NCBI GenBank assembly: GCA_965248735.1 | Contig: OZ252146.1 | Location: 2,276,154 to 2,340,153 of the forward strand | DNA: 64,000 bases | Direction of reading: 5' to 3' | DNA from: Candidatus Aldehydirespirator sp. | GTDB lineage: Bacteria > Actinomycetota > Acidimicrobiia > Acidimicrobiales > Aldehydirespiratoraceae | Part shown: positions 1 through 64,000 of the stretch, piece by piece | Layout of the letters: each line of letters opens with the position of its first letter | How positions within the stretch are numbered: the first letter of the stretch is position 1 | Program-made: the position numbers and the translations under genes | The notes under the pieces: generated by a model | The model's input: only the letters and a program-made list of their open reading frames with translations | What the model was told of the DNA's origin: nothing | Databases searched by the model: none

Positions 1-1
1 G

Positions 2-376
2 ATTCAGACGATCTGCGAATGGTTCCGCCGCTCGCTGCCCCGCTGGGAGGGGGCCGGCGTCGAGCGGAGCCGGCTGATCCTCGACCCGGGCACCGGGTTC
101 GGCCCGCCCGACTGGGAATGGGAGGACCGCTACCGGTACCAGAAGCGGGTCTACGAGAACCTCGACGCCCTGCGGGCCTTCGGTCTGCCCATCTACCTGC
201 CCCTGCCCTGGAAGCAGACCGCCCAGCACGACGAGCTGCTGGAGATCTGCATACGGTCCGGCTTCGACTACGGCCGCTGCCACCGCCCCGACCGCGTGAT
301 CGAGGCGATGCGGCGTGTGACGGCCGGCGACGGGCTCTGTGCGCCCGTGCCTGAGTCATCCGTAGCCGACAGGTAG
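2..376 (+). CDS. Pterin-binding (dihydropteroate-synthase-like) protein, C-terminal part; 5' end lies outside the window
   Basis: Frame 2 is open from the window edge to TAG at 374-376. The translation contains 'RLILDPGTGFGP', resembling the DPGxGF motif of pterin-binding barrels. It is absent from the ORF track because it has no Met. Confidence 0.4.
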   Translation: MQTICEWFRRSLPRWEGAGVERSRLILDPGTGFGPPDWEWEDRYRYQKRVYENLDALRAFGLPIYLPLPWKQTAQHDELLEICIRSGFDYGRCHRPDRVIEAMRRVTAGDGLCAPVPESSVADR

Positions 377-402
377 CCGGTCGCGGCCGAGGAGGAGCAG
401 GA

Positions 403-3267
403 ATGCCCGACCGCAGCCTGAGTCGATCCGGTGCCCCGGCGCCCTACGACGCCGTACGGGCGGCCGGGCCCGAAATCCTGGGCCGCAGCGTGCTGGTGTC
501 GCCCGGTCAGAGTCCGCCCGCACCGTGGGAGCGATGCCCCCGGCTGCCGGTGGGCACCGCATCGCCGGACGCGGCGACGGGGCGGCGGCTGCGATCGGCG
601 TGGCACGGCCGCGAGCGGCTGGTGATCGAAGTGGACGGGCCGCTGCCCGGCGCCGAGCCGGCGATGCAGAAGCCCTGGTGGGAATGGGGACCCGGCCTGA
701 CGCTGACCGACGAGATCTGGAATCACCTTCTGACCGCCAACGCCGTGGACGCACGGAATCCCGACCGGTTGCGCTTCGCTCCCCGACAGAGGGCTCTGAA
801 ACTCGGCGCCCGCGCCGCGGACGGCCAGCCGGGTGACGTCATATCGCCCGCCGGTGGTCCCGCCTGGTGCGACGGCGGTCCCCTGGACTCCTTCGACATC
901 GCCGAGATGCAGGGCGCGGCCCTGATCCCGGCCGCGAATCTTGCCGCCGGCGATCTCTCGGTCCTCGGGCACTGCGAGCCCGACGCCGACTTGGCCTCCG
1001 ACCAGCGGCTGGCGGTGGGCCATCTCGGGGGAGGGGCCTGCATCGTGGCCCCGGCCGGATCGGGAAAGACCCGGGTGCTCACCGAGCGGGCCCGCTGGCT
1101 CGTGCGGGACCTGGGCGTGGCCCCGGCCGCGGTGTGCCTGGTGGCCTACAACGTGAGGGCCCGAGCCGAGATGCAGGAGCGCACCGCCGACCTCGCCGGC
1201 CTGGAGGTGCGCACGCTCAACAGCCTGGCCCTGGCGGTGTGCAACGGCACCGGCCCCTTCACACGTCCCTCCCGCCATGGCCGGGTCGAGGTGATCGGCG
1301 AGCGGGAGGTGCGCGACCTGTTGCACGGGTTGGTGGGGGAGCGGGCGCCCCGCCGCCGGCGCCGGGCCATGACCGACCCGCTGGCGGCATGGGTGGAGGC
1401 CCTGAGCGCTTCCCGGCTGGGACTGCGGGACCCGGCTGACGTGGAGCGCGACTACGCCCCCGACGTTCAGGGCTTCACCGAGCTGGCCCCGGCCTATGCT
1501 GAGACGCTGGAGGAGCGCGGTGTCGTCGACTTCGACCATCAGATCGTGCGGGCTATCGACGTGCTGCTCACCGACCCTGCCGCCCGGGCCACAGCCCGCC
1601 GAGTGTGCGGCGTGCTGCTGGTGGACGAGTTCCAGGACTTCACGCCCGCTCACCTGTTGATGATCCGCCTGCTGGCTGGTCCGAGGTCCGAGGTCTTCGG
1701 CGTGGGCGACGACGACCAAACCATCTACGGGTACTCGGGCGCATCGCCACGCTGGCTGATCGAGTACGAGCGCTGGTTCCCTGGCGCGGCCCGCCATCTG
1801 CTTCATGTGAACTACCGATGCCCGCCCCCGGTCGTGGAAGCGGCCTCCAACCTGCTGTCGCACAACCGGCACCGCATCCCTAAGGACATCGTCGCCCGCC
1901 CCGGCCGTGCCAGTCGTGCTGAGGGCGTCCCCCGCGGCGCCGAAGACGCGGATGTCGATCGGGGCGAGTCCCGCCGCGCGGAGGCCTCGACTCTGGCAGG
2001 CGTCGCGGTGGAGGTGGTGGCCGACGGCGGCGCGGCTGTCGTGGAACGGGTCAGAGACCTGGTCGGCGGTGGCGCCGAGGGCAAGGACATCGCGGTGTTG
2101 GCCAGAGTCAACAGCACGCTGCTGGCACCGCAGATCTTGCTGTCGGAGGCCGGGATCGACTGCATGGCCCCGGTAGGCCCGTGGTTCCTGGAGCGCACCG
2201 GGGTGGCTGCCGCCCTGGCATGGTTGAGGCTGGCGACAGCCGGCTCGGCCCGGCTGCCCGCCGGTGCGCTGGCCACCGCGGCCCGCCGCCCGCCCCGGGG
2301 CATCTCGCCGCGGGTGATCGAATGGATCGCCGAGCAGCACAATGTGGGTGCGCTCAGGAGGCTGGCGGGCCGGATCTCCGACGAGCGGACCGCGGAGCGG
2401 GTGTCGGACTTCGCTGACGACGTTGAGCGCTTGGGCGACATGGCCCGCGAGGGCGCCGACACTCTGCGCCTGCTGGAGGCGATCCAGCACGGCACCCAGC
2501 TAGGGGCCAGCCTCGATGAACGTCTCGACGCGTCGCGCCGCTCGGTGGACCGCTCCGCCCACGGCGACGATCTGCGGGCCCTGTTGTCGGTGGCGCCGCA
2601 CTGCGATGACCCTTCAGAGTTTGAGCACTGGCTGTCGCATCGCCTCACCGAGGGCCGCCGCGACGGTGACGAGGGCGACGCGCGGCCCGGCCGTCCGTCC
2701 TGGGGCCGGGGCGTGCGGCTGGCCACCGTGCACCGGGTCAAGGGCCTGGAGTGGCCCCACGTCATCGTCCTGTCGGCCACCGAGGGCTTGATGCCCCATC
2801 GCCTGGCCAGCGACATCGAGGAGGAGCGCCGCGTGTTCCACGTGGCCCTCACCCGCGGCTCGGAGTCGGTGGCGGTCATCGCCGACGGCCCCCGCTCCCC
2901 CTTCATTACCGAGATGTCCTGGCGGTCCAAGCTGGAACCTGCCGGCCTGCCCGCCGAGAGCCCTGCTCGTCCTCACCGCGCCGCACTAGCCAAGCCCGCT
3001 TCGCCAGCATCGAAGTCCCAGAGCCCTCCGATTGGCGAGGAGGCCGAACCCGAGGCCGCCGCGATGTTCGAACGCCTGCGCCAATGGCGCCTGGAACGCA
3101 GCAAGGCTGACGAGGTGCCGGCCTTCGTGGTCTTCTCCGATGCCACTCTCCGTGAGCTGGCCCGCCGCCGCCCCACCACCGACGAGGCCTTGCTGGCCGT
3201 GCCCGGCATAGGCCCGGCCAAACTCGCCGCCTACGGCGAAGCTCTCAAGCCCCTCCTGGCCCGCTAA
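403..3267 (+). CDS. UvrD/Rep/PcrA-family ATP-dependent DNA helicase with C-terminal HRDC-like domain
   Basis: 954-aa ORF. Walker A 'APAGSGKTRVL', 'LLVDEFQDFTP' (motif II), 'TVHRVKGLEWPHV' and 'RRVFHVALTRG' (motifs V/VI). C-terminus 'FERLRQWRLERSKADEVPAFVVFSDATLRELA...VPGIGPAKL' is HRDC-like. The true start may be downstream of 403. Confidence 0.85.
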   Translation: MPDRSLSRSGAPAPYDAVRAAGPEILGRSVLVSPGQSPPAPWERCPRLPVGTASPDAATGRRLRSAWHGRERLVIEVDGPLPGAEPAMQKPWWEWGPGLTLTDEIWNHLLTANAVDARNPDRLRFAPRQRALKLGARAADGQPGDVISPAGGPAWCDGGPLDSFDIAEMQGAALIPAANLAAGDLSVLGHCEPDADLASDQRLAVGHLGGGACIVAPAGSGKTRVLTERARWLVRDLGVAPAAVCLVAYNVRARAEMQERTADLAGLEVRTLNSLALAVCNGTGPFTRPSRHGRVEVIGEREVRDLLHGLVGERAPRRRRRAMTDPLAAWVEALSASRLGLRDPADVERDYAPDVQGFTELAPAYAETLEERGVVDFDHQIVRAIDVLLTDPAARATARRVCGVLLVDEFQDFTPAHLLMIRLLAGPRSEVFGVGDDDQTIYGYSGASPRWLIEYERWFPGAARHLLHVNYRCPPPVVEAASNLLSHNRHRIPKDIVARPGRASRAEGVPRGAEDADVDRGESRRAEASTLAGVAVEVVADGGAAVVERVRDLVGGGAEGKDIAVLARVNSTLLAPQILLSEAGIDCMAPVGPWFLERTGVAAALAWLRLATAGSARLPAGALATAARRPPRGISPRVIEWIAEQHNVGALRRLAGRISDERTAERVSDFADDVERLGDMAREGADTLRLLEAIQHGTQLGASLDERLDASRRSVDRSAHGDDLRALLSVAPHCDDPSEFEHWLSHRLTEGRRDGDEGDARPGRPSWGRGVRLATVHRVKGLEWPHVIVLSATEGLMPHRLASDIEEERRVFHVALTRGSESVAVIADGPRSPFITEMSWRSKLEPAGLPAESPARPHRAALAKPASPASKSQSPPIGEEAEPEAAAMFERLRQWRLERSKADEVPAFVVFSDATLRELARRRPTTDEALLAVPGIGPAKLAAYGEALKPLLAR

Positions 3268-3271
3268 CGGC

Positions 3272-4144
3272 TCAGAGGGCGGGCGAATGGGCGGGATCGG
3301 GTCGGTCCGCGTGTTCGCCGCCTAGGTCGTGATAGATGGTGAAGCAGGAGATGCTGAACAGCATCTCCGGGAACACGCTCACGACGACGGCGACCACGCT
3401 CTCCAGAGGGGCGGCGAATATACCGAGGAACTCTGCGAACAGTGACAGCACTATCGAAGCGATGACGTACAGGACGCCGACCAGGGCGAATCGGCCGAAG
3501 GTCGCCCAGTACGAGCCCCTCAGCAGGTTTCGGGCATAGGGCAACGACGGTTCGACCGGACCCACGGCCGCGGTCATCACGGCCACCAGCACCAGCGGCG
3601 CCGCGCCGACCATCGCCACCAGAAGGGTCAGGCACAACACCACGCCGAGAACTGCCCCCAGCACCCTCGACCACAGGCTGAGCAGTCCGACCGCCAGCAA
3701 CCCCGCGAACCAGATCGACAGGAGCATCAGGACCACACCGAGAACACGAGGCAGGCGGCGCAGCCCGTTGAGCAGGGATGCCGCGGCTCCGGCCGGCCGG
3801 TGGTCGAGTCGCCGCACCGTCAGCTTCCCGAACGAGGCGAACTCGACGATGTTGGCCGCGGCAGCAACGAGCACCCCCGCGGCCATGAGCGCCACGCCGG
3901 TGGCCACGGTGCCTGCACCCAGATTGCTGAGCCGGTCCTTCAGCATGTCCCAGTTGTCGTTCAGAACAGCTTGGAAGTCCTCGCCGTCGGCCTCGGGCTC
4001 AAGTATCGACAGCTCGTTGGCCAGCACCTCGAGCGTGTCGCCGAACACCCGGTCGTATCCGATAGCGACGACCTGCTCGCCGGCAAGGTAGACGACGACG
4101 ATCACCGCCCAGATGACGAGCAGCGGCCGCCAGTTGGCGGCCAT
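3272..4144 (-). pseudogene. 3' (polytopic membrane) portion of a DUF2510-membrane protein gene split by IS insertion
   Basis: 290-aa strongly hydrophobic ORF. After removing 4169-6426 it is in frame with the DUF2510 N-terminus at 6427-6561 (...GHRPVGALLSGTWRL-MAANWRPLLV...). Confidence 0.7.
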
Positions 4145-4160
4145 CAGCCTCCATGTGCCG

Positions 4161-4168
4161 CTAAGTAG
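4161..4168. repeat. 8-bp target-site duplication CTAAGTAG (left copy)
   Basis: Identical octamer directly abuts both terminal inverted repeats (4161-4168 and 6419-6426). Confidence 0.8.
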
Positions 4169-4245
4169 GGTGACTACTTACGGTTTTAGCCAAACCGCAG
4201 GTCACAGCACCTATTGATGTCACACCCCCCTGCAACAATAGGGGT

Positions 4246-5247
4246 ATGAGTACAGCGCACCAGATCATCAAGAACGGCATGAGCCTCGCAGGGTTCTTCC
4301 GCCGCTACCCCACCGACACCGAAGCCGAAACACAGTTCGAGGCTTGGCGCTGGCCCAACGGCACCGAATGCCCGCACTGCGACAGCGCTAACATCTCGGC
4401 CGTGGCCTCCCGCCAACCCCAGCCGTACCGCTGCCGCAAATGCCGCCGCCATTTCTCCTACAAGACCGACACCCCCATGCACTCCTCCAACCTTGGAGCC
4501 CAAACATGGCTGCTCGCTCTGCTGCTGATCGTCTCCAACCCCAAAGGCCGCTCATCGGTGCAGCTCGCCGCCGACTTGGGCATCACCCAGAAATCGGCTT
4601 GGCACCTGGGGCATCGCATCCGTGAAGCGCTCGCAGCCGGAACGCTGCCAGGCTTCGAAGGCCCCGTCGAAGTCGACGAGACGTTCATCGGCGGCAAAGC
4701 CCGCAATATGCACGCCAGCGTGCGGGCACGCCGGATCCACGGCCGCGGCGGGGTGGACAAGACGCCGGTGGTCGGCGTCAAAGACCGCGCCAGCAGCAAG
4801 GTGACGGCCCGCCCCACCGCTGACACCACCAGCGCCACACTAACCGCGATGGTCACCGACACGACCCGGCCCGGCTCGACGGTATTCACCGACGGCGACC
4901 GCGGCTACGACCCGCTCAAAGAGATGGGATACCTGCACGCCAAGGTCGCCCACAGCGCCGGCGAGTACGTCCGCGGCCCAGTCTCCACCAACGGCATCGA
5001 GAACTTCTGGAGCGGCCTCAAGCGCACCTACATCGGCACCTACCACTGGTGGTCAGATGAACACCTCCACCGCTACGTCGATGAGCACGCCTTCCGCTAC
5101 AACAACCGCGACCGCCACGTCACCGACCGCATGGCCGACGCGGCAGCCGCGATGCAAGGCCGTCGGCTGCCGTGGAGAGAGTTGACGGCCGCAGGCCGCG
5201 CACGGCTAGACTCCGAACAGATGGACGGAACAGGGGTGGACTGGTGA
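4246..5247 (+). CDS. IS1595-family transposase
   Basis: N-terminal zinc ribbon 'CPHCDS...YRCRKCRRHFS', then 'LGITQKSAWHLGHRIREA', 'VEVDETFIGGK' and 'TDGDRGY': the characteristic IS1595 (ISXO2-like) layout. Confidence 0.9.
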   Translation: MSTAHQIIKNGMSLAGFFRRYPTDTEAETQFEAWRWPNGTECPHCDSANISAVASRQPQPYRCRKCRRHFSYKTDTPMHSSNLGAQTWLLALLLIVSNPKGRSSVQLAADLGITQKSAWHLGHRIREALAAGTLPGFEGPVEVDETFIGGKARNMHASVRARRIHGRGGVDKTPVVGVKDRASSKVTARPTADTTSATLTAMVTDTTRPGSTVFTDGDRGYDPLKEMGYLHAKVAHSAGEYVRGPVSTNGIENFWSGLKRTYIGTYHWWSDEHLHRYVDEHAFRYNNRDRHVTDRMADAAAAMQGRRLPWRELTAAGRARLDSEQMDGTGVDW

Positions 5248-5429
5248 CGACCACAGAGGCTGTATCCCAAGCCGAGTTCGGAGCATTCAAGGGCGAGACC
5301 CGCAAGTATCAGAGCGGCCTTGCATCGGCAGTGGTGGAACTGCAAGATGGGCTGGCCGAGATGCAGACCGGGCTCACAAAGACGCGGAAGGCCGTAGACA
5401 AGATGGCCGACCTGCTCGACGATGCCTGA
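5244..5429 (+). CDS. Small hypothetical protein (passenger ORF, possible GTG start overlapping the transposase stop)
   Basis: The GTGA overlap with the transposase stop suggests coupling. 61-aa helical-looking product 'VTTTEAVSQAEFGAFKGETRKYQSG...'. No recognisable family. Confidence 0.3.
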   Translation: MTTTEAVSQAEFGAFKGETRKYQSGLASAVVELQDGLAEMQTGLTKTRKAVDKMADLLDDA

Positions 5430-5546
5430 ACCCGATCCTGAACCGTTCGCGGGTTTGCCGCTCGATGAGCCCCTCGTTGATGAGGAGACGTGGACCGAGG
5501 CGGGCAAGGCGCTAGTGGCGACGGTGCCCGTCGAGAACGACGACTC

Positions 5547-6068
5547 TTAGCAGTCGAATCCGAACTGGGCGAGGTCGGCGCGGCAGGTGCGGCGCATCTC
5601 GGCCAGCGCAGACTCAGCGGTAGCAGACCCTTGTCGCATGTCGCTGTAGGTGCCAGCGGCGCGGGCGTAGGAGCCGCACTCGGCTAGGAAGGCGTCCACT
5701 CTGTCGATGGCGACCTCTCCCAGCAGCATGGCGTTGTCATAATGCACCTGAGCGCCAGCCACATCAGCGACGGCGGCGCTCTGAGCGAACCAGTCGAGTT
5801 CCAACTGGACCAACCGGATGGTGTCCTGCATGTCGGCGAGGTCGTCGCTGCAACGGTCGAGACGGACCGTGGTGGCCGGTCGGGTGGTGGCGGTCGCGGG
5901 GCGCGGTGCGACGCTGGGATTGTCGGCGGGCTGGTTGAGCCACCAGCAGCCTCCCAGCAGCAGCGCCCCAATCACGATGACTGCTATCGCTTGACGCTGG
6001 CCGGCAGGGTCGCGGCCTGACGGCAGCGGCTCGAACCCCGGCGGCAACGGGGTCGCGGGCTTGGGCAT
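5547..6068 (-). CDS. Hypothetical membrane-anchored protein (passenger gene inside the IS)
   Basis: Trimmed to Met 'MPKPATPLPPGFEP'. Single TM 'AIAVIVIGALLLGGCWWL' followed by a Cys-containing helical ectodomain. No family recognised. Confidence 0.5.
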   Translation of the reverse strand: MPKPATPLPPGFEPLPSGRDPAGQRQAIAVIVIGALLLGGCWWLNQPADNPSVAPRPATATTRPATTVRLDRCSDDLADMQDTIRLVQLELDWFAQSAAVADVAGAQVHYDNAMLLGEVAIDRVDAFLAECGSYARAAGTYSDMRQGSATAESALAEMRRTCRADLAQFGFDC

Positions 6069-6418
6069 GGTGGCTCCCTCCGGTGCGGGTTGGGGTGTTG
6101 CTGCCAACAGACACCTGTGACCGGCCGAAGGGAGCCATGGCAAGCCCACCCGCGGATGATCCCGGTCACTGAAAGGGAGGCTGGCTAAAGCCTCCCGGTG
6201 TCTGTTGGCAACCGCCACCGTAGAGGGCGCGCGGCTGGCTTGGCAAGACCTGTAGACGGAGGGCCACAATGAGCAGTGCCAGAGTGCCCCTGCACGCTTT
6301 GGAGACCGGTCAGGGGTGCTCTCCTAGGCCACCCCTTGGGGAGAACCTTACGGGGCAGGCTAGCCGCAGGGTGCGGCGGGGACCAAGCCGACGATGGCTA
6401 GCACCGTAAGTAGTCACC

Positions 6419-6426
6419 CTAAGTAG
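6419..6426. repeat. 8-bp target-site duplication CTAAGTAG (right copy)
   Basis: Direct repeat of 4161-4168, immediately outside the right IR. Confidence 0.8.
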
Positions 6427-6561
6427 GGCTCCGACGGGGCGATGCCCGGAGGGGCTGATGTGGCGTGGGGCCCGGTGGTCGGTCCACCGCACGCCGTCCC
6501 AGTACCGGTACTCGGCAAAGTTCTCGGGATCGGTGTGCCAGCCGGGCGGCAGGTCGCTCAC
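6427..6561 (-). pseudogene. 5' portion (DUF2510 domain) of the IS-disrupted DUF2510-membrane protein gene
   Basis: 'MSDLPPGWHTDPENFAEYRYWDGVRWTDH' matches the GW(Y/H)xDP...RYWDGxxWT signature of DUF2510. The reading frame runs into the IS right end. Confidence 0.7.
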
Positions 6562-6634
6562 GCGCCGAACGGTACCCGCGCCCGATCAGGCTGTCAGAAG
6601 AATCTTCGGCCGCTGAGCCGAAGATTCTTCACGC

Positions 6635-7122
6635 TCAGGCGAAGGTCTCGTCGAGGGCCTGCACCAGGGTGTTCCACGACAACGTGGCGCACTTGATGCG
6701 CACCGGGAACTTGACCACCCCCCGCAGGGCCTCGAGGTCCCCGAGCTTCACATCGCCGGCGCCGTTGCCGCTGCCGGACTCGTCGTCGAGTTCGTCGTCT
6801 CGGCCGCCGATGCCGCTGCCGTGGATGGACATCATCTGCTTGAAGGCCCGCACCAGCCGGCGCACCTCCGACACCGTGCGGCCCTTGACCGCGGTGGACA
6901 TCATCGACGCGGAGGACTGGCTGATCGAGCACCCCTGCCCGCCCGTGGACACCTCGGTGATCACGCCGTCGCGAACCTCCAGGTAGACGACCACCTCATC
7001 GCCGCACAGCGGATTGAAGCCCACGGCGTGCACCGCGGGCGGCACCTCCAGCTCGCCGCGGTTGCGGGGGTTACGGTAGTGGTCGAGGATGATCTCGCGA
7101 TACAGGTCCTCCAGCCCGGCCA
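6635..7122 (-). CDS. sufU: SUF-system Fe-S cluster scaffold/sulfur acceptor SufU (NifU/IscU-like)
   Basis: Trimmed to 'MAGLEDLYREIILDHYRNPRN'. Conserved Cys motifs 'NPLCGD', 'GQGCSISQSSASMM' and 'RIKCATLSW'. Sits directly downstream of sufS. Confidence 0.85.
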
Positions 7123-7134
7123 TGGTCCCCTCCG

Positions 7135-9134
<2,000 letters not shown>

Positions 9135-9304
9135 GACCCGATCCTACGGCCCGACCGGTTCGGGCGCTACGGCCCGGCGGGCCGAGAGGGCAGGCGTGTG
9201 GCGGATCTAGCCGCCGGCGGCTAGATCGGAGCCTCCGCTGCCGCCCGAGGCTTCAGCAGTCCCGATAGTTTGGCGGCCACACTCGATCCGCAGGAGAGTC
9301 CCAC

Positions 9305-10420
9305 GTGAACTTCGCATTCACCGACGAGCAAGAACAGCTTCGAGACTTCGTCCGCAGCTTCCTGGAGGACAAGTCGCCCGAGTCCGCGGTGCGCGAGCAG
9401 ATGGACACCGAGCGGGGCTTCGACCCCGACGTCTGGGCGCAGATGTCAGAGCAGATGGGCCTGCCCGCCCTGACCATCCCCGAGGCCTACGGCGGCCAGG
9501 GCTTCACCCGCATCGAGCAGGTGGTCGTGCTCGAGGAGATGGGGCGGTCGCTGCTGTGCGCCCCCTACTTCTCCTCGGCGGTGATGGCCGCCAACACGCT
9601 GATGCTCTGCGGCGACGAGGCGGCCAAGCAGGCCCACCTGCCCGGCATCGCCTCGGGCGAGACGAGGGGGACGCTGGCCTTCACCGAGCAGAACGGCCGC
9701 TGGGACGAGCCTGGCACAACGATGGCCGCGACACCGGCGAACGGCTCGTGGCAGCTGGACGGCGTCAAGATGTACGTGCTCGACGGGCACACCGCCGACC
9801 TGGTGATCGTGGCGGCCCGCACCTCCGGGGGCGTCTCGCTGTTCACCGTCGATCCCGACGCCGCAGGGCTCACCCGCACCGCTCTGTCGACCATGGACCA
9901 GACCCGCAAGCAGGCCAAGCTCACGTTCGAGGGAGTGGAGGCCACGCTGATCGGCGAAGAGGGACAGGGGTGGCCGGTGCTGGAGACGGTGCTCGACCTC
10001 GCCGCGGTCGCCCTGGCGGCCGAGCAGGTGGGCGGGGCCCAGTGCTGCCTGGACATGTCGGTCGAGTACGCCAAGGTCCGCGTGCAGTTCGGACGGCCCA
10101 TCGGGTCGTTCCAGGCCATCAAGCACAAGTGCGCCGACATGCTCTTGGAGGTGGAGTCGGCCAAGTCCGCCGCCTACTACGCGGGCTGGTGCGCGGCCGA
10201 GATGAACGACGAGCTGACGCAGGTGGCATCGCTGGCCAAGAGCTACTGCTCGGAGGCCTACTTCCACGCCGCGGCCGAGAACATCCAGATACACGGCGGA
10301 ATCGGCTTCACCTGGGAGCACCCGGCCCACCTCTACTTCAAGCGGGCCAAGAGTTCCGAGCTCCTCTTCGGGGACCCCACCTACCACCGGGAGCTGCTCG
10401 CTCAGCGGATCGGCCTCTAG
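9305..10420 (+). CDS. Acyl-CoA dehydrogenase family protein
   Basis: 371 aa. 'AYGGQG', 'AAEQVGGAQCCLDMSVEYAKVRVQFGRPIGSFQAIKH' and 'IQIHGGIGFTWEH' are typical ACAD middle and C-terminal domain motifs. Confidence 0.85.
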   Translation: MNFAFTDEQEQLRDFVRSFLEDKSPESAVREQMDTERGFDPDVWAQMSEQMGLPALTIPEAYGGQGFTRIEQVVVLEEMGRSLLCAPYFSSAVMAANTLMLCGDEAAKQAHLPGIASGETRGTLAFTEQNGRWDEPGTTMAATPANGSWQLDGVKMYVLDGHTADLVIVAARTSGGVSLFTVDPDAAGLTRTALSTMDQTRKQAKLTFEGVEATLIGEEGQGWPVLETVLDLAAVALAAEQVGGAQCCLDMSVEYAKVRVQFGRPIGSFQAIKHKCADMLLEVESAKSAAYYAGWCAAEMNDELTQVASLAKSYCSEAYFHAAAENIQIHGGIGFTWEHPAHLYFKRAKSSELLFGDPTYHRELLAQRIGL

Positions 10421-10443
10421 CCCGGGCCGCAGCCGGGGACCCA

Positions 10444-10890
10444 ATGATCTGGCTGATAGTCGCCGTCGGCGCCGTCGCGGTGGTGGTCATCGCCTTCGTG
10501 GCGGTGGGAACCGCTGTCGGGCGACTGGAGAAGGAGACCGCCCCGGCGGTGTACCGGCTAGCCGAGGCGGTCGAGTACGTGGCCGACCACCTGCCCGATG
10601 AGGTAACCGCAAGGATCAGCTACGACGACGTTCGGGCGGTTCTCGGCTGGCACCTCGACTGGTTCGCGGCGGTCGGCCTGGCGACCTCGCACGGCCAGGA
10701 GCTGGGGGATCCCGCGGTGGCCGTCGACGAGATGGCCGTGGCCGACACCGACGGGGCCTGCGACGCTGTCGTGGCCCGGTCCCTGGCCGAGGGCGGGCCC
10801 GACCCGGTGGACGTGGTCTGCATCCTGGAGGCGCAGCTCTCCTACCTGGCTGAGATAGGCGCCCTCAGCGCAGGCGCGCCGCCCGCCTAG
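10444..10890 (+). CDS. Hypothetical N-terminally membrane-anchored protein
   Basis: ATG at 10444. 'MIWLIVAVGAVAVVVIAFVAVG' TM helix followed by an acidic soluble domain. Coding-like third-position G+C bias. Confidence 0.5.
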   Translation: MIWLIVAVGAVAVVVIAFVAVGTAVGRLEKETAPAVYRLAEAVEYVADHLPDEVTARISYDDVRAVLGWHLDWFAAVGLATSHGQELGDPAVAVDEMAVADTDGACDAVVARSLAEGGPDPVDVVCILEAQLSYLAEIGALSAGAPPA

Positions 10891-11226
10891 AGCACGCCAA
10901 CTGCCATCTGCACAAAGCGTGGCGCGACGGGTTGGCGTGTGCTTGACTGGTGTCACCAAGGAAAGGAGGTGGTCCAACTGAGTGCTAAACGCTTTGTGAC
11001 CTTGGAGGTGGCTGGCCGCTAGCTACGGCAAGCTGGACCGCCTGGCGAATCCCCGCCAGCTCCACCCCCGGACCCGAGTCGCCGGACCTAGTCACATCCG
11101 GCGCGGCATCAGCGACCGTCTCGACGCGTTGCCTGCCACAAAGCTCGACCGGGATTTCCGGCAATAATCGACCAGTGGGGCGGGCCTGACGGCTCGCCCC
11201 ACTGCGCGCCCGCACACCGCGTTACC

Positions 11227-12039
11227 GTGGCCCGGATGGAGGGCCGGTTCGTCGTCGACTCGAACGTGCTCACGGCTCATCTCGCCCGTCCTGCCCGCAA
11301 AGACTCCGCGGTGCAGCCGGCGGCGGTGATCGTCCATGGCTTCCCCACCGAGGCAGGGGGCGGCATCAACTCCACCCTGACCATGCCCGCCCTCGCGGAC
11401 TTGATCGCGGCCGAGACCGGCTTTGCCGCATTGACGTACGCGTCGAGGGGAGTGGCCGCCTCTGCGGGCGACTTCTCGCTCGACGGCTGGAGGCGCGACC
11501 TCGCCGGCGCGGTCGACTTCCTGGGCTCGGAGGTGAACTGCGACGGCGTCTGGATCATCGGCTTCGGAACCGGCGGCGCACTGGCTGTGGTGGTGGCCAG
11601 CCGCGACGAGCGGGTGCGGGGTGTGGCCGCGGTGGCCGCGCCGGCCGATTTCGAGGACTGGGCCCGCAACCCCCGCAAGCTGCTGGTGTGGGCCCGGGAG
11701 GTGGGGGTCGTGCGCGACCCGGAGTTCCCCCAGCGCTTCGACAGGTGGGCCGGCGAGATCCGGGCTGTGAGGGCCGTCGAGGCCGCGGAGTCGCTCGGTG
11801 ACCGGTCGCTGCTCGTTCTACACGGCAGCGATGACGAGACCGTGCCCGTGTTCGACGCACGCGTGCTCGCCGATGCGCATCCCGGTGCTGACTTGAGGAT
11901 CATCAGCGGGGCCGGCCACCATCTCCGTCACGACCCCCGGGCCGTCGCCGTACTGCTCGGATGGCTAGAGCGCCAGCGCCAGTCGCTACTGGCCTCGGTC
12001 GTCGGCACCGACGGGAACGGTCGCGCCGGTCGCCCCTAG
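11227..12039 (+). CDS. Alpha/beta-fold hydrolase
   Basis: 'VIVHGFP' oxyanion region, nucleophile-elbow-like 'IIGFGTGGA', 'LVLHGSDDETVP' and 'GAGHHL' near the C-terminus. Confidence 0.7.
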   Translation: MARMEGRFVVDSNVLTAHLARPARKDSAVQPAAVIVHGFPTEAGGGINSTLTMPALADLIAAETGFAALTYASRGVAASAGDFSLDGWRRDLAGAVDFLGSEVNCDGVWIIGFGTGGALAVVVASRDERVRGVAAVAAPADFEDWARNPRKLLVWAREVGVVRDPEFPQRFDRWAGEIRAVRAVEAAESLGDRSLLVLHGSDDETVPVFDARVLADAHPGADLRIISGAGHHLRHDPRAVAVLLGWLERQRQSLLASVVGTDGNGRAGRP

Positions 12040-12066
12040 CGTCTAGGCCGACGCTGCGCAGCCGCC

Positions 12067-12468
12067 GTGGCCGCCAGCGGCACCACCCTCACCACCCTCA
12101 CCGGCATCAGCGACGTGCTCGCCGCCAAGATCCTCGGCCACATCGGCGACATCGGACGCTTCCCCAGCGCCGACCGCCTCGCCAGCTACGCCGGCACCGC
12201 ACCCATCGAAGCCAGCAGCGGCGACGTCGTCCGCCACCGACTGTCCCGACACGGCAACCGCCAGCTCAACAACGCCATCCACCTCGCCGCGCACGTCCAA
12301 ACCATCCGCCCAGGCCCCGGACGCGACTACTACCAACGGCGACTCAACACCGGCAACAGCCGCACCGAAGCCCTCCGATGCCTCAAACGACAACTCACCA
12401 AGAGCATCTACCGCACCCTCACCGCCGACGCCGCCCTCACCCCCCACAACGCCCCCGACTTGACATAG
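12067..12468 (+). pseudogene. IS110-family transposase, C-terminal fragment only
   Basis: 'LTGISDVLAAKILGHIGDIGRFPSADRLASYAGTAPIEASSGDVVRHRLSRHGNRQLNNAIH' is the IS116/IS110/IS902 C-terminal domain. The N-terminal DEDD domain is absent. Confidence 0.8.
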
Positions 12469-12473
12469 AGGCG

Positions 12474-13331
12474 CTATAAGGTCACGCCCACCCCGGCCGG
12501 GCCGGTGCGTGCCCCGCCGACCAGGAACAGGCCGACAGATCCAGGGCAAGGCACGAAGCCGATCCCACGTCGGGTCAGACCCGCCCCAGCCGGTGAGGCC
12601 CCACCAGTATGAGTGTCCCACGTCAGGGTCTTGGCCATGTGCGCGGGCACCCGAGCGAACGCAGACGCGACCGCGGCGGCCACTTGGTGCGCGCTGTAGC
12701 CGCTGCTGAGGTCGCCGAGCAGCGTCTGGCGGGTGACGCGCTCGACGAGGGTCACCACCGCGGAGCGGTTGTGCTCACCGATGATCAAGTCGCCCTCCCA
12801 GTGCCCGGCCTCGCTGCGCTCTGAGGCTGCCACGGGCCGCTCGCTGAGGGGCCGGATGTCGCCCAGGGGCCCGCGTTTGGCCTGTTCGCAGCGGCCTCGG
12901 GGCTTGCGGCGGCGCCTGCGGCGCGCCAGACGGCGCCAGGCCCCCGCCTCCAGACCCCGACGGCCTCGGGGGTCGTAGCACGCCGCGTAGATCGTCTCCG
13001 CGCACACCCGCCGCTCAGCGCAGCGGCCCTCGGTGCGCCATTGCGCGGCGACAGCATGCGGCGACCAGCCCATCGCCAGCATCTCAGCGGCCTCTTTGGC
13101 CAGCTCGGGATCCGCGGCCAGCTTGGACGCCCTCGGCCGCGCCGCCCGGGCGTCCGCGGCCGCCTGAGCGCCCACAGCGCAATAGCGGCTCCGCCCGCCG
13201 CCGCGGGCCAACTCGCGGCGCACCGTCGACGCGCACCGGCCCAGCGCCCGCCCGATCCGCTCAGCGCTGAGCCCCTCAATCGCCAAGGCCTCGAGCGCGG
13301 CGCGCTCCTCAGCCGAAAGCCTCCGTGCCAT
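12474..13331 (-). pseudogene. IS30-family transposase, 3'-truncated copy (copy 1)
   Basis: N-terminal 240 aa are collinear with the intact copy at 23557-24540 ('MARRLSAEERAALEALAIEGLSAERIGRALG...GHWEGDLIIG...'). Similarity is lost after 'MAKTLTWD', so most of the DDE domain is missing. The right IS end is near 13409. Confidence 0.8.
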
Positions 13332-13409
13332 ACTGGACACCTCCACCGGTCTGGTTGCTTCGTGGACACAGCCATCATGGCTGACGAGCAACCACCGGTG
13401 GAGCTTTCC

Positions 13410-13835
13410 AACCCTTACAGCGATCACTATTCTATGCCGCTCTCTGGCACATTCTCAGCCAACCCCGTAACTCTCACCGCTGGTCTGACTGCTATGGAAC
13501 TGTTTGATCGCGATCAGGTGCAGCGGATCAATCAACTCGGTGTACTTGCGCGGGATGGCATTCGCCAAGTCATAGAGAGTCGAGGAGTGCCCGCAAGCGT
13601 CACAGGTGCCGGTTCACTATTCCGAATCCACATGAAGCCGATAGCCCCGCGAAACTATCGTGAGACTTATCCTACACCTGAGCAGTCAGCCCGTCTGAGG
13701 AGACTCGTAGACAGTCTCCTCAACTTAGGAGTCCTCGTAACCCACAACTGTACAGGAGCTATTTCTACAGCCATGAGCGAAGCAGAGATTGAACATCTCA
13801 TCAACGTCATCGATTCTGCTATCCCTGAGATATAG
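13410..13835 (+). pseudogene. Class-III aminotransferase (glutamate-1-semialdehyde aminomutase-like), C-terminal fragment
   Basis: 'LSGTFSANPVTLTAGLTAMELF...VTGAGSLFRIHM...MSEAEIEHLINVIDSAI' is the C-terminal third of a class-III aminotransferase. It has no N-terminus, abuts the IS30 end, and is visibly lower in G+C. Confidence 0.6.
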
Positions 13836-14187
13836 AAGAGGTGACGAACATTGCAGGATAGTCGGACTGTGGACATACCGAGTCATGAGCCGCTCGACTC
13901 GCTTGTGGTTCACACGAACGTCCCGAGCCGTGGCCGTTCGGCGCCGCGATGATTGGGCACTGGTGATCCGGCGGCGGGCAAACTAGAGGTGGGAGCGGCC
14001 CTGACGGAGGCGATCTCCCGCTGGCCGGCTTGGCCTCGCGGGCAAGCACCACCGCCTCGCTGGCAAGGACCACCCGCGACAGGACGAGCCGCTGTCGGCG
14101 ACGCTAGGTGGTCCGCGCTCGAAGCGACCCTCTGTAGCCTTGTTGGGTGCGCGACAAGCAAGACCGGCCTGCGGGTAGGAGTATGCG

Positions 14188-16035
14188 TTGACAGACGAAG
14201 TTCTAGGAGACGAGCAGCCCGCCAGCGCTGACGGCGAACTCCTCCGCATCCGACACAGCGCCGCCCATGTCATGGCACAGGCCGTGCGTGACGTCTTCGG
14301 CGGGGATGCAGTGAAGTTGGGCATTGGCCCCGCCACTTCCGACGGGTTCTACTATGACTTCGAGCTGCCGCGCCCTGTTTCCGATGACGATCTGCCTCAG
14401 ATCGAGGAGCGCATGCGCGACATCATCTCGAGGGATGAAGCGTTCGTCGAGCAGGAGATCTCCGCGGCTGACATGCGAGACATGTTCGCCGACCAGCCAT
14501 ACAAGCTCGAACTAATCGACGGGATCCTGTCGTCGGGTCTGGACGATAACGGCGAGCCCATGCCGGAGGGTCAGTCGCCCCGTCTCACCATCTATCGGAA
14601 CGGAGCCTTCGCCGACCTCTGCCGCGGGCCCCACGTTGCTTCGACGGGGACGATCGATCCTGCTGCGGTCAAGCTCCTTAGCGTCGCCGGCGCCTACTGG
14701 AGGGGTGACGAGAAGCGCCCGATGATGCAGCGGCTGTACGGGACGGCTTGGAAGACACGCGAGGAACTCGAACAGTTCCTGTGGCGTCGAGCCGAGGCGG
14801 AGCGACGAGATCACCGACGGCTCGGCAAGGAGCTTGAGCTCTTCCACTTGGAGCCAACGGCCCCCGGCATGCCCTACTGGTTGCCGAACGGACTCAAGCT
14901 CGTCAACGTGCTACTGGACTTCTGGCGCGACGAGCACGAGCGTCGAGGCTACGAAGAGATCTCCGCGCCGCTCGTCAACGAGAAATCACTCTGGATCACA
15001 TCAGGGCACTGGGACCACTATCGCGACGACATGTTCATAATCCCAGTGTCCGAGCACCAGACCTACGGGCTGAAGCCGATGAACTGCCCGAACGCGATGA
15101 TCATCTTCAAACTGAAGACTCGGAGCTACCGGGACCTTCCCTACCGCCTGTCGGACTGCGACGTGCTTCACCGCAACGAGCGGTCCGGGACGTTGCACGG
15201 GCTCCTTCGCGTCCAGCGGTTCATGCAGGATGATGCCCACATCTTTTGCGAGGAAGGTCAGATCGAGGAGGTCTACCGAGACATATTTGATATCTGCGAC
15301 CGCTTCTACCACGTCTTCGGACTCGACTACCGTCTCCGACTCGGCACCCGGCCCGATGACTCGGTGGGCGACGACGAAAGCTGGGAGCGGGCGGAGGCCA
15401 CCCTCATCTCGATCCTTGAAGACCGCGTCGGCAAGGGTCGGTACCTGGTCGAGGAAGGAGGCGGTGCATTCTACGGGCCCAAGATAGACATAATGATGGA
15501 CGACGCCCTGGGCCGATCATGGCAAATGGGCACGATCCAGCTCGACTTCCAACTTCCTCGGCGATTCGACTGCACCTATGTCGACCGAGACGGGCAGAAG
15601 AAGCACCCGGTTGTTGTCCACCGGGTGATCTACGGGTCGATCGAGCGGTTCATCGGCATCCTCATCGAGCACACCGCCGGCTCATTCCCCCTTTGGTTGT
15701 CGCCTATCCAGGTGACGATTGTTCCCGTGCGATCCGAGTTCCTCGGCTACGGCAAGGATCTGGCCGAGCGCTTGCGCTCTGCGAGGATTCGCGCTTCTGT
15801 CCTTGACGAGGAGGGCTCGCTGCGGGCAAAGGTAAGGAAGGCGCAAGTCGGGCATGTGCCGGTCGTGCTGATCGTCGGTGGACGAGAGGAGTCGGAGCAG
15901 ACCGCCAGCGTCAGGATACGGGGCGTGGGCGAAGTCGGCAGCGTCGACGTCGTAAAGCTGATCGATGTCCTCGGCGACGAGATCTCCGCTCGCTCACTCG
16001 GCCTCGACGGACTCGAGGCGTCGTTGCGCACCTGA
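14188..16035 (+). CDS. thrS: Threonyl-tRNA synthetase lacking the N-terminal TGS domain (possible accessory copy)
   Basis: Editing-domain motifs 'RHSAAHVMAQAV' and 'LCRGPHV'. Class-II core 'DHRRLGKELELF', 'MNCPNAM', 'HRNERSGTLHGLLRVQRFMQDDAHIFC'. Anticodon-binding domain 'FPLWLSPIQVTIVPV'. The HxxxH motif lies about 25 aa from the start, whereas it is about 70 aa in for E. coli ThrRS. Confidence 0.85.
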   Translation: MTDEVLGDEQPASADGELLRIRHSAAHVMAQAVRDVFGGDAVKLGIGPATSDGFYYDFELPRPVSDDDLPQIEERMRDIISRDEAFVEQEISAADMRDMFADQPYKLELIDGILSSGLDDNGEPMPEGQSPRLTIYRNGAFADLCRGPHVASTGTIDPAAVKLLSVAGAYWRGDEKRPMMQRLYGTAWKTREELEQFLWRRAEAERRDHRRLGKELELFHLEPTAPGMPYWLPNGLKLVNVLLDFWRDEHERRGYEEISAPLVNEKSLWITSGHWDHYRDDMFIIPVSEHQTYGLKPMNCPNAMIIFKLKTRSYRDLPYRLSDCDVLHRNERSGTLHGLLRVQRFMQDDAHIFCEEGQIEEVYRDIFDICDRFYHVFGLDYRLRLGTRPDDSVGDDESWERAEATLISILEDRVGKGRYLVEEGGGAFYGPKIDIMMDDALGRSWQMGTIQLDFQLPRRFDCTYVDRDGQKKHPVVVHRVIYGSIERFIGILIEHTAGSFPLWLSPIQVTIVPVRSEFLGYGKDLAERLRSARIRASVLDEEGSLRAKVRKAQVGHVPVVLIVGGREESEQTASVRIRGVGEVGSVDVVKLIDVLGDEISARSLGLDGLEASLRT

Positions 16036-16048
16036 ACTGCCAGTGGTG

Positions 16049-16885
16049 TCAGGCGATGCCCACCGGAGGCTCGGCTGACGGGAGGGCTTCGTCGTAGACC
16101 TTGGCGGCGATCGTCGAAACGAGGGCCGCGCAGCGGCCAAGAAACTCCGCAACCCTAGGAGCGTCCGGGGGGTCCGGGGCCCAGGCAAGCGCCTGCTTCG
16201 CGATCTCCGAGAACTCGGGAAGGGCCTCGGCTATGTTGGCCGCGCAACCTCGTAGCTCAGCCTGGTAGACCCCGTGGCGGGCCATCACGAGCGCATGGAG
16301 CCCCCGCAGGACGGTGCGCATTGACCAGGTGCACCAGAACCGTGCGTCACGGGGTGTGTAGCCATAATCAGGGACAGGCTCAGTGGTGATAACCCGGCTC
16401 AGTCGGAGCAGCTCCTTCGGCAGATCCGGATACAGGGCCCGCGACAGCTTGGCGTCGGGACGATACCGCGGCAGCATCTGGGCGAGGCTCGCGCCGCGGA
16501 CGCAGACCGAGCACGTCGCCAGATTCACGCGCCGCTGCTCGCCGCTGGCATCTCCGAGGAGTTGGTCGAGAGAGAGCCACGCAATGTCGACCTCGGTCAC
16601 GACCGGATGGAGGAGATGGAGCCCCTCTGCCATCGCCTGCAACCGAGTCCGGTTCGGTGGGGTTCCCGACACCACGACGATGTCGGCGTCGGCGAACGGG
16701 GACATTGCCTTGCCCGAAGCTATGCTTCCCCGGACCATCACGGTGTCGCCGGGGCCGAGTTCACGCTTCAGTGCCTCCAAGGTGGCGTCCACGAGATCGG
16801 TGAAGGGTCGCACCATCAACGACCTGTGCCCTATGTTTACTAGCGTGCCCGAGTTGTCGACCGGGTGTGAGAGCAACGGCTTCAT
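16049..16885 (-). CDS. Nucleotidyltransferase-domain protein (AadA/ANT-like)
   Basis: 278 aa. Polymerase-beta-type NTase motif 'VMVRGSIASGKAMSPFADADIVVV' (GS-x10-DxD). Size and layout are similar to aminoglycoside adenylyltransferases. Substrate unknown. Confidence 0.5.
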   Translation of the reverse strand: MKPLLSHPVDNSGTLVNIGHRSLMVRPFTDLVDATLEALKRELGPGDTVMVRGSIASGKAMSPFADADIVVVSGTPPNRTRLQAMAEGLHLLHPVVTEVDIAWLSLDQLLGDASGEQRRVNLATCSVCVRGASLAQMLPRYRPDAKLSRALYPDLPKELLRLSRVITTEPVPDYGYTPRDARFWCTWSMRTVLRGLHALVMARHGVYQAELRGCAANIAEALPEFSEIAKQALAWAPDPPDAPRVAEFLGRCAALVSTIAAKVYDEALPSAEPPVGIA

Positions 16886-17263
16886 TTCCTGCTCGTTGAA
16901 GGGGATCGTGATGGAGGATCGCGCTGGAACCTATCTGAGGTGGGTCCGAGACTGCTCGGCCGGGTCAGGATCGGTGATCGAGGAGATTCTCCCCACCAAT
17001 GCCCGCCGATGGACCCCCGCGTTCGGAGCGGCGTGAAGTTGACGGCCGGCCACGAAGGCGGACGTTCGCTCTATCTGGCGTCCCGGCAGGGGGTCTCCGA
17101 TTGCGCAGCGCTGGACGTTCCGGGGTCGACGCTAGAGAGTCTGCTTGAACCATCAGGCTCCCGGAGCCAGCGGCGGGTCAGCGACCACCCGGCCCAACTC
17201 GGCCTACGGGCGCGGAGCCCGAGCCTTCCCGGTCACGCCTCGTGGGCGCCGTCCGGTGCGCTC

Positions 17264-18397
17264 ATGTTCCGGTTGATCGAAGCTTGGATGCGCAATGCCG
17301 CCCAGACGGTGCTCGGCGGCGAGGAAATCGTCACCCCGCTCGTAATCGACTGGGATCCCGGCGGGCGGATCCACGAACTGGCGGGGTTCTTCAACGATCG
17401 TCTCTTCCACCTAGAGGACCGTCGCCCGCAGGTCCTTCGCTACAGCGCAGATCCCGGCTTCCTGTCGATGCTGGCGGGGATGCCTCCAACCGACGAGACC
17501 GTCCGGTTGTGGGAGATCGGGCCGTTTCTGAGGAAGAGCCGACGCGGCGAACTGCGCGGGTCCGAGATCCTCCAAGCATTCACGATGCTGGACTACCACG
17601 CCATTAGTCCAAGCATCGGGGCCGCATCCGATGAGTTCTCAAGGATCCTTGCTGCTCAAGTCCAGCTTGCCGCGACGTGGACGGACGACCCGGCAGTGAA
17701 GCTAACCATTGTCGCGGGCTCGGAGAGCCTGGCGGACAAGCCGATCGCAGCGGCGGCAGAGCTATTGGCTGGTCCGGTCCTCGTCGAGGTCGTGCCCGAG
17801 GCGAAGCGGTACTGGAGGCTCCAGAGCTTCGTGTGCGCCCGGGGTCCCTATTCGCTGTTCAACATCCAGCTCGATGTGGAGAACGCGAAGCGCTTCTCCA
17901 TCGGAGTCCGGGACGGACGGCCGACACCGGGAATCGTCCACGCCAATCTCGCCTCGATCGAGCGTCTGATGCTGGTTGCATCATCGCACGCCCAGACCCT
18001 CGACAACCCGCAGTTCCCTCTGTGGCTGTCGCCGGTTCAAGTCCGATTGCTGCCCATCGACGAACAGCATCTTCGCTCGTGTGACCTCCTCGCAGCTTGG
18101 CTCGGCCGTGCCCCGCTTCGCTGCGATGTCGATGATCGGCCGGTCCCGCTTCGTCGTCGTCTCCGGCATGCCGACATTGAGTGGGTGCCCTTCACGGTCT
18201 GCATCGGACCAGCGGAGGCCGACCACGAGGGCGATTGGGGTGGGGCTCGACTGAAGGTTCGATCGCGTGACGGTGAGCTGACCGAGATGTCCGGCGCAGA
18301 GTTGCGGACGCTCATCTCCGAGCATGGTCAAGGGCTACCGTTCATCCCGCTCGGATACCGCAGAGTGGGGAGCCGAACGCCGCTGTCAGGGGCATAG
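17264..18397 (+). CDS. Divergent class-IIa aminoacyl-tRNA-synthetase-like protein (ThrRS-like catalytic core plus anticodon-binding-like domain, degenerate motif 2)
   Basis: Trimmed to 'MFRLIEAW'. C-terminal 'FPLWLSPVQVRLLPIDEQ' parallels the ThrRS 'FPLWLSPIQVTIVPV' encoded 1.3 kb upstream. The motif-2 region 'LRKSRRGELRGSEILQAFTMLDYHAIS' aligns to 'HRNERSGTLHGLLRVQRFMQDDAHIFC' but loses the RxE residues. Confidence 0.55.
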   Translation: MFRLIEAWMRNAAQTVLGGEEIVTPLVIDWDPGGRIHELAGFFNDRLFHLEDRRPQVLRYSADPGFLSMLAGMPPTDETVRLWEIGPFLRKSRRGELRGSEILQAFTMLDYHAISPSIGAASDEFSRILAAQVQLAATWTDDPAVKLTIVAGSESLADKPIAAAAELLAGPVLVEVVPEAKRYWRLQSFVCARGPYSLFNIQLDVENAKRFSIGVRDGRPTPGIVHANLASIERLMLVASSHAQTLDNPQFPLWLSPVQVRLLPIDEQHLRSCDLLAAWLGRAPLRCDVDDRPVPLRRRLRHADIEWVPFTVCIGPAEADHEGDWGGARLKVRSRDGELTEMSGAELRTLISEHGQGLPFIPLGYRRVGSRTPLSGA

Positions 18398-18544
18398 AGG
18401 CCGAGCGAACGGGCCGCATTATTCCCACGGGGGCACTGCCGGCGCTGAGCGAGGCCGTGGCCCGAGCGGCCCGTGACAGCAGCGAACAAGAGCGGGAGAC
18501 ACGACGCTTCTCGGCGAGGCGGTGTCAAGCTATCTGCGCTCGCT

Positions 18545-20140
18545 TTAGGACGAGTGCTGTCGGTGGGGCGTCAGCACCCGTGATCGACTCATTCGGTAGT
18601 GTTCGGATAGCGCGCCCGTCGATGCGACCACGAGCAGTGCGATGATCAGAACGACGAACGTCGCCGCCCACAACTCATCGAACCTGAGTTGCGCGGCCGA
18701 TGTCGCGAGGAGGGCCCCGAGCCCATCGCCGGTGGCCAGCCACTCAGCGAAGACAGCGCCCGAGGCCGCGAAGGGCCCCGCGATTCTGAGGCCGTCACAG
18801 AGCCCGACGACGCAGGAGGGGATCACGAGGAACAGCAGCCGGCGAATCCGTGAACAGCCGCCGACATTGGCCAGATCATGAAGTGCAGGGGGAATCCCCT
18901 CTAGCTCGCGCAACAAGACGAGGTGCAGTGGCAGGAACGTGGTGATGACGATGACGGTCGTTTCCAAGGCGAGACCTCGGCCCGCGAGCGATACGGCGAG
19001 CGGCACTAGGAGCAGCAGTGGGGTCGCTCTGGCGGCTGAGGCGACAAGGAGCACCGAGCGTTTCAAGGTAGGCACGGCGGCGGAGATCACAGCCGTGGCC
19101 GACGCGACCAGTAGGACGACTGCCATGCCGATGATCACTCGAACGAGTGTCGTCGCCGTGGCATCGATCACGTTTGATCGGAGTTCGCGGTCGGCGACCG
19201 CGGCTCGGAACACGCTGGCAGGCGAGCGGACGACAAGAGAGTCGCCGACCGGGAGCGTGACCGCAGCCCAGACGATCAGCAGAATCCCCGCGGAGAGGAC
19301 AACGGATCCGGGATTGGCCCGCATCGGCTCGTCGTCGCGGCGACCTTCGATCGGACCGCTCGCATCAATTGTGAGGCTGCCCACAGGCAATTGTCGCCGG
19401 AGGAGCGCTGCCACGCTGGCGGCGCCTAGGACGTACAGTGCGCAGTATCCCGCAACCGACCATGTCAGAAGAATCCGGGAACTCGTCTGATAGTTCAGGA
19501 CAAGGACACCGAGTCCCCGGTCCGAGCCGAGAAAGTCTGCGACCAGAGCGCCCAAGAGGCCAGCGGGCACTGCGACTCGTGAGGCGTCGAGCGCGGCGGA
19601 CACCAAATGCGGGAGTTCCAGATACCAGAACACCCGCCAGCGTCGTCCTCCGGAGACTCGGTCGAGCAGGGCCTCCCACTCCCGGTTGCGTTCCGCCGCC
19701 GCCATGATCGCCGCGGCCGCAACGAAGGTCGTGGAGACGGCTGCAAGGAGGATGCGACTGGTGGCCAATGAGAACGTGGACCCGAGTACTGGGCCGAGCA
19801 AGACGAATGGCATCGCCTCCAGGCACGCGAGCAGCGGCCGAGCAGATGATGAGGTCCCGATGAGAGCTGAGCCGATGCCGATCAGGGCGCCTAGACCAAT
19901 CCCAATCGCAGTCCCAGCGAGCGCGCCCGCCATGGTCGGCGGCGCGTGGTGAGCTACGAGCGGCCACGATTCAGCCATCGCGATGGCGAGGTCCCAAGGG
20001 AGCGGCAGCCGGTGACCGTCGACGAGGTTCGCCAGGAGCATCCATGTCGCGAGAACAAGCAGGAGGGCCCGCGTTACCTCCCAGTGCTTCTCGCTCGTCG
20101 GCCGCGACTTCACAACTAACCCGTGAAGCCGAGAAGACAC
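18545..20140 (-). CDS. ABC transporter permease, fused double-domain (NitT/TauT-type)
   Basis: 531-aa polytopic membrane protein, about twice the size of a single BPD-type permease. Overlaps the upstream ATPase gene. Confidence 0.7.
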   Translation of the reverse strand: MSSRLHGLVVKSRPTSEKHWEVTRALLLVLATWMLLANLVDGHRLPLPWDLAIAMAESWPLVAHHAPPTMAGALAGTAIGIGLGALIGIGSALIGTSSSARPLLACLEAMPFVLLGPVLGSTFSLATSRILLAAVSTTFVAAAAIMAAAERNREWEALLDRVSGGRRWRVFWYLELPHLVSAALDASRVAVPAGLLGALVADFLGSDRGLGVLVLNYQTSSRILLTWSVAGYCALYVLGAASVAALLRRQLPVGSLTIDASGPIEGRRDDEPMRANPGSVVLSAGILLIVWAAVTLPVGDSLVVRSPASVFRAAVADRELRSNVIDATATTLVRVIIGMAVVLLVASATAVISAAVPTLKRSVLLVASAARATPLLLLVPLAVSLAGRGLALETTVIVITTFLPLHLVLLRELEGIPPALHDLANVGGCSRIRRLLFLVIPSCVVGLCDGLRIAGPFAASGAVFAEWLATGDGLGALLATSAAQLRFDELWAATFVVLIIALLVVASTGALSEHYRMSRSRVLTPHRQHSS

Positions 20141-20877
20141 TGGCGCACCCGGTTACATGCTTCGTGGAAGCCACCTTGGGTCAGTGTGCTCAAAGTGCGC
20201 GGCCGATCCAGGTCTGTGTTCACCTCCGTGTACCTGCATGCGTCGTCGCCATGGAGCACGAGGATCCGATCAGCCATGAGCACAGCTTCAGTCACGGCGT
20301 GGGTCACCATGATCGTCGTGGTGCCTTCAGTCCAGGTCTCCATCTCCGCGGCTAGAGCTAGTCGCCTGAACTCATCGAGCCACGCAAACGGTTCGTCGAG
20401 GAGCAGCAGTTGCGGTTCACCCACCAAGGCCCGAGCCACCGCAACCCTCTGACGCATGCCGCCCGAGAGCTCTGCGGGCAGCCGACGGCCGATGGTTTGG
20501 AGGCCGACTAGTTCGAGCAGCCTTCGAGCACGTTCACGGTCGAAGCCGTTGACCCGTCGCCGGAGGCGGATCGGCAAGAGCACATTGTCTAGAGCTGACT
20601 TCCAGGGGACGAGCGTCGGATCTTGAAAGGCCATGCCGATCTTGCCGGAACGGGCGACCTCGACTGGATCCTGCCCCGAAAGGAGGATGCGGCCCTCCAG
20701 CGGTTCGTGCAGTCCCGCAAGCGCCCGAAGCAACGTCGACTTCCCGACGCCCGACGGCCCGACGACCGCAATCTTGGCTCCCTGGGCGGCTCGAAACGTC
20801 AGGCGGCGCACTAGCGTGGTCTCGCCGTATCCAAGGGACACGGCTTGAATGTCGACCGTCGGTGAGCGACGCGACAT
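20116..20877 (-). CDS. ABC transporter ATP-binding protein (NitT/TauT-type)
   Basis: Walker A 'GPSGVGKST', signature 'LSGGMRQRVAVARAL', Walker B 'LLLLDEPFAWLD'. Confidence 0.85.
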   Translation of the reverse strand: MSRRSPTVDIQAVSLGYGETTLVRRLTFRAAQGAKIAVVGPSGVGKSTLLRALAGLHEPLEGRILLSGQDPVEVARSGKIGMAFQDPTLVPWKSALDNVLLPIRLRRRVNGFDRERARRLLELVGLQTIGRRLPAELSGGMRQRVAVARALVGEPQLLLLDEPFAWLDEFRRLALAAEMETWTEGTTTIMVTHAVTEAVLMADRILVLHGDDACRYTEVNTDLDRPRTLSTLTQGGFHEACNRVRQCLLGFTG

Positions 20878-20884
20878 GCCGATC

Positions 20885-21916
20885 CTAGATTGATTCGAGC
20901 ACGCTTGTATCGAATAGACTTGGGTCCGCCGCTATTCCAAGAACATCCAGTGTTTGGAGATTGCTCACGATGGCATCTTCGGACATCGAAAAGAGTCCGA
21001 ACTCGTCCGTTACCGGTGACACAATCAGTTCTGCCTGGTCGTGGGCCTCCAGTTTCTGAGTCTCCGGGTCGAGCCCCTCGTTGGCTGCATAGATGTCGAT
21101 TGTGGCCGCCACCGCGGCGTCGGGATCGCCGATGGCGTCTATCCAACCGCGTCGTTCTGCTCGCATGAACCCCCTGATCGCACCGCGTCGAGTGTCTAGA
21201 TCCTGTTCCCGCGCAATATAGACATTCTCGAATAGGTCGAAGCCGAAGTCAGCCAGAAGCATCGTTACTGGAGAAGCTCCCTGCGATCGCAGGATATTGG
21301 GCTGCGCCGTGAAATAGCCTAACAGGGCATCTACGTCGCCAGTAGTTAGAGGCTCGACATCGAACTGGATGGGGACTTTCGTCAGGTCAGCCTCGGTGAG
21401 TCCGTTGATGACGAGGAACGAGGTAAACGCGAGATCGTTCGTCGGGGATACACCAACTACGAGTCCTCTCAAGTCGTCTGGTGTGCGCACCGGCCGGTCC
21501 TCAAGCGAGACAATTGTGAACGGGTTCTTCTGGAAACGGGCGCCGATGATCCGAAGATCCGCACCCTGCGCTGCAGCTGCCGCTGTAACGTCCGTCGAAG
21601 CCATGCCCACAAGCGCGTCGCCCTCAGCGACGATGGCGGGAACGAGAACACTCGGCCCGCCGGGTCGCAGAGACACGCTGAGGCCCTCCTCGGCGAAGTA
21701 GCCGCGTTGATCGGCGAGGTAGGTGCCAGCGAAGCTAACGGTCTTGAGCCAAGACAGCTGCACCTTGATTGCCTGAAGGTCTTCTGCGCTTGGCGCGGTA
21801 TCGGAGTCGCCGGAGCAGGCGGCGAGTGTTGCACCGACAGCGGTTGCCGCGGTGCTGCCTGCCAGCAAGGCGAGAAGCCGCCGCCGGGTCAGAGTGTGTT
21901 GGTGCACGGTACTCAA
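20885..21916 (-). CDS. ABC transporter substrate-binding lipoprotein (NMT1/THI5/SsuA-like) with Tat-type signal
   Basis: 'TRRRLLALLAGSTAATAVGATLAAC' is a twin-arginine signal plus lipobox. Body resembles NMT1/SsuA-type binding proteins. First gene of the SBP-ATPase-permease operon. Confidence 0.7.
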   Translation of the reverse strand: MSTVHQHTLTRRRLLALLAGSTAATAVGATLAACSGDSDTAPSAEDLQAIKVQLSWLKTVSFAGTYLADQRGYFAEEGLSVSLRPGGPSVLVPAIVAEGDALVGMASTDVTAAAAAQGADLRIIGARFQKNPFTIVSLEDRPVRTPDDLRGLVVGVSPTNDLAFTSFLVINGLTEADLTKVPIQFDVEPLTTGDVDALLGYFTAQPNILRSQGASPVTMLLADFGFDLFENVYIAREQDLDTRRGAIRGFMRAERRGWIDAIGDPDAAVAATIDIYAANEGLDPETQKLEAHDQAELIVSPVTDEFGLFSMSEDAIVSNLQTLDVLGIAADPSLFDTSVLESI

Positions 21917-21942
21917 TCCTAGCGTTGCCCCGATCGCGCTAC

Positions 21943-22383
21943 GGATGGCCGGCTCACACTTCAGCGTTGTGCGGGGTGTGCGGTTGGTCGGAACTGCGAT
22001 GCCGTGCCCGGGCGCACCCGAATCCGAGATCGACGAGCACCATCAGGATCGTCACTGCGGTGAGTGCGAGGGTGTAGTCGCCGACGAGACGGTTCCCCCA
22101 GTCGACTTGCTCGCTGAACATGTCGCTGAGCATCACGACCACGACCATCCGATAAGCGATGCCGATCGAGTCCGAGATCGCGAACGCGGTCCACGACAGG
22201 CCCGCGGCTCCAGCTACGGCGCAAGGCACTACACCGCCGAAGAGCACGAGCGGCAGGCCCCGCGACTTGACCATGATGGACTCGGACCACGCGACCAGCC
22301 TCGTGCTGGCTGGAAACCACCGGCGCCCGCGGTCGAGCAGCTTGGGTCCGTGCAGTCGGCCCAGATGGAACGCTATGGGGTCG
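21943..22383. repeat. 441-bp direct repeat, copy 1 (contains a 3' fragment of the DedA/VTT-like gene)
   Basis: Near-identical (3 mismatches seen by eye) to 24651-25091. Encodes 'DPIAFHLGRLHGPKLLDR...' to the same stop as the full gene. Confidence 0.85.
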
Positions 22384-22393
22384 GCAACCACCA

Positions 22394-23014
22394 CTAGAGC
22401 TTGCCCACCCACATGGGCGATATCGGACCCGGTCGGCGGTCGCCAAACATCATCCCTGCGAAGGCGAGTCCGTTCCGCGCCGTTGCGAGCAAGTCCTCCA
22501 GACTCCGAAGCCCCTCATAATTGTCGAGTTCGTCGGGCACATTTGCTCGGATCGACTCGATATAGGTATACTCAACATCAGAGGTATCGGCGGTCCACAA
22601 TCGGCCTGGCTGAGTTGCCTCTCCCTCCGATGCGAGTTGGTGGAGTATCTGAAGATCGAGCGTCGTGAGCCACTCTCGCTGCAGATCTCTCACATCTGAT
22701 ACGGTTGCGTGCCCTCTACTAAAGAACTCGTTAAGGACTATTACCTCTCTCCCCCAGTAACGCTCGTATGCATTGTGGATACCTTGGTCGTCAAGTGTCT
22801 CCTTCAGCTTGGCTATTAGCGGTCGCTGCTCGGCCAATGTCGTGGCGAGATCTTCACTCGAAATATAGCCAGCAACTGCCATCGCAATGGCGTTCAGTGG
22901 AGGGATTAAGGCTCCTGCCAAGTCTTCTGCGGCCTTCCTAGCTGATTTTCTCCCCAACATAGATGTGTCCCTTACGCTACTGATTGGTTGACATTGAGAC
23001 GGGTATAGCCGCAC
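22394..23014 (-). CDS. Hypothetical protein, low-G+C foreign gene
   Basis: 206-aa ORF (likely start 'MLGRKSARKAAEDL') in a segment of about 48-50% G+C by eye. No family recognised. Confidence 0.5.
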   Translation of the reverse strand: MRLYPSQCQPISSVRDTSMLGRKSARKAAEDLAGALIPPLNAIAMAVAGYISSEDLATTLAEQRPLIAKLKETLDDQGIHNAYERYWGREVIVLNEFFSRGHATVSDVRDLQREWLTTLDLQILHQLASEGEATQPGRLWTADTSDVEYTYIESIRANVPDELDNYEGLRSLEDLLATARNGLAFAGMMFGDRRPGPISPMWVGKL

Positions 23015-23154
23015 CCGCGCCTAGATTGTTCATGTGTCCGTGACCCATCCCTGTTCGGCGTAATCACAGCGATATGTTGCGGCCGTTGACCGACGAATAG
23101 CGAGCGAATGACTGGAAGCAATTGTCTACGTTCGTCAACTCGCATCGCACGATT

Positions 23155-23304
23155 CTACTTTGATTCGAATTCCTTCACTTCCCACCCGCACGTGCGACAG
23201 TGATAAACGACATATGTACCCATCGGTTCCTCTTTCTCGCTCTTCGCCCACATGACTACTCCTGGACAACTGTTGCACTTCCGGCCTTTTACCACGTCAA
23301 ACAC
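23155..23304 (-). CDS. Small zinc-ribbon protein (49 aa), tentative
   Basis: My translation gives 'VFDVVKGRKCNSCPGVVMWAKSEKEEPMGTYVVYHCRTCGWEVKEFESK', with two CxxC pairs. It is below the ORF-track size cutoff and has a GTG start. Confidence 0.3.
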   Translation of the reverse strand: MFDVVKGRKCNSCPGVVMWAKSEKEEPMGTYVVYHCRTCGWEVKEFESK

Positions 23305-23548
23305 TCCGTTTCATGTATCGCCGTATGTCCGCAATTCCATAATGACAGACCTCCACCGGTGGATGCAAGTCGGTCATCATGGCCGATCGCACCCGAAGCA
23401 TTCGACCCGGCGGAGGTTCACCGTTCGAGGGACGCTTGGTGCGGCGGCTGGCCCGCCGGCTGGTCGGCGGACGCCCGGGTCATGCCCATCAGCGCGGCGG
23501 CCCGACGCTGCGGTCTCGGCTGGCATGTGGTGATGGCGCTGGTGAGAC

Positions 23549-24618
23549 GGCAAGCTCTAGTGGTGGTTGCTCGCGAGGGCAGTGTGGCGGTCTTGGGCGT
23601 TGTGCCAGTGGTGGAGGCGTCGGGGCATGGTGTTGATGCGGTCCTCTATGGCCCACAGTCGGGCTTGGCCGACGTCGAGGTCGGTGCCTTTGGGCAGCCA
23701 TCTTCGCAGCATGGAGTTGTTCTGCTCGTTGGTCGGCCGCTGCCAGGGGCTGTGGGGCTCGCAGAAGTACACTTCGAGGCCGGTGTCAGCCTCGATGCGG
23801 GGCCAGCGGGCCATCTCGCTGCCCCTGTCCCGGGTCAGCGTCTTGGCCATGCCCGACGGCACCCGGGCGAACGTTGCGGCCACGGCGGAGGCGACCTTGT
23901 CGGCGCTGTAGCCGCCGTGGAGCGCGCCGGGCAGCGTGTAGCGGCTGGTGCGCTCCACGAGGGTGACCACCGCTGAGCGGTTGCGGGCGCCGATGATCAG
24001 ATCGCCCTCCCAATGCCCGGCCTCGCAGCGCCCCTCGACAGCGGCGGGCCGCTCGGCGAGGGACCGGAACTGGCCCAGAGGCCCGCGTTTGGCCTGCTCG
24101 CAGCGCCCGCGGCGCTTGCGGCGGCGGCGGCAGCGCACCAGACACCGCCACGACCCCGCGGCCAGGCCCCGCCCGCCAGCGGGGTCATAGCACGCCGCGT
24201 AGATCGTCTCCGCGCACACCCGCCGGCCCGGCGGGCGGCCCTGAGCGCGCATCAGACCCGCGACGGCGTGGGGCGAGCAGCCCTCAGCGAGCATCTCGGC
24301 CACCTCCGCGGCCAGGCCGCTGTCCGCGGCGAGCTTGCACGTCCTCGGCCTCGCCGCGGCGGCGTCGGCGTCCGCCTGGGCGTCCAAGGCGCTGTATCGG
24401 ACCCGCTCGCAGCGGGCCGCCTCGCGGCGCACTGTCGACGCGGCCCGCCCCAGCGTCTGAGCGATCCGCTCAGCGCTGAGCCCCTCGTTCATCATCGCCT
24501 CTATCGTCGCGCGCTCCTCGAACGCGAGCCTCTGTGCCATACTGGGCACCTCCACCGGTCTGGTTGTTCTGTGACACAGCCATCATGGCTGAACGAGCAA
24601 CCACCGGTGGAGCTTGCC
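23549..24618 (-). mobile_element. IS30-family insertion sequence, apparently intact (copy 2, 1070 bp)
   Basis: Imperfect terminal IRs GGCAAGCTCtagtGGTGGTTGCTCG (23549-) and CGAGCAACCACCggtgGAGCTTGCC (-24618). 'GAC' is present on both flanks, a possible 3-bp TSD. Full-length transposase ORF inside. Confidence 0.8.
23557..24540 (-). CDS. IS30-family transposase
   Basis: 'MAQRLAFEERATIEAMMNEGLSAERIAQTLG' HTH. 'GHWEGDLIIG', 'TLTRDRGSEMA' and 'YFCEPHSPWQRPTNEQNNSMLRRWLPKGTDL' are the DDE catalytic-region hallmarks of IS30. Confidence 0.9.
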   Translation of the reverse strand: MAQRLAFEERATIEAMMNEGLSAERIAQTLGRAASTVRREAARCERVRYSALDAQADADAAAARPRTCKLAADSGLAAEVAEMLAEGCSPHAVAGLMRAQGRPPGRRVCAETIYAACYDPAGGRGLAAGSWRCLVRCRRRRKRRGRCEQAKRGPLGQFRSLAERPAAVEGRCEAGHWEGDLIIGARNRSAVVTLVERTSRYTLPGALHGGYSADKVASAVAATFARVPSGMAKTLTRDRGSEMARWPRIEADTGLEVYFCEPHSPWQRPTNEQNNSMLRRWLPKGTDLDVGQARLWAIEDRINTMPRRLHHWHNAQDRHTALASNHH

Positions 24619-24650
24619 GACCCTTCACTCCACGTTTACGCGCAGGGCCG

Positions 24651-25091
24651 GGATGGCCGGCTCACACTTCAGCGTTGTGCGGGGTGTGCGGTTGGTCGGA
24701 ACTGCGATGCCGTGCCCGGGCGCACCCGAATCCGAGATCGACGAGCACCATCAGGATCGTCACTGCGGTGAGTGCGAGGGTGTAGTCGCCGACGAGACGG
24801 TTCCCCCAGTCGACTTGCTCGCTGAACATGTCGCTGAGCATCACGACCACGACCATCCGATAAGCGATGCCGATCGAGTCCGAGATCGCGAACGCGGTCC
24901 ACGACAGGCCCGCGGCTCCAGCTACGGCGCAAGGCACTACACCGCCGAAGAGCACGAGCGGCAGGCCCCGCGTCTTGACCATGATGGACTCGGACCACGC
25001 GACCAGCCTCGTGCTGGCTGGAAACCATCGGCGCCAGCGGTCGAGCAGCTTGGGTCCGTGCAGTCGGCCCAGATGGAACGCTATGGGGTCG
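24651..25091. repeat. 441-bp direct repeat, copy 2 (3' part of the intact DedA/VTT-like gene)
   Basis: See copy 1. The two copies bracket 22384-24650. Confidence 0.85.
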
Positions 25092-25363
25092 CTCAAGGCC
25101 ATGCCGACGGCTGCGGCGATGACGAAGCGCAGCGGACCGAGGCGCCCAACCAACAGGACCTGCGTTGTGACGCGTGCGTCCATTATCGCCAACAGCAACG
25201 GCATGACCACGAGCATGCCCGGAGCGAGCGCACGGCTCGCGAACCCGGCTGCGGTATAGGCTGCTAGCGCCACGGCGAGGCTCTGATCCAACACCGCGGG
25301 CCGTCGGCCCACTGGGGGGTGTCCGGGTGCGTCGACAACCACCTGAATCCCCGGCCGACTCAT
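24662..25363 (-). CDS. DedA/TVP38-like (VTT-domain) membrane protein
   Basis: 233-aa polytopic protein. 'DPIAFHLGRLHGPKLLDRWRRWFP...SIMVKTRGLPLVLFGGVVPCAVAGAAGLS' resembles the VTT-domain core. Confidence 0.5.
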   Translation of the reverse strand: MSRPGIQVVVDAPGHPPVGRRPAVLDQSLAVALAAYTAAGFASRALAPGMLVVMPLLLAIMDARVTTQVLLVGRLGPLRFVIAAAVGMALSDPIAFHLGRLHGPKLLDRWRRWFPASTRLVAWSESIMVKTRGLPLVLFGGVVPCAVAGAAGLSWTAFAISDSIGIAYRMVVVVMLSDMFSEQVDWGNRLVGDYTLALTAVTILMVLVDLGFGCARARHRSSDQPHTPHNAEV

Positions 25364-25827
25364 CCGAGCCTTGGGCCGAGTCTGCCGAGTTCGGGCGGCA
25401 ACGGCCCCGACAGACCGTCACACTGCAAGTGCAGCGTGTAGAGGTCTGTGAGTTGGCCTAGTTCCGGCGGTATGGGCCCCGACAAACCGTCTTGGCACAG
25501 GCTCAGCATGTGGAGGTTTGTGAGTTGGCCGAGTTCCGGCGGTATCTTCCCTCGCAGGCCGAGGCAATTCAGTTCGATATGCGTTATGTGACCCGTGCGG
25601 TTGGTGGTAATGCCGAACCACAGTCCCACCGGTACATGGCCATCCCAACTCCAGGTACCGGTTGGCTTCGGCCTGTCCCACCGCCAGTTGGGGCCGCCGG
25701 TCGACTTATGAAGTGCCATCAACACAGCCCGCTCACCGTCAGCTTCGCGCGCCCCGGCATCTGCTGGCAGTTCGGGTGTGGAAGCGTCGAGCACGGCCGG
25801 CTTCCCCGAGTCTCCCACGGTCATCAT
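25360..25827 (-). CDS. Leucine-rich-repeat protein (plant-specific-type LRRs), short
   Basis: 'ALHKSTGGPNWRWD...WFGITTNRTGHITHIELNCLGLRGKIPPELGQLTNLHMLSLCQDGLSGPIPPELGQLTDLYTLHLQCDGLSGPLPPELG': 24-residue LxxLxLxxNxLSGxIPxELGxL repeats. Confidence 0.6.
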   Translation of the reverse strand: MMTVGDSGKPAVLDASTPELPADAGAREADGERAVLMALHKSTGGPNWRWDRPKPTGTWSWDGHVPVGLWFGITTNRTGHITHIELNCLGLRGKIPPELGQLTNLHMLSLCQDGLSGPIPPELGQLTDLYTLHLQCDGLSGPLPPELGRLGPRLG

Positions 25828-25948
25828 AGCGAGGTGGGCGCCACGCTCATGCGTTGCGGTCTCCTGCCCAGTCGATCTCCTGTGATCGGCCCGACAACAC
25901 GAGATCGAGTCCACGTGAGAATGCCGCGAGACCGGATCCGCCTGCGAG

Positions 25949-26324
25949 CTATCGTTGAGGGTCAGTTCCGTATTGCGTCTCGAGCTTGTAGACAATTGCG
26001 GCGACGTGTTCCGACAGTCCCTGGATCCAGTCGGCCAATTCCTGGCCATACCCGTAACGCGTACTCGCCTCGTATGCTCGTAGCAATTCGGGACGCAGCC
26101 GGTGAACATCGTCCAGGTGGTCAAAGATCGCCTTTGCGTTGGTGAAGTATCTCAGAATCAAGCGAAAGACGCAACTTGGCAAGCGAACGACGCAACTTGG
26201 TGAGCCGGTAGAGTTCTGGCGGTATCGGCCCCGACAAATCATTCGAATGGAAGTAGAATGCATGGAGGTTTGTGAGTTGGCCGAGTTCTGGCGGTATCGG
26301 CCCCGACAAGCGGTTGTGTGCCAG
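25949..26324 (-). pseudogene. LRR-protein gene remnant (5'-truncated by the IS30 fragment, internally frameshifted)
   Basis: One frame gives 'LAHNRLSGPIPPELGQLTNLHAFYFHSNDLSGPIPPELYRLTKL'. A second frame continues with 'ILRYFTNAKAIFDHLDDVHRLRPELLRAYEAS...'. There is no start codon context. Confidence 0.4.
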
Positions 26325-26602
26325 GGCAAGCTCTATCGGTGGTTGCTCGCGAGGGCAGTGTAGCGGCTCTCGGCGCTGTGCCAGTGGTGGAGGCGTCGGG
26401 GCATGGTGTTGATGCTGTCCTCGATGGCCCACAGTTTGGCCTGGCCGACGTTGAGGTCGGTGCTTTTGGGCAGCCAGCGGCGGATGATGGCGTTGTTCTG
26501 CTCGTTGGTGGGCCGTTGCCAGGGGCTGTGGGGCTCGCAGAAGAACACCCGCAGCCCGGTTTGGGCCTCGATGCGGGGCCATCGGGCCATCTCGCGGCCC
26601 TG
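26325..26602 (-). pseudogene. IS30-family element, 3'-terminal fragment (copy 3)
   Basis: Starts with the same IR (GGCAAGCTCTATCGGTGGTTGCTCG). Encodes 'GREMARWPRIEAQTGLRVFFCEPHSPWQRPTNEQNNAIIRRWLPKSTDLNVGQAKLWAIEDSINTMPRRLHHWHSAE...', collinear with the C-terminus of copy 2. Cut at about 26602. Confidence 0.8.
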
Positions 26603-26618
26603 GATGCTCCTATGTTTG

Positions 26619-27917
26619 TCAAGTCGTGATTTCGGTGAGGTGGCGTTGGTAGCGCTCGGCGAGGTCGCGGTTGTGGTAGAGGCCCCGTTCGAGGGCTGAG
26701 ATGCGGGTGGGCCAGACATCGAGGGCTCGTGCTGTGGTGTTGATTGTGAGCCCGCGTCGGGTGCGTTGGCGGCGGAGGTCCGTTCCGTGGGGAACGGCGG
26801 GCGGGTCTGTGAGCAGCCGGTAGACGTCGCGTGCGATGTAGCGTTTGAGGCAGCGGATGATCTCGCGGCGGGTCTTGCCCTCGGCGCGTCGCCGCGCGGC
26901 GTACTCGATGGTGCGGTCGTCTATTCGCATGCGGATCATGGCGATGCGCTACAGGGCGTTGTTGGCTTGGCGGTTGCCGCCGCGGTTGAGGCGGTGGCGC
27001 ACGGTGGCGCCCGAGGACGCTTCCACGGGGCTGGTGCCGCACAGCGCAGCGAAGGACGCCTCGCTGCGCATCCGGTCGGGGTTGTCGCCGGCCGCGGCGA
27101 GCAGCGCAGCGGCGATGTCGGGGCCGGCCCCGCAAGCGCCGAGCAGCGCCGGGTCAACTTGTTCGCACAGGCTGAGCAGGTCTGCGTCGAGAGCGTCGAT
27201 CTCGGCTGTGAGCGCCCGGTGGCGGCGTGCCAGCGTCCGCAGCGCGGTCTTGGCCGCCGCGTCGACAGCGCCGGCGGCGGTGTCGGGGCGCAGCCGGGCG
27301 CACACGTCGACGATGGCGGCGGTGCGAAGTCCTCGCAGCCGGTCTTTGAGGTGCTCGCCGGCGGTGACGACGAGGCCGTGGACCTGGTTGGCGGCCTGGG
27401 TGCGGGCCTTGACCGCCGATCGGCGGGCCACGGACAGCATCCTGATCGCCTCGACGGGCCCGTCGCCTGCTTTGGGCTCGGCGGCGGCCTCGCCGTTCAG
27501 CGCGGCCCGCGCTGCGGCGATGGCGTCGACAGTGTCGGTCTTGCCCCGACGGCGGCGTGCCTGGCGGTTGGGGCGGTTGACCTCCAGCACCCGTGTCCCG
27601 TCAGCGGCGAGACGGCGCGCCAGGCCCGCCCCGTAGGAGCCGGTCCCCTCGACGCCGACGGCCTCGACCGTCCCGTGGGACTCCATCCAGGCGAGCAGAT
27701 GGTCATAGCCCTTCGCGTCGGCGGGGAACGAGGCCGTTCCCAGCGTCCGTCCCAAGCCGTCCATGACGGAGGCCACATGGGCGTCCTTGTGCGTGTCGAC
27801 CCCGCCGATGACGGAGGCCTGATCCTGTGGCATAGTTGTCCCTGCCCTTGCTGGTCTGTCCGGTGATGGCGCACCACCGGCCGGGGCGGCGGACAGGACA
27901 CTCACGATGTCAAGCAC
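26619..27917 (-). pseudogene. IS110-family transposase with a single in-frame TAG (Tyr position)
   Basis: N-terminal DEDD domain 'VIGGVDTHKDAHVASV', C-terminal 'FAALCGTSPVEASSGATVRHRLNRGGNRQANNAL'. TAG at 26949-26951 is followed in the same frame by 'RIAMIRMRIDDRTIEYAARRRAEGKTRREIIRCLKRYIARDVYRLL'. Related transposases have 'NxALYxIA' here. Confidence 0.8.
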
Positions 27918-28153
27918 AAGGCTCCTGACTTGTTGAAATAGCGGTCAGCATCCCAGTCCCGGCGGGGACATAGGGTGCTAGGTCGGTGACCGGTTGGGCT
28001 CACACGCTCCTTGCCCGCCTCGGTGTGGCTCTCTTATAGCGTGCCCGGCCGGTCGCCGCCCGCTGCGGCGTGGCTCAATAGAGGCGTGAATCGTTTCCTG
28101 AATTCAGGTTGCCCGCCGCGGAACCCGTATCCGGCAACCGCAAGGAACGACTC

Positions 28154-28569
28154 ATGACTGTCGTTATCGGCATTGATCGACACAAGGCTTCCCACACCGC
28201 GACGGTGGTAGGCCCTGATCTGGCCGAGGCCTCCACGATCAGAGTGCGAGCAGCCCGCTCGACGACCGAGGAGCTGCTGAGATGGGCCCAGGCACAGCCC
28301 CAGCGGCGCTGGGCGATCGAGGGCGCCCGCGGGCTGGGCCAGCTGCTGGCCCAGCAGCTCGTCGCCGCCGGCGAGCATGTCGTCGATGTGCCCGCCACCC
28401 TCGCGGCGCGGGTGCGGACCCTCGACACCGGCCACGGCCGCAAGACCGACCGCGCCGACGCCCGATCGGTCGCGGTGGTCGCCGCTCGGCGCCCCGATCT
28501 GCCCCGAGTCACAGCAGATGACCACCACCGCGTGCTGCGGCTGCTCGCAGACCGCCGCGACGAGCTGAC
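28154..28569 (+). pseudogene. IS110-family transposase, N-terminal fragment (different IS110 member), interrupted by IS3
   Basis: 'MTVVIGIDRHKASHTATVV...WAIEGARGLGQLLAQQLVAAGEHVVDVPATLAARVR...GRKTDRADA' is the DEDD N-terminal domain. The reading frame ends at the IS3 left end. Confidence 0.8.
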
Positions 28570-28656
28570 TGTAGTGATTCTGGGATCGTGTCCGGTTTTA
28601 GGTCGTTGATTACGGAGCATCGGGGTGGGAGCATGGCGCTGTGAAAGGAGCGTCAG

Positions 28657-29001
28657 ATGACTGATACCTCGAGGTCCTTGGAGCGTGGCGGACGCCGCGG
28701 GAGGCGGCGGTTGTCGCCTGTGGAGAAGTACGAGGCGTTCGTGCAGGTGCTCACGGGTGAGATGACCGTGGTCGAGTGCGCGGACCATTGGGGCGTGGAC
28801 CGCTCCACGATCATGCGGGCCCGCGAGGTCGCCAAGCGCGGCGCTCTGGACGCGTTGGCGTCGTCTCGTCCCGGGACGCGCTCCGGCGGCGTCGCCCCGG
28901 AGTTGGTGATGGCCCGAGACGAGGCGGCCCGGCTGGGCGAGGCGCTCAAGGAGATGGCGGTCAAGGTCACCTTGTTGGAGGGAAAAGAGCGTTGGGGGTG
29001 A
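28657..29001 (+). CDS. IS3-family transposase OrfA (HTH)
   Basis: 114 aa. 'RRRLSPVEKYEAFVQVLTGEMTVVECADHWGVDRSTIMRARE' HTH plus a C-terminal leucine-zipper-like helix. Confidence 0.8.
   Translation: MTDTSRSLERGGRRGRRRLSPVEKYEAFVQVLTGEMTVVECADHWGVDRSTIMRAREVAKRGALDALASSRPGTRSGGVAPELVMARDEAARLGEALKEMAVKVTLLEGKERWG
28980..28986 (+). promoter_or_regulatory. Programmed -1 ribosomal frameshift heptamer G_GGA_AAA (orfA to orfB)
   Basis: In the orfA frame the codons read ga[G GGA AAA] gag. A -1 slip gives GGG AAA AGA GCG ..., i.e. 'GKRALGVTAGVPPRVEAG', continuous with the orfB frame. Confidence 0.6.
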
Positions 29002-30053
29002 CCGCCGGCGTGCCCCCGCGTGTCGAGGCCGGCACCAAGGCGGCTCTGTTGGACCTCGTCGACGGCGCCGTCGGGGCGGGCTGGAGCACAGCGCGGGCTT
29101 GCTCGGTGCTCGAGCTCGACGGCCGCCGGTGCCGCCGCTGGCAGCACCGTCGAGGCGCGGGCCGCCTCGACGACCACACTGCGGGCGGCACCGCGTCACA
29201 TGCCATCACCCCAACAGAGCGCCGGGCGATCGTGGAGCTGTTCGAGCGCTGGGGCGACATCGACGGCGGCTACCGCAAGCTCGCGCACCGCGGCTCCTAC
29301 GAGAACCTGGTCTGGGTGTCGCCGTCGACGCTGTATCGCGTTCTCGCAGCCCAGGGCCTGGTTCTGCCCGCCCGCCCGCAGCGCACACCCGCGCCGGCGC
29401 GGCCCCTGCCGGACTGGATCGAATGGAAGCGCCACCAGATCTGGATCTATGACATCACCCACTTCCCCAGAGCTGGGCGGGTCGCCTACGCCATCTTGGA
29501 CGTCGTCACCCGCAAATGGCTCGCCACCCTCGTCACCGCCGAGGAGACCGCCACCCAAGTAGAGGCCGTCTTCACACAAGCCCTCGACACCGAGGGCCTG
29601 TGGCCCGCCGTCGAGGCCCGCCAAGCCGACCGCGCCCGCCGAGGCGACGACAGCGACGAGGAGCCCATCCTGTTGGCCATGTCAGACAACGGCCCCCAGA
29701 TGCGCGCCGGCACCACCAGAGAGTTCCTCGCCCTCTGCAGCATCGCGTCGCGCTTCGGCCGGCCCGGCACCCCGACTGACCAGGCATGGATCGAGACCCT
29801 GTTCGGGCACGTCAAAACCGAATGGCCCCACCTCGAGAAGATCACCGACCCCAACACGCTGCGAGCAGAGCTCGACATCGCCCGACACGACTACAACACC
29901 CGCCGCCTGCACGCCTCCCTCGGCTACGTCACCCCCGACGACGAACACCAAGGACGAGCAGAGCGCATCCGCCAGGCCCGCCAAGACGGCCTCAACCGGG
30001 CCCGCCTCACCCGCATCGCCTACCATCGCAACAACAAACCCAACCAGCCATGA
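28986..30053 (+). CDS. IS3-family transposase OrfB (DDE integrase core), expressed as an OrfAB fusion by -1 frameshift
   Basis: 'IWIYDITHFP', 'LAMSDNGPQMRAGTTREFL', 'DQAWIETLFGHVKTEW' and 'YNTRRLHASLGYVTPDDEH' are rve-domain D,D(35)E hallmarks. Confidence 0.85.
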   Translation, partial: RALGVTAGVPPRVEAGTKAALLDLVDGAVGAGWSTARACSVLELDGRRCRRWQHRRGAGRLDDHTAGGTASHAITPTERRAIVELFERWGDIDGGYRKLAHRGSYENLVWVSPSTLYRVLAAQGLVLPARPQRTPAPARPLPDWIEWKRHQIWIYDITHFPRAGRVAYAILDVVTRKWLATLVTAEETATQVEAVFTQALDTEGLWPAVEARQADRARRGDDSDEEPILLAMSDNGPQMRAGTTREFLALCSIASRFGRPGTPTDQAWIETLFGHVKTEWPHLEKITDPNTLRAELDIARHDYNTRRLHASLGYVTPDDEHQGRAERIRQARQDGLNRARLTRIAYHRNNKPNQP

Positions 30054-30460
30054 ACACACCCGCCCAATGCGGCGCAATCAAACCCCCGAAAACGGACATT
30101 TACTCAGAAGCACCTCAATTGACAAACATAGGAGCATCAACCTGCTCCAAGTGCTGCGGCGCACCGCCCACGGCTTCACCAACCCGCGCAACTTCGAAGC
30201 CCGCGGCATCCTGATAACATGACCCGCCAACCGGTGCCGGCAACCCTCAATCCCACGAATACGCGCAGGGCCCACTTTCTCCCCACCGCCAGGATGAGAC
30301 TAGGCCATCGGGGTGATTATCGGTGAGGAGCAGTCGTCGACGCGTCGCCGAGGACACAACCGACGGCCCTGCTCAGGAGGTCCAACTGACGGGTACGCGA
30401 GCACCGTCTTGGTGCTGTCGATAGGATTGGGGGCGTTGGTCATGCTCGTGGGGAGCCGCG

Positions 30461-31204
30461 ATGAGCGCACTTGAGAGCCGGGAAGTCAGTTCGGATGCGA
30501 GCGAGAGTCCGCCGTTCACAGAGTTCCCGGAGACACGCGAGCCCCCGCATCTGGAGATACCGCAGCGACACTGGCTTGGCTCTGACAGCGGCTATAGGGA
30601 CCGACCCCTGAGGGAGTTCCGCGAGCGGTGCCCAGATGAGTACATCGAGCCGTGGGCATCATCGGTGCGAGGAGAGGAGTTTCCTCGCCCGGAGCGCTTC
30701 ACGGACACCGTCAACCCGAAGTTCGGTGAGTCGCCGTCCTACGAAGTCAACTGCAGCGATTGTGCCCGGGCCGTGGAGAGGACGTGGCGAGGCAATCATG
30801 AGACTGCCGCTGGCCGCAGCATCGTGACCGGCTCCGACGGTGTGCCGGAATGCAAGGGGGAGCCTCCCGAGCAAATGGAGGAGTGGGCCGGGGAGCCCTT
30901 CACCTCCGTCGAGGTGGCCGATATCGGCGAGCGAGTCGAGGCAGCCGGGCCCGGGGCCAGCGCCATCGCAATCTCAAAGTTCGAGTATCCCGACAGAGTC
31001 ACCGGTGTCCACGCCTACAACGTGGTGAACGATGGGGGCGAGGTAAAGGTAATAGACGGCCAAAGCGGCGAAGTGCTCCCTTGGAGCGATGAGACAGGGC
31101 ATCCATTCCTGCACGACGTCTCGGATCCACGGCAATCCGGCCTCCGGGGCAGAGGAAGGTCGCTCGCGATGGGCTGGGATGCGGAGGGGCGGTCACTGTG
31201 GTAG
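30461..31204 (+). CDS. Papain-fold toxin-domain protein (glutamine-deamidase-type 'Tox-PL/Gln_amidase'-like C-terminal domain)
   Basis: 'VNPKFGESPSYEVNCSDCARAVERTWRGN' is the catalytic-Cys context NCxxCA. 'GVHAYNVVNDGGEVKVIDGQSGEV' is the catalytic-His strand followed by the DGQ motif. Pattern recalled from polymorphic-toxin papain-fold domains. Confidence 0.55.
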   Translation: MSALESREVSSDASESPPFTEFPETREPPHLEIPQRHWLGSDSGYRDRPLREFRERCPDEYIEPWASSVRGEEFPRPERFTDTVNPKFGESPSYEVNCSDCARAVERTWRGNHETAAGRSIVTGSDGVPECKGEPPEQMEEWAGEPFTSVEVADIGERVEAAGPGASAIAISKFEYPDRVTGVHAYNVVNDGGEVKVIDGQSGEVLPWSDETGHPFLHDVSDPRQSGLRGRGRSLAMGWDAEGRSLW

Positions 31205-31455
31205 GTGAGATGTCGGAGATGCAGGCCCGCAGGGTGCTCTCCCAAGCCGGCTCGCCCGCCGCAGACCCGGCGAGGTACCGCGCGCGCCGCATCAGCGGAG
31301 GCTGGTCGTTCGACTGGCGAGAAGATGCGGGACCGCCGCTGATCGGCACAATCGGGTGGGTGGTCGCCGACAACGGACGATGCCGGGGCCAACGGCTGGG
31401 GATGAGGGCGGACCAAGTCGTGCAGGCATTGATGGATACCGATTCGCCAGACTGA
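31198..31455 (+). CDS. Putative cognate immunity protein
   Basis: 85-aa ORF overlapping the toxin stop by 7 nt. 'RARRISGGWSFDWRED...IGWVVADNGRC' resembles small immunity proteins with a GW-F...vV..nG pattern. The call rests on position. Confidence 0.4.
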   Translation: MVGEMSEMQARRVLSQAGSPAADPARYRARRISGGWSFDWREDAGPPLIGTIGWVVADNGRCRGQRLGMRADQVVQALMDTDSPD

Positions 31456-31506
31456 CGACGGCGACAGATCCGCCAGCTGAACGACTGCCGACCAGAGCCT
31501 GTCTGT

Positions 31507-32121
31507 TCACCGCCTGCGTACCAAGCCGCTCGCCATGCCGGCGATCGCGTCAGGCAGATCGTCCTGGGTTGCCGCGCTTCTGGGCGCTTCGCGGCTCTCG
31601 GTTGATATCTCAGCCAAGCTCTCAGCGCTGGCGTCGCCCAACCCGCACGTGAGAATCCTGATGTTCTTCTCCTGCAGCTCTGCCGCACGAACTCGGGCGC
31701 GGTGCGGATCGCCCAGGTCTCCATCACCGAAGATGGCCACCACCAGATCACCCGACCGCCCGTCCAGCATCTGCTCCGCCAGGTCCAGGGTGGGCACGAT
31801 GTCGTTTCCGCCTCCTGCATCAGCACGGCGCAGGAATCGCTCAAGCTTTCGTGCACCGCGCCGAAAGTCGGTCAAGTCAACGATTCCGTGATGCCAGAGG
31901 ATGATGCCGACCTCATAGTGGGCGTCGAGTGCCTCAGCGACGAAACGCTCCGATCCCCGAACGGCCTGCTCCAAGCGCGTTCCGTACATCGAGCCGCTTA
32001 CATCCAGGCACAGCACCACCGAGCCGCCGAAGCGGTCCTGGAGGGCTCGCAGTGCCTGGCCGGTCGGATACTGAGTCAGTCCGGCGGCGGTGAACTCTCG
32101 TCGGATCCAGGTGGTTGCCAT
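31507..32121 (-). CDS. von Willebrand factor A (vWA) domain protein
   Basis: MIDAS 'LCLDVSGSM' (DxSxS), '...GGGNDI' and 'VAIFGDGD'. 204 aa. Start is 4 nt after the stop of the upstream Hsp70 gene. Confidence 0.8.
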   Translation of the reverse strand: MATTWIRREFTAAGLTQYPTGQALRALQDRFGGSVVLCLDVSGSMYGTRLEQAVRGSERFVAEALDAHYEVGIILWHHGIVDLTDFRRGARKLERFLRRADAGGGNDIVPTLDLAEQMLDGRSGDLVVAIFGDGDLGDPHRARVRAAELQEKNIRILTCGLGDASAESLAEISTESREAPRSAATQDDLPDAIAGMASGLVRRR

Positions 32122-32125
32122 CCGG

Positions 32126-33715
32126 CTACCCTCCTCTCGTCAAGCGCGAGACCGCCTGTTGTTGTTGCTGTGCGGCCGCTGAGTCCACGACCCCGTCCAT
32201 GTACGACTCGATGGTGAGTTGTCGGCCACTGGTCGGCTCGGTCGCGGTGCAGGAGATCCGGCCGTCGGTCGAGACTGAGACAGACACCTCGACCGGTGAA
32301 CCCGCCTTGAGATCGGGAAGGTCCGTGAGTTGCCCGTCGAGCACCCGCCGGTTGTTCACCACCTCTTCAGAGGGGCGCGACCCGGCCTGCTCGTAGAGCT
32401 GTACGCGGATCTCCCTTTGGTTGTCCAGGATTGTGGCGTAGGTGGCGCTCTTGCTGACCACCGGCAGCGGAGTGTTGGGCTCGAGCAGATGGTGAACGAA
32501 CTGCCGGGTGCCGCTGGAGTCGTGACTGTCGTGCAGCAGGATGCCGAGAGCGCGGGGGAGCACGCCGGCTGAGGGCCTCAAAGCGAGCCCGCGACTCGAC
32601 TTCGACGAACGTTCGCCCGTGCCCGAGGCCAGAAACCGCTGGGGGTTGCGGGCTCTATTCAGCGCCGCGGCGTGCAGCGCAGCGCCTTTCGCTACCGCGA
32701 GGTCGGGGTCGTTTAGGTGAACCCGCACATCGAACTGGCGGTTGAGTGCCGCGGCGATCATCGGCATGTGTGTCGATCCGCCGACGAGAATGATCTCGGT
32801 CAGCGATGAGCGACTCTTGTTCCTAGCTTCCTCAATGGTGCGTTCGACCACTTCCATTGTGGCCGTCACCAAGTCGCGGCATAGCGCCTCGAAGTCGTCG
32901 CGTCGAACGTGCACCGTGAGGCGGTTGCCGGGCAAGTAGAGCGTGACGGTGGTGGCCTCTCGGGTGCTGAGCTGACGCTTGGCTCGCTCGACCGAGTTGG
33001 CGACTTGCAGCATCAGGTCGTCGTCGTCAGCCAGGTCGGGGTCGCCCACGATTCCCGCGGCGCGTTCGATGATGAAACCGCCGAGTCGCTCGTCCCAGTC
33101 GAGTCCGCCCATCTGGCTCAGACCGTCTGTGATCAGCACGCTGGGTCCGTGCTCGGTGAGCTCCAGCACCGTCGTGTCGAAAGTACCGCCGCCGAGATCG
33201 TAAACCAGCACGAGCCCCGACGCTCCGGTGTCGACACCGTATGAGATCGCCGCCGCGACGGGCTCGTCCACCAGTTCCATGAGGCTCAATACGGCGATAC
33301 CAGCCGCTAGGGCAGTCGCCTCTCTCTCGCGAGAGCCGAAGTAGGCCGGAACGGTTATCACCGCAGCCAGATCCTCCGAGCTGAGACCCAAGGCGAGGGC
33401 CGCGCTGCGTGCAAGCCCGTCGAGGATTATCGCCGAGATGCCCTCGGGCGTGAATGAGGCCGATCCGAACCTCCTCGTGATGTCGGTGCCCATCTGACGC
33501 TTGATCGCGGTGACGACACTGTCCGGTTCTATGATGCCGAGATCCTTGGCGTCGGCGCCGACAATGGGTTGCCCCTCATCGGGAAAGTAGACAACCGAAG
33601 GCGTCAGCTTCTCGCTGTCTTCGTTCAGTACGGGCACGGCCTCCCCGGCCTCATTGACAGCAGCTACCACTGAGTACGTGGTGCCCAGATCGATTCCGAT
33701 GGGACGTGGTGGCAC
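32126..33715 (-). CDS. Hsp70-family ATPase (copy 1), lacking the C-terminal helical lid
   Basis: 'IGIDLGTTYSVVA', 'VITVPAYFG', 'VYDLGGGTFDTTVLE' and 'IILVGGSTHMPMI' are actin-fold Hsp70 phosphate and adenosine motifs. 529 aa versus about 620 for DnaK. Confidence 0.85.
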   Translation of the reverse strand: MPPRPIGIDLGTTYSVVAAVNEAGEAVPVLNEDSEKLTPSVVYFPDEGQPIVGADAKDLGIIEPDSVVTAIKRQMGTDITRRFGSASFTPEGISAIILDGLARSAALALGLSSEDLAAVITVPAYFGSREREATALAAGIAVLSLMELVDEPVAAAISYGVDTGASGLVLVYDLGGGTFDTTVLELTEHGPSVLITDGLSQMGGLDWDERLGGFIIERAAGIVGDPDLADDDDLMLQVANSVERAKRQLSTREATTVTLYLPGNRLTVHVRRDDFEALCRDLVTATMEVVERTIEEARNKSRSSLTEIILVGGSTHMPMIAAALNRQFDVRVHLNDPDLAVAKGAALHAAALNRARNPQRFLASGTGERSSKSSRGLALRPSAGVLPRALGILLHDSHDSSGTRQFVHHLLEPNTPLPVVSKSATYATILDNQREIRVQLYEQAGSRPSEEVVNNRRVLDGQLTDLPDLKAGSPVEVSVSVSTDGRISCTATEPTSGRQLTIESYMDGVVDSAAAQQQQQAVSRLTRGG

Positions 33716-33741
33716 AGTTTTCTCCTACCTGTTTCTCCTAC

Positions 33742-36540
33742 CTACGGATGGGGGCTATTCGCGGTTGTCCCCGTGGCGGAGGCACGTGACAGAAGGTCTT
33801 CGAGAGCGTCGGATGGGAGACGTCCGGCTTGGGCCGCTTGAGCGAGTTGGCATCTCACCAGCCGGAAGGCCGGGTCCGCGCCCAGCAGCGGTTCGAGCCG
33901 CTCGACCTCTGACCGGGCCCAGCGACCGACGTCGCCGAAAGACTCCCGCCAACCGCGGCCCGCCAGAGCCGGCGGGCCGACGCGGGGCGCCGCCTCGTTC
34001 AGGAAACCGGCCGGCACCCGTACCCTGCACCCCCGCCCGCATGATCGGCACTTGGGGCTTGCGGTGAGACCGGCAACGTCGATGGTTCCTTGGCACGCCG
34101 GTTCTTTGTGCACCCACACCTCATAGGAGCGGTGCAACATCTGGTCGAATGCACGCCGGCTGGCGATGCTGCCCTCGGCGCGCTCTCGCACGAGCACGCG
34201 GCGCAAACCGACCCACGCCAGGCACTCCGGGGGGGTGCTCGTGTTCGGTCGGCTGGCCAGCAGTTGCATGTAGGTGTGGCGGCGCAGTGCGTCGCCGTCT
34301 CCGCTGCCTGCTCGAAGACCCACCAAGAACAGGGCCATGTGGGGCGCCGCGTCGGCCGCAGCGGCCCAGGCTCGGTAGTGGCCTTCGGCTTTGGCAACGG
34401 TGTCGGGCGAACAGCATGGCCACGAAGCCGCTTCCCCTGCGGGCGGGCGTGCCGAGTGGGACCCGTGTTCCTTGGCTGGCTCGACCTGGATGGTCTGTGG
34501 GTGTGGCTCATCCCTCGTCGACATGATTGCCTGTCCGCGCCGCAAGGTTCCGAGCAGGCTGGAACTGTCGTCGTCGAGGCCGATCGCCGCGGCAACTTCG
34601 GCCTGGTCGCCCGGGTGCACAACGCGATGAACCAGCTTGAGGTTCGTGTTGCGCAGGACGTCCGAGGAGACTTTGCCCGGGCTCTGGTCCACGACTATCA
34701 CCTGCTGGCCGAAGCTGCGAACCTCTGCCAGCATTGCCGAGAGCAGCTCTGTCGACACCCGTGACGCGCTGCCGTGCTCGTCGTCGGGAGACGACTCTGG
34801 AATGTGGGGGATGACCCTGTGTGCTTCCTCCAGCACGAGCAGATGGCCGACCGGCTGCGTGGTGGGCTGGCAGCGGGCGCGGTTCCAGGCTGCGAGGACA
34901 AGGACGAGGACAATGAAGGAGCGTTCCTCATCGTCTGGGATGTCGGCGAGGGTGACCATGGTGGGCGCGTGGAACAGCGACTGCACCATGGTTGAGTCGG
35001 TCCAAGTGAACCGGTGGGCGCGAACCGGCGAAAGCAGGACGTTCAGGCGCGTCATCAGGGCGGCGAGGATGTTGGTGCGGGCTTCCGCCGCGTAGCCGAG
35101 GGAATCGACGAGCGGCCCGAGCGCGTCGCGCAGGTCGTGCAGATCGCTGCCCGCGGGGCCCCCAGGCTGCACCGACAGGGAGTCGAACAAGTGGGTCACG
35201 ACGTACGGTGTGGGGCTGGGCATGGTGAACGCGCCCCGAAAGGCTTGCGCCACCCGAGCGACGTGGGCACGCGCGTCGGTGCCGGGCCAGGTCTCGAGCA
35301 AGTTCAATCGCAGCTCGCGGCCGCTCGCCACTGTGACGCCTCCCTCGAACAGCGCCGCGGCCTCGGAGTACTCGTCCTTGACCGGGTCGATCACGAGGAA
35401 GGGGATGCGATGCTTGTTCCACGCCTCCGACAGCACACGGTGCAGCGAGGTCGTCTTGCCGGAGCCGGTGGTCCCGGTGAAGAAGGCGTGCCCCTCCAGG
35501 TCGCCGACCCCGATTGAGGCCGAAGTGGGCTGACCCCAGTACCGGCCGAGAGTGATCGTGCGGCTGTCGGTGGATGGTCGGCGCCCTGACGGGGGCGGAA
35601 GTCGGACCCCGAGCCCAGGGATTCCAGCGCGCGGCGCCTCGAAGAGGGCGCCGACGTCGCGGCTGGTCAGCACCGATCGCGGAGGCGGTGCCCCTTGGCC
35701 GGTGCATTCCAGCGATGAGGTTGCGAACGTGCGTCCCGCGTCGGGCGGAATGGCGGAGCGCAGGGCACCGACGACGCTCCGAATCACGGCTGCATGGTTG
35801 CCCGCCACCCAGGTGTCGACGGTCCATAGGCCGTCGGCACGGCCTCGCACCGCGTGGGAGTGGAGTATCTCGATCCACGACTGCGCCCGACTCCACAACG
35901 GGGAGACCACAGTCGCTGTCTCGATGCCGGTGACGGCGCGGCTCACCGTGACTCTCGCGGCCGCGGCGTCGGCGAGTTTGAGCAGCGTCTCTGCGAACTC
36001 GTCGACCGCCTGGACGCTCACGCCGTCGAGTCGCCAGTGAACCAGCCAGTCCCCGTCGAGCCCTGCGAGCTGGTCGAGCGCGGTGGCAGGCCGAGCATCG
36101 GCAGGGCCGGAGTCTCGCAGCTCCCCCTGCAGCCGGTGGGTCAGGCCGAGCGCCTCCCAGTCGGCGCAAGGCGGCCTCTCCAGCGCGAGGTCACAGGAGG
36201 GAGCGAGCAGGGATCGTGCCCGGTGCCGCGACCGTTCGTCGTCGAAACCAAGAAAGAGCTGGCTACCGGTCGTGTCCGCATGGTGAAGTAGGACCTCGAC
36301 ACTGGTCCTCGCGCCCGTCTGGGGGATGAGCATCTGCTCTAGAGGAGACGGGACAAGGGGATCACGCACGGGAAGCGCCGCGATCCGGAGCCAATGTCTG
36401 GAGCGCATAGGCGGTCGAGGGCTGCATAGCCCACTCTTGAACTGGCCGTAGCTGAGGTCGAGGAGCAGTTGTTCCGGCGGTGAGTCTCCGACCCGCTCCG
36501 GAAGGCCATAGAGTTCGGCGACCGGTGCTTCCGCCATCAC
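33742..36540 (-). CDS. HerA/FtsK/VirB4-like P-loop ATPase (DUF87-type), 932 aa, with C-terminal Cys-cluster region
   Basis: Walker A 'FFTGTTGSGKTTSLH', Walker B 'HLLVLEEAHRVIP', 'VIVVDQSPGKV', 'LRRGQAIMST'. C-terminal 'SPKCRSCGRGCRVRVP'. Confidence 0.7.
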   Translation of the reverse strand: MMAEAPVAELYGLPERVGDSPPEQLLLDLSYGQFKSGLCSPRPPMRSRHWLRIAALPVRDPLVPSPLEQMLIPQTGARTSVEVLLHHADTTGSQLFLGFDDERSRHRARSLLAPSCDLALERPPCADWEALGLTHRLQGELRDSGPADARPATALDQLAGLDGDWLVHWRLDGVSVQAVDEFAETLLKLADAAAARVTVSRAVTGIETATVVSPLWSRAQSWIEILHSHAVRGRADGLWTVDTWVAGNHAAVIRSVVGALRSAIPPDAGRTFATSSLECTGQGAPPPRSVLTSRDVGALFEAPRAGIPGLGVRLPPPSGRRPSTDSRTITLGRYWGQPTSASIGVGDLEGHAFFTGTTGSGKTTSLHRVLSEAWNKHRIPFLVIDPVKDEYSEAAALFEGGVTVASGRELRLNLLETWPGTDARAHVARVAQAFRGAFTMPSPTPYVVTHLFDSLSVQPGGPAGSDLHDLRDALGPLVDSLGYAAEARTNILAALMTRLNVLLSPVRAHRFTWTDSTMVQSLFHAPTMVTLADIPDDEERSFIVLVLVLAAWNRARCQPTTQPVGHLLVLEEAHRVIPHIPESSPDDEHGSASRVSTELLSAMLAEVRSFGQQVIVVDQSPGKVSSDVLRNTNLKLVHRVVHPGDQAEVAAAIGLDDDSSSLLGTLRRGQAIMSTRDEPHPQTIQVEPAKEHGSHSARPPAGEAASWPCCSPDTVAKAEGHYRAWAAAADAAPHMALFLVGLRAGSGDGDALRRHTYMQLLASRPNTSTPPECLAWVGLRRVLVRERAEGSIASRRAFDQMLHRSYEVWVHKEPACQGTIDVAGLTASPKCRSCGRGCRVRVPAGFLNEAAPRVGPPALAGRGWRESFGDVGRWARSEVERLEPLLGADPAFRLVRCQLAQAAQAGRLPSDALEDLLSRASATGTTANSPHP

Positions 36541-36746
36541 GCTTGGAGCCGCGCTATCAGGGGCATTGTCCCATCAATCCCTGCACTACTTCCGCGGCTG
36601 GGATCTCCTACTGACTTGAATGTCTCGCAACCCCACGAGTCAATCCGACCGGAAGACTCACCCTTCAAGATGACGCGGTCTGCGGCATGAGTCGTCTCTG
36701 AGAGTTCAGCGCCAGCATGTTCCACAAGTACGGGCGTATCGCTCAT
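36537..36746 (-). CDS. Small hypothetical protein (69 aa), translationally coupled on both sides
   Basis: 4-nt overlaps with both the upstream and downstream genes. No recognisable domain. Confidence 0.4.
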   Translation of the reverse strand: MSDTPVLVEHAGAELSETTHAADRVILKGESSGRIDSWGCETFKSVGDPSRGSSAGIDGTMPLIARLQA

Positions 36747-37702
36747 AGGACTATCGATAGTAGAAGAAACACCATCAGGACCACAGCGATGACATACAGA
36801 AGCGTCACACCCTTGGATGTTCGGGCCGCGGCAGGGATATAGGGCCTTATGATTGTGCCGGAATCAACATGCGTGACCGTTGTTACGTTGAGCACGTTGG
36901 TGTGCCGCGAAAGGCGTCCATGGACCGTAACCCGGTCTCCGACACTGATAGATCCGCCTCGTAACTCGCCACGCAACGCGCAATGCCGGGTTGTGCCGTC
37001 GTCGACCTGGAGGCGAAACGGAGTGATGGGTATGTGCAAGGGGTCGAGACGTTGCCCGGAGCGCCGGCCGGAATGCAACGACATCATCGCCATCGGTCGG
37101 GAGAACAAGAACATGAGCAGGAAGCCGAGGGCGCGGATCGGTGCCAGCAGGCATCCTCTGGCAGCACCCCGCGCCAGGCTCTCCGCGCGGCGGTCGACGG
37201 TTTCGATCTGCTGCGGCAGGATCTCCGTGACGCGGCCGGAGACTGTAGTGCCCGGCATCAGGCCTGAACTGTCGGCAGTTGTGGAGGCCGAGTCGGCCGG
37301 GCTGCCCGACGTGGTGTGGGTGCCGTCGCCAGTGGCGCGCCGACGGGGCGGGTCACTCCCGCTCCCTGCCGTCGAGGCTGAAGTCGGGGAACGCGGAGCA
37401 TCGCTGGGGCTGGCAGGTGGCACGGAGCCAGGATCGGTGGATGCGGAATCGGTCATGTTCGCACGCCGATGGCCGCCGTCGCCTCGCGCCCGCCCGTCGG
37501 AATCAGCCTGCCCGGGCGAGCGCCAGTGGCACACTCCGCAGCGTTGAGGAACCCGCGAGTCCAGTGTGCGCCCACATCGAGGGCAAGTCTCAAAGATCAA
37601 GACCGTGCTCCTATGCGTCCCAGGGGAAGGGGACAGACCGTGCGATGGAGTTCTGCACGTCCAGGATGCGGCCCCACCAGTCATCCAAGAGGTCAGGACC
37701 AT
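36743..37702 (-). CDS. Zinc-ribbon / S-P-T-rich / two-TM protein with an OB-like beta domain (start uncertain)
   Basis: 'CPRCGRTLDSRVPQRCGVCHW' zinc ribbon, a low-complexity S/P/T/D linker, TM 'LLAPIRALGFLLMFLF', a beta-rich 'FRLQVDDGTTRHCALRGELRGGSISVGDRVTVHGRL', and C-terminal TM 'VTLLYVIAVVLMVFLLLSIVL'. A TTG at 37600 would avoid overlap with the 71-aa ORF. Confidence 0.55.
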   Translation of the reverse strand: MVLTSWMTGGAASWTCRTPSHGLSPSPGTHRSTVLIFETCPRCGRTLDSRVPQRCGVCHWRSPGQADSDGRARGDGGHRRANMTDSASTDPGSVPPASPSDAPRSPTSASTAGSGSDPPRRRATGDGTHTTSGSPADSASTTADSSGLMPGTTVSGRVTEILPQQIETVDRRAESLARGAARGCLLAPIRALGFLLMFLFSRPMAMMSLHSGRRSGQRLDPLHIPITPFRLQVDDGTTRHCALRGELRGGSISVGDRVTVHGRLSRHTNVLNVTTVTHVDSGTIIRPYIPAAARTSKGVTLLYVIAVVLMVFLLLSIVL

Positions 37703-37826
37703 TGCTGTCCGACGTCCACCACACGATGAGAGCGACCGTCAGCACAATGACGAACCCGACGTGTAGCGCGCTCCAACAACGACGGAGCACCTTGTAGAGG
37801 GGCGGAGGCGGAGGGTCCGGGTTCAT
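37611..37826 (-). CDS. Small single-TM protein (71 aa)
   Basis: 'MNPDPPPPP...' followed by TM 'ALHVGFVIVLTVALIVWW'. ATGA overlap with the stop of the upstream GTPase gene. Confidence 0.45.
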   Translation of the reverse strand: MNPDPPPPPLYKVLRRCWSALHVGFVIVLTVALIVWWTSDSNGPDLLDDWWGRILDVQNSIARSVPFPWDA

Positions 37827-39610
37827 GCTGGCTTCTCGGTCTCATCGGGCGGCGCATTCTCGTCTCGCCCAGGTCGATCTTGGGTTGGTGCCGCCTGGCG
37901 TGGCAGGTCTAGCCCCGCTGAGGTCTGAGTTCCATAGAGTGATGCGATGAACGACACCGGACGAAGCGGATGGACTGTGCTGTCTTCGGGCAACCTGGAC
38001 ATGGAATCGACCATGAAGTAGACGACACGCTCGAAGTCCAGTTCCATGCGCTTCACCAAACGATCCTCGCCAGATGCCATCAGCCATTCGCGAATCGACT
38101 CTGAACGAGTCGAGCCCATGAAGACGATGGAGACTTCGCGCAGGACATCGGCCTTCGTGAGCACTAATCCAAGGGCTCGTTTGTGAAGGGGGACGCTCTC
38201 GTTTCGCATCCGATCCACGGCTGATGAGTAGGCGTCAATTGCCTTGCCTGGCGCCACCTGCACCGGTAGCCGAGAATCCATTCGCTCGAGGCGGGCGCGA
38301 CAATGGTCGAGAGCGAGGGGATCTACCACGAAGAGGAGCGCCAACGCATTGTCCAGATACCTCAGACTCGATGTCGATTCCCAGCTACTGAAGTGTTGGC
38401 CAGCGGCGTCGATAAAGTGCATCTCGACCGACCGCCTTCTCGACCTTTTTGTCATGAAGTCATACACGAGGGGGCTATGTGCAACACTCGTATTGGGCAT
38501 TGAACTGCCTACGTCTAGGACACTTGTGAAGTTATTCAAGCCGTTACTGGCCAATCGAGAAAGTGGTACCAACTCTCCTCCATCGGCCGAGAGTCTTGTT
38601 GACAGATGAGCCATAGCCGAACCTAGCAGATGAGTCTTGCCTGCGTTCGATTCACCAATCACGGGAACAAGGAACGTTCGACGCGTTCCTGCACCTTCGG
38701 ATTGCGGCGTGTCACAAGTCGGACACCTTACGGTCATCCCTCGGCTAGCTCGGAGGACCGTTGTCGGTAGGTTGCTTCCGCACTCACACCGTCTAGAAAT
38801 TACACCCAATCGCGTAGCACGAATATCCCGATGCACTACTGGACAGTCGGCATCGGTGCATTCGTAGCTTGGAACTCGAGTCTCAGCGTAGCACTGCGTG
38901 CATACCATAGAGGCCCTTCGTCGGGTAAGGGCAAACCAGCCGATCGCTTGAAATGCCGATTGAAAAATACGTTGTCCTATAGTAATCGTCAGTCCGATGG
39001 CAATCATTACCACTGTCCAAATGAGTAGGGACATGGCTATACCCAAGAAAACAGCTAGGAAAGGGCCTATCATGATAGCAAATCGAATGAAGTCGACTAT
39101 TCCCTTGCTGTATTGCCTTGAGGTCTTCTTGGCAGCAGCGGTATGCGGTCCTGGTGTTGGTACATTCCCGCCAGAGAGATCGCCTACCATAGCGGGTCCC
39201 AACAGCAGCCTGCCTGTCTTCCTGAGCCAATGCAAGACTTCGAGACGCACGGCATTCACATCGCTTTTGGCTTGAAATGGAATGTACGTCGGCCAAGCCC
39301 TATCCCATCCATAGTGCTCTGCAGGTCCGCTCGGATTTGAACGGAATACATGGCCAGTGGCGACACGATCGGGCGTGAGCAGGACAGGTGACGATGCGCT
39401 CCGTCCAGTGAGAACCGCCAGCGGAATCCATGTGCCTAGTCCGCCGCCTACAACGACTGCCGTTGTCGCAACAACAAGATACGTTGTTACGACAATCGCA
39501 AGCAGTCGAACGAGTAGTGCTACCACTATCCAAACGGCAAATACGACAGCCGCCGCAACGATAGCTATGGCAACAATGGACCAAAAACATCCACTGAGAT
39601 CATCATCCAT
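37823..39610 (-). CDS. Membrane-anchored zinc-ribbon TRAFAC-type GTPase (candidate 'double-GTPase' partner 1)
   Basis: N-terminal TM segments. 'CTQCYAETRVPSYECTDADCPV...CECGSNL...RCPTCD' zinc ribbons. G1 'VIGESNAGKT', G3 'IDAAGQ', G4 'VLTKAD'. Confidence 0.65.
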   Translation of the reverse strand: MDDDLSGCFWSIVAIAIVAAAVVFAVWIVVALLVRLLAIVVTTYLVVATTAVVVGGGLGTWIPLAVLTGRSASSPVLLTPDRVATGHVFRSNPSGPAEHYGWDRAWPTYIPFQAKSDVNAVRLEVLHWLRKTGRLLLGPAMVGDLSGGNVPTPGPHTAAAKKTSRQYSKGIVDFIRFAIMIGPFLAVFLGIAMSLLIWTVVMIAIGLTITIGQRIFQSAFQAIGWFALTRRRASMVCTQCYAETRVPSYECTDADCPVVHRDIRATRLGVISRRCECGSNLPTTVLRASRGMTVRCPTCDTPQSEGAGTRRTFLVPVIGESNAGKTHLLGSAMAHLSTRLSADGGELVPLSRLASNGLNNFTSVLDVGSSMPNTSVAHSPLVYDFMTKRSRRRSVEMHFIDAAGQHFSSWESTSSLRYLDNALALLFVVDPLALDHCRARLERMDSRLPVQVAPGKAIDAYSSAVDRMRNESVPLHKRALGLVLTKADVLREVSIVFMGSTRSESIREWLMASGEDRLVKRMELDFERVVYFMVDSMSRLPEDSTVHPLRPVSFIASLYGTQTSAGLDLPRQAAPTQDRPGRDENAPPDETEKPA

Positions 39611-42032
39611 TGCTGCGGTCCTTGGGAGCGGCGCGAGAAGTGGCTTTTCTCCATTCTCTACGTTGAAATCGTTCGCGCAAGGGCGTCACTGTCTTGAGCA
39701 TGCTTCCAAATTTCGCAGCAAATGAATCATCGAGGGATTCTCCAACGAGCATCACCGTAGCCCGGTTGCGTGGGTCGTACCACCAGTCCTTCAATGCAAG
39801 TGCGATTGCCTCACGAAGATCTGCTGGGCAGCCAGGGTGCAACCACATAAGTGTGGAAACATACACTGCATCGATCGGATCAATCGTGAGTCTGTCGGAT
39901 AGAGATTCCAAAATGGGATGACGCCAGTCAATTTGGTGTAGGTTCAAAATGGCTGCCGACGTCTCGACGTCATGGCATTCCATAGCGAGCTTCGCGATGG
40001 TCCGATGTCTCAAGATGATCGCTCGGCGACAATGAGACGCGATTCTCTGAAGAAATGCATTTGGGTGCAGAAGTCTATGATCGACACTGGCTGCTTGGAT
40101 GCTCCACCGCACAATGTCTTCGCTTTCGCTCATCAATTTTCTAGTGGATTCGGTGAGGCCATCCGGTTGGAGTTGAATCAGAAGGTCCACGAGCACAACG
40201 ATGCACGAAGCGTCTCCAGAACTTGTGAGGCGCTGGGTGACGATCCCTTCAATGACAGCGGCTAGGCTTGGCTCAATTGTGTCGTGAACCCGAAGCCATA
40301 GGTCGAGAAGCGGGATGTCGAGCAGATTGCTAAACCCAAAAAATGCGTCCCATGAAGTGGGCGCACAGTGTGAAACGTACCGTTCGAATTCCTGCCGTCG
40401 AGCGGGGGTATCGAGTTTGGCGAGCTTACCGGCGAGAAGCCACGGAAACAGTGGATTGTCAGGAGTGAAGACTTCGGGAACGTTCGCTGCCCAGTCCCAT
40501 ACTCCCGCCCGCAGTTGTGCGACCACCTCTGAACGCTGAGTGCCGTAGAGTCGGGAAGACAGCGTGTCGCATACGGCCATTCGGACGCATTCGGTGTGCA
40601 GCCACGAGGTGTGTTGGCGTTCGAGCTTTGGATTGGATACCCAGAGTTGGCCGAGTCGTTCGATAGATGAATGCACCAGTTCGTGAGAGAGTTCGGTATT
40701 TAGCCATCGTGCGAGCGAAAACATATCGGACAGCACGTCATCAGGCGAATCGTCGACGATTGTGGCCAACAACCTCGCGGCGTGGCTACGCGCATCTTGA
40801 TCGGGCCAGTCGATGGTCGGTGGCACGCCTTCGACCGCGAACGTCCGGGCCCATACAGAGGACGCCACCGTAGATAATGCCGAGACTTCAAGCGCAGCCA
40901 ATGTGCACCCAGTCATCAATTCATTTTGGTCGCATTCGTGTAGTGCGACGATCGCGCGGAGGAGTAGCTCAATAGTCGCGTCATCACTCGCATCAAATTC
41001 GTGCACAGCATCGACCAAAGAGGGTCCAAAAGTGGAAAGATCGGCGCTCTGTTGATGCCTTGCAAGTGCCTCCAATACAGCAGCAGCTGCAGGAGCAGGA
41101 CTGCGAACGTGTCGACTGTTCAGAACGACTCTCTCGGCGGCGATGACAGCGACGTCTGGGGACAACAGGTTCTGCCAGCGCCGGCTGACCTGAACCGCTC
41201 TCAGTGCCTGCAACGGATCGGCCTGAAGGAACCAACGCGCATAGACGTGAGCCGTCTCATCCGTTTCAACTGCGGTACCTTGAAAGGAGCGGAGATCAAA
41301 CCAGTTGGCCTCGGAGGGGATGGGTTGTTCCAACAGATCAGGGTCGGTTCCAACAATATCGAACCGCGCATCAGCTACTGGCCTATTGCTGAAGGCATAG
41401 AAGCTAGTCGACAACGCTGTGTCGCGATCCAAGAAAAGTGTTCCAACCGTTATCCACTGCGCGATAACTTGGAGATCGGTGTGAAGAAGAACGAGGCGCG
41501 TTCTCGGCTTGTGAGATGCTTGCTCGACCATTGTCAGGAAACTGGGAAGAGCATCAACAGCCGCCGTTGATGCTGCAACTAGGTACTGCAAGGCGGAGAG
41601 TCCGAAAGAGTCGCTGACCGACAGCGGAGCCGTGAGCGATGGCAAGGTCGTGGTCGGTGACTTCTGTAGCGTCCAGACTGATGCGCCAAAGAGCTGCGCT
41701 GGAAGATGACTGACAAAGTCGTTGGCGTCATGGGTAACAATACAATGTGTGACTTGATTACCCGACCGTCCATCAGCCATGCGGCCCAGGTACCTTCCCC
41801 GGGCTACGATGAATCTGTCCTCTACCGCCAGGTATGCGAACGATTGAGGAAACTCCTCGTTCTCGAGTCTACGCTGAACGAGTGAGTGTGGCACGACATA
41901 CAGGACATTACGAGCGAGTGCCTCATCTTCTTGATCGGTATCATCACTGACTGCATAAAACTGAAACCCTGTACGAAAGTGAATCGATTCTTCGCGAGAT
42001 GCATCCGTATAGATAAGGCTGGCGAAACTCAC
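39603..42032 (-). CDS. Large cytoplasmic alpha-helical protein, candidate GTPase-associated protein (GAP1-like N-terminus)
   Basis: 809 aa. The N-terminus 'SLIYTDASREESIHFRTGFQFYAVSDD...GRSGNQVTHCIV' resembles the 'QLhYTS...GFQ..A.S' pattern I recall for GAP1 N-terminal domains. Sits between the two GTPase genes. Confidence 0.45.
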   Translation of the reverse strand: MSFASLIYTDASREESIHFRTGFQFYAVSDDTDQEDEALARNVLYVVPHSLVQRRLENEEFPQSFAYLAVEDRFIVARGRYLGRMADGRSGNQVTHCIVTHDANDFVSHLPAQLFGASVWTLQKSPTTTLPSLTAPLSVSDSFGLSALQYLVAASTAAVDALPSFLTMVEQASHKPRTRLVLLHTDLQVIAQWITVGTLFLDRDTALSTSFYAFSNRPVADARFDIVGTDPDLLEQPIPSEANWFDLRSFQGTAVETDETAHVYARWFLQADPLQALRAVQVSRRWQNLLSPDVAVIAAERVVLNSRHVRSPAPAAAAVLEALARHQQSADLSTFGPSLVDAVHEFDASDDATIELLLRAIVALHECDQNELMTGCTLAALEVSALSTVASSVWARTFAVEGVPPTIDWPDQDARSHAARLLATIVDDSPDDVLSDMFSLARWLNTELSHELVHSSIERLGQLWVSNPKLERQHTSWLHTECVRMAVCDTLSSRLYGTQRSEVVAQLRAGVWDWAANVPEVFTPDNPLFPWLLAGKLAKLDTPARRQEFERYVSHCAPTSWDAFFGFSNLLDIPLLDLWLRVHDTIEPSLAAVIEGIVTQRLTSSGDASCIVVLVDLLIQLQPDGLTESTRKLMSESEDIVRWSIQAASVDHRLLHPNAFLQRIASHCRRAIILRHRTIAKLAMECHDVETSAAILNLHQIDWRHPILESLSDRLTIDPIDAVYVSTLMWLHPGCPADLREAIALALKDWWYDPRNRATVMLVGESLDDSFAAKFGSMLKTVTPLRERFQRREWRKATSRAAPKDRSNG

Positions 42033-42050
42033 AATCGGCCCTCAGACTGT

Positions 42051-43223
42051 TTACCTTGAAACTAGACTATCTCGTCTTCGAGCCTTGGAAATCACGCCAT
42101 GCTTGAACATGAGCCACAGCAAGGGTTCTGCCACCCGACGCGAATTGATTTGTGATCCTCGTACGGTGCTACTGCCATAGTCAGGTTCCGCACCCAAGGC
42201 TGAGACTGCAAAGAATCGAAATGTCTTGAAATTCTGATCCAAAGCGGTAAGAACAGGACCGCCACCCCAGTCATCGACTAAGCCCTGCAGATGATGGTGA
42301 AGTTCGGTAGCGTCGTGGTCGTCAAATCCTGGGGAATCAGGTTCGGTACGACGGAGTAGTCCAGTTGAGTCAGTGTCGTTCCAGAAGGAGTCGAGTTTCG
42401 TCAACACGACAGCTAGAGGGCGACGCAGATGCTTCTTGGCAGAAAGCTGCTCTTCTTGGCGGAGGATGACAATGAGTGGTGCGAGCACATCCATCGGACG
42501 GGTAGGTTCGGTAGCTAGTTTGGATAGGCCAGGAAAGTTCGGAAATCCAAAAGGATCCAACAGCAAGATGAGACCGTCCGTCGTACCTATGTACCTCCGT
42601 TCGCGCATACTCGCTTGGGATAGTAGTTCCTCGCCTGATGCGTCATTGAAGGACAAGAAGCCTACTGAAGCACCAGGGTTCTTACGCCATGCGAGAATCG
42701 CAGGCGTATCATTGCCGCGGATGATCGGATTGGTTGCGGGTGGCAAGGAACCGTTGGTCCGGTTCATTCCATCATAATAGCTCCTCAACAGGTTGAAGGT
42801 CTCGTCTTTCTCTCGCTCGATCACGGTATGAACGGTTGCACCGAACCGCTTGTCAGCTATAATGTCAAGTTCGCCGCAGAGGACGGAGAGCAAGACCGTC
42901 TTTCCAGAGCCTCGGACGCCTACGATTCCAAAGAGTGGTGACGGAACCTCGCCAAAGTGAGGCGGTAGAGCAGAATGGCATGTTTGGCAGGCAAGGATTA
43001 GAGCCTTGCCTCCGCAATGTGGACAGGTTCCGTCAGAATTCTTTGGAAAGGTGGGCATAGCCCTTTCCTCGGCAAGCAACCCCAATGCGTCCTGGCGTTG
43101 ACGATCGGGCCGTTTAGTACACTGCGTCTTACCGGGGGCGGGGTGGCTGCCGTTACATTGGCGATGTATGGCCCGAGGATCTATGCGATCATAGCAGAAG
43201 GGGCAGGCAACGGTACGTGGCAT
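42051..43223 (-). CDS. Zinc-ribbon TRAFAC-type GTPase (candidate 'double-GTPase' partner 2)
   Basis: 'CPFCYDRI...CPHCGGKALILACQTCH' zinc ribbons. G1 'GVRGSGKT', G3 'FNDASGE', G4 'VLTKLD', G5-like 'VSALG'. Confidence 0.65.
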   Translation of the reverse strand: MPRTVACPFCYDRIDPRAIHRQCNGSHPAPGKTQCTKRPDRQRQDALGLLAEERAMPTFPKNSDGTCPHCGGKALILACQTCHSALPPHFGEVPSPLFGIVGVRGSGKTVLLSVLCGELDIIADKRFGATVHTVIEREKDETFNLLRSYYDGMNRTNGSLPPATNPIIRGNDTPAILAWRKNPGASVGFLSFNDASGEELLSQASMRERRYIGTTDGLILLLDPFGFPNFPGLSKLATEPTRPMDVLAPLIVILRQEEQLSAKKHLRRPLAVVLTKLDSFWNDTDSTGLLRRTEPDSPGFDDHDATELHHHLQGLVDDWGGGPVLTALDQNFKTFRFFAVSALGAEPDYGSSTVRGSQINSRRVAEPLLWLMFKHGVISKARRRDSLVSR

Positions 43224-43232
43224 GACAGGAAA

Positions 43233-46145
43233 TCAGGTCGGTGGGCGTCGAAGGAGAGTGGAGACTCGACACCGTTGAGTCCGGCTCTTGGGTTTCAAGC
43301 GAACCGATGCGTTGTCGACAGGAAAGGCGCGAATCCATTTGACGTTCAATCGACGAGGAATTGATATTTTCACACGAACGCGATCGCCGCGTGCGGACAA
43401 GACTAGGCGATGGCGTGACAGTTCTTGGTGTCCTTCAGCGATCGTAGGTTCGTAGCGGGCGGAAGCAACAATAATCACCTCTGTATCGATGACCCGTTCC
43501 GATTCTGAGTAGTAGGTCAAGGTACATTGGCGGGATCTACGAGACCGGATGGGATACCAACCGAGGCAATACGAAGCGACGCTGACGCGCGATTCCCAAA
43601 TCGCATCAAACCACTCAGAATCATGGTGAGAGCGAACCAACGACGGAGAGGTTGTCGAACACTGCTCAGGAAGGCTGTATACGCCACGCAGTCGCAGTTT
43701 CAGTGATCCGGTTTCCATGGGTACCTGTAAGAGGTTGTCGGCGATGCTCCGGTGACTAGCCACTATAGTATTCTCATGGAGCTGTCCGCCGGACCACTGC
43801 CATTCAACTTGAACCCGATCGATCGACGCAGGCCAAGGCCAAGAGATCTTCAAGACATCACCGAGCTGCTCAAATGACACACTGTCTATACGCTCAGATA
43901 CGGCGAGAATCTTAACACAACCGCCGAGTGCGAACCTTTCTCGGAGTGTGAATGCTTGCAGGTATGAGACGCCGAATCCGATCGTGGTATCCATTACGCT
44001 AACATCTCCATCAGGTTGAATTGATCCTCGCAGTTGGTAACCCGTCGATGCGGACAAATCTTCCAACTCTTCAATTGAGACTTGTTGTCCGATGCGGTAA
44101 GGGGAAGGTTGTTGGAATGACCAAAGCCCTATTGAGTAGTGATTTTGGCTGGGCAACCTGGCGATGAGATGAGGTAGCTGATCGCGGTTTCGACGGATGT
44201 CTATATCGAAGTCTGTGATCGGCAGCATGGGCGGTCGAACGAGAACATCAAGTGCGACCGGTTCTGATTCATATATCCTGCCATCATTGGTGCGGAAGAG
44301 CGCTGTCGCGTCAAAACTATATTCGGTGAGCAATTCCAAATCAGTGAACGTATGAGAGTCCTTCGCGAATTCATGGAAGACAGTCTTATCTCCCGGTGTA
44401 GATACGGCGATGCGCACAGCCGTGCATCTGCGAGGAGCAGTCCACGTCAATCTAATACTAGATTCGTCTGTCGTGGCCGACAAGCCTGTGACAGGAGGAC
44501 AAAAGAAGATCGGTCCATGAATCGCCGCGGAAGAAAAGAGGGTTTGAGAATCGACCCCAGGCCCGGATACCTCTTGATAAGTTGATATACCATACCAGAA
44601 GTGCCGTGCGATTGGTGGCGTGTCATCGACAAAATCGCTTCGATTGAGTTGCTCCGCGATGACCTGGCCGTCGTTGGCACCAAGCGGTTGGGCGTCCTGT
44701 TTGCATATCAACCGATAGCGAGAATCTAGAGAAGCCTCCGTACCCGATTCCCACACAATCCTGAGTGCTTGACCCAGCTCTCCCTGAGCGTTTTCGCAAG
44801 CTATCACACCCCGAATGTTAGGTGGACTGGGCGGCAGTGCACGGAAGACATTTCGAAGTTCCTCGTCTTCGTTGATTGCCAACGCGGCGCGAATGTCTAC
44901 CCTAGCAGAAATAAAATCACGAACTTCTACAGCCTTGAGTCCGGCTTCTCGTTGTCTAGCATAGCGTTGACTAAGACCGGCCAATTGGTCTCCCAGGTCT
45001 TTGAGTTGGCGCTGTGACGTGTCGCTCGAACCCTTCTTTGCCGTAGTGCTCATCGCGTGCTGGTGGAGGTGGTTGGCTTGGTCAAGATCCTTATCGAGTA
45101 TGGATTGGCGGATCTGTTGTACGAAGCCCTCGATCGAGTCGGTGTGCGATCGACGCGAGAGGTTCCGATGCATGTGAACGTGCACCGCGATGCGTTGTGC
45201 ATCATCATGCGCTAGTCCGAGGCTCTCTAGATAGCCCATGATCCGAGAGGGCACGCGTGGTGCCTGCCTGATCACATGGTCAAGTAGATGCTTGAGGACG
45301 ATGGCGTGCAACTCGTGATCATTGGTGGCTCTGAGTGCGCTCAAGACTGCCTCTCGGTGCTCACCTGTGTCTTGTCGCTCCTGCCTGGCAGAGTCACGCG
45401 CTCGCGCTACGGCCGCCAGCGTTAGCTGGGTTTTGCTGTCTTCACCGTTAGCGTTCAGAATCTGGAATCGATCGACAATCTTGAAGCGACTTTGGGATTG
45501 ACCATTACCGACAATATCATCGAAGATCGCATGCGGAAGCGTTCGACGGTGTGCCTTCTCGAGGCAAACTGTCATAGTGTTCACATCCAACTCGATGTCA
45601 GGGACTGTGATGGCTTCAGCAATTGTAAGGTTAGCATCGGCGGCGCATTGGTGAATATCGTCATCACTGAAGTCATCTTCAGACAACCCTAGCAAGGTGA
45701 TCGTGGCGCGAACAGCGTCCTCCGTCACTACTCCGTAAGCACCAAACTGGCGTTCTAACTCTCCCGAGTCCCGCATCGTGGATGTCGCTCGATTCTGCCG
45801 TTCTCGACGAAGTTCGTTCCAAAACGCGATCGAAGAAACCTGGCGCTGTGCCTTTAGCCATTTCTCAAGACGTTGCAATGGACCCACATACTGAGATAGT
45901 TCCAGCTTCAAATTCGACCAGATATGGTGAATCACGGAGACGCGCTTCTCTATTTCTACCCGGTTCATAGAAGCGCCGATGTCATAGAGTGTGATCAGGT
46001 CCAGATCGTGCAGGCGCGATGAATCGCTCTGCTCCAAGCATTGACAGACGTCTACAAAGTCAGATAGGTGTATCTGGCGAAAGTATGGCCTCAAAACTCT
46101 CGACTTGTAATCCCTAGCGTACGCTTTATCACTAGACTTAGCCAT
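43233..46145 (-). CDS. Large hypothetical protein (970 aa): helical N-terminal half, FN3-like domain and beta-rich C-terminal half
   Basis: 'PVTGLSATTDESSIRLTWTAPRRCTAVRIAVSTPGDKTVFHEF...TFTDLELLTEYSFDATALF' looks like a fibronectin type III module. The rest is unassigned. Confidence 0.5.
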   Translation of the reverse strand: MAKSSDKAYARDYKSRVLRPYFRQIHLSDFVDVCQCLEQSDSSRLHDLDLITLYDIGASMNRVEIEKRVSVIHHIWSNLKLELSQYVGPLQRLEKWLKAQRQVSSIAFWNELRRERQNRATSTMRDSGELERQFGAYGVVTEDAVRATITLLGLSEDDFSDDDIHQCAADANLTIAEAITVPDIELDVNTMTVCLEKAHRRTLPHAIFDDIVGNGQSQSRFKIVDRFQILNANGEDSKTQLTLAAVARARDSARQERQDTGEHREAVLSALRATNDHELHAIVLKHLLDHVIRQAPRVPSRIMGYLESLGLAHDDAQRIAVHVHMHRNLSRRSHTDSIEGFVQQIRQSILDKDLDQANHLHQHAMSTTAKKGSSDTSQRQLKDLGDQLAGLSQRYARQREAGLKAVEVRDFISARVDIRAALAINEDEELRNVFRALPPSPPNIRGVIACENAQGELGQALRIVWESGTEASLDSRYRLICKQDAQPLGANDGQVIAEQLNRSDFVDDTPPIARHFWYGISTYQEVSGPGVDSQTLFSSAAIHGPIFFCPPVTGLSATTDESSIRLTWTAPRRCTAVRIAVSTPGDKTVFHEFAKDSHTFTDLELLTEYSFDATALFRTNDGRIYESEPVALDVLVRPPMLPITDFDIDIRRNRDQLPHLIARLPSQNHYSIGLWSFQQPSPYRIGQQVSIEELEDLSASTGYQLRGSIQPDGDVSVMDTTIGFGVSYLQAFTLRERFALGGCVKILAVSERIDSVSFEQLGDVLKISWPWPASIDRVQVEWQWSGGQLHENTIVASHRSIADNLLQVPMETGSLKLRLRGVYSLPEQCSTTSPSLVRSHHDSEWFDAIWESRVSVASYCLGWYPIRSRRSRQCTLTYYSESERVIDTEVIIVASARYEPTIAEGHQELSRHRLVLSARGDRVRVKISIPRRLNVKWIRAFPVDNASVRLKPKSRTQRCRVSTLLRRPPT

Positions 46146-46191
46146 CTTGGTCGGTCTCTTCCAATCACCACGCTAGAGCCGTTCTGAACCC

Positions 46192-47808
46192 TTAGCCTCG
46201 TACGTTGACCCCGGACATTACTTCGGTAGCGGCTACGACTTCATCGGGTTGTAGAACTGAGATTGTTACCTCGAGCTTGAGTTGCTGCTGCGACTTCGGC
46301 TCTATCGCGTTGAGTGTCGCTCTCAATTCGTTATCAATCGTTAGAAAGAAGTCGATAGCTGATCCCTTCGGTAGTGACGGCAGATTTGTGAAAAGCGCTC
46401 CTTCGGCTGGAGTGATTTCTCTATTGTTGGCCACCTCTTCTGACTCATGTGCGCCTGCCTGCTCGAATATCTCAATATTGATGGTCGTCGCATTGTCATC
46501 CATCGTTTGACCTTGTACGTGCCGATTCTTGATGGGAAGAGTCTCATTCTGGTGTGCAATGAAGCCGACATAATATTCACGAACACCATCGGTCCGGGTC
46601 TCCCGTACAAATCCCACTCCAAGGCCCCGTGAAAGGACATTGTTTACGACTGTTGTTGACGCCAAGTACCGTGTTCGGGCAGTTGACGAGCCGCCGGATT
46701 CAGGGCCCGAGCCCCCGGCCTGATCCTCGGCTGCCTGTTGGTTTAGGGCGGCACCGTATAGCGCTGCGCCCTTGGCTACGGCGAGATCGGGGTCTGCTAG
46801 CCTGAAGGCCCATTGTGGATAGCGCGATTCTAGAGATGCCTTGACTGCTGGCATCCGTGTGGAGCCGCCGACCAGAAGGACTTCGTCAATCTTCAGAGAG
46901 CTATCCTTTTGCATGGCCTTTGCGAGGGTGCGATCGACGGTCTCGAGAGTCGTGTTGAGGAGGTGGGCCGTGACGTCCTCGAACTCCTGACGGCTTACAG
47001 TGACCCGTTCTCGTATCGCTCCGTAACCCAAGATCACAGGGCATTCGATCCGATTGGACAGCTTCTTCTTGGCCCTTTCGGTTTCCTCGGCGAGGCGTTG
47101 CAAAAAGTCGTCGTCGTCACGGGGGTCCTCCTCAAGTGAGACCGCCTGGACGAACTTGTCAGCAAGAATGTTGGACAACTCGCGATCCCAGTCCGCACCG
47201 CCCAACTCGCGGTTGCCGTCAATCACCATGACATCTATCGGTCTGGCGTCTTCATAGGTCCGCATGATAGTAGTGTCAAAGGTGCCGCCGCCCAAGTCAT
47301 AGACCAACAGGGTCTTTGCCTGTTGGGACGAGAAGGAATAGGACATAGCAGCTGCGACAGGCTCTGTCACAATGCTGACAACCTCTAGCCCGGCGATCTC
47401 TCCAGCCTGTTGGGTAGCAGTCCTCTCAAGCAGCCCAAAGTATGCAGGGACAGTAATGACAACCTTGTTTGTGTCGATGCCAGTCTGTTCCTTGGCGAAC
47501 TGTGCGAGGTGCTTCAGTATCAGTGAGGATAGCGTTTCTGGCGTGTGGTCCACACCGTGATACGTGACGCTGTAGTCAGTACCCATCCTGCGCTTAATGA
47601 GTTGTACGACGTTATCAGCGTCGAGGACAGCAGAATTCTTGGCCGTTTCACCGACAATGGTGTTGTGTGACTCTTCAAAATGAACGGCGGACGGTGTCGT
47701 CTCATTGTCGTTGTCAGGATTTCTTATGACCTCCGGCTGGTCTGTCTCATTGATGTACGCGATCGCAGAGTAAGTAGTACCTAGATCAATACCGAATATG
47801 TCAGTCAT
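46192..47808 (-). CDS. Hsp70-family ATPase (copy 2), lid-less
   Basis: 'IFGIDLGTTYSAIAY', 'VITVPAYFG', 'VYDLGGGTFDTTIM', 'VLLVGGSTRMPAVK'. 538 aa. Confidence 0.85.
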   Translation of the reverse strand: MTDIFGIDLGTTYSAIAYINETDQPEVIRNPDNDNETTPSAVHFEESHNTIVGETAKNSAVLDADNVVQLIKRRMGTDYSVTYHGVDHTPETLSSLILKHLAQFAKEQTGIDTNKVVITVPAYFGLLERTATQQAGEIAGLEVVSIVTEPVAAAMSYSFSSQQAKTLLVYDLGGGTFDTTIMRTYEDARPIDVMVIDGNRELGGADWDRELSNILADKFVQAVSLEEDPRDDDDFLQRLAEETERAKKKLSNRIECPVILGYGAIRERVTVSRQEFEDVTAHLLNTTLETVDRTLAKAMQKDSSLKIDEVLLVGGSTRMPAVKASLESRYPQWAFRLADPDLAVAKGAALYGAALNQQAAEDQAGGSGPESGGSSTARTRYLASTTVVNNVLSRGLGVGFVRETRTDGVREYYVGFIAHQNETLPIKNRHVQGQTMDDNATTINIEIFEQAGAHESEEVANNREITPAEGALFTNLPSLPKGSAIDFFLTIDNELRATLNAIEPKSQQQLKLEVTISVLQPDEVVAATEVMSGVNVRG

Positions 47809-48734
47809 GTAAGTTCCTCCGTTGTTGGACGTATCGGGTCATCCAGTAGTGTTATGTTGTCAGGTTTTGTAGCGATGATCTCAGGGTGAGGATCGTCAGA
47901 CTCGTTAGAGAGTTGTGCTTCGTATCGGTAGACATCGACTCTCGCATACAGGATTGGCTTTGTATCCTCAGGTGCAGCGAATCCTTGTCTTCGTACCTTG
48001 GCGATGCATCGGTCGAATGCGGGATCGTGGGTAAGTCGCGTCCGCTCTGCAGTGTGGAGTACGGCATCAAACCTTTCACCGGCGGCGACGTTGAGGGAAT
48101 CGAATCCAAGATGTTCGATGGCTTCCTCGATTCTGTGCGCAAAGAGTCCGATTTCTTTGTGTATTCGCTCACGATCCAGAGAATCCAATGAATGCAACTG
48201 GATGGCATGAGCGTGTAGTTCTGCGAGGGAAACTATGACGGGCTTCAAGAGGCTGCGTATCTGATCGGCGCGCAGGTCTTCGATCTGTGTTTGCATACGA
48301 CGGATGATGTTCTCATGAAACTCAGATCTACCGTGGAAGTCAGTGATTTTACTCCCAATTTGGAGGGTCAATTCGAGAAGCTGAGAGAGTGTTTCGGATT
48401 GTGCAGTCATGGGAGTCTCAAGTGGGTCTGCAACATCATTGCCGAAGGACTGATCGGCGCTCTCGCTGTCTTGTATGTCTTGAGCCTCGATCGGTGATGC
48501 TTGCCGCTCAGCCTCCCATCCGCCGATGACTCCTTGTGTGTCGAGGTCATCGAAATCGGCGGTACTGGAATCGCTATCCCCGGATGGTGGCGCGGGTTCC
48601 GGTTCGGAGGGCACGGATTCCCGGTTGAGGTCTGAGCTGGCTGCGGTCTGCGGGCCGGTGCTGGGCGGCGCCGAATCGCCCGATGCTTCAGGCTGCGTCG
48701 TCGAACCCTGCGAGTCGCTTTCGGGCCGGGTCAT
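47805..48734 (-). CDS. GrpE-like nucleotide-exchange-factor candidate with acidic S/P-rich N-terminus
   Basis: Coiled-coil 'SEFHENIIRRMQTQIEDLRADQIRSLLKPVIVSLAELH' parallels GrpE 'xEFxNYRKR...DLLPVLDNLE'. C-terminal 'AAGERFDAVLHTAE...VRRQGFAA...ILYARVDVYRYE' parallels the GrpE beta domain 'GExFDPxxHEA...VxxxGYxx...xLRPAxVxV'. ATGA overlap with Hsp70 copy 2. Confidence 0.5.
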   Translation of the reverse strand: MTRPESDSQGSTTQPEASGDSAPPSTGPQTAASSDLNRESVPSEPEPAPPSGDSDSSTADFDDLDTQGVIGGWEAERQASPIEAQDIQDSESADQSFGNDVADPLETPMTAQSETLSQLLELTLQIGSKITDFHGRSEFHENIIRRMQTQIEDLRADQIRSLLKPVIVSLAELHAHAIQLHSLDSLDRERIHKEIGLFAHRIEEAIEHLGFDSLNVAAGERFDAVLHTAERTRLTHDPAFDRCIAKVRRQGFAAPEDTKPILYARVDVYRYEAQLSNESDDPHPEIIATKPDNITLLDDPIRPTTEELT

Positions 48735-49008
48735 GGGTTAGACTTGTTGCGAGGGGAGGGTGTCAGACAGGGAGGGCGCCAGTCGCTTGGGGAGGTGGTG
48801 CAAGCGGACTGAGCGCTTCGGGCCGCGACATTCCTGCGACTTGCGATGGAGCTATGGGAAACACGCGTTCCTCCAGGGGCTGGTTCGGCGGTCGCGAGAT
48901 GATAGTGCCCATGACAACAGGGATGCAAGTGCGCCCAAGGCAAGTGGCGCGACTCTAGAAGCCGCCGATGTGACCTAGCTGAGGCAATTTCAATCGTGGA
49001 GCGGGGAC

Positions 49009-50217
49009 TTACTCGTCGTCGTCGAGAGGGAGGGTGAGGGTGAACTGCGCTCCGTAGCCCTCCCGGGAGGTCACACTGACCTCGCCGCCGTGGTTGAGGG
49101 CCACATGGCGCACGATGGACAGCCCCAGCCCGGTGCCCCCGGTGTGGCGGCTCCGGGCCCGGTCGACCCGGTAGAAGCGCTCGAAGATGCGAGACCGCTC
49201 CGCGGCCGGAATACCGATCCCGTCGTCGGCCACCCACACCTTCAGGATGCGCTGATCTGTCTCAACCCCGACGTCGACCCGGCCGCCGGGCTCGCTGAAC
49301 TTGACGGCGTTGTCGAGCAGATTGAACAGGGCCGACTCGAGGTGGAGCCGGGACCCTCGTATCGGCGCGATGTCCTCTTGGCCGGAGACGATCACCTTGA
49401 CGTCCCGCTGTTCGGCCGTCTCCGAGATGCGGTCGATGGCCGCGGCCACGACGGCGTGGATGTCCACCCGCTCGTCGCCGCGGCTGCTGTCGTCCTCCAG
49501 CATGGCCAGAGTCAGCAGGTCTTCGATGGTGTTGGCCACCCGCTGGATCTCCACCTGCATGCGGCCCGCGAAGCGGGCGGCCACTTCTGGCTCAGGATCG
49601 GCGGCCAGCAAGTCCGCCAGCAGGCTCAGGGCGCCTATCGGTGTCTTCAGCTCATGGCTGACGTTGGCCACGAAGTCGCGCCGCACCGACTCGATGCGAT
49701 GATGCTCGGTCCTGTCTCGCACTAGCGCCACTGCTCCGAGCATCTCGCCCTGGCGCTCCACGGGACGGGCCTCCACCTCGTAGCTGCGGCGGGGCTCGGT
49801 GTGCAACTCGACGTTGGTTGTCACTCGCTCGCCGGCGCGCGCCCTCTCGAGCAGGTCCTTGATGGCCCGACTCACCAGAGCCTCACCGTGGCGTGCCCGC
49901 AGGAATACCTTCGCGGCCGCATTGTGGGCGACCACCTGCCCGCTGCGGTCGCACAGCACGAGCCCCGACCGCAGCCCGTCCAGGCTCGCCTCAAGCCGCT
50001 GCGCCGCGGTCTCGGCCGAGAGGCGGCCATCCTCGGCGAGATCCTGGCGTCTCTGCGCGGCTTCGGCGAAGCGGCGGGCCGACAATCGCGGGCCAGGGTC
50101 GGACCGGCCTGCGGATGACAGGCTTCGAAGCCATCGGCGCAGCCGGGCCCGATCCAATGCGATGCCCGCTATCGCGCCGCCCATCACCAGCAGCACTGCG
50201 ACGATGAGCGTCGTCAT
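49009..50217 (-). CDS. Sensor histidine kinase, SenX3/PhoR-like
   Basis: N-terminal TM, PAS-like region, H-box 'SHELKTPIGALSLLADLL', N/G boxes 'LLDNAVKFSEPGG', 'DDGIGIP', 'GGTGLGLSIVRH'. Lies downstream of pst-phoU. Confidence 0.85.
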   Translation of the reverse strand: MTTLIVAVLLVMGGAIAGIALDRARLRRWLRSLSSAGRSDPGPRLSARRFAEAAQRRQDLAEDGRLSAETAAQRLEASLDGLRSGLVLCDRSGQVVAHNAAAKVFLRARHGEALVSRAIKDLLERARAGERVTTNVELHTEPRRSYEVEARPVERQGEMLGAVALVRDRTEHHRIESVRRDFVANVSHELKTPIGALSLLADLLAADPEPEVAARFAGRMQVEIQRVANTIEDLLTLAMLEDDSSRGDERVDIHAVVAAAIDRISETAEQRDVKVIVSGQEDIAPIRGSRLHLESALFNLLDNAVKFSEPGGRVDVGVETDQRILKVWVADDGIGIPAAERSRIFERFYRVDRARSRHTGGTGLGLSIVRHVALNHGGEVSVTSREGYGAQFTLTLPLDDDE

Positions 50218-50278
50218 GGGCGAGCGACTCTAGTCGGAGCCATGCACGCCGATGAGCGGAGTCATTCGGACAGAAACC

Positions 50279-51055
50279 CTAATGGGCCGTGTCGTCAATC
50301 GGCCTTGTCGTCGCCGTTGGGGACATCTCCGTGGGGTCCGGGGCCAGTTCCTCCATGCGGGGCTCGTCGCGGGCCCGATGCCGGGTCATCCCGGCCCGCC
50401 ACGGCATGACGCCCGACACCATGTAGCGGACCCGGTCGCTCACGTTGACGGCATGGTCGCCGATGCGCTCGTAGTAGCGGGCGATCAGGGCCAGCTGGAC
50501 CGCGGGCTGCACGTCGAGGTCGTGGGTGCGGCTGACCTCCAGAAGCGTCCGCACAAACGTGCGGTGGAGGCTGTCGAGCCGGTCGTCGATGTCGTCGAGG
50601 GCGCTGGCCAGGCCGGCGTCGCGCTCGTAGTACGAGTCGACCGAGAGCCGGATGAGCCGGATCGCCTCCTCGCTCATCTCCGCGATCAGGCCCCGCAGCT
50701 TGGGCGGCAGTTCGGTGCGGAACATGCGGCGGGCGCCCTTGCAGATGTTGCAGGCCAGCCCGCCGGTCCGCTCCAGCTCGGCTGTGATCCACATCGCGGC
50801 CAGGATCTGGCGGAGGTCTCCGGCCATGGGCTGCTGCAGCGCTATCAGGCTCTGGCACTTCTCCTCGACCTCGATGGCGGTTACGTCGATGTAGTCGTCG
50901 TCATCGATGATCTGCTGGGCCTCGACGAGGTCGTAGTTGAGCAACGCTTCGGTGGCCCTCGCGACCGCGTCGCCGGCCCGGGCCGCCAACTGGACTATCA
51001 GGTCGCTGATCTCGTCGATCTCGGCGTGGAACGTCCTCCGGGTCTGCTCGGTCAT
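50279..51055 (-). CDS. phoU: Phosphate signalling complex protein PhoU
   Basis: Two PhoU repeats. 'IIDDDDYIDV', 'ELERTGGLACNI' and 'ARYYERIGDHAVNVSDRVRYMVSG' are typical. Confidence 0.85.
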   Translation of the reverse strand: MTEQTRRTFHAEIDEISDLIVQLAARAGDAVARATEALLNYDLVEAQQIIDDDDYIDVTAIEVEEKCQSLIALQQPMAGDLRQILAAMWITAELERTGGLACNICKGARRMFRTELPPKLRGLIAEMSEEAIRLIRLSVDSYYERDAGLASALDDIDDRLDSLHRTFVRTLLEVSRTHDLDVQPAVQLALIARYYERIGDHAVNVSDRVRYMVSGVMPWRAGMTRHRARDEPRMEELAPDPTEMSPTATTRPIDDTAH

Positions 51056-51100
51056 GCTGGGGTCCTCGGTTCAAGCGCCATGCCGGTCCTGCCCTCCTCC

Positions 51101-51979
51101 TCAGCCGAACCGTCCGGTGACATAGTTCTCGGTACGCTCGTCAGAGGGGTTGGAGAAGATCTTCTGGGTGGTGTCCACCTCCACCAGGATGCCGGTGCGG
51201 TTGTCGTTCTCGGAGTGGACCTCAGCGGCGAAGAAGGCGGTGGTGTCGCTCACCCGGGCCGCCTGCTGCATATTGTGAGTCACGATCACGATCGTGTAGT
51301 CCCGCTTGATTTCCTGCATCAGGTCCTCGATGCGGGCGGTGGCGATCGGGTCGAGCGCCGAGCAGGGCTCGTCCATCAGCAGCACGTCGGGGCCGACTGC
51401 GATGGCCCGGGCGATGCACAGCCTTTGCTGCTGGCCGCCAGACAGCTCGAAGGCTGAATCCTTGAGGCGGTCGTTGACTTCCTCCCACAGGGCTGCCTTG
51501 CGCAGCGAGTGCTCCACGATGTCGTCGAGCCCCTTCTTCTGGCCGGCCACGCGGGGCCCGTAGGCGACGTTGTCGTAGATCGACTTCGGGAACGGGTTGG
51601 GCTTTTGGAAGACCATGCCGACGCGGCGCCGCACCTCCACGGGATCGACTCGCTCGTCGTAGAGGTCCGCGCCGCGGTAGGTGATGGAGCCGGTCACCCG
51701 GGCATCCTTGATGAGGTCGTTCATCCGGTTGTAGCAGCGCAGCACTGTGGACTTGCCGCAGCCCGAGGGGCCGATGAGGGCCATGATCTCGTTCTTGCGC
51801 ACGTCGAAGGTGACGTCGCGCACTGCACGGAAGGTGCCGTAGTAGACGTTCACGTCTCGGGAGCGGAACACGACATCGCGCTCGGTTGCCAGCGGGGGCA
51901 TCCCCGGTGCCGGGCTCGTCTCGCCAGCGGTGGCGACCGGGCGTTCGATGAGGCGGGGAGAGTCATCTGTCATCGACAC
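51101..51979 (-). CDS. pstB: Phosphate ABC transporter ATP-binding protein PstB
   Basis: 'GPSGCGKST', '[14 protein letters not shown]', '[12 protein letters not shown]', 'TGRFG' C-terminus. The start may be downstream of 51979. Confidence 0.9.
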
Positions 51980-51980
51980 T

Positions 51981-52943
51981 TCAGCCTCTCTTCTTCTCGA
52001 ATCGGTTCCGCAACAGGATGGCGGCAGAGTTCATTAGTAACACGAACGCGAGCAGGACGACGATTGCGCTGGCCGCGGCGTTGGCGAATCCGACGTCCCG
52101 GCCCGACTGCACGGTCCAGCTCGTGATGACTATGGGCAGCGCGGTGAACTGATCGGTGAGGGCGCCGATGTCGAACAGCCCGGGATTGTCTCCGAGCCGC
52201 CCGGAGATCGCGCCAATCAGGATCAGCGGAGCGGCCTCTCCCACCGCCCTGGCCATCGACAGCAGCGTGCCGGTGAGGATGCCCGGCGCGGCGTAGGGCA
52301 GCACCTGGGTGCGGATCATCTCCCACTTGGTGGCCCCGACGCCGTAGGCGCCCTCCCGCAGGGAGGAAGGCACCGCCCGGAAGGCCTCGCCGGACGTGAT
52401 GACCACTATGGGAAGGACGAGGATGGCCAGCGTGATCCCACCCGACAGGGCCGAGCTCCCGCCGGTGAAGCGGTCGAGGCCGAAGATCTGGCCGTTGAGC
52501 AGCAATGCCAGCCCGAGCAGGCCATACACCACGGACGGCACGCCGGCGAGGTTGCGGATGTTGACCTCGATGAACGAGGTGAAGCGGTTCTTGGGCGCAT
52601 ACTCCTCGAGATAAACCGCCGCGCCGATACCTATGGGGAAGGCCAGCACGGCCACGGTGACGGCGATCCACATGGAGCCGTAGATGCCCTGGTGGATGCC
52701 GAGACGCTCGTCCTCGGACCGGGAGCGCAGCGTGCCATTGAGAAAATCCCACAGGCGGGTGCCGATCTGGTCGGTGCTGTCCCATGCGACGGTGATCAGC
52801 AGCACGGCCAGCAGGGCCAGCGTGATCAGCAAGCACGCCTGCAGCACTGTCTTGAACAGCAGACCCTGGGTGTCTGCCCGGCGCCTCTCGATGGAGGCGG
52901 CGATAGCGGCCCGGGACTTGTCATCGGAGAGGCGGCTGATCAT
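51981..52943 (-). CDS. pstA: Phosphate ABC transporter permease PstA
   Basis: Polytopic. '[14 protein letters not shown]' EAA-loop. Position between pstC and pstB. Confidence 0.85.
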
Positions 52944-52959
52944 TGTTCCCGGCGCATTC

Positions 52960-54111
52960 CTAGTAGGCCTCGCGGACCTTCGACACGAAGCGGGAGGCGA
53001 TGATGTTGAGGCTCAAAGTGATCAGGAACAGCAGCAGGCCCACGAAGTAGAGGCTCTGGAATGTTAGGCCCTCGCCCACGACGCTGTCGGTGCCCGAGGC
53101 CAGCGAGGCCATGGCGGCCGTCATGGTCAGGCCACCCTCGAATGGGGAGTCGGTGAACCGGGCCGCGTCGGCCGCGCCGCCGGCCATGAAGACCACCATC
53201 GTCTCGCCGATGGCCCTGGAGACGGCCACGATGAAGGCCGCCACGACGCCGGAGATGGCCGCGGGCAGCACGATCGAGGTGGCCGTTGACATCTTGCGGG
53301 CCCCGAGCCCCGCCGAGGCCTCGCGCAGCGAGTCGGGGACCGCGGTCATGGCGTCCTCGGAGATCGAGGCCACCAGCGGGATCGTCAGGATCCCCACGCC
53401 GATGCCGGCCGCAGCCAGCGATCCGGCGTTGTTGGGGGCGAAGTCCAGCCAGACATTGAGGGTCCAGGCCAGCGCCAGGGCGAAGAGGACGACCAGCATG
53501 GCTATTGACGCCGCCGCGCCGATGCGGACCGAGGGATCGGCCACTCCCTCCCGGTACTGCTTGATCTTGTTCCGGGCGATCCCTGCAGATATCGCGGCGT
53601 AGCTGAGCAGGATCACCGCGCCCAGCACCAGGAAGGCGTTCTTGCCTATGCGTCCCACGATGTTGGGCGCGATCCAGGTGAGAGCGAAGAAGCCCAGCAC
53701 GACCGAGGGGATGCCGGCCAGGATCTCCAGTGCGGGCTTCAGCCAGGACCGCACCCTCCGGTCGGCGTACTCCGACAGGTACACCGCGGCGCCCAGCCCC
53801 AGCGGTCCGCCCACCACCATGGCGATTCCGGTGACGATCAGGGAGGAGACGACGATGGTGGGAATGTCGTAGAGGCCCCGCCGGGGGAACCATCCCTGCT
53901 GTCCCCATGTGTCGGCCCACACCACCTGGGTGATGAAGGTCCACGCCTCACGCAGGAGGCTCCACACGATCAGAGTGCTCACCAGAACCGACACGAGCGC
54001 CGCCAAGACCAGGGTGTAGCGGATGATCACTTCGCGGTGCCTGCGGGAAGGCGCGATCTGGAGCTGATCGACGGTTAGGAGCTCTGGATGGACGACGCTC
54101 GTGTCGGTCAT
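52960..54111 (-). CDS. pstC: Phosphate ABC transporter permease PstC
   Basis: Polytopic. 'REASAGLGARKMST' EAA-loop. Follows pstS. Confidence 0.85.
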   Translation of the reverse strand: MTDTSVVHPELLTVDQLQIAPSRRHREVIIRYTLVLAALVSVLVSTLIVWSLLREAWTFITQVVWADTWGQQGWFPRRGLYDIPTIVVSSLIVTGIAMVVGGPLGLGAAVYLSEYADRRVRSWLKPALEILAGIPSVVLGFFALTWIAPNIVGRIGKNAFLVLGAVILLSYAAISAGIARNKIKQYREGVADPSVRIGAAASIAMLVVLFALALAWTLNVWLDFAPNNAGSLAAAGIGVGILTIPLVASISEDAMTAVPDSLREASAGLGARKMSTATSIVLPAAISGVVAAFIVAVSRAIGETMVVFMAGGAADAARFTDSPFEGGLTMTAAMASLASGTDSVVGEGLTFQSLYFVGLLLFLITLSLNIIASRFVSKVREAY

Positions 54112-54163
54112 GGCTGTTCAGGGATCTTCTTTGGGTCAGATCCGGGTGTGGCCGCCCGGTGTT

Positions 54164-55216
54164 CTAGCTGATGAGGGTGCGGCTGTGCCAACGCTCCGCG
54201 GTGTCGGCGTGGGCTGCGTCGGCGAGGGGTACGTAGCCGACCTCGCTGACGGCCTGGCTGAGGGCGTCAGAGACGTAGAAGTCGACGTAGGCGACCACAG
54301 CGGGGTTGGCGGCGGCATTGTCGGCGTTGACGTAGATCCACAGGTCCCGGCTGATGGGGTACTCGTTGGAGGCGATGGTGTCGGGGGTGGGCTGGACGCA
54401 TCCGTCGCCGCCGTCGACCTCGAGCAGCTTCACGCCGGCCGCGTTGATAGTGAAGGCGAAGCCGACCCAGCCCAGGCTGGTATCGCTGGACTGGATGCCC
54501 TGCAGGATGACGTTGTCGTCGCCGGAGGGCTTGTAGTCGACGCGGGTGGTGGCATCCACGCCGGCCTCGTCGGCGAGGTCCTCGATCACGATCTCGACGA
54601 ACGAGTCGAAGGTGCCGGACTCCTCGCCCGGTCCGAAGATGTTCAGCGGCGCGTCGGGCAGGCCCGCGGAGGCCTCGGCCCAGGTGCGGGTGCCCTCGCC
54701 GTTGGGGCCGATGAGGTCGAAGAGCTGCTCGAAGCTCAGGCACTCGACCGCGCCGTTGTTGGCGTTGGTCATCACCGCCATGCCGTCGACGCCCACCTTG
54801 AGCTCGACGATGTTGGTGATGCCGGCCTCGAAGCAGGCCTCCTTCTCGGAGTCTTTGATCTGGCGGGAGGCGTCGGAGATGTCGGTCTCGCCCGCGCAGA
54901 ACAGCTTGAAGCCGTCGCCGGTGCCGGGGCCGTCCACGGTCACCGACACATCAGGGGCCACATCCTCGAACAGCTCAGCCGCACGGATCGAGATCGGCTC
55001 AACCGTCGACGAACCCGAGATGTTCACCGAACCGGAGATGCCGGCGTCGGTGGTGCCGGAGCTGGTGGTGCCGGAGCTGGTGGTGTCGGAGCTGGTGGTG
55101 CCGGAGTCGGCCGGCGTGGAGACTTCGTCCTCGTCGCCGCCGCATGCTGCAGCCACGAGCGACATCGTCATGAGAATCACCGGCAGCCACAGCAGCCGGC
55201 GCCTTGTGTTGCGCAC
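54164..55216 (-). CDS. pstS: Phosphate-binding lipoprotein PstS
   Basis: Signal plus lipobox 'LVAAAC', S/T-rich linker, 'ISGSSTVEPI' phosphate-binding motif. First gene of pstSCAB-phoU. Confidence 0.85.
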   Translation of the reverse strand: MRNTRRRLLWLPVILMTMSLVAAACGGDEDEVSTPADSGTTSSDTTSSGTTSSGTTDAGISGSVNISGSSTVEPISIRAAELFEDVAPDVSVTVDGPGTGDGFKLFCAGETDISDASRQIKDSEKEACFEAGITNIVELKVGVDGMAVMTNANNGAVECLSFEQLFDLIGPNGEGTRTWAEASAGLPDAPLNIFGPGEESGTFDSFVEIVIEDLADEAGVDATTRVDYKPSGDDNVILQGIQSSDTSLGWVGFAFTINAAGVKLLEVDGGDGCVQPTPDTIASNEYPISRDLWIYVNADNAAANPAVVAYVDFYVSDALSQAVSEVGYVPLADAAHADTAERWHSRTLIS

Positions 55217-55310
55217 TTAGTCGTCCCTCCCTTGGGAAATGGCATGGCAAGCCCGCAGATCGCGGGTCGGGCGGCAACCTAGACAAGGCAAGGTTTCAGG
55301 CGGCTTCGGC

Positions 55311-55345
55311 AGCTGTGAACCCGAAGTGAATACCGGTGAACGGAG
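55311..55345 (-). promoter_or_regulatory. PHO-box-like direct repeats upstream of pstS
   Basis: The pstS-sense strand reads GTTCACcggtATTCACttcggGTTCACagctg: three (G/A)TTCAC units spaced 10-11 nt apart, about 95-125 nt upstream of the pstS GTG. This resembles actinobacterial PhoP/RegX3 direct-repeat boxes (GTTCAC core). Confidence 0.5.
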
Positions 55346-55354
55346 AGTTAATTC

Positions 55355-56635
55355 TCAGGCCAAGTCGGCCAGCAGCTCCGCGATCCGCCTCGCGTCGAAG
55401 CCGTTGACCTTCCCGACCACCTCGCCGGCACCGTCGAGCAGCACCACGCTGTCGTTGCCGGCACCGTAATGGCGCCAGGTGTCTGAGGAGTCGCTCCAGA
55501 GCATGGTCGGCGGGCCCCCGTAGACGACTGGGAAGTTCTCGGCTCGAGAGAGGTCGTCCTGCGCGCCCACACCGATCACGACGACTCGGTCGGCGTTGTC
55601 TCGGGCCAACTGCCCGACGGCGGACGCACTCCGCCGGCAGAACGGTCAATACGGTGCCCAGAACCAGAACAGCAGCGGCGTGGAGCCGTCCACGAAGTCC
55701 CGGAGACTCACCGTCTCTCCGGTGCGCACATCGATCATCTGGTGATCCGGGACGTCGGTCTCGACGGTGGGTGCGGCCGTGGTAGTGGGCGTTGCTGTGG
55801 TGGTGGGCGCGGCTGTGGTGGTGGCCTCGGCTTCGGCGGCTGCCGCGGCTTGGGCCTCGGCGGCTGCGGCTTCGGCGGCTGCGGCTTCGGCGGCTTGGGC
55901 CTCGGCGGCTGCGGCTTCGGCGGCTGCGGCTTCGGCGGCTTGGGCCTCGGCTTCGGCGGCGGCTTGGGCTTCGGCGGCTGCGGCTTCGGCGGCGGCTTGG
56001 GCTTCGGCGGCTTCGGCGGCTGCTAAGGCTTGGGCTGCGGCTTCGGCGGCGGCTTGGAATGCGGCTTCCTCGGCGGCTTGGGCTGCGGCTTGGAATGCGG
56101 CTTCCTCGGCGGCTTGGGCGGCGGCTTCGGCCTCGGCGGCTTCGGCTTCGGCCTGGGCCTGCTGCAGTTGCTCCGCAAGCTCGGCGACTACCGCGGGGTC
56201 TACAGCTCCTTCAGGCTCAGCTTCGGCAGCCTCGAGTGCAAGCTCGGCCTCGGCTGCCTTGGCAGCGGCAGCTTCGGCGGCGGCAGCGGCGGCGGCGGCT
56301 GCGGTTTCGGCCTCGGCGGCTGCGGCTTCGGCGGCGGCGGCTGCGGCTTCGGCGGCTGCGGCTGCGGCTTCGGCTTGAGCCTGCTCTAGCGCGGCGGCAT
56401 CCGCGGCGCTGGTGGTGGAGGTCTTCGCGTCGGTCTCGGATGCTGCGGTCGTGGGAGGAGAGACGTCCGCGGCGACCCCGGTGTCTCCAGCTGGCTGGGT
56501 CTCCGTGGGCGCGTCGTCAGTGGCACCGGTGCTCTGGCCGCCGACACTCGGCTCCGGGTCGCGGCCGCAGGCGGAGGCCAGCACCGCAAGGGCAAGGAGC
56601 ACCGCGACAGTTGGGGCGCGGGACGGCATCTTCAT
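55355..56635 (-). CDS. Thioredoxin-fold (TlpA/redoxin-like) lipoprotein with a long Ala/Glu-rich repeat; candidate selenoprotein (UxxC, TGA at 55646-55648)
   Basis: The two track ORFs (55646-56635 and 55355-55609) are in the same frame, separated only by TGA. Read-through gives 'LLFWFWAPY-U-PFCRRSASAVGQLARDNADRVVVIGVGAQDD', i.e. the redoxin WCxxC motif with TGA at the first Cys. Lipoprotein signal 'LAVLASAC'. Confidence 0.6.
55610..55640 (-). promoter_or_regulatory. Candidate bacterial SECIS hairpin (gene A)
   Basis: mRNA sense reads CUGCC-GGCGGA-GUGCG-UCCGCC-GUCG-GGCAG, starting 6 nt after UGA. The apical loop begins 17 nt after UGA and contains GU. Confidence 0.4.
55830..56390 (-). repeat. 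Degenerate tandem GCx/GAx repeat encoding an (A/E/Q)-rich low-complexity region
   Basis: DNA is built of ...gcggcttcggcggctgcggcttcggcggcttgggcctcggc... units. It translates (minus strand) to AAEAAAAEAQAA-type repeats between the lipoprotein signal and the thioredoxin domain. Confidence 0.8.
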
Positions 56636-56638
56636 TGC

Positions 56639-57349
56639 TCAGGCCAGTTCGGCCAAGCGTTCCACGATGCTTTGCGGGTCGAAGCGGGCGGCGCTCTCGT
56701 CGACCAGGTTGCCGTCGGAGTCCAGCAGCAGGACCGCGGAATTGCGGGAAACACCGAAGTGGCTCCAGGACTCGAACGAGTCGCTCCACAGCATGGTGAA
56801 CGTGACTCCCGTCTGGCCCAGGAATCTCTCGGCGTGGGCGAGGTCGTCCTGGGCGCCGATTCCCACGACCCTCACTGTTTCGGCGTTCTCTTGAGCGAAC
56901 TGCTCAAGCTGAGGGCCCTCGGCCCTGCAGATCGGTCAATGCGGCGCCCAGAACCAGAACAGCAGGGGCGTCTGGCCGTCCACCACCGACTGGAGGCTGA
57001 TCGCCTCGTCTGTGTGCATGTTGATCATCTGCAGGTCGGGCACGTCGCCTGGACCCGCCAGCGCGGGGGAAGCTGCGTCGCCGTCGTCCGCGACCGCGCT
57101 GTCAACAGTGCTGTCACCGGCGGCGGCGCCGCCGCTCGGGTCTTCGGCTGCGTCGCTGGCCGCAACGTCGCTCTGGGCGACGTCGGCCTCGGTGGTGGCG
57201 GGGCCGGTCGCGTCCGACTGCGGGGACTCGGAGCCCCGAGTCTCGGCGCCGGCCGGCTCTGTGACGGTGGTGGTGTCGTCGGACCCGCAGGCCGCGACGG
57301 CCAAGACCAAGGCAAAGGCCGCGACCAGGACGGGGAGTCGGATTCTCAT
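56639..57349 (-). CDS. Thioredoxin-fold (TlpA/redoxin-like) lipoprotein; candidate selenoprotein (UxxC, TGA at 56936-56938)
   Basis: Track ORFs 56936-57814 (real part from ATG 57349, 'MRIRLPVLVAAFALVLAVAAC' lipobox) and 56639-56875 share a frame. Read-through gives 'LLFWFWAPH-U-PICRAEGPQLEQFAQENAETVRVVGIGAQDD'. Paralog of the adjacent gene with TGA at the identical position. Confidence 0.6.
56909..56930 (-). promoter_or_regulatory. Candidate bacterial SECIS hairpin (gene B)
   Basis: mRNA sense reads CUG-C-AGGGCC-GAG-GGCCCU-CAG, starting 6 nt after UGA. The loop begins 16 nt after UGA. Confidence 0.35.
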
Positions 57350-57948
57350 TCGTCCTTCCTCTTGCCGCGTGCCTTCTGTTCTTTCTTCCAGGCCCGAACC
57401 CGCTGCAGCGCCTGGGGGCCGTCGATGTCGGCCACCGACCGGGGCTGGTCGTCGGAGAACGCTCCGGCCTGTTCCTCCCAGCCCTCGGGGCGGACGCCGA
57501 AGCGCTTGGCCAGCACAGCGGTCAGGATCCGGGCCTTCTCGTCTCCGTAGCCCGGAAGGTCTCGCAATCGCCCGAAGAGCTCCTCGCCGGTCTCCGCATC
57601 GGCCCAGACCCCGCCGGCGTCGCCGTCGTAGCGGTCCGCGACGTGCCGGCAGAGGGCCTGCATCCTGGAGGCCATCGATCCCGGGAACCGGTGCAGCGCC
57701 GGCTTGGCTTTCACCAGCGCCGCGAAGGCCTCGGGGTCTCGCGCCGAGATGTCGTGGGCGTCCAGGTCCGATCCGAGCCTGTCGGCTAGGCGGCGGGGTC
57801 CCATGAACGCCCACTCCATGGGAATCTGCTGGTCGAGCATCATCCCCACCAGCAGCGCCAGCGGGTCCGCGTTGATCAGGCCGTCGGCGGCCTCGTCCCC
57901 TGTGACCGCCAGGGTTCCCGTCGCAGTCCGCGTCATTGGGCCGAGCAT
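57346..57948 (-). CDS. HhH-GPD-type base-excision DNA repair family protein
   Basis: 200 aa. 'DPLALLVGMMLDQQIPMEWAF', 'LPGYGDEKARILTAVLAKRFG' hairpin-helix-hairpin region and a basic C-terminal tail. ATGA overlap with the downstream lipoprotein gene. Confidence 0.6.
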   Translation of the reverse strand: MLGPMTRTATGTLAVTGDEAADGLINADPLALLVGMMLDQQIPMEWAFMGPRRLADRLGSDLDAHDISARDPEAFAALVKAKPALHRFPGSMASRMQALCRHVADRYDGDAGGVWADAETGEELFGRLRDLPGYGDEKARILTAVLAKRFGVRPEGWEEQAGAFSDDQPRSVADIDGPQALQRVRAWKKEQKARGKRKDE

Positions 57949-60674
57949 AACCTCGCGCCGGTGTCGGGATGGCCCGGGTCGTCGCGGTCGGCCTCGATGC
58001 CGTAGCGCTCCATGGCCGCGGCGACCTCGCCAGCCTCAGCCTCGCCCGACGCCAGCAGCGCCGACAGAACGGTCACCACTATGTGGGCGGCATCCACTTC
58101 GAAGAATCGGCGCAGCGCCTCTCGTGTGTCCGATCGGCCGAATCCGTCGGTGCCGAGCACATGCAGGGACCTGGGCGTGAAGCGGGCGATCTGGTCGGGG
58201 ACCAGGGTCATGAAGTCGGTCACGGCCACGATCGGGCCGTCGGAGTCCGCGAGCTTGCGGGTGACCAGCGGGACCACGGGCTCGGACTGGGGGTGCAGGC
58301 GGTTGCGGCGCTCGGTGTCGAGGGCCTCCCGGCGCAGGCGCTGGTAGGAGGTTGCGCTCCACAGCTCGGCCGAGACGTCGTGGTGCTCGGCCAGCAGGGT
58401 TTGGGCTTCGAGCGCCGCGCCGACCGACGCGCCCGAGAACAGGACGGTGGCGCTGCGGCCGCGGCTGCCCGGGCCGTCGTCGAACTTGTAGAGCCCGCTG
58501 GTGATGTCGTCGTCGCCCACATGGTCGGGCCGGGGCGGCTGCTCGTAGTTCTCGTTGTAGACCGTGATGTAGTAGAAGACGTCGGTGCCGTCGGCGGCCT
58601 CCGGCGGGCACATCCGGCGCAGGCCGTCATCGACGATCGCGGCGAGCTCGTAGGCGAACGCCGGGTCGTACGCGTCGCACGCGGGCACCGTCGACGCGAG
58701 CACGTGGCTGTGGCCGTCCTGGTGCTGGAGGCCCTCGCCCGGCAGCGTGGTGCGTCCCGCGGTGGCGCCGATGAGGAAGCCCCTGGCCCGGGCGTCGGCG
58801 GCCGCCCAGATCGAGTCGCCCACCCGCTGGAAGCCGAACATCGAGTAGAAGGCGTAGAAGGGCACCATGGGCACGCCGAGGTTGGCGTAGGACGTGGCCG
58901 CGGCCAGCCAGCTCGCCAGCGAGCCGCACTCGGTGATGCCCTCCTCGAGGATCTGGCCGTCGGAGGACTCGCTGTAGCTCAGCAGCAGATCGTGGTCCAC
59001 CGGCTCGTAGAGCTGGCCGTGGGGCGCGTAGATGCGGAACTCCCGGAACAGCGAGTCCATGCCGAAGGTGCGGGCCTCGTCGGGGACGATGGGCACGACG
59101 CGGGGGCCGAAGTTCAAGTCGCGCAGCAGGTCGCGCAGCAGCGCGGTGAAGGCCATCGTGGTGGACACCTTGCGACCGCCCGAGCCCTTGCGCATGTCCA
59201 GGAAGGGCCCGTCGGACGGCGGCGCGATGGGCCGCCGGTCCCGGACTACCCGGCGGGGCACGGCGCCGTCGAGAGCGCGGCGGCGGTCCATCATGTAGCG
59301 GAGCTCCACCGAGTCGGGCGACGGCCGGAAGTACGGGGGGATGCCGTCGGCGAGGTCCTCGTCGTCGATGTCGTTCTCCATGTGCAGCCGCGACCGCAGC
59401 TCCATCAGCTGAGCGGTGGTCATCTTCTTGATCTGGTGGGTGGCGTTGCGGCCCTCGAATCCCTCGCCCAGGGTCCATCCCTTGATCGTCTTGGCCAGGA
59501 TCACCGTGGGCTGGTCCTTGACCTCGGTGGCGGCCTTGAACGCGGCGTAGACCTTCTGGTAGTCGTGGCCCCCTCTGGGCAGGGTCCGCAGCTCCTCGTC
59601 GGAGAGGTGCTCGACGAGCTTGCGCAGCCGGGGGTCGGGGCCGAAGAAGTGCTCCCGGATGTAGGCGCCCAACTCAACGGCGTAGCGCTGGTACTCGCCG
59701 TCGACGGTGGTCGTCATCTTGTTGAGCAGCGCCCCGTCGGTGTCGCGCATCAGCAGCTCGTCCCACTTGGAGCCCCAGATGACCTTGATCACGTTCCAGC
59801 CCGCGCCCCGGAACACCCCCTCGAGCTCCTGGATGATCTTGCCGTTGCCCCGCACCGGGCCGTCGAGGCGCTGCAGGTTGCAGTTGACCACCCAGTTGAG
59901 GTTGTCCAGGCCGTTGCGGCCGGCGAGGGAGATGGCGCCCAGGGTCTCGGGCTCGTCGCACTCCCCGTCGCCGAGGAAGCACCACACCGTGCTGGCCGAC
60001 GTGTCGTCGATGCGGCGGTGGTGGATGTAGCGGTTGAAGCGGGCGTGGTAGATGGAGTTGATCGGGCCGAGTCCCATCGACACCGTCGGGTATTCCCAGA
60101 AGTCGGGCATCAGCCGGGGGTGGGGGTAGCCCGGCAGCCCGTTGCCGCCCACCTCCATCCGGAAGTTGTCGAGCTCCTGCTCGGAGAGGCGCCCCTCCAG
60201 GTAGGCGCGTGCGTAAACGCCGGGGGCGGCGTGGCCCTGGAAGTAGATGTGGTCGCCGACCAGGCCGTCGTCCTTGCCCTTGAAGAAGTGGTTGAAGCCC
60301 ACCTCGTACAGCGACGCCGAGGAGGCGAACGTGGACAGATGGCCGCCGATGCCGTCGGCGGTCTTGTTGGCTCTGATCACCATGGCCGCCGCGTTCCACC
60401 GGATGAATCGACGGATGCGGCGCTCGACCTGTTCGTTGCCCGGGAAGAAGGGTTGCTCCGACGCCGGGATGGTGTTGATGTAGGGCGTGTAGGTGGTGGG
60501 TGGGACGCCCACCTGCTGCTCGTTCGAGCGTTCGAGCAGCTTGGCCACGATGTAGCGGGCCCGCTCCCGTCCGCCCGCGGCCACCACGGCGTCGAGCGAG
60601 TCGATCCATTCCTGGGTCTCGGCCGGGTCGATGTCGGGGAGCTGGCGCAGAAAGTTGTCGGCCATGGCCCTCAT
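57933..60674 (-). CDS. aceE: Pyruvate dehydrogenase E1 component (homodimeric AceE type)
   Basis: Trimmed to 'MRAMADNFLRQLPDIDPAETQEWIDSL' (or Met at 60665). 'GGHLSTFASSA', 'GDGECDEPE', 'VVNCNLQRLDGPVRGN' and 'GTDGFGRSDTR' are AceE hallmarks. About 913 aa. Confidence 0.9.
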   Translation of the reverse strand: MRAMADNFLRQLPDIDPAETQEWIDSLDAVVAAGGRERARYIVAKLLERSNEQQVGVPPTTYTPYINTIPASEQPFFPGNEQVERRIRRFIRWNAAAMVIRANKTADGIGGHLSTFASSASLYEVGFNHFFKGKDDGLVGDHIYFQGHAAPGVYARAYLEGRLSEQELDNFRMEVGGNGLPGYPHPRLMPDFWEYPTVSMGLGPINSIYHARFNRYIHHRRIDDTSASTVWCFLGDGECDEPETLGAISLAGRNGLDNLNWVVNCNLQRLDGPVRGNGKIIQELEGVFRGAGWNVIKVIWGSKWDELLMRDTDGALLNKMTTTVDGEYQRYAVELGAYIREHFFGPDPRLRKLVEHLSDEELRTLPRGGHDYQKVYAAFKAATEVKDQPTVILAKTIKGWTLGEGFEGRNATHQIKKMTTAQLMELRSRLHMENDIDDEDLADGIPPYFRPSPDSVELRYMMDRRRALDGAVPRRVVRDRRPIAPPSDGPFLDMRKGSGGRKVSTTMAFTALLRDLLRDLNFGPRVVPIVPDEARTFGMDSLFREFRIYAPHGQLYEPVDHDLLLSYSESSDGQILEEGITECGSLASWLAAATSYANLGVPMVPFYAFYSMFGFQRVGDSIWAAADARARGFLIGATAGRTTLPGEGLQHQDGHSHVLASTVPACDAYDPAFAYELAAIVDDGLRRMCPPEAADGTDVFYYITVYNENYEQPPRPDHVGDDDITSGLYKFDDGPGSRGRSATVLFSGASVGAALEAQTLLAEHHDVSAELWSATSYQRLRREALDTERRNRLHPQSEPVVPLVTRKLADSDGPIVAVTDFMTLVPDQIARFTPRSLHVLGTDGFGRSDTREALRRFFEVDAAHIVVTVLSALLASGEAEAGEVAAAMERYGIEADRDDPGHPDTGARLCSAQ

Positions 60675-60705
60675 GATGGTACCGACGCAAACGAGGCGCG
60701 AGAAG

Positions 60706-60775
60706 CGATGCGCGCTTGTGGGCGGCCGGGTGCGCGAGGAACGATGCGCGCTTGTGGGCGGCCGGTGCGCGAGGA
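60706..60775. repeat. Tandem duplication (35 + 34 bp) in the aceE-rnhA divergent intergenic region
   Basis: CGATGCGCGCTTGTGGGCGGCCGG(G)TGCGCGAGGA occurs twice in tandem, ending 7 nt before the rnhA ATG. Confidence 0.8.
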
Positions 60776-60782
60776 TCGGAAG

Positions 60783-61232
60783 ATGCCTGCCGAAAGCACC
60801 GCCGTCTACACCGACGGTGCCTGCCTGGGAAACCCCGGACCGGGCGGCTGGGCTTGGACGGTGCCCGGCGGCGAGTGGGCCTGCGGCGCGGAGCCGCACA
60901 CCACCAACCAGCGGATGGAGCTGCGGGCCGTGCTGGAGGCGCTCCGGGCGGTGAGCGGGCCGGTGGAGGTGGTCTCGGACTCGACCTACGTCGTCAACTG
61001 CTTCCGCGACCGGTGGTACGAGGGGTGGCTGAGGCGGGGCTGGCGCAACTCCAACCGCAAGCCGGTGGCCAACCGCGACCTGTGGGAGCCGCTCATCGAG
61101 GAGTACCTGGCGAGGCCGGGCGAGATCTCGTTCCGGTGGGTCAAGGGCCACTCCGGCGACGAGTGGAACGAGATAGCCGACCAGCTAGCCGCCGGCGCGG
61201 CCTCAGACCAGCGCTCCCGTCGCGGCCCCTAG
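60783..61232 (+). CDS. rnhA: Ribonuclease HI
   Basis: 'VYTDGACLGNPGPGGWAW', 'TTNQRMELRAVLEAL', 'VVSDSTYVVN' and 'WVKGHSGDEWNEIADQLA' carry the DEDD catalytic residues of RNase H1. Only the last 450 nt of the 1087-aa track ORF are real. Confidence 0.9.
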   Translation: MPAESTAVYTDGACLGNPGPGGWAWTVPGGEWACGAEPHTTNQRMELRAVLEALRAVSGPVEVVSDSTYVVNCFRDRWYEGWLRRGWRNSNRKPVANRDLWEPLIEEYLARPGEISFRWVKGHSGDEWNEIADQLAAGAASDQRSRRGP

Positions 61233-61243
61233 TCCCGCGGCGG

Positions 61244-62647
61244 CTAGTCGGGGGTGAACAGCGGCTCCGGTCCGGCACCCCGTAGCGCGGCCCGGGCGGC
61301 TGCCGGACCGGTCCCCGCGTGTACCTCGTCGGCAGGGTCGTCTCGATCGGTCTCTACCAGTGCGGCGTTCGAGTCTTGGGCCTTTGACGGCCTCTCGCTC
61401 AGTCTCGCTGTTCGGCGGGGTGCGTACTCAGCGCCGGGACCGAACTCCAGCGCCGGGTCGGGGCCCTGTGCGGGGCCGTAGTTCACGCTGTCGGGGGGAT
61501 GGAGGGTGCGTTTGCCGGGTGGGCCGTGGATCTGCCAGCCGAAGTAGTGGATCTTGTTGTGGCAGCCCCAGCAGGCGGGCACCAGGTTGTCGACGTTGGT
61601 GGGCCCGCCTTCGGATACCGGTTTGACGTGGTGGGCCTGGCACATGTCGAAGTCGGCTCCGCAGGCGAAGCAGCCGCCGTAGAGGGCTTTGAGGGCTTTG
61701 AGCTGCGTGGAGGTGGCGGTGCGCTTGCTGTGGCCCTGCCACAACAGCGCGCCGCGCGTGTCATAGACGGCTGGTGTGATCTCGGCGTTGCAGGCGAGCT
61801 CTTCTAGCACCGAGGGGGGCAGCCGGTCGCCGCCGGGGAGCTCGGCGATGAGCTTGGCGGTGGTGTCATCGACATGCGCGACCACGCAGATGTCGGCGAT
61901 GGGCTTGCCGCCACTGCCCGCGTTGTTGTTGGCGGTGAGGTTGTCGAGGGCGTCGGCCATGCACTGTGGGAACGAGCGCCTCGCCTCTGAGTCCTCGGAA
62001 CTCTTCTTGTCCTGGTCATACATCTGGGCGGCCTCGGCCCGCAGCCGGTTGCCGATGCGGCGTCCGGTCACCGAGTCGAACTCGCCGCGCAGGTGAACCA
62101 TCCCGTCGTCTGCGTCCCAGACGCGCACGCACCGGCGAGCCCGCTGACGCCGGTGCTCAGACTCTCCGCCGTCCCCCTGGCGCTCGACGGCCCAGCGGCG
62201 GGCCTCCCTGGCGAACTGCTCAGGGCGCATCGACTCGGCCTTGGCCAGCAGATCCCCATCGGCGTCGACGTCAGCGGCAGTCGTCTTGTCCACTGCTTCC
62301 GCGAGCTGTTTGGCGTTGACCGCCGACACCCGGCCCGACTCGACCGCGTCGCGCAACTTGGGCATCTCCCCGATCGCTTGCCCCGTCTTCACCTGGCTGT
62401 GAGCCTCCCGCCGCGACAGTCCGGCAACCTCCGCTAGCACCTCGGCGCCGCCGTCGCCGTGGCGCTCGCGGCCCGCGACGTCCGCGGCGGCCGACACCTG
62501 GGCCACGGACATGATCGCCATAGTGGCCTTGGACACCTCCAGCATCTGGCGCAGTTCCGCGCACGGCGCCGAGCCCTCATTGACGAGCGCAAGCATCTCC
62601 TTGGCGGCGGTCTCGGCCCGTCGAGCGGCTTCGATCAACATGAGCAT
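61244..62647 (-). CDS. DUF222 / HNH endonuclease domain protein (REP13E12-type)
   Basis: Trimmed to 'MLMLIEAARR'. N-terminal DUF222-like helical region, C-terminal 'CFACGADFDMCQAHHVKPVSEGGPTNVDNLVPACWGCHNKIH' HNH motif. Confidence 0.8.
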   Translation of the reverse strand: MLMLIEAARRAETAAKEMLALVNEGSAPCAELRQMLEVSKATMAIMSVAQVSAAADVAGRERHGDGGAEVLAEVAGLSRREAHSQVKTGQAIGEMPKLRDAVESGRVSAVNAKQLAEAVDKTTAADVDADGDLLAKAESMRPEQFAREARRWAVERQGDGGESEHRRQRARRCVRVWDADDGMVHLRGEFDSVTGRRIGNRLRAEAAQMYDQDKKSSEDSEARRSFPQCMADALDNLTANNNAGSGGKPIADICVVAHVDDTTAKLIAELPGGDRLPPSVLEELACNAEITPAVYDTRGALLWQGHSKRTATSTQLKALKALYGGCFACGADFDMCQAHHVKPVSEGGPTNVDNLVPACWGCHNKIHYFGWQIHGPPGKRTLHPPDSVNYGPAQGPDPALEFGPGAEYAPRRTARLSERPSKAQDSNAALVETDRDDPADEVHAGTGPAAARAALRGAGPEPLFTPD

Positions 62648-62877
62648 AGTATCCCATAGGGGTGTGACATTTGTCAAGCATTTATATGATATATAGAGAT
62701 TTTCTATAGTTACTTGGATCGATTTGTGACGTGCACTTGGCGAGTACGACGGACGGCACGACGAATGGCCAGAATTCGCTATCTGCGAATGCGCCGTCCG
62801 CCGCCGGAGCTCACGATGTGGTGGGTTCGCCCGTGGGCTGCCGCTAGCTAGCGGCTCCAAGCCGAGTCGCTAGCCGG

Positions 62878-63000
62878 TCAGACCCTGACGATGGTTACCG
62901 GAGCGCCGAGCGCCGACGCGAGCGTCCTGATGTCGTCTGGATCCGAGTCGTCGCGCTCCAGGGCCACCAACGCCCCGGTGTCGAGGACGAGTGCCGTCAC
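62878..63000 (-). pseudogene. PIN-domain (VapC-like) toxin remnant, only about 40 codons
   Basis: GTG overlapping the antitoxin stop (GTGA). 'VTALVLDTGALVALERDD' is a typical PIN N-terminal strand with the first acidic residue. The ORF stops after 40 aa. Confidence 0.45.
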
Positions 63001-63220
63001 TTGCCGAGTTTCTTGCGCGCCGCCGCAAGCTCCTCTTCGGTGAAGGGTCCATGAATGGCCTCCCACTCGGCGACAACTTGGCGCAGCCCGCGGGCCTTGA
63101 GCCGACGGCGCGCGGCGTCCGCGAGCCATGCGGAAATCCGCTGTCCGTCCTCCTCGGTGGCTCTTGGACTTCGACCGATAGATCCTGGGGAAGAGAGATT
63201 GTCAGATGTCTCTTACGCAT
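62997..63220 (-). pseudogene. Ribbon-helix-helix antitoxin (VapB/CopG-like) with a frameshift
   Basis: The frame from ATG 63220 gives 'MRKRHLTISLPQDL'. The C-terminal part 'ATEEDGQRISAWLADAARRRLKARGLRQVVAEWEAIHGPFTEEELAAARKKLGK' is in another frame. The span is 224 nt, not a multiple of 3. Confidence 0.5.
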
Positions 63221-63297
63221 ATTACCTAGCATATCAATATACATCCAACTGACAACCTCATGAATGCGTCCTGTGCCAGTGACGCCCGTTCGAAGCG

Positions 63298-64000
63298 CTA
63301 GGCCAGCGCGGCGGCGAGGCCGGTGGCGATGTCGGGGTGGGCGAACTGGAAGCCGCCGCCTTGCAGGACTGCGGGGGCTACCCGGGCGCTGCTGTAGAGC
63401 AGGGCCTGGGTGAGCTCGCGGCCCAGCTTGGCCCACAGCGCGGGCTTCGGGGTGGGCAGCACCGCGGGCCGGCGCAGTGTTCGACCCAGCGCCGCGGTCA
63501 GCTCCCGGTTGGTGACCGGCTCGGGGGCGGTGAGGTTCACGGGGCCCTCCACGCCGGCGGTGATCAGCCACATCAGGGCCTCGACCTCGTCGTGCAGGGT
63601 GATCCAGCTCATCCACTGGCGGCCGTTGCCGATGCGCCCGCCGATGCCCAGCCGGAAGAAGGGCAGCATCTCGGCCAGCGCTCCACCCGATCCGCTCAGC
63701 ACTACCCCGGTGCGGGGATGCACGACCCGGATGCCCGCGGATCGGGCCGCGTCCGCTGCCGCCTCCCAGTCGCGGCACACGTCGGCCAGAAAGTCGCTGC
63801 CCCGGCTCGAGGATTCGTCGAGCAGCTCATCGCCCCGGCTGCCGTAGTAGCCGATGGCCGACGCGGACACGAGCACCCCCGGCGGCTCCGAGAGCCCGGC
63901 CAGCGCCTGGGCCAGCACCGCCGTTCCCCGGACCCTGCTCTCGGCGATGCGGACCTTCTGGTCCGGCGACCAGCGCCGGGCCGCGATCGGCTCGCCGGCC
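63298..64000 (-). CDS. TIGR01777/YfcH-like NAD-dependent epimerase family protein (DUF1731 C-terminus); N-terminus outside the window
   Basis: 'GIRVVHPRTGVVLS..GGAL..MLPFFRLGIGGRIGNGRQWMSWITLHDEV', 'GPVNLTAPEPVTNRE' and 'ARVAPAVLQGGGFQFAHPD' are characteristic of this family. The frame stays open to the window end. Confidence 0.8.
   Translation of the reverse strand, partial: AGEPIAARRWSPDQKVRIAESRVRGTAVLAQALAGLSEPPGVLVSASAIGYYGSRGDELLDESSSRGSDFLADVCRDWEAAADAARSAGIRVVHPRTGVVLSGSGGALAEMLPFFRLGIGGRIGNGRQWMSWITLHDEVEALMWLITAGVEGPVNLTAPEPVTNRELTAALGRTLRRPAVLPTPKPALWAKLGRELTQALLYSSARVAPAVLQGGGFQFAHPDIATGLAAALA

Follow-up and report, generated by a model that had tools for sequence, protein, structure and literature searches.

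Organization of the locus

The window (the whole stretch of DNA that was analyzed, 64,000 nucleotides) carries on its minus strand two tandem genes, here called paralogs A and B, between a DNA-glycosylase-like gene and the pst operon:

57346..57948, minus strand: HhH-GPD (DNA-glycosylase-like) gene, upstream of B; its TGA and the ATG of B overlap as ATGA
56639..57349, minus strand: paralog B, 236 codons including the predicted selenocysteine (Sec), with its own terminal TGA (translation; Pfam Redoxin; match to PDB DsbF 3IOS)
57287..57349, minus strand: predicted signal peptide and lipobox of B, MRIRLPVLVAAFALVLAVAA-C21, read from the sequence
56936..56938, minus strand: in-frame TGA of B, predicted Sec codon, aligned with the first Cys of CxxC
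55355..56635, minus strand: paralog A, 426 codons including the predicted Sec (translation; Pfam AhpC-TSA and Thioredoxin; orthologues in 30+ related genomes)
56567..56635, minus strand: predicted signal peptide and lipobox of A, MKMPSRAPTVAVLLALAVLASA-C23, read from the sequence
55646..55648, minus strand: in-frame TGA of A, predicted Sec codon (translation and alignment of relatives)
54164..55216, minus strand: pstS, at the head of pstSCAB-phoU and 138 nt beyond the end of A

Read-through translation of both genes gives one internal stop in each. Paralog B consists of a lipoprotein signal, a Thr/Asp/Ala-rich linker, and a thioredoxin-fold domain with the active site H-U-P-I-C, and paralog A of a lipoprotein signal, an Ala/Glu/Gln-rich low-complexity linker of ~260 aa, and a thioredoxin-fold domain with the active site Y-U-P-F-C. 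The stops lie in the contexts ...LLFWFWAPH*PICRAEGPQLEQFAQENAETVRVVGIGAQDD... (B) and ...LLFWFWAPY*PFCRRSASAVGQLARDNADRVVVIGVGAQDD.... (A), so that in the motif FWFWAP[HY]-x-P[IF]C the TGA occupies the slot of the first Cys. Translation, Pfam, and lipobox agree with an earlier sequence-only reading, which had claimed two tandem thioredoxin-fold lipoproteins with one in-frame TGA each, and its read-through contexts and placement of the TGA at the first Cys of CxxC are reproduced exactly. The fragmented annotation that it had anticipated is also found: public gene calls divide B into pieces of 137 and 78 aa and A into pieces of about 290 and 74 aa, and the N-terminal fragment of B is identical to database protein P0031.

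The lipobox reads ...LAVAAC in B, with Cys21, and ...VLASAC in A, with Cys23, and ...AACGSD is common to the N termini of the homologues. Signal peptide and lipobox Cys, present in homologues too, predict an extracytoplasmic location for A and B. A screen of the whole window for further in-frame TGA codons with coding signal on both sides returned none besides the A/B locus, and a noisy in-frame TGA screen for other selenoprotein genes in the window and related loci returned more members of the same family only.

The start of A lies 3 nt past the stop of B, and the ATGA overlap between the HhH-GPD gene and B suggests that these two genes are translationally coupled within one operon. The pst operon (PstS, PstC, PstA, PstB, and PhoU) is located directly downstream of A, where the sequence-only reading had placed it, and this synteny is kept in about 27 to 31 of 79 related genomes. 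Neither cytochrome c maturation genes nor ccdA/dsbD were found in the A/B neighborhood.

Fold of the encoded proteins

Both proteins were scored against Pfam with Cys put in place of the stop. B matched Redoxin (53.8 bits; gathering threshold [GA], 26.6) and AhpC-TSA (38.9 bits), and A matched AhpC-TSA (30.7 bits; GA, 26) and Thioredoxin (25.7 bits). Sequence searches of the PDB returned DsbF 3IOS (7e-14 with B) and DsbE/MPT53 1LU4 (4e-12), with the Sec position falling on the first Cys of WCPxC. The AlphaFold (AF2) model of P0001, a Cys homologue 53% identical to B, has a domain pLDDT of >93, and its best Foldseek matches are 1LU4, 3IOS, and ResA, with target-normalized TM-scores of 0.77 to 0.82. 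Judged from this modeled homologue, A and B would adopt an extended thioredoxin fold with the CxxC at the N terminus of helix 1.

The cis-Pro loop typical of the fold is not retained in the window proteins: as far as sequence alignment alone can place it, Q-Q-P of DsbF aligns with R-N-S in B and likely with N-D-S in A, and the family has Ser 57 times, Pro 47 times, and Asp 5 times at the cis-Pro position. Curated NCBIfam models for DsbE (TIGR00385/NF011941; 44.8 versus a cut-off of 123.15 and 38.3 versus 359 bits), ResA (NF002854; 28.9 versus 170 bits), and TlpA (NF047696; 23.5 versus 230 bits) all remained below cut-off. Among curated NCBIfam selenoprotein families, only NF053656 (TUGYCR) appeared, scoring 21.9 bits where 100 is required, and NF047660 (HUIPC) gave no match at an E value of ≤0.01. 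No curated NCBIfam model covers the A/B family.

Conservation of the active-site UGA and the downstream frame

The in-frame codon was compared across the window and 89 related loci, which have 38 to 85% protein identity to B and derive from 79 GTDB species-representative Acidimicrobiales MAGs plus metagenome contigs. Closed chromosomes with orthologues include OZ244866.1 (Ca. Aldehydirespirator sp., 4.10 Mb; 85% identical orthologue), OZ244832.1, and OZ244836.1. At the active site, TGA stands in 117 copies and a Cys codon in four (TGT in L038; TGC twice in L072 and once in L089), across about 80 species, and TAA or TAG never occurs there in any of these loci. The sequence-only reading had proposed looking for unrelated stops in relatives, of which there are none at this position, and aligning Cys-containing homologues, which match the UGA position exactly (P0001 [APHCPVC], P0021 [APHCPIC], L038, L072, and L089). 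The Cys of Mycobacterium tuberculosis DsbF and DsbE is likewise aligned to the UGA. Of ~90 homologues in the protein database, nearly all are split, with N-terminal pieces ending exactly in ...FWFWAPH and C-terminal pieces of 78, 80, 86, 90, or 99 aa; only three are full length, and all three have Cys. Alternation of TGA with Cys codons only, at a catalytic Cys, is a Sec/Cys signature. UGA itself is not reassigned; it ends 19 of the 35 window genes, including both paralogs.

The frame past the UGA remains open for 94 to 104 codons in 115 of the 117 copies and runs longer in the other two. Counted from the UGA, residues C3, G25, G27, D30, A35, and F38 show no variation among 109 distinct sequences, and conservation of W51 and W59 is 99%. 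In close pairs, pN/pS is 0.53 downstream of the UGA versus 0.24 upstream, the downstream value being only moderately below 1; distant pairs were dropped from the dN/dS analysis because they are saturated under strong GC3 bias and hence uninformative.

These observations bear on the idea that A and B are pseudogenes, each killed by a nonsense mutation. A premature stop ahead of the catalytic domain in each gene, and the splitting of both by gene callers, would fit such decay. However, the same TGA is kept at the same codon throughout the 117 copies, as the sequence-only reading had argued from two paralogs, the downstream length and fold residues are maintained, and an RNA hairpin (see below) is preserved through compensatory changes and rare codons. 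Independent decay cannot yield this pattern of TGA, frame, and hairpin conservation. Copying of a single assembly artifact is also excluded, as the loci stem from Illumina, HiFi, and Nanopore-type assemblies by many different projects. The pseudogene reading is effectively refuted, and its remaining probability is negligible.

A second alternative accepts the annotation and sees two separate genes per locus, i.e., a lipoprotein ending in ...FWFWAPH and a protein of 74 to 78 aa initiated at an internal GTG or ATG (MRVVGIGAQDD...), which might come together into a split thioredoxin fold without the first Cys. Prodigal-type annotation matches this arrangement, and a start codon does lie ~20 codons past the TGA, by chance. 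The intervening 20 codons nevertheless hold the resolving Cys, which is 100% conserved, together with R, E, Q, F, and A positions; being in frame and conserved, they must be translated. Moreover, the called C-terminal starts vary among homologues as spurious starts do, and full-length Cys homologues are single chains. A two-gene organization is consequently regarded as extremely unlikely. Under the selenoprotein reading, gene callers have wrongly split A and B because the internal TGA encodes selenocysteine.

RNA hairpins downstream of the UGA

Two consecutive hairpins can be drawn after the UGA in each paralog:

56909..56930, minus strand: hairpin 1 of B, nt 9 to 30 after the U of UGA; GC-rich stem, bulged C, GAG loop from 15 nt
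56890..56908, minus strand: hairpin 2 of B, CUUGAGC-AGUUC-GCUCAAG; 7-bp stem; loop at 56897-56901, 34 nt after UGA
55618..55636, minus strand: hairpin 1 of A, CGGCGGA-GUGCG-UCCGCCG; loop from 16 nt after UGA
55601..55617, minus strand: hairpin 2 of A, UCGGGC-AGUUG-GCCCGA; loop at 55607-55611, 34 nt after UGA

Hairpin 1 has a folding energy of -13.2 kcal/mol in B (z, -1.7) and -13.6 kcal/mol in A (z, -3.4). It corresponds to the stable hairpin that the sequence-only reading had described, and loops starting 15 to 16 nt after the UGA do exist, but the 61- to 93-nt contexts past each UGA have fold energies that are ordinary for GC-rich sequence (z of -0.3 to -1.9 versus shuffles). In a fixed register, 68.7% of hairpin 1 cells are paired across the family, with double changes at five pairs.

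Hairpin 2 reaches -9.9 kcal/mol in B (z, -3.6; 0 of 200 shuffles as good) and -10.8 kcal/mol in A (z, -2.9), and it is the consensus structure returned by RNAalifold for 94 distinct sequences. Its family consensus has the stem YYGRGC/GCYCRR and the loop AGUUY, in which G39, U40, and U41 never vary. At pair 33-47, 62 sequences have CG, 30 have UA, and one is broken; at pair 35-45, 75 have AU and 14 have GC. A compensatory change also separates the paralogs, hairpin 2 of A having G-C where B has A-U. Covariation in hairpin 2 exceeds that in all 500 shuffles, and every slid register is worse. The structure forces codons that are otherwise rare: Leu CTT is used in 83% of the family at hairpin 2 versus 4.9% in window genes, Ala GCT in 83% versus 7.6%, Arg CGA in 76% versus 11.7%, and Gln CAA in 71% versus 17.7%. 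A search of 1.58 Mb of related DNA for the motif gave 123 occurrences, of which 117 follow a family TGA at a distance of exactly 33 nt. Among the six occurrences outside the family, the sole perfect stem (L059) has no in-frame TGA upstream and was rejected. Hairpin 2 is missing from the Cys forms.

A published model of bacterial SECIS elements specifies a loop of 3 to 9 nt, a stem of 4 to 16 bp, a spacing of 16 to 37 nt, a minimum free energy (MFE) of ≤ -7.5 kcal/mol, and, in the loop, a G at base 1 or 2 with G or U after it (PMC13188914). Hairpin 2 lies within these limits, with its 5-nt loop AGUUY, a stem of 6 to 7 bp, and the MFE values given above, although its 34-nt spacing is close to the upper limit. 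No Rfam model matched the window at gathering thresholds; bacterial SECIS elements are poorly represented in Rfam. A SECIS-like hairpin is present, as the sequence-only reading had proposed, but the best candidate for the SelB-binding element is hairpin 2, which it had missed, hairpin 1 being less well supported.

Selenocysteine machinery and the lineage

Neither tRNA-Sec (ARAGORN) nor SelA, SelB, or SelD (tblastn with E. coli queries [L090 and L091]) was detected in the 64-kb window and the ~1.5 Mb of the 89 related loci; ARAGORN did detect tRNA-Sec in 25 control loci. The only GTPase matched, in L040/L041, was rejected as a SelB candidate, as its N-terminal motifs, inspected by eye, point to a general translational GTPase, likely TypA/BipA. 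In a metagenome scan, a high-GC back-translated SelA PLP motif recovered 120 SelA loci, none of which could be assigned to the lineage of the window by tetranucleotide similarity, flanking-gene similarity, or SelA clustering.

Selenocysteine use is documented in related organisms. Actinomarina, of the order Actinomarinales within the Acidimicrobiia, has selA, selC, selD, and a divergent selB in 84 of 84 complete genomes (preprint 10.64898/2026.04.03.716425). One sponge Acidimicrobiales bin has SelA, SelB, and SelD COGs (PMC5649159, Table S4), and another, bin134 (about 90% complete), has SelD, with SelA and SelB absent (PMC5649159). SelA/SelB enrichment has also been reported for sponge symbionts (PMC5649159). 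With Sec use documented in the Acidimicrobiia and SelA/SelB enriched in sponge symbionts, Sec in this taxon is less surprising than the sequence-only reading had implied. Its statement that the UxxC type is known stands. No paper linking UBA11606 or Aldehydirespirator with selenoproteins was found in the literature.

The UGA could, instead, be recoded to an amino acid other than selenocysteine. A near-cognate tRNA, helped by the hairpins, might insert Trp, Cys, or Arg, or SelB might deliver Cys-tRNA(Sec), and the product would be an ordinary CxxC or WxxC protein. The machinery searches in the window and related loci are in line with this proposal, and conserved hairpins reveal an RNA signal without telling which factor reads it. 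Set against this proposal, recoding falls precisely on the catalytic Cys, where Cys codons are the sole alternative, hairpin 2 fits a SelB-type SECIS model including the G-U of the loop, and members of the same class are documented to have Sec machinery. Furthermore, we know of no comparable case in bacteria in which UGA at an active-site Cys undergoes programmed read-through independently of a SECIS. Recoding to another residue is regarded as very unlikely.

Proposed mechanism and significance

The comparative features expected of a bacterial selenoprotein gene, i.e., a conserved in-frame UGA, aligned Cys homologues, a continuing coding frame, and a SECIS-like hairpin, are all present at this locus. 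The comparison of relatives strongly supports TGA as a selenocysteine codon in A and B, from which we infer Sec insertion itself. Both genes very probably encode selenoproteins, namely, thioredoxin-fold lipoproteins of the DsbE/DsbF type with a U-P-x-C active site. Selenocysteine would take the place of the exposed, attacking N-terminal Cys of CxxC, with SelB bringing Sec-tRNA(Sec) to the internal UGA for decoding. A SECIS element within the coding region, probably hairpin 2, would attract SelB, and hairpin 1, between the UGA and hairpin 2, may serve as a spacer or helper. The terminal UGA codons of A and B, with no such element after them, would direct normal termination. After Sec-pathway export and lipidation, the proteins may undergo selenenylsulfide/disulfide exchange with secreted or membrane proteins, both these substrates and the redox direction being presumptive.

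A broader interpretation, whose chances we judge to be even, is that A and B belong to an uncatalogued, Acidimicrobiales-wide family of Sec-containing DsbE/DsbF-type lipoproteins. In this family, Sec would be ancestral and nearly fixed (117 Sec to 4 Cys), and a two-hairpin signal would place the SelB-type hairpin unusually far (34 nt) behind a structured spacer. Duplication would have generated two to three paralogs in sponge-symbiont genomes, giving rise to a selenium-dependent extracytoplasmic redox system.

A, B, and >100 orthologues in public Acidimicrobiales MAGs are now annotated as pairs of meaningless hypothetical fragments, and recognition as selenoproteins would allow these annotations to be corrected. 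The bacterial selenoprotein catalogue would gain a lipoprotein DsbE/DsbF-type member, and a need for selenium in the extracytoplasmic redox chemistry of abundant sponge and marine symbionts would be implied. In addition, the 94-sequence alignment of the SECIS region, with its clear covariation, is suited as it stands for training a bacterial SECIS model specific to the lineage, a kind of model largely absent from Rfam. The advance is incremental rather than conceptual, because thioredoxin-fold UxxC selenoproteins are well established.

Comparison with known redox families

Established selenoproteins of a similar kind are the Prx-like/Trx-like UxxC proteins, among them the GOS families Prx-like 1 (pfam00578) and Prx-like 3 (pfam08534) and Kryukov and Gladyshev's “Prx-like thiol:disulfide oxidoreductase.” They share with A and B the thioredoxin fold, the AhpC-TSA/Redoxin relationship, and Sec as the first residue of UxxC, and, like the A/B family, they are abundant in marine metagenomes (PMC2398784; PMC13188914). 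The A/B family, a possible member of those operational groupings, is Acidimicrobiales specific, lipoprotein anchored, and DsbE/DsbF-like. Cys homologues far outnumber Sec forms in the GOS Prx-like families (PMC2398784), and the opposite holds here. NF053656 and NF047660 are likewise models of thioredoxin-fold UxxC selenoproteins; HUIPC of the latter superficially resembles H-U-P-I-C, but the order differs (U-I-P-C versus U-P-I-C).

ResA, CcmG (DsbE), and TlpA belong to the same fold class (TM-score of 0.79 to 0.82 to ResA) and resemble A and B in extracytoplasmic membrane anchoring and in the position of the CxxC, but their NCBIfam cut-offs are far above the scores of the A/B family. The TlpA/ResA type assigned by the sequence-only reading holds as a common fold class, but TlpA and ResA are more distant than the closest characterized relatives, which are the actinobacterial DsbE and DsbF.

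M. tuberculosis DsbE (MPT53, Rv2878c; 1LU4) and DsbF (Rv1677; 3IOS) are the best matches in both sequence and structure, and they are likewise actinobacterial, exported, single-domain proteins with an extended thioredoxin fold. The active-site contexts are nearly identical (LWFWAPWCPTC in M. tuberculosis versus LLFWFWAPH-U-PIC here), and the M. tuberculosis genome has two paralogs, as does the window. The M. tuberculosis proteins have Cys rather than Sec, Trp instead of His/Tyr before the active site, and a retained cis-Pro (QQP) where B of the window has Ser. [quoted passage not shown] A and B are lipobox-bearing relatives of M. tuberculosis DsbE/DsbF inside the ResA/TlpA fold class.

A tandem gene pair with one internal UGA each

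The tandem thioredoxin-fold lipoprotein genes A and B are very probably genuine selenocysteine (Sec)-decoding genes. Translation bears out the sequence-only reading that a single in-frame TGA splits each paralog, flanked in both by ...LLFWFWAP[H/Y] before and P[I/F]CR... after. Screening the whole window for an in-frame TGA flanked on either side by coding signal picked out this locus alone.

Features of the locus (window coordinates)
55355-57349, minus strand: tandem gene pair A and B
56639-57349, minus strand: paralog B, one internal stop
56936-56938, minus strand: in-frame TGA of B
55355-56635, minus strand: paralog A, one internal stop
55646-55648, minus strand: in-frame TGA of A
55780-56400: A linker, repetitive GC-rich DNA encoding a low-complexity stretch

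With Cys placed at the stop, B exceeds the Pfam threshold for Redoxin (53.8 bits) and A those for AhpC-TSA (30.7 bits) and Thioredoxin (25.7 bits). At each N terminus, the sequence shows a signal peptide with a lipobox (B, ...LAVAA-C21; A, ...VLASA-C23), in agreement with the earlier lipoprotein prediction. The A linker (~260 residues, rich in Ala, Glu, and Gln) lies between the lipobox anchor and the thioredoxin domain, and its length varies by strain (called N-terminal fragments of 293, 290, 276, and 280 amino acids in related loci L001 to L004). The start codon of B shares the sequence ATGA (57346-57349) with the stop codon of the HhH-GPD gene upstream, and 3 nt separate the B stop from the A start (56636-56641), so both selenoprotein genes look cotranslated with this DNA-glycosylase-like gene. 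The pst operon is indeed a neighbor, with pstSCAB-phoU 138 nt downstream of A, and roughly one-third of related genomes keep the gene order aceE, HhH-GPD, B, A, pst.

Conservation of the internal TGA

Among 5.8 billion proteins searched, 92 relatives were found, nearly all N- or C-terminal fragments, as proposed earlier for genes split by ORF callers. N-terminal fragments stop precisely at ...FWFWAPH despite very different leader regions, and C-terminal fragments comprise 78 to 99 residues. Only three relatives are full length, all with Cys (P0001, APHCPVC; P0021, APHCPIC; and the distant P0082). Scanning one genome per GTDB species yielded 79 loci, nearly all in Acidimicrobiales metagenome-assembled genomes (MAGs). 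Ca. Aldehydirespirator (formerly UBA11606) and Ca. Poriferisocius are among them, as are numerous bins recovered from sponges, and identity is highest, at 85%, for the locus on chromosome OZ244866.1.

The family's nucleotide sequences have TGA at the active-site codon in 117 copies, a Cys codon in 4 (TGT in L038, TGC twice in L072, and TGC in L089), and TAA or TAG in none; a check for unrelated stops in orthologues found only TGA or Cys. The Cys homologues P0001, P0021, L038, L072, and L089 align there, confirming that the TGA occupies the first Cys of CxxC. The frame stays open for 94 to 104 codons past the TGA in 115 of the 117 copies. Across 109 distinct sequences, the resolving Cys, G25, G27, D30, A35, and F38 past the UGA are invariant, and W51 and W59 are 99% conserved. 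Close pairs give pN/pS values of 0.24 before the UGA and 0.53 after it; distant pairs are saturated and uninformative.

Random pseudogenisation had been considered unlikely, and pseudogenes arising by nonsense mutation are ruled out in practice by a TGA at the same codon in 117 copies with no TAA or TAG. The same conservation disposes, for practical purposes, of assembly error as the source of the TGA, and the conserved open frame with its invariant resolving Cys does so for a reading of each locus as two separate genes. UGA reassignment does not apply here: UGA terminates 19 of the 35 window genes, including A and B.

Related genomes hold further Sec paralogs, up to three copies per genome, with variant active sites (FWFWSPH-U-PKC, FWLYSPY-U-GFC, LWFWVPH-U-PIC, and VWVWAPH-U-PVC). 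The Cys forms come from one Acidimicrobiaceae MAG and from Sporichthyaceae MAGs.

Rare Cys forms and variant Sec paralogs (locus and position)
L038 10109; L072 9252 and 10106; L089 8972: rare Cys forms
L039-L041; L049-L050; L018 10915 (minus); L048 9358; L082 11453: variant Sec paralogs

Candidate SECIS element

In an ungapped alignment of 94 distinct 57-nt segments from the UGA onward, the RNAalifold consensus is a single hairpin (hairpin 2; columns 32-37/43-48, loop A/G-G-U-U-Y). At pair 33-47, 62 sequences have C-G and 30 have U-A; at pair 35-45, 75 have A-U (as in B) and 14 have G-C (as in A). No variation occurs at three other pairs or at loop bases G39, U40, and U41. This covariation was matched by none of 500 shuffles, and all slid registers were much worse. 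Hairpin 2 overlies residues (L/V)(E/G)QFA(Q/R) and forces rare codons on them, family versus window genes being 83% versus 7.6% for Ala GCT, 76% versus 11.7% for Arg CGA, 71% versus 17.7% for Gln CAA, and 83% versus 4.9% for Leu CTT. Related DNA totaling 1.58 Mb contains the motif 123 times, and in 117 of these cases it follows a family TGA at a distance of exactly 33 nt. Folded alone, hairpin 2 reaches -9.9 kcal/mol in B (z = -3.6) and -10.8 kcal/mol in A, with the loop starting 34 nt past the UGA. These values agree with the bacterial SECIS consensus of a 3- to 9-nt loop, a 4- to 16-bp stem, 16- to 37-nt spacing, a G among the first two loop bases with G or U after it, and a minimum free energy of ≤-7.5 kcal/mol (PMC13188914). 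Hairpin 2 is the likely candidate for the SelB-binding element.

The hairpin originally noted past each TGA (hairpin 1; nt 9-31, loop 15 to 16 nt past the UGA) exists in A, B, and most relatives, but its register drifts among sequences (pairing within a single register holds for only 68.7% of cells, with double changes at five pairs), and hairpin 2 is better supported. Hairpin 1 may be partly a by-product of palindromic codons for R-A-E-G-P and could act as a spacer or helper. Cys-containing relatives lack hairpin 2, and L038 retains a structure resembling hairpin 1, the pattern expected if Sec had recently given way to Cys and the downstream codons had thereby been freed.

Sec machinery

No tRNA-Sec, selA, selB, or selD was found in the 64-kb window or related loci; ARAGORN detected tRNA-Sec in 25 control loci, indicating that detection works. 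None of 120 SelA loci from a metagenome scan was attributable to the lineage of the window. Within Acidimicrobiia, all 84 complete Actinomarina genomes carry selA, selC, selD, and a divergent selB (preprint 10.64898/2026.04.03.716425). Among sponge symbionts, the COGs for SelA and SelB show enrichment; the sponge Acidimicrobiales bin76 has SelA, SelB, and SelD and bin134 SelD only (PMC5649159).

Other features of the window

A low-GC island (37823-48734, minus strand; GC 0.53 versus 0.63 to 0.70 in the flanks) holds seven codirectional ORFs, including genes for DO-GTPase2 (PF19993), a GAP1-N2/GAP1-M protein (PF20013/PF20014), an HSP70-like ATPase, and a GrpE-like protein, and two large ORFs (390 and 970 amino acids) without a Pfam match. 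It looks like a horizontally acquired, GTPase-centered conflict or defense system. A second unusual cluster spans 30425-36540. Insertion-sequence genes are numerous (IS1595, HTH_38/rve, IS110, and rve/rve_3), and the IS110 transposase is apparently interrupted by an in-frame TAG at ~26951.

Second cluster and insertion sequences (window coordinates)
30425-31204: papain-fold Gln-deamidase toxin domain
31507-32139: VWA protein
32126-33724: second HSP70-like ATPase
33742-36540: 932-amino-acid ORF, no Pfam match
4174-5247, 12474-13454, 23557-24582, 26949-27944, 28761-30053: insertion-sequence genes

Relation to known oxidoreductases and selenoproteins

Among solved structures, those of Mycobacterium tuberculosis DsbF (3IOS, E = 7e-14) and DsbE/MPT53 (1LU4, E = 4e-12) are nearest in sequence, and the UGA position aligns to the first Cys of LWFWAPWCPTC. 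Foldseek with the AlphaFold model of P0001 (domain pLDDT > 93) ranked 1LU4 and 3IOS first, ahead of numerous ResA, CcmG, and StoA structures (TM-scores 0.77 to 0.82). The active site had been called TlpA/ResA type; ResA is among these matches, but DsbF and DsbE are closest, and similarity to the NCBIfam equivalogs DsbE, ResA, and TlpA is subthreshold only. The position aligned to the DsbF cis-Pro is Ser in B (56690-56700) and, less securely aligned, in A; column 68 of the family alignment contains 57 Ser, 47 Pro, and 5 Asp. By this alignment, about half the family appears to lack the cis-Pro that is near universal in thioredoxin-fold oxidoreductases. ResA and CcmG are reductants. [quoted passage not shown] Genes that would have indicated redox direction (ccdA/dsbD, VKOR, or those for cytochrome c maturation) are absent from the window.

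In the proposed mechanism, an in-frame SECIS would recruit SelB carrying Sec-tRNA(Sec), leading to Sec insertion at the internal UGA; each protein would then be exported and lipidated, with Sec as the attacking residue of a U-P-x-C redox center acting on secreted or membrane proteins. The earlier interpretation of A and B as UxxC selenoproteins is supported by the TGA/Cys correspondence, the conserved open frame, and the covarying hairpin 2. The family is of the DsbE/DsbF type, lipoprotein anchored, and spread across Acidimicrobiales, with Sec nearly fixed. No curated NCBIfam selenoprotein family matched at cutoff; what is new is a family without a curated NCBIfam model that is systematically misannotated as fragments. 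UxxC selenoproteins with a thioredoxin fold have long been known, and marine metagenomes are rich in them, e.g., Prx-like thiol:disulfide oxidoreductase, Prx-like 1/3, and Trx-like 1-3 (PMC2398784; PMC13188914; PMC5029168), and the A/B family therefore adds a member to an existing kind.
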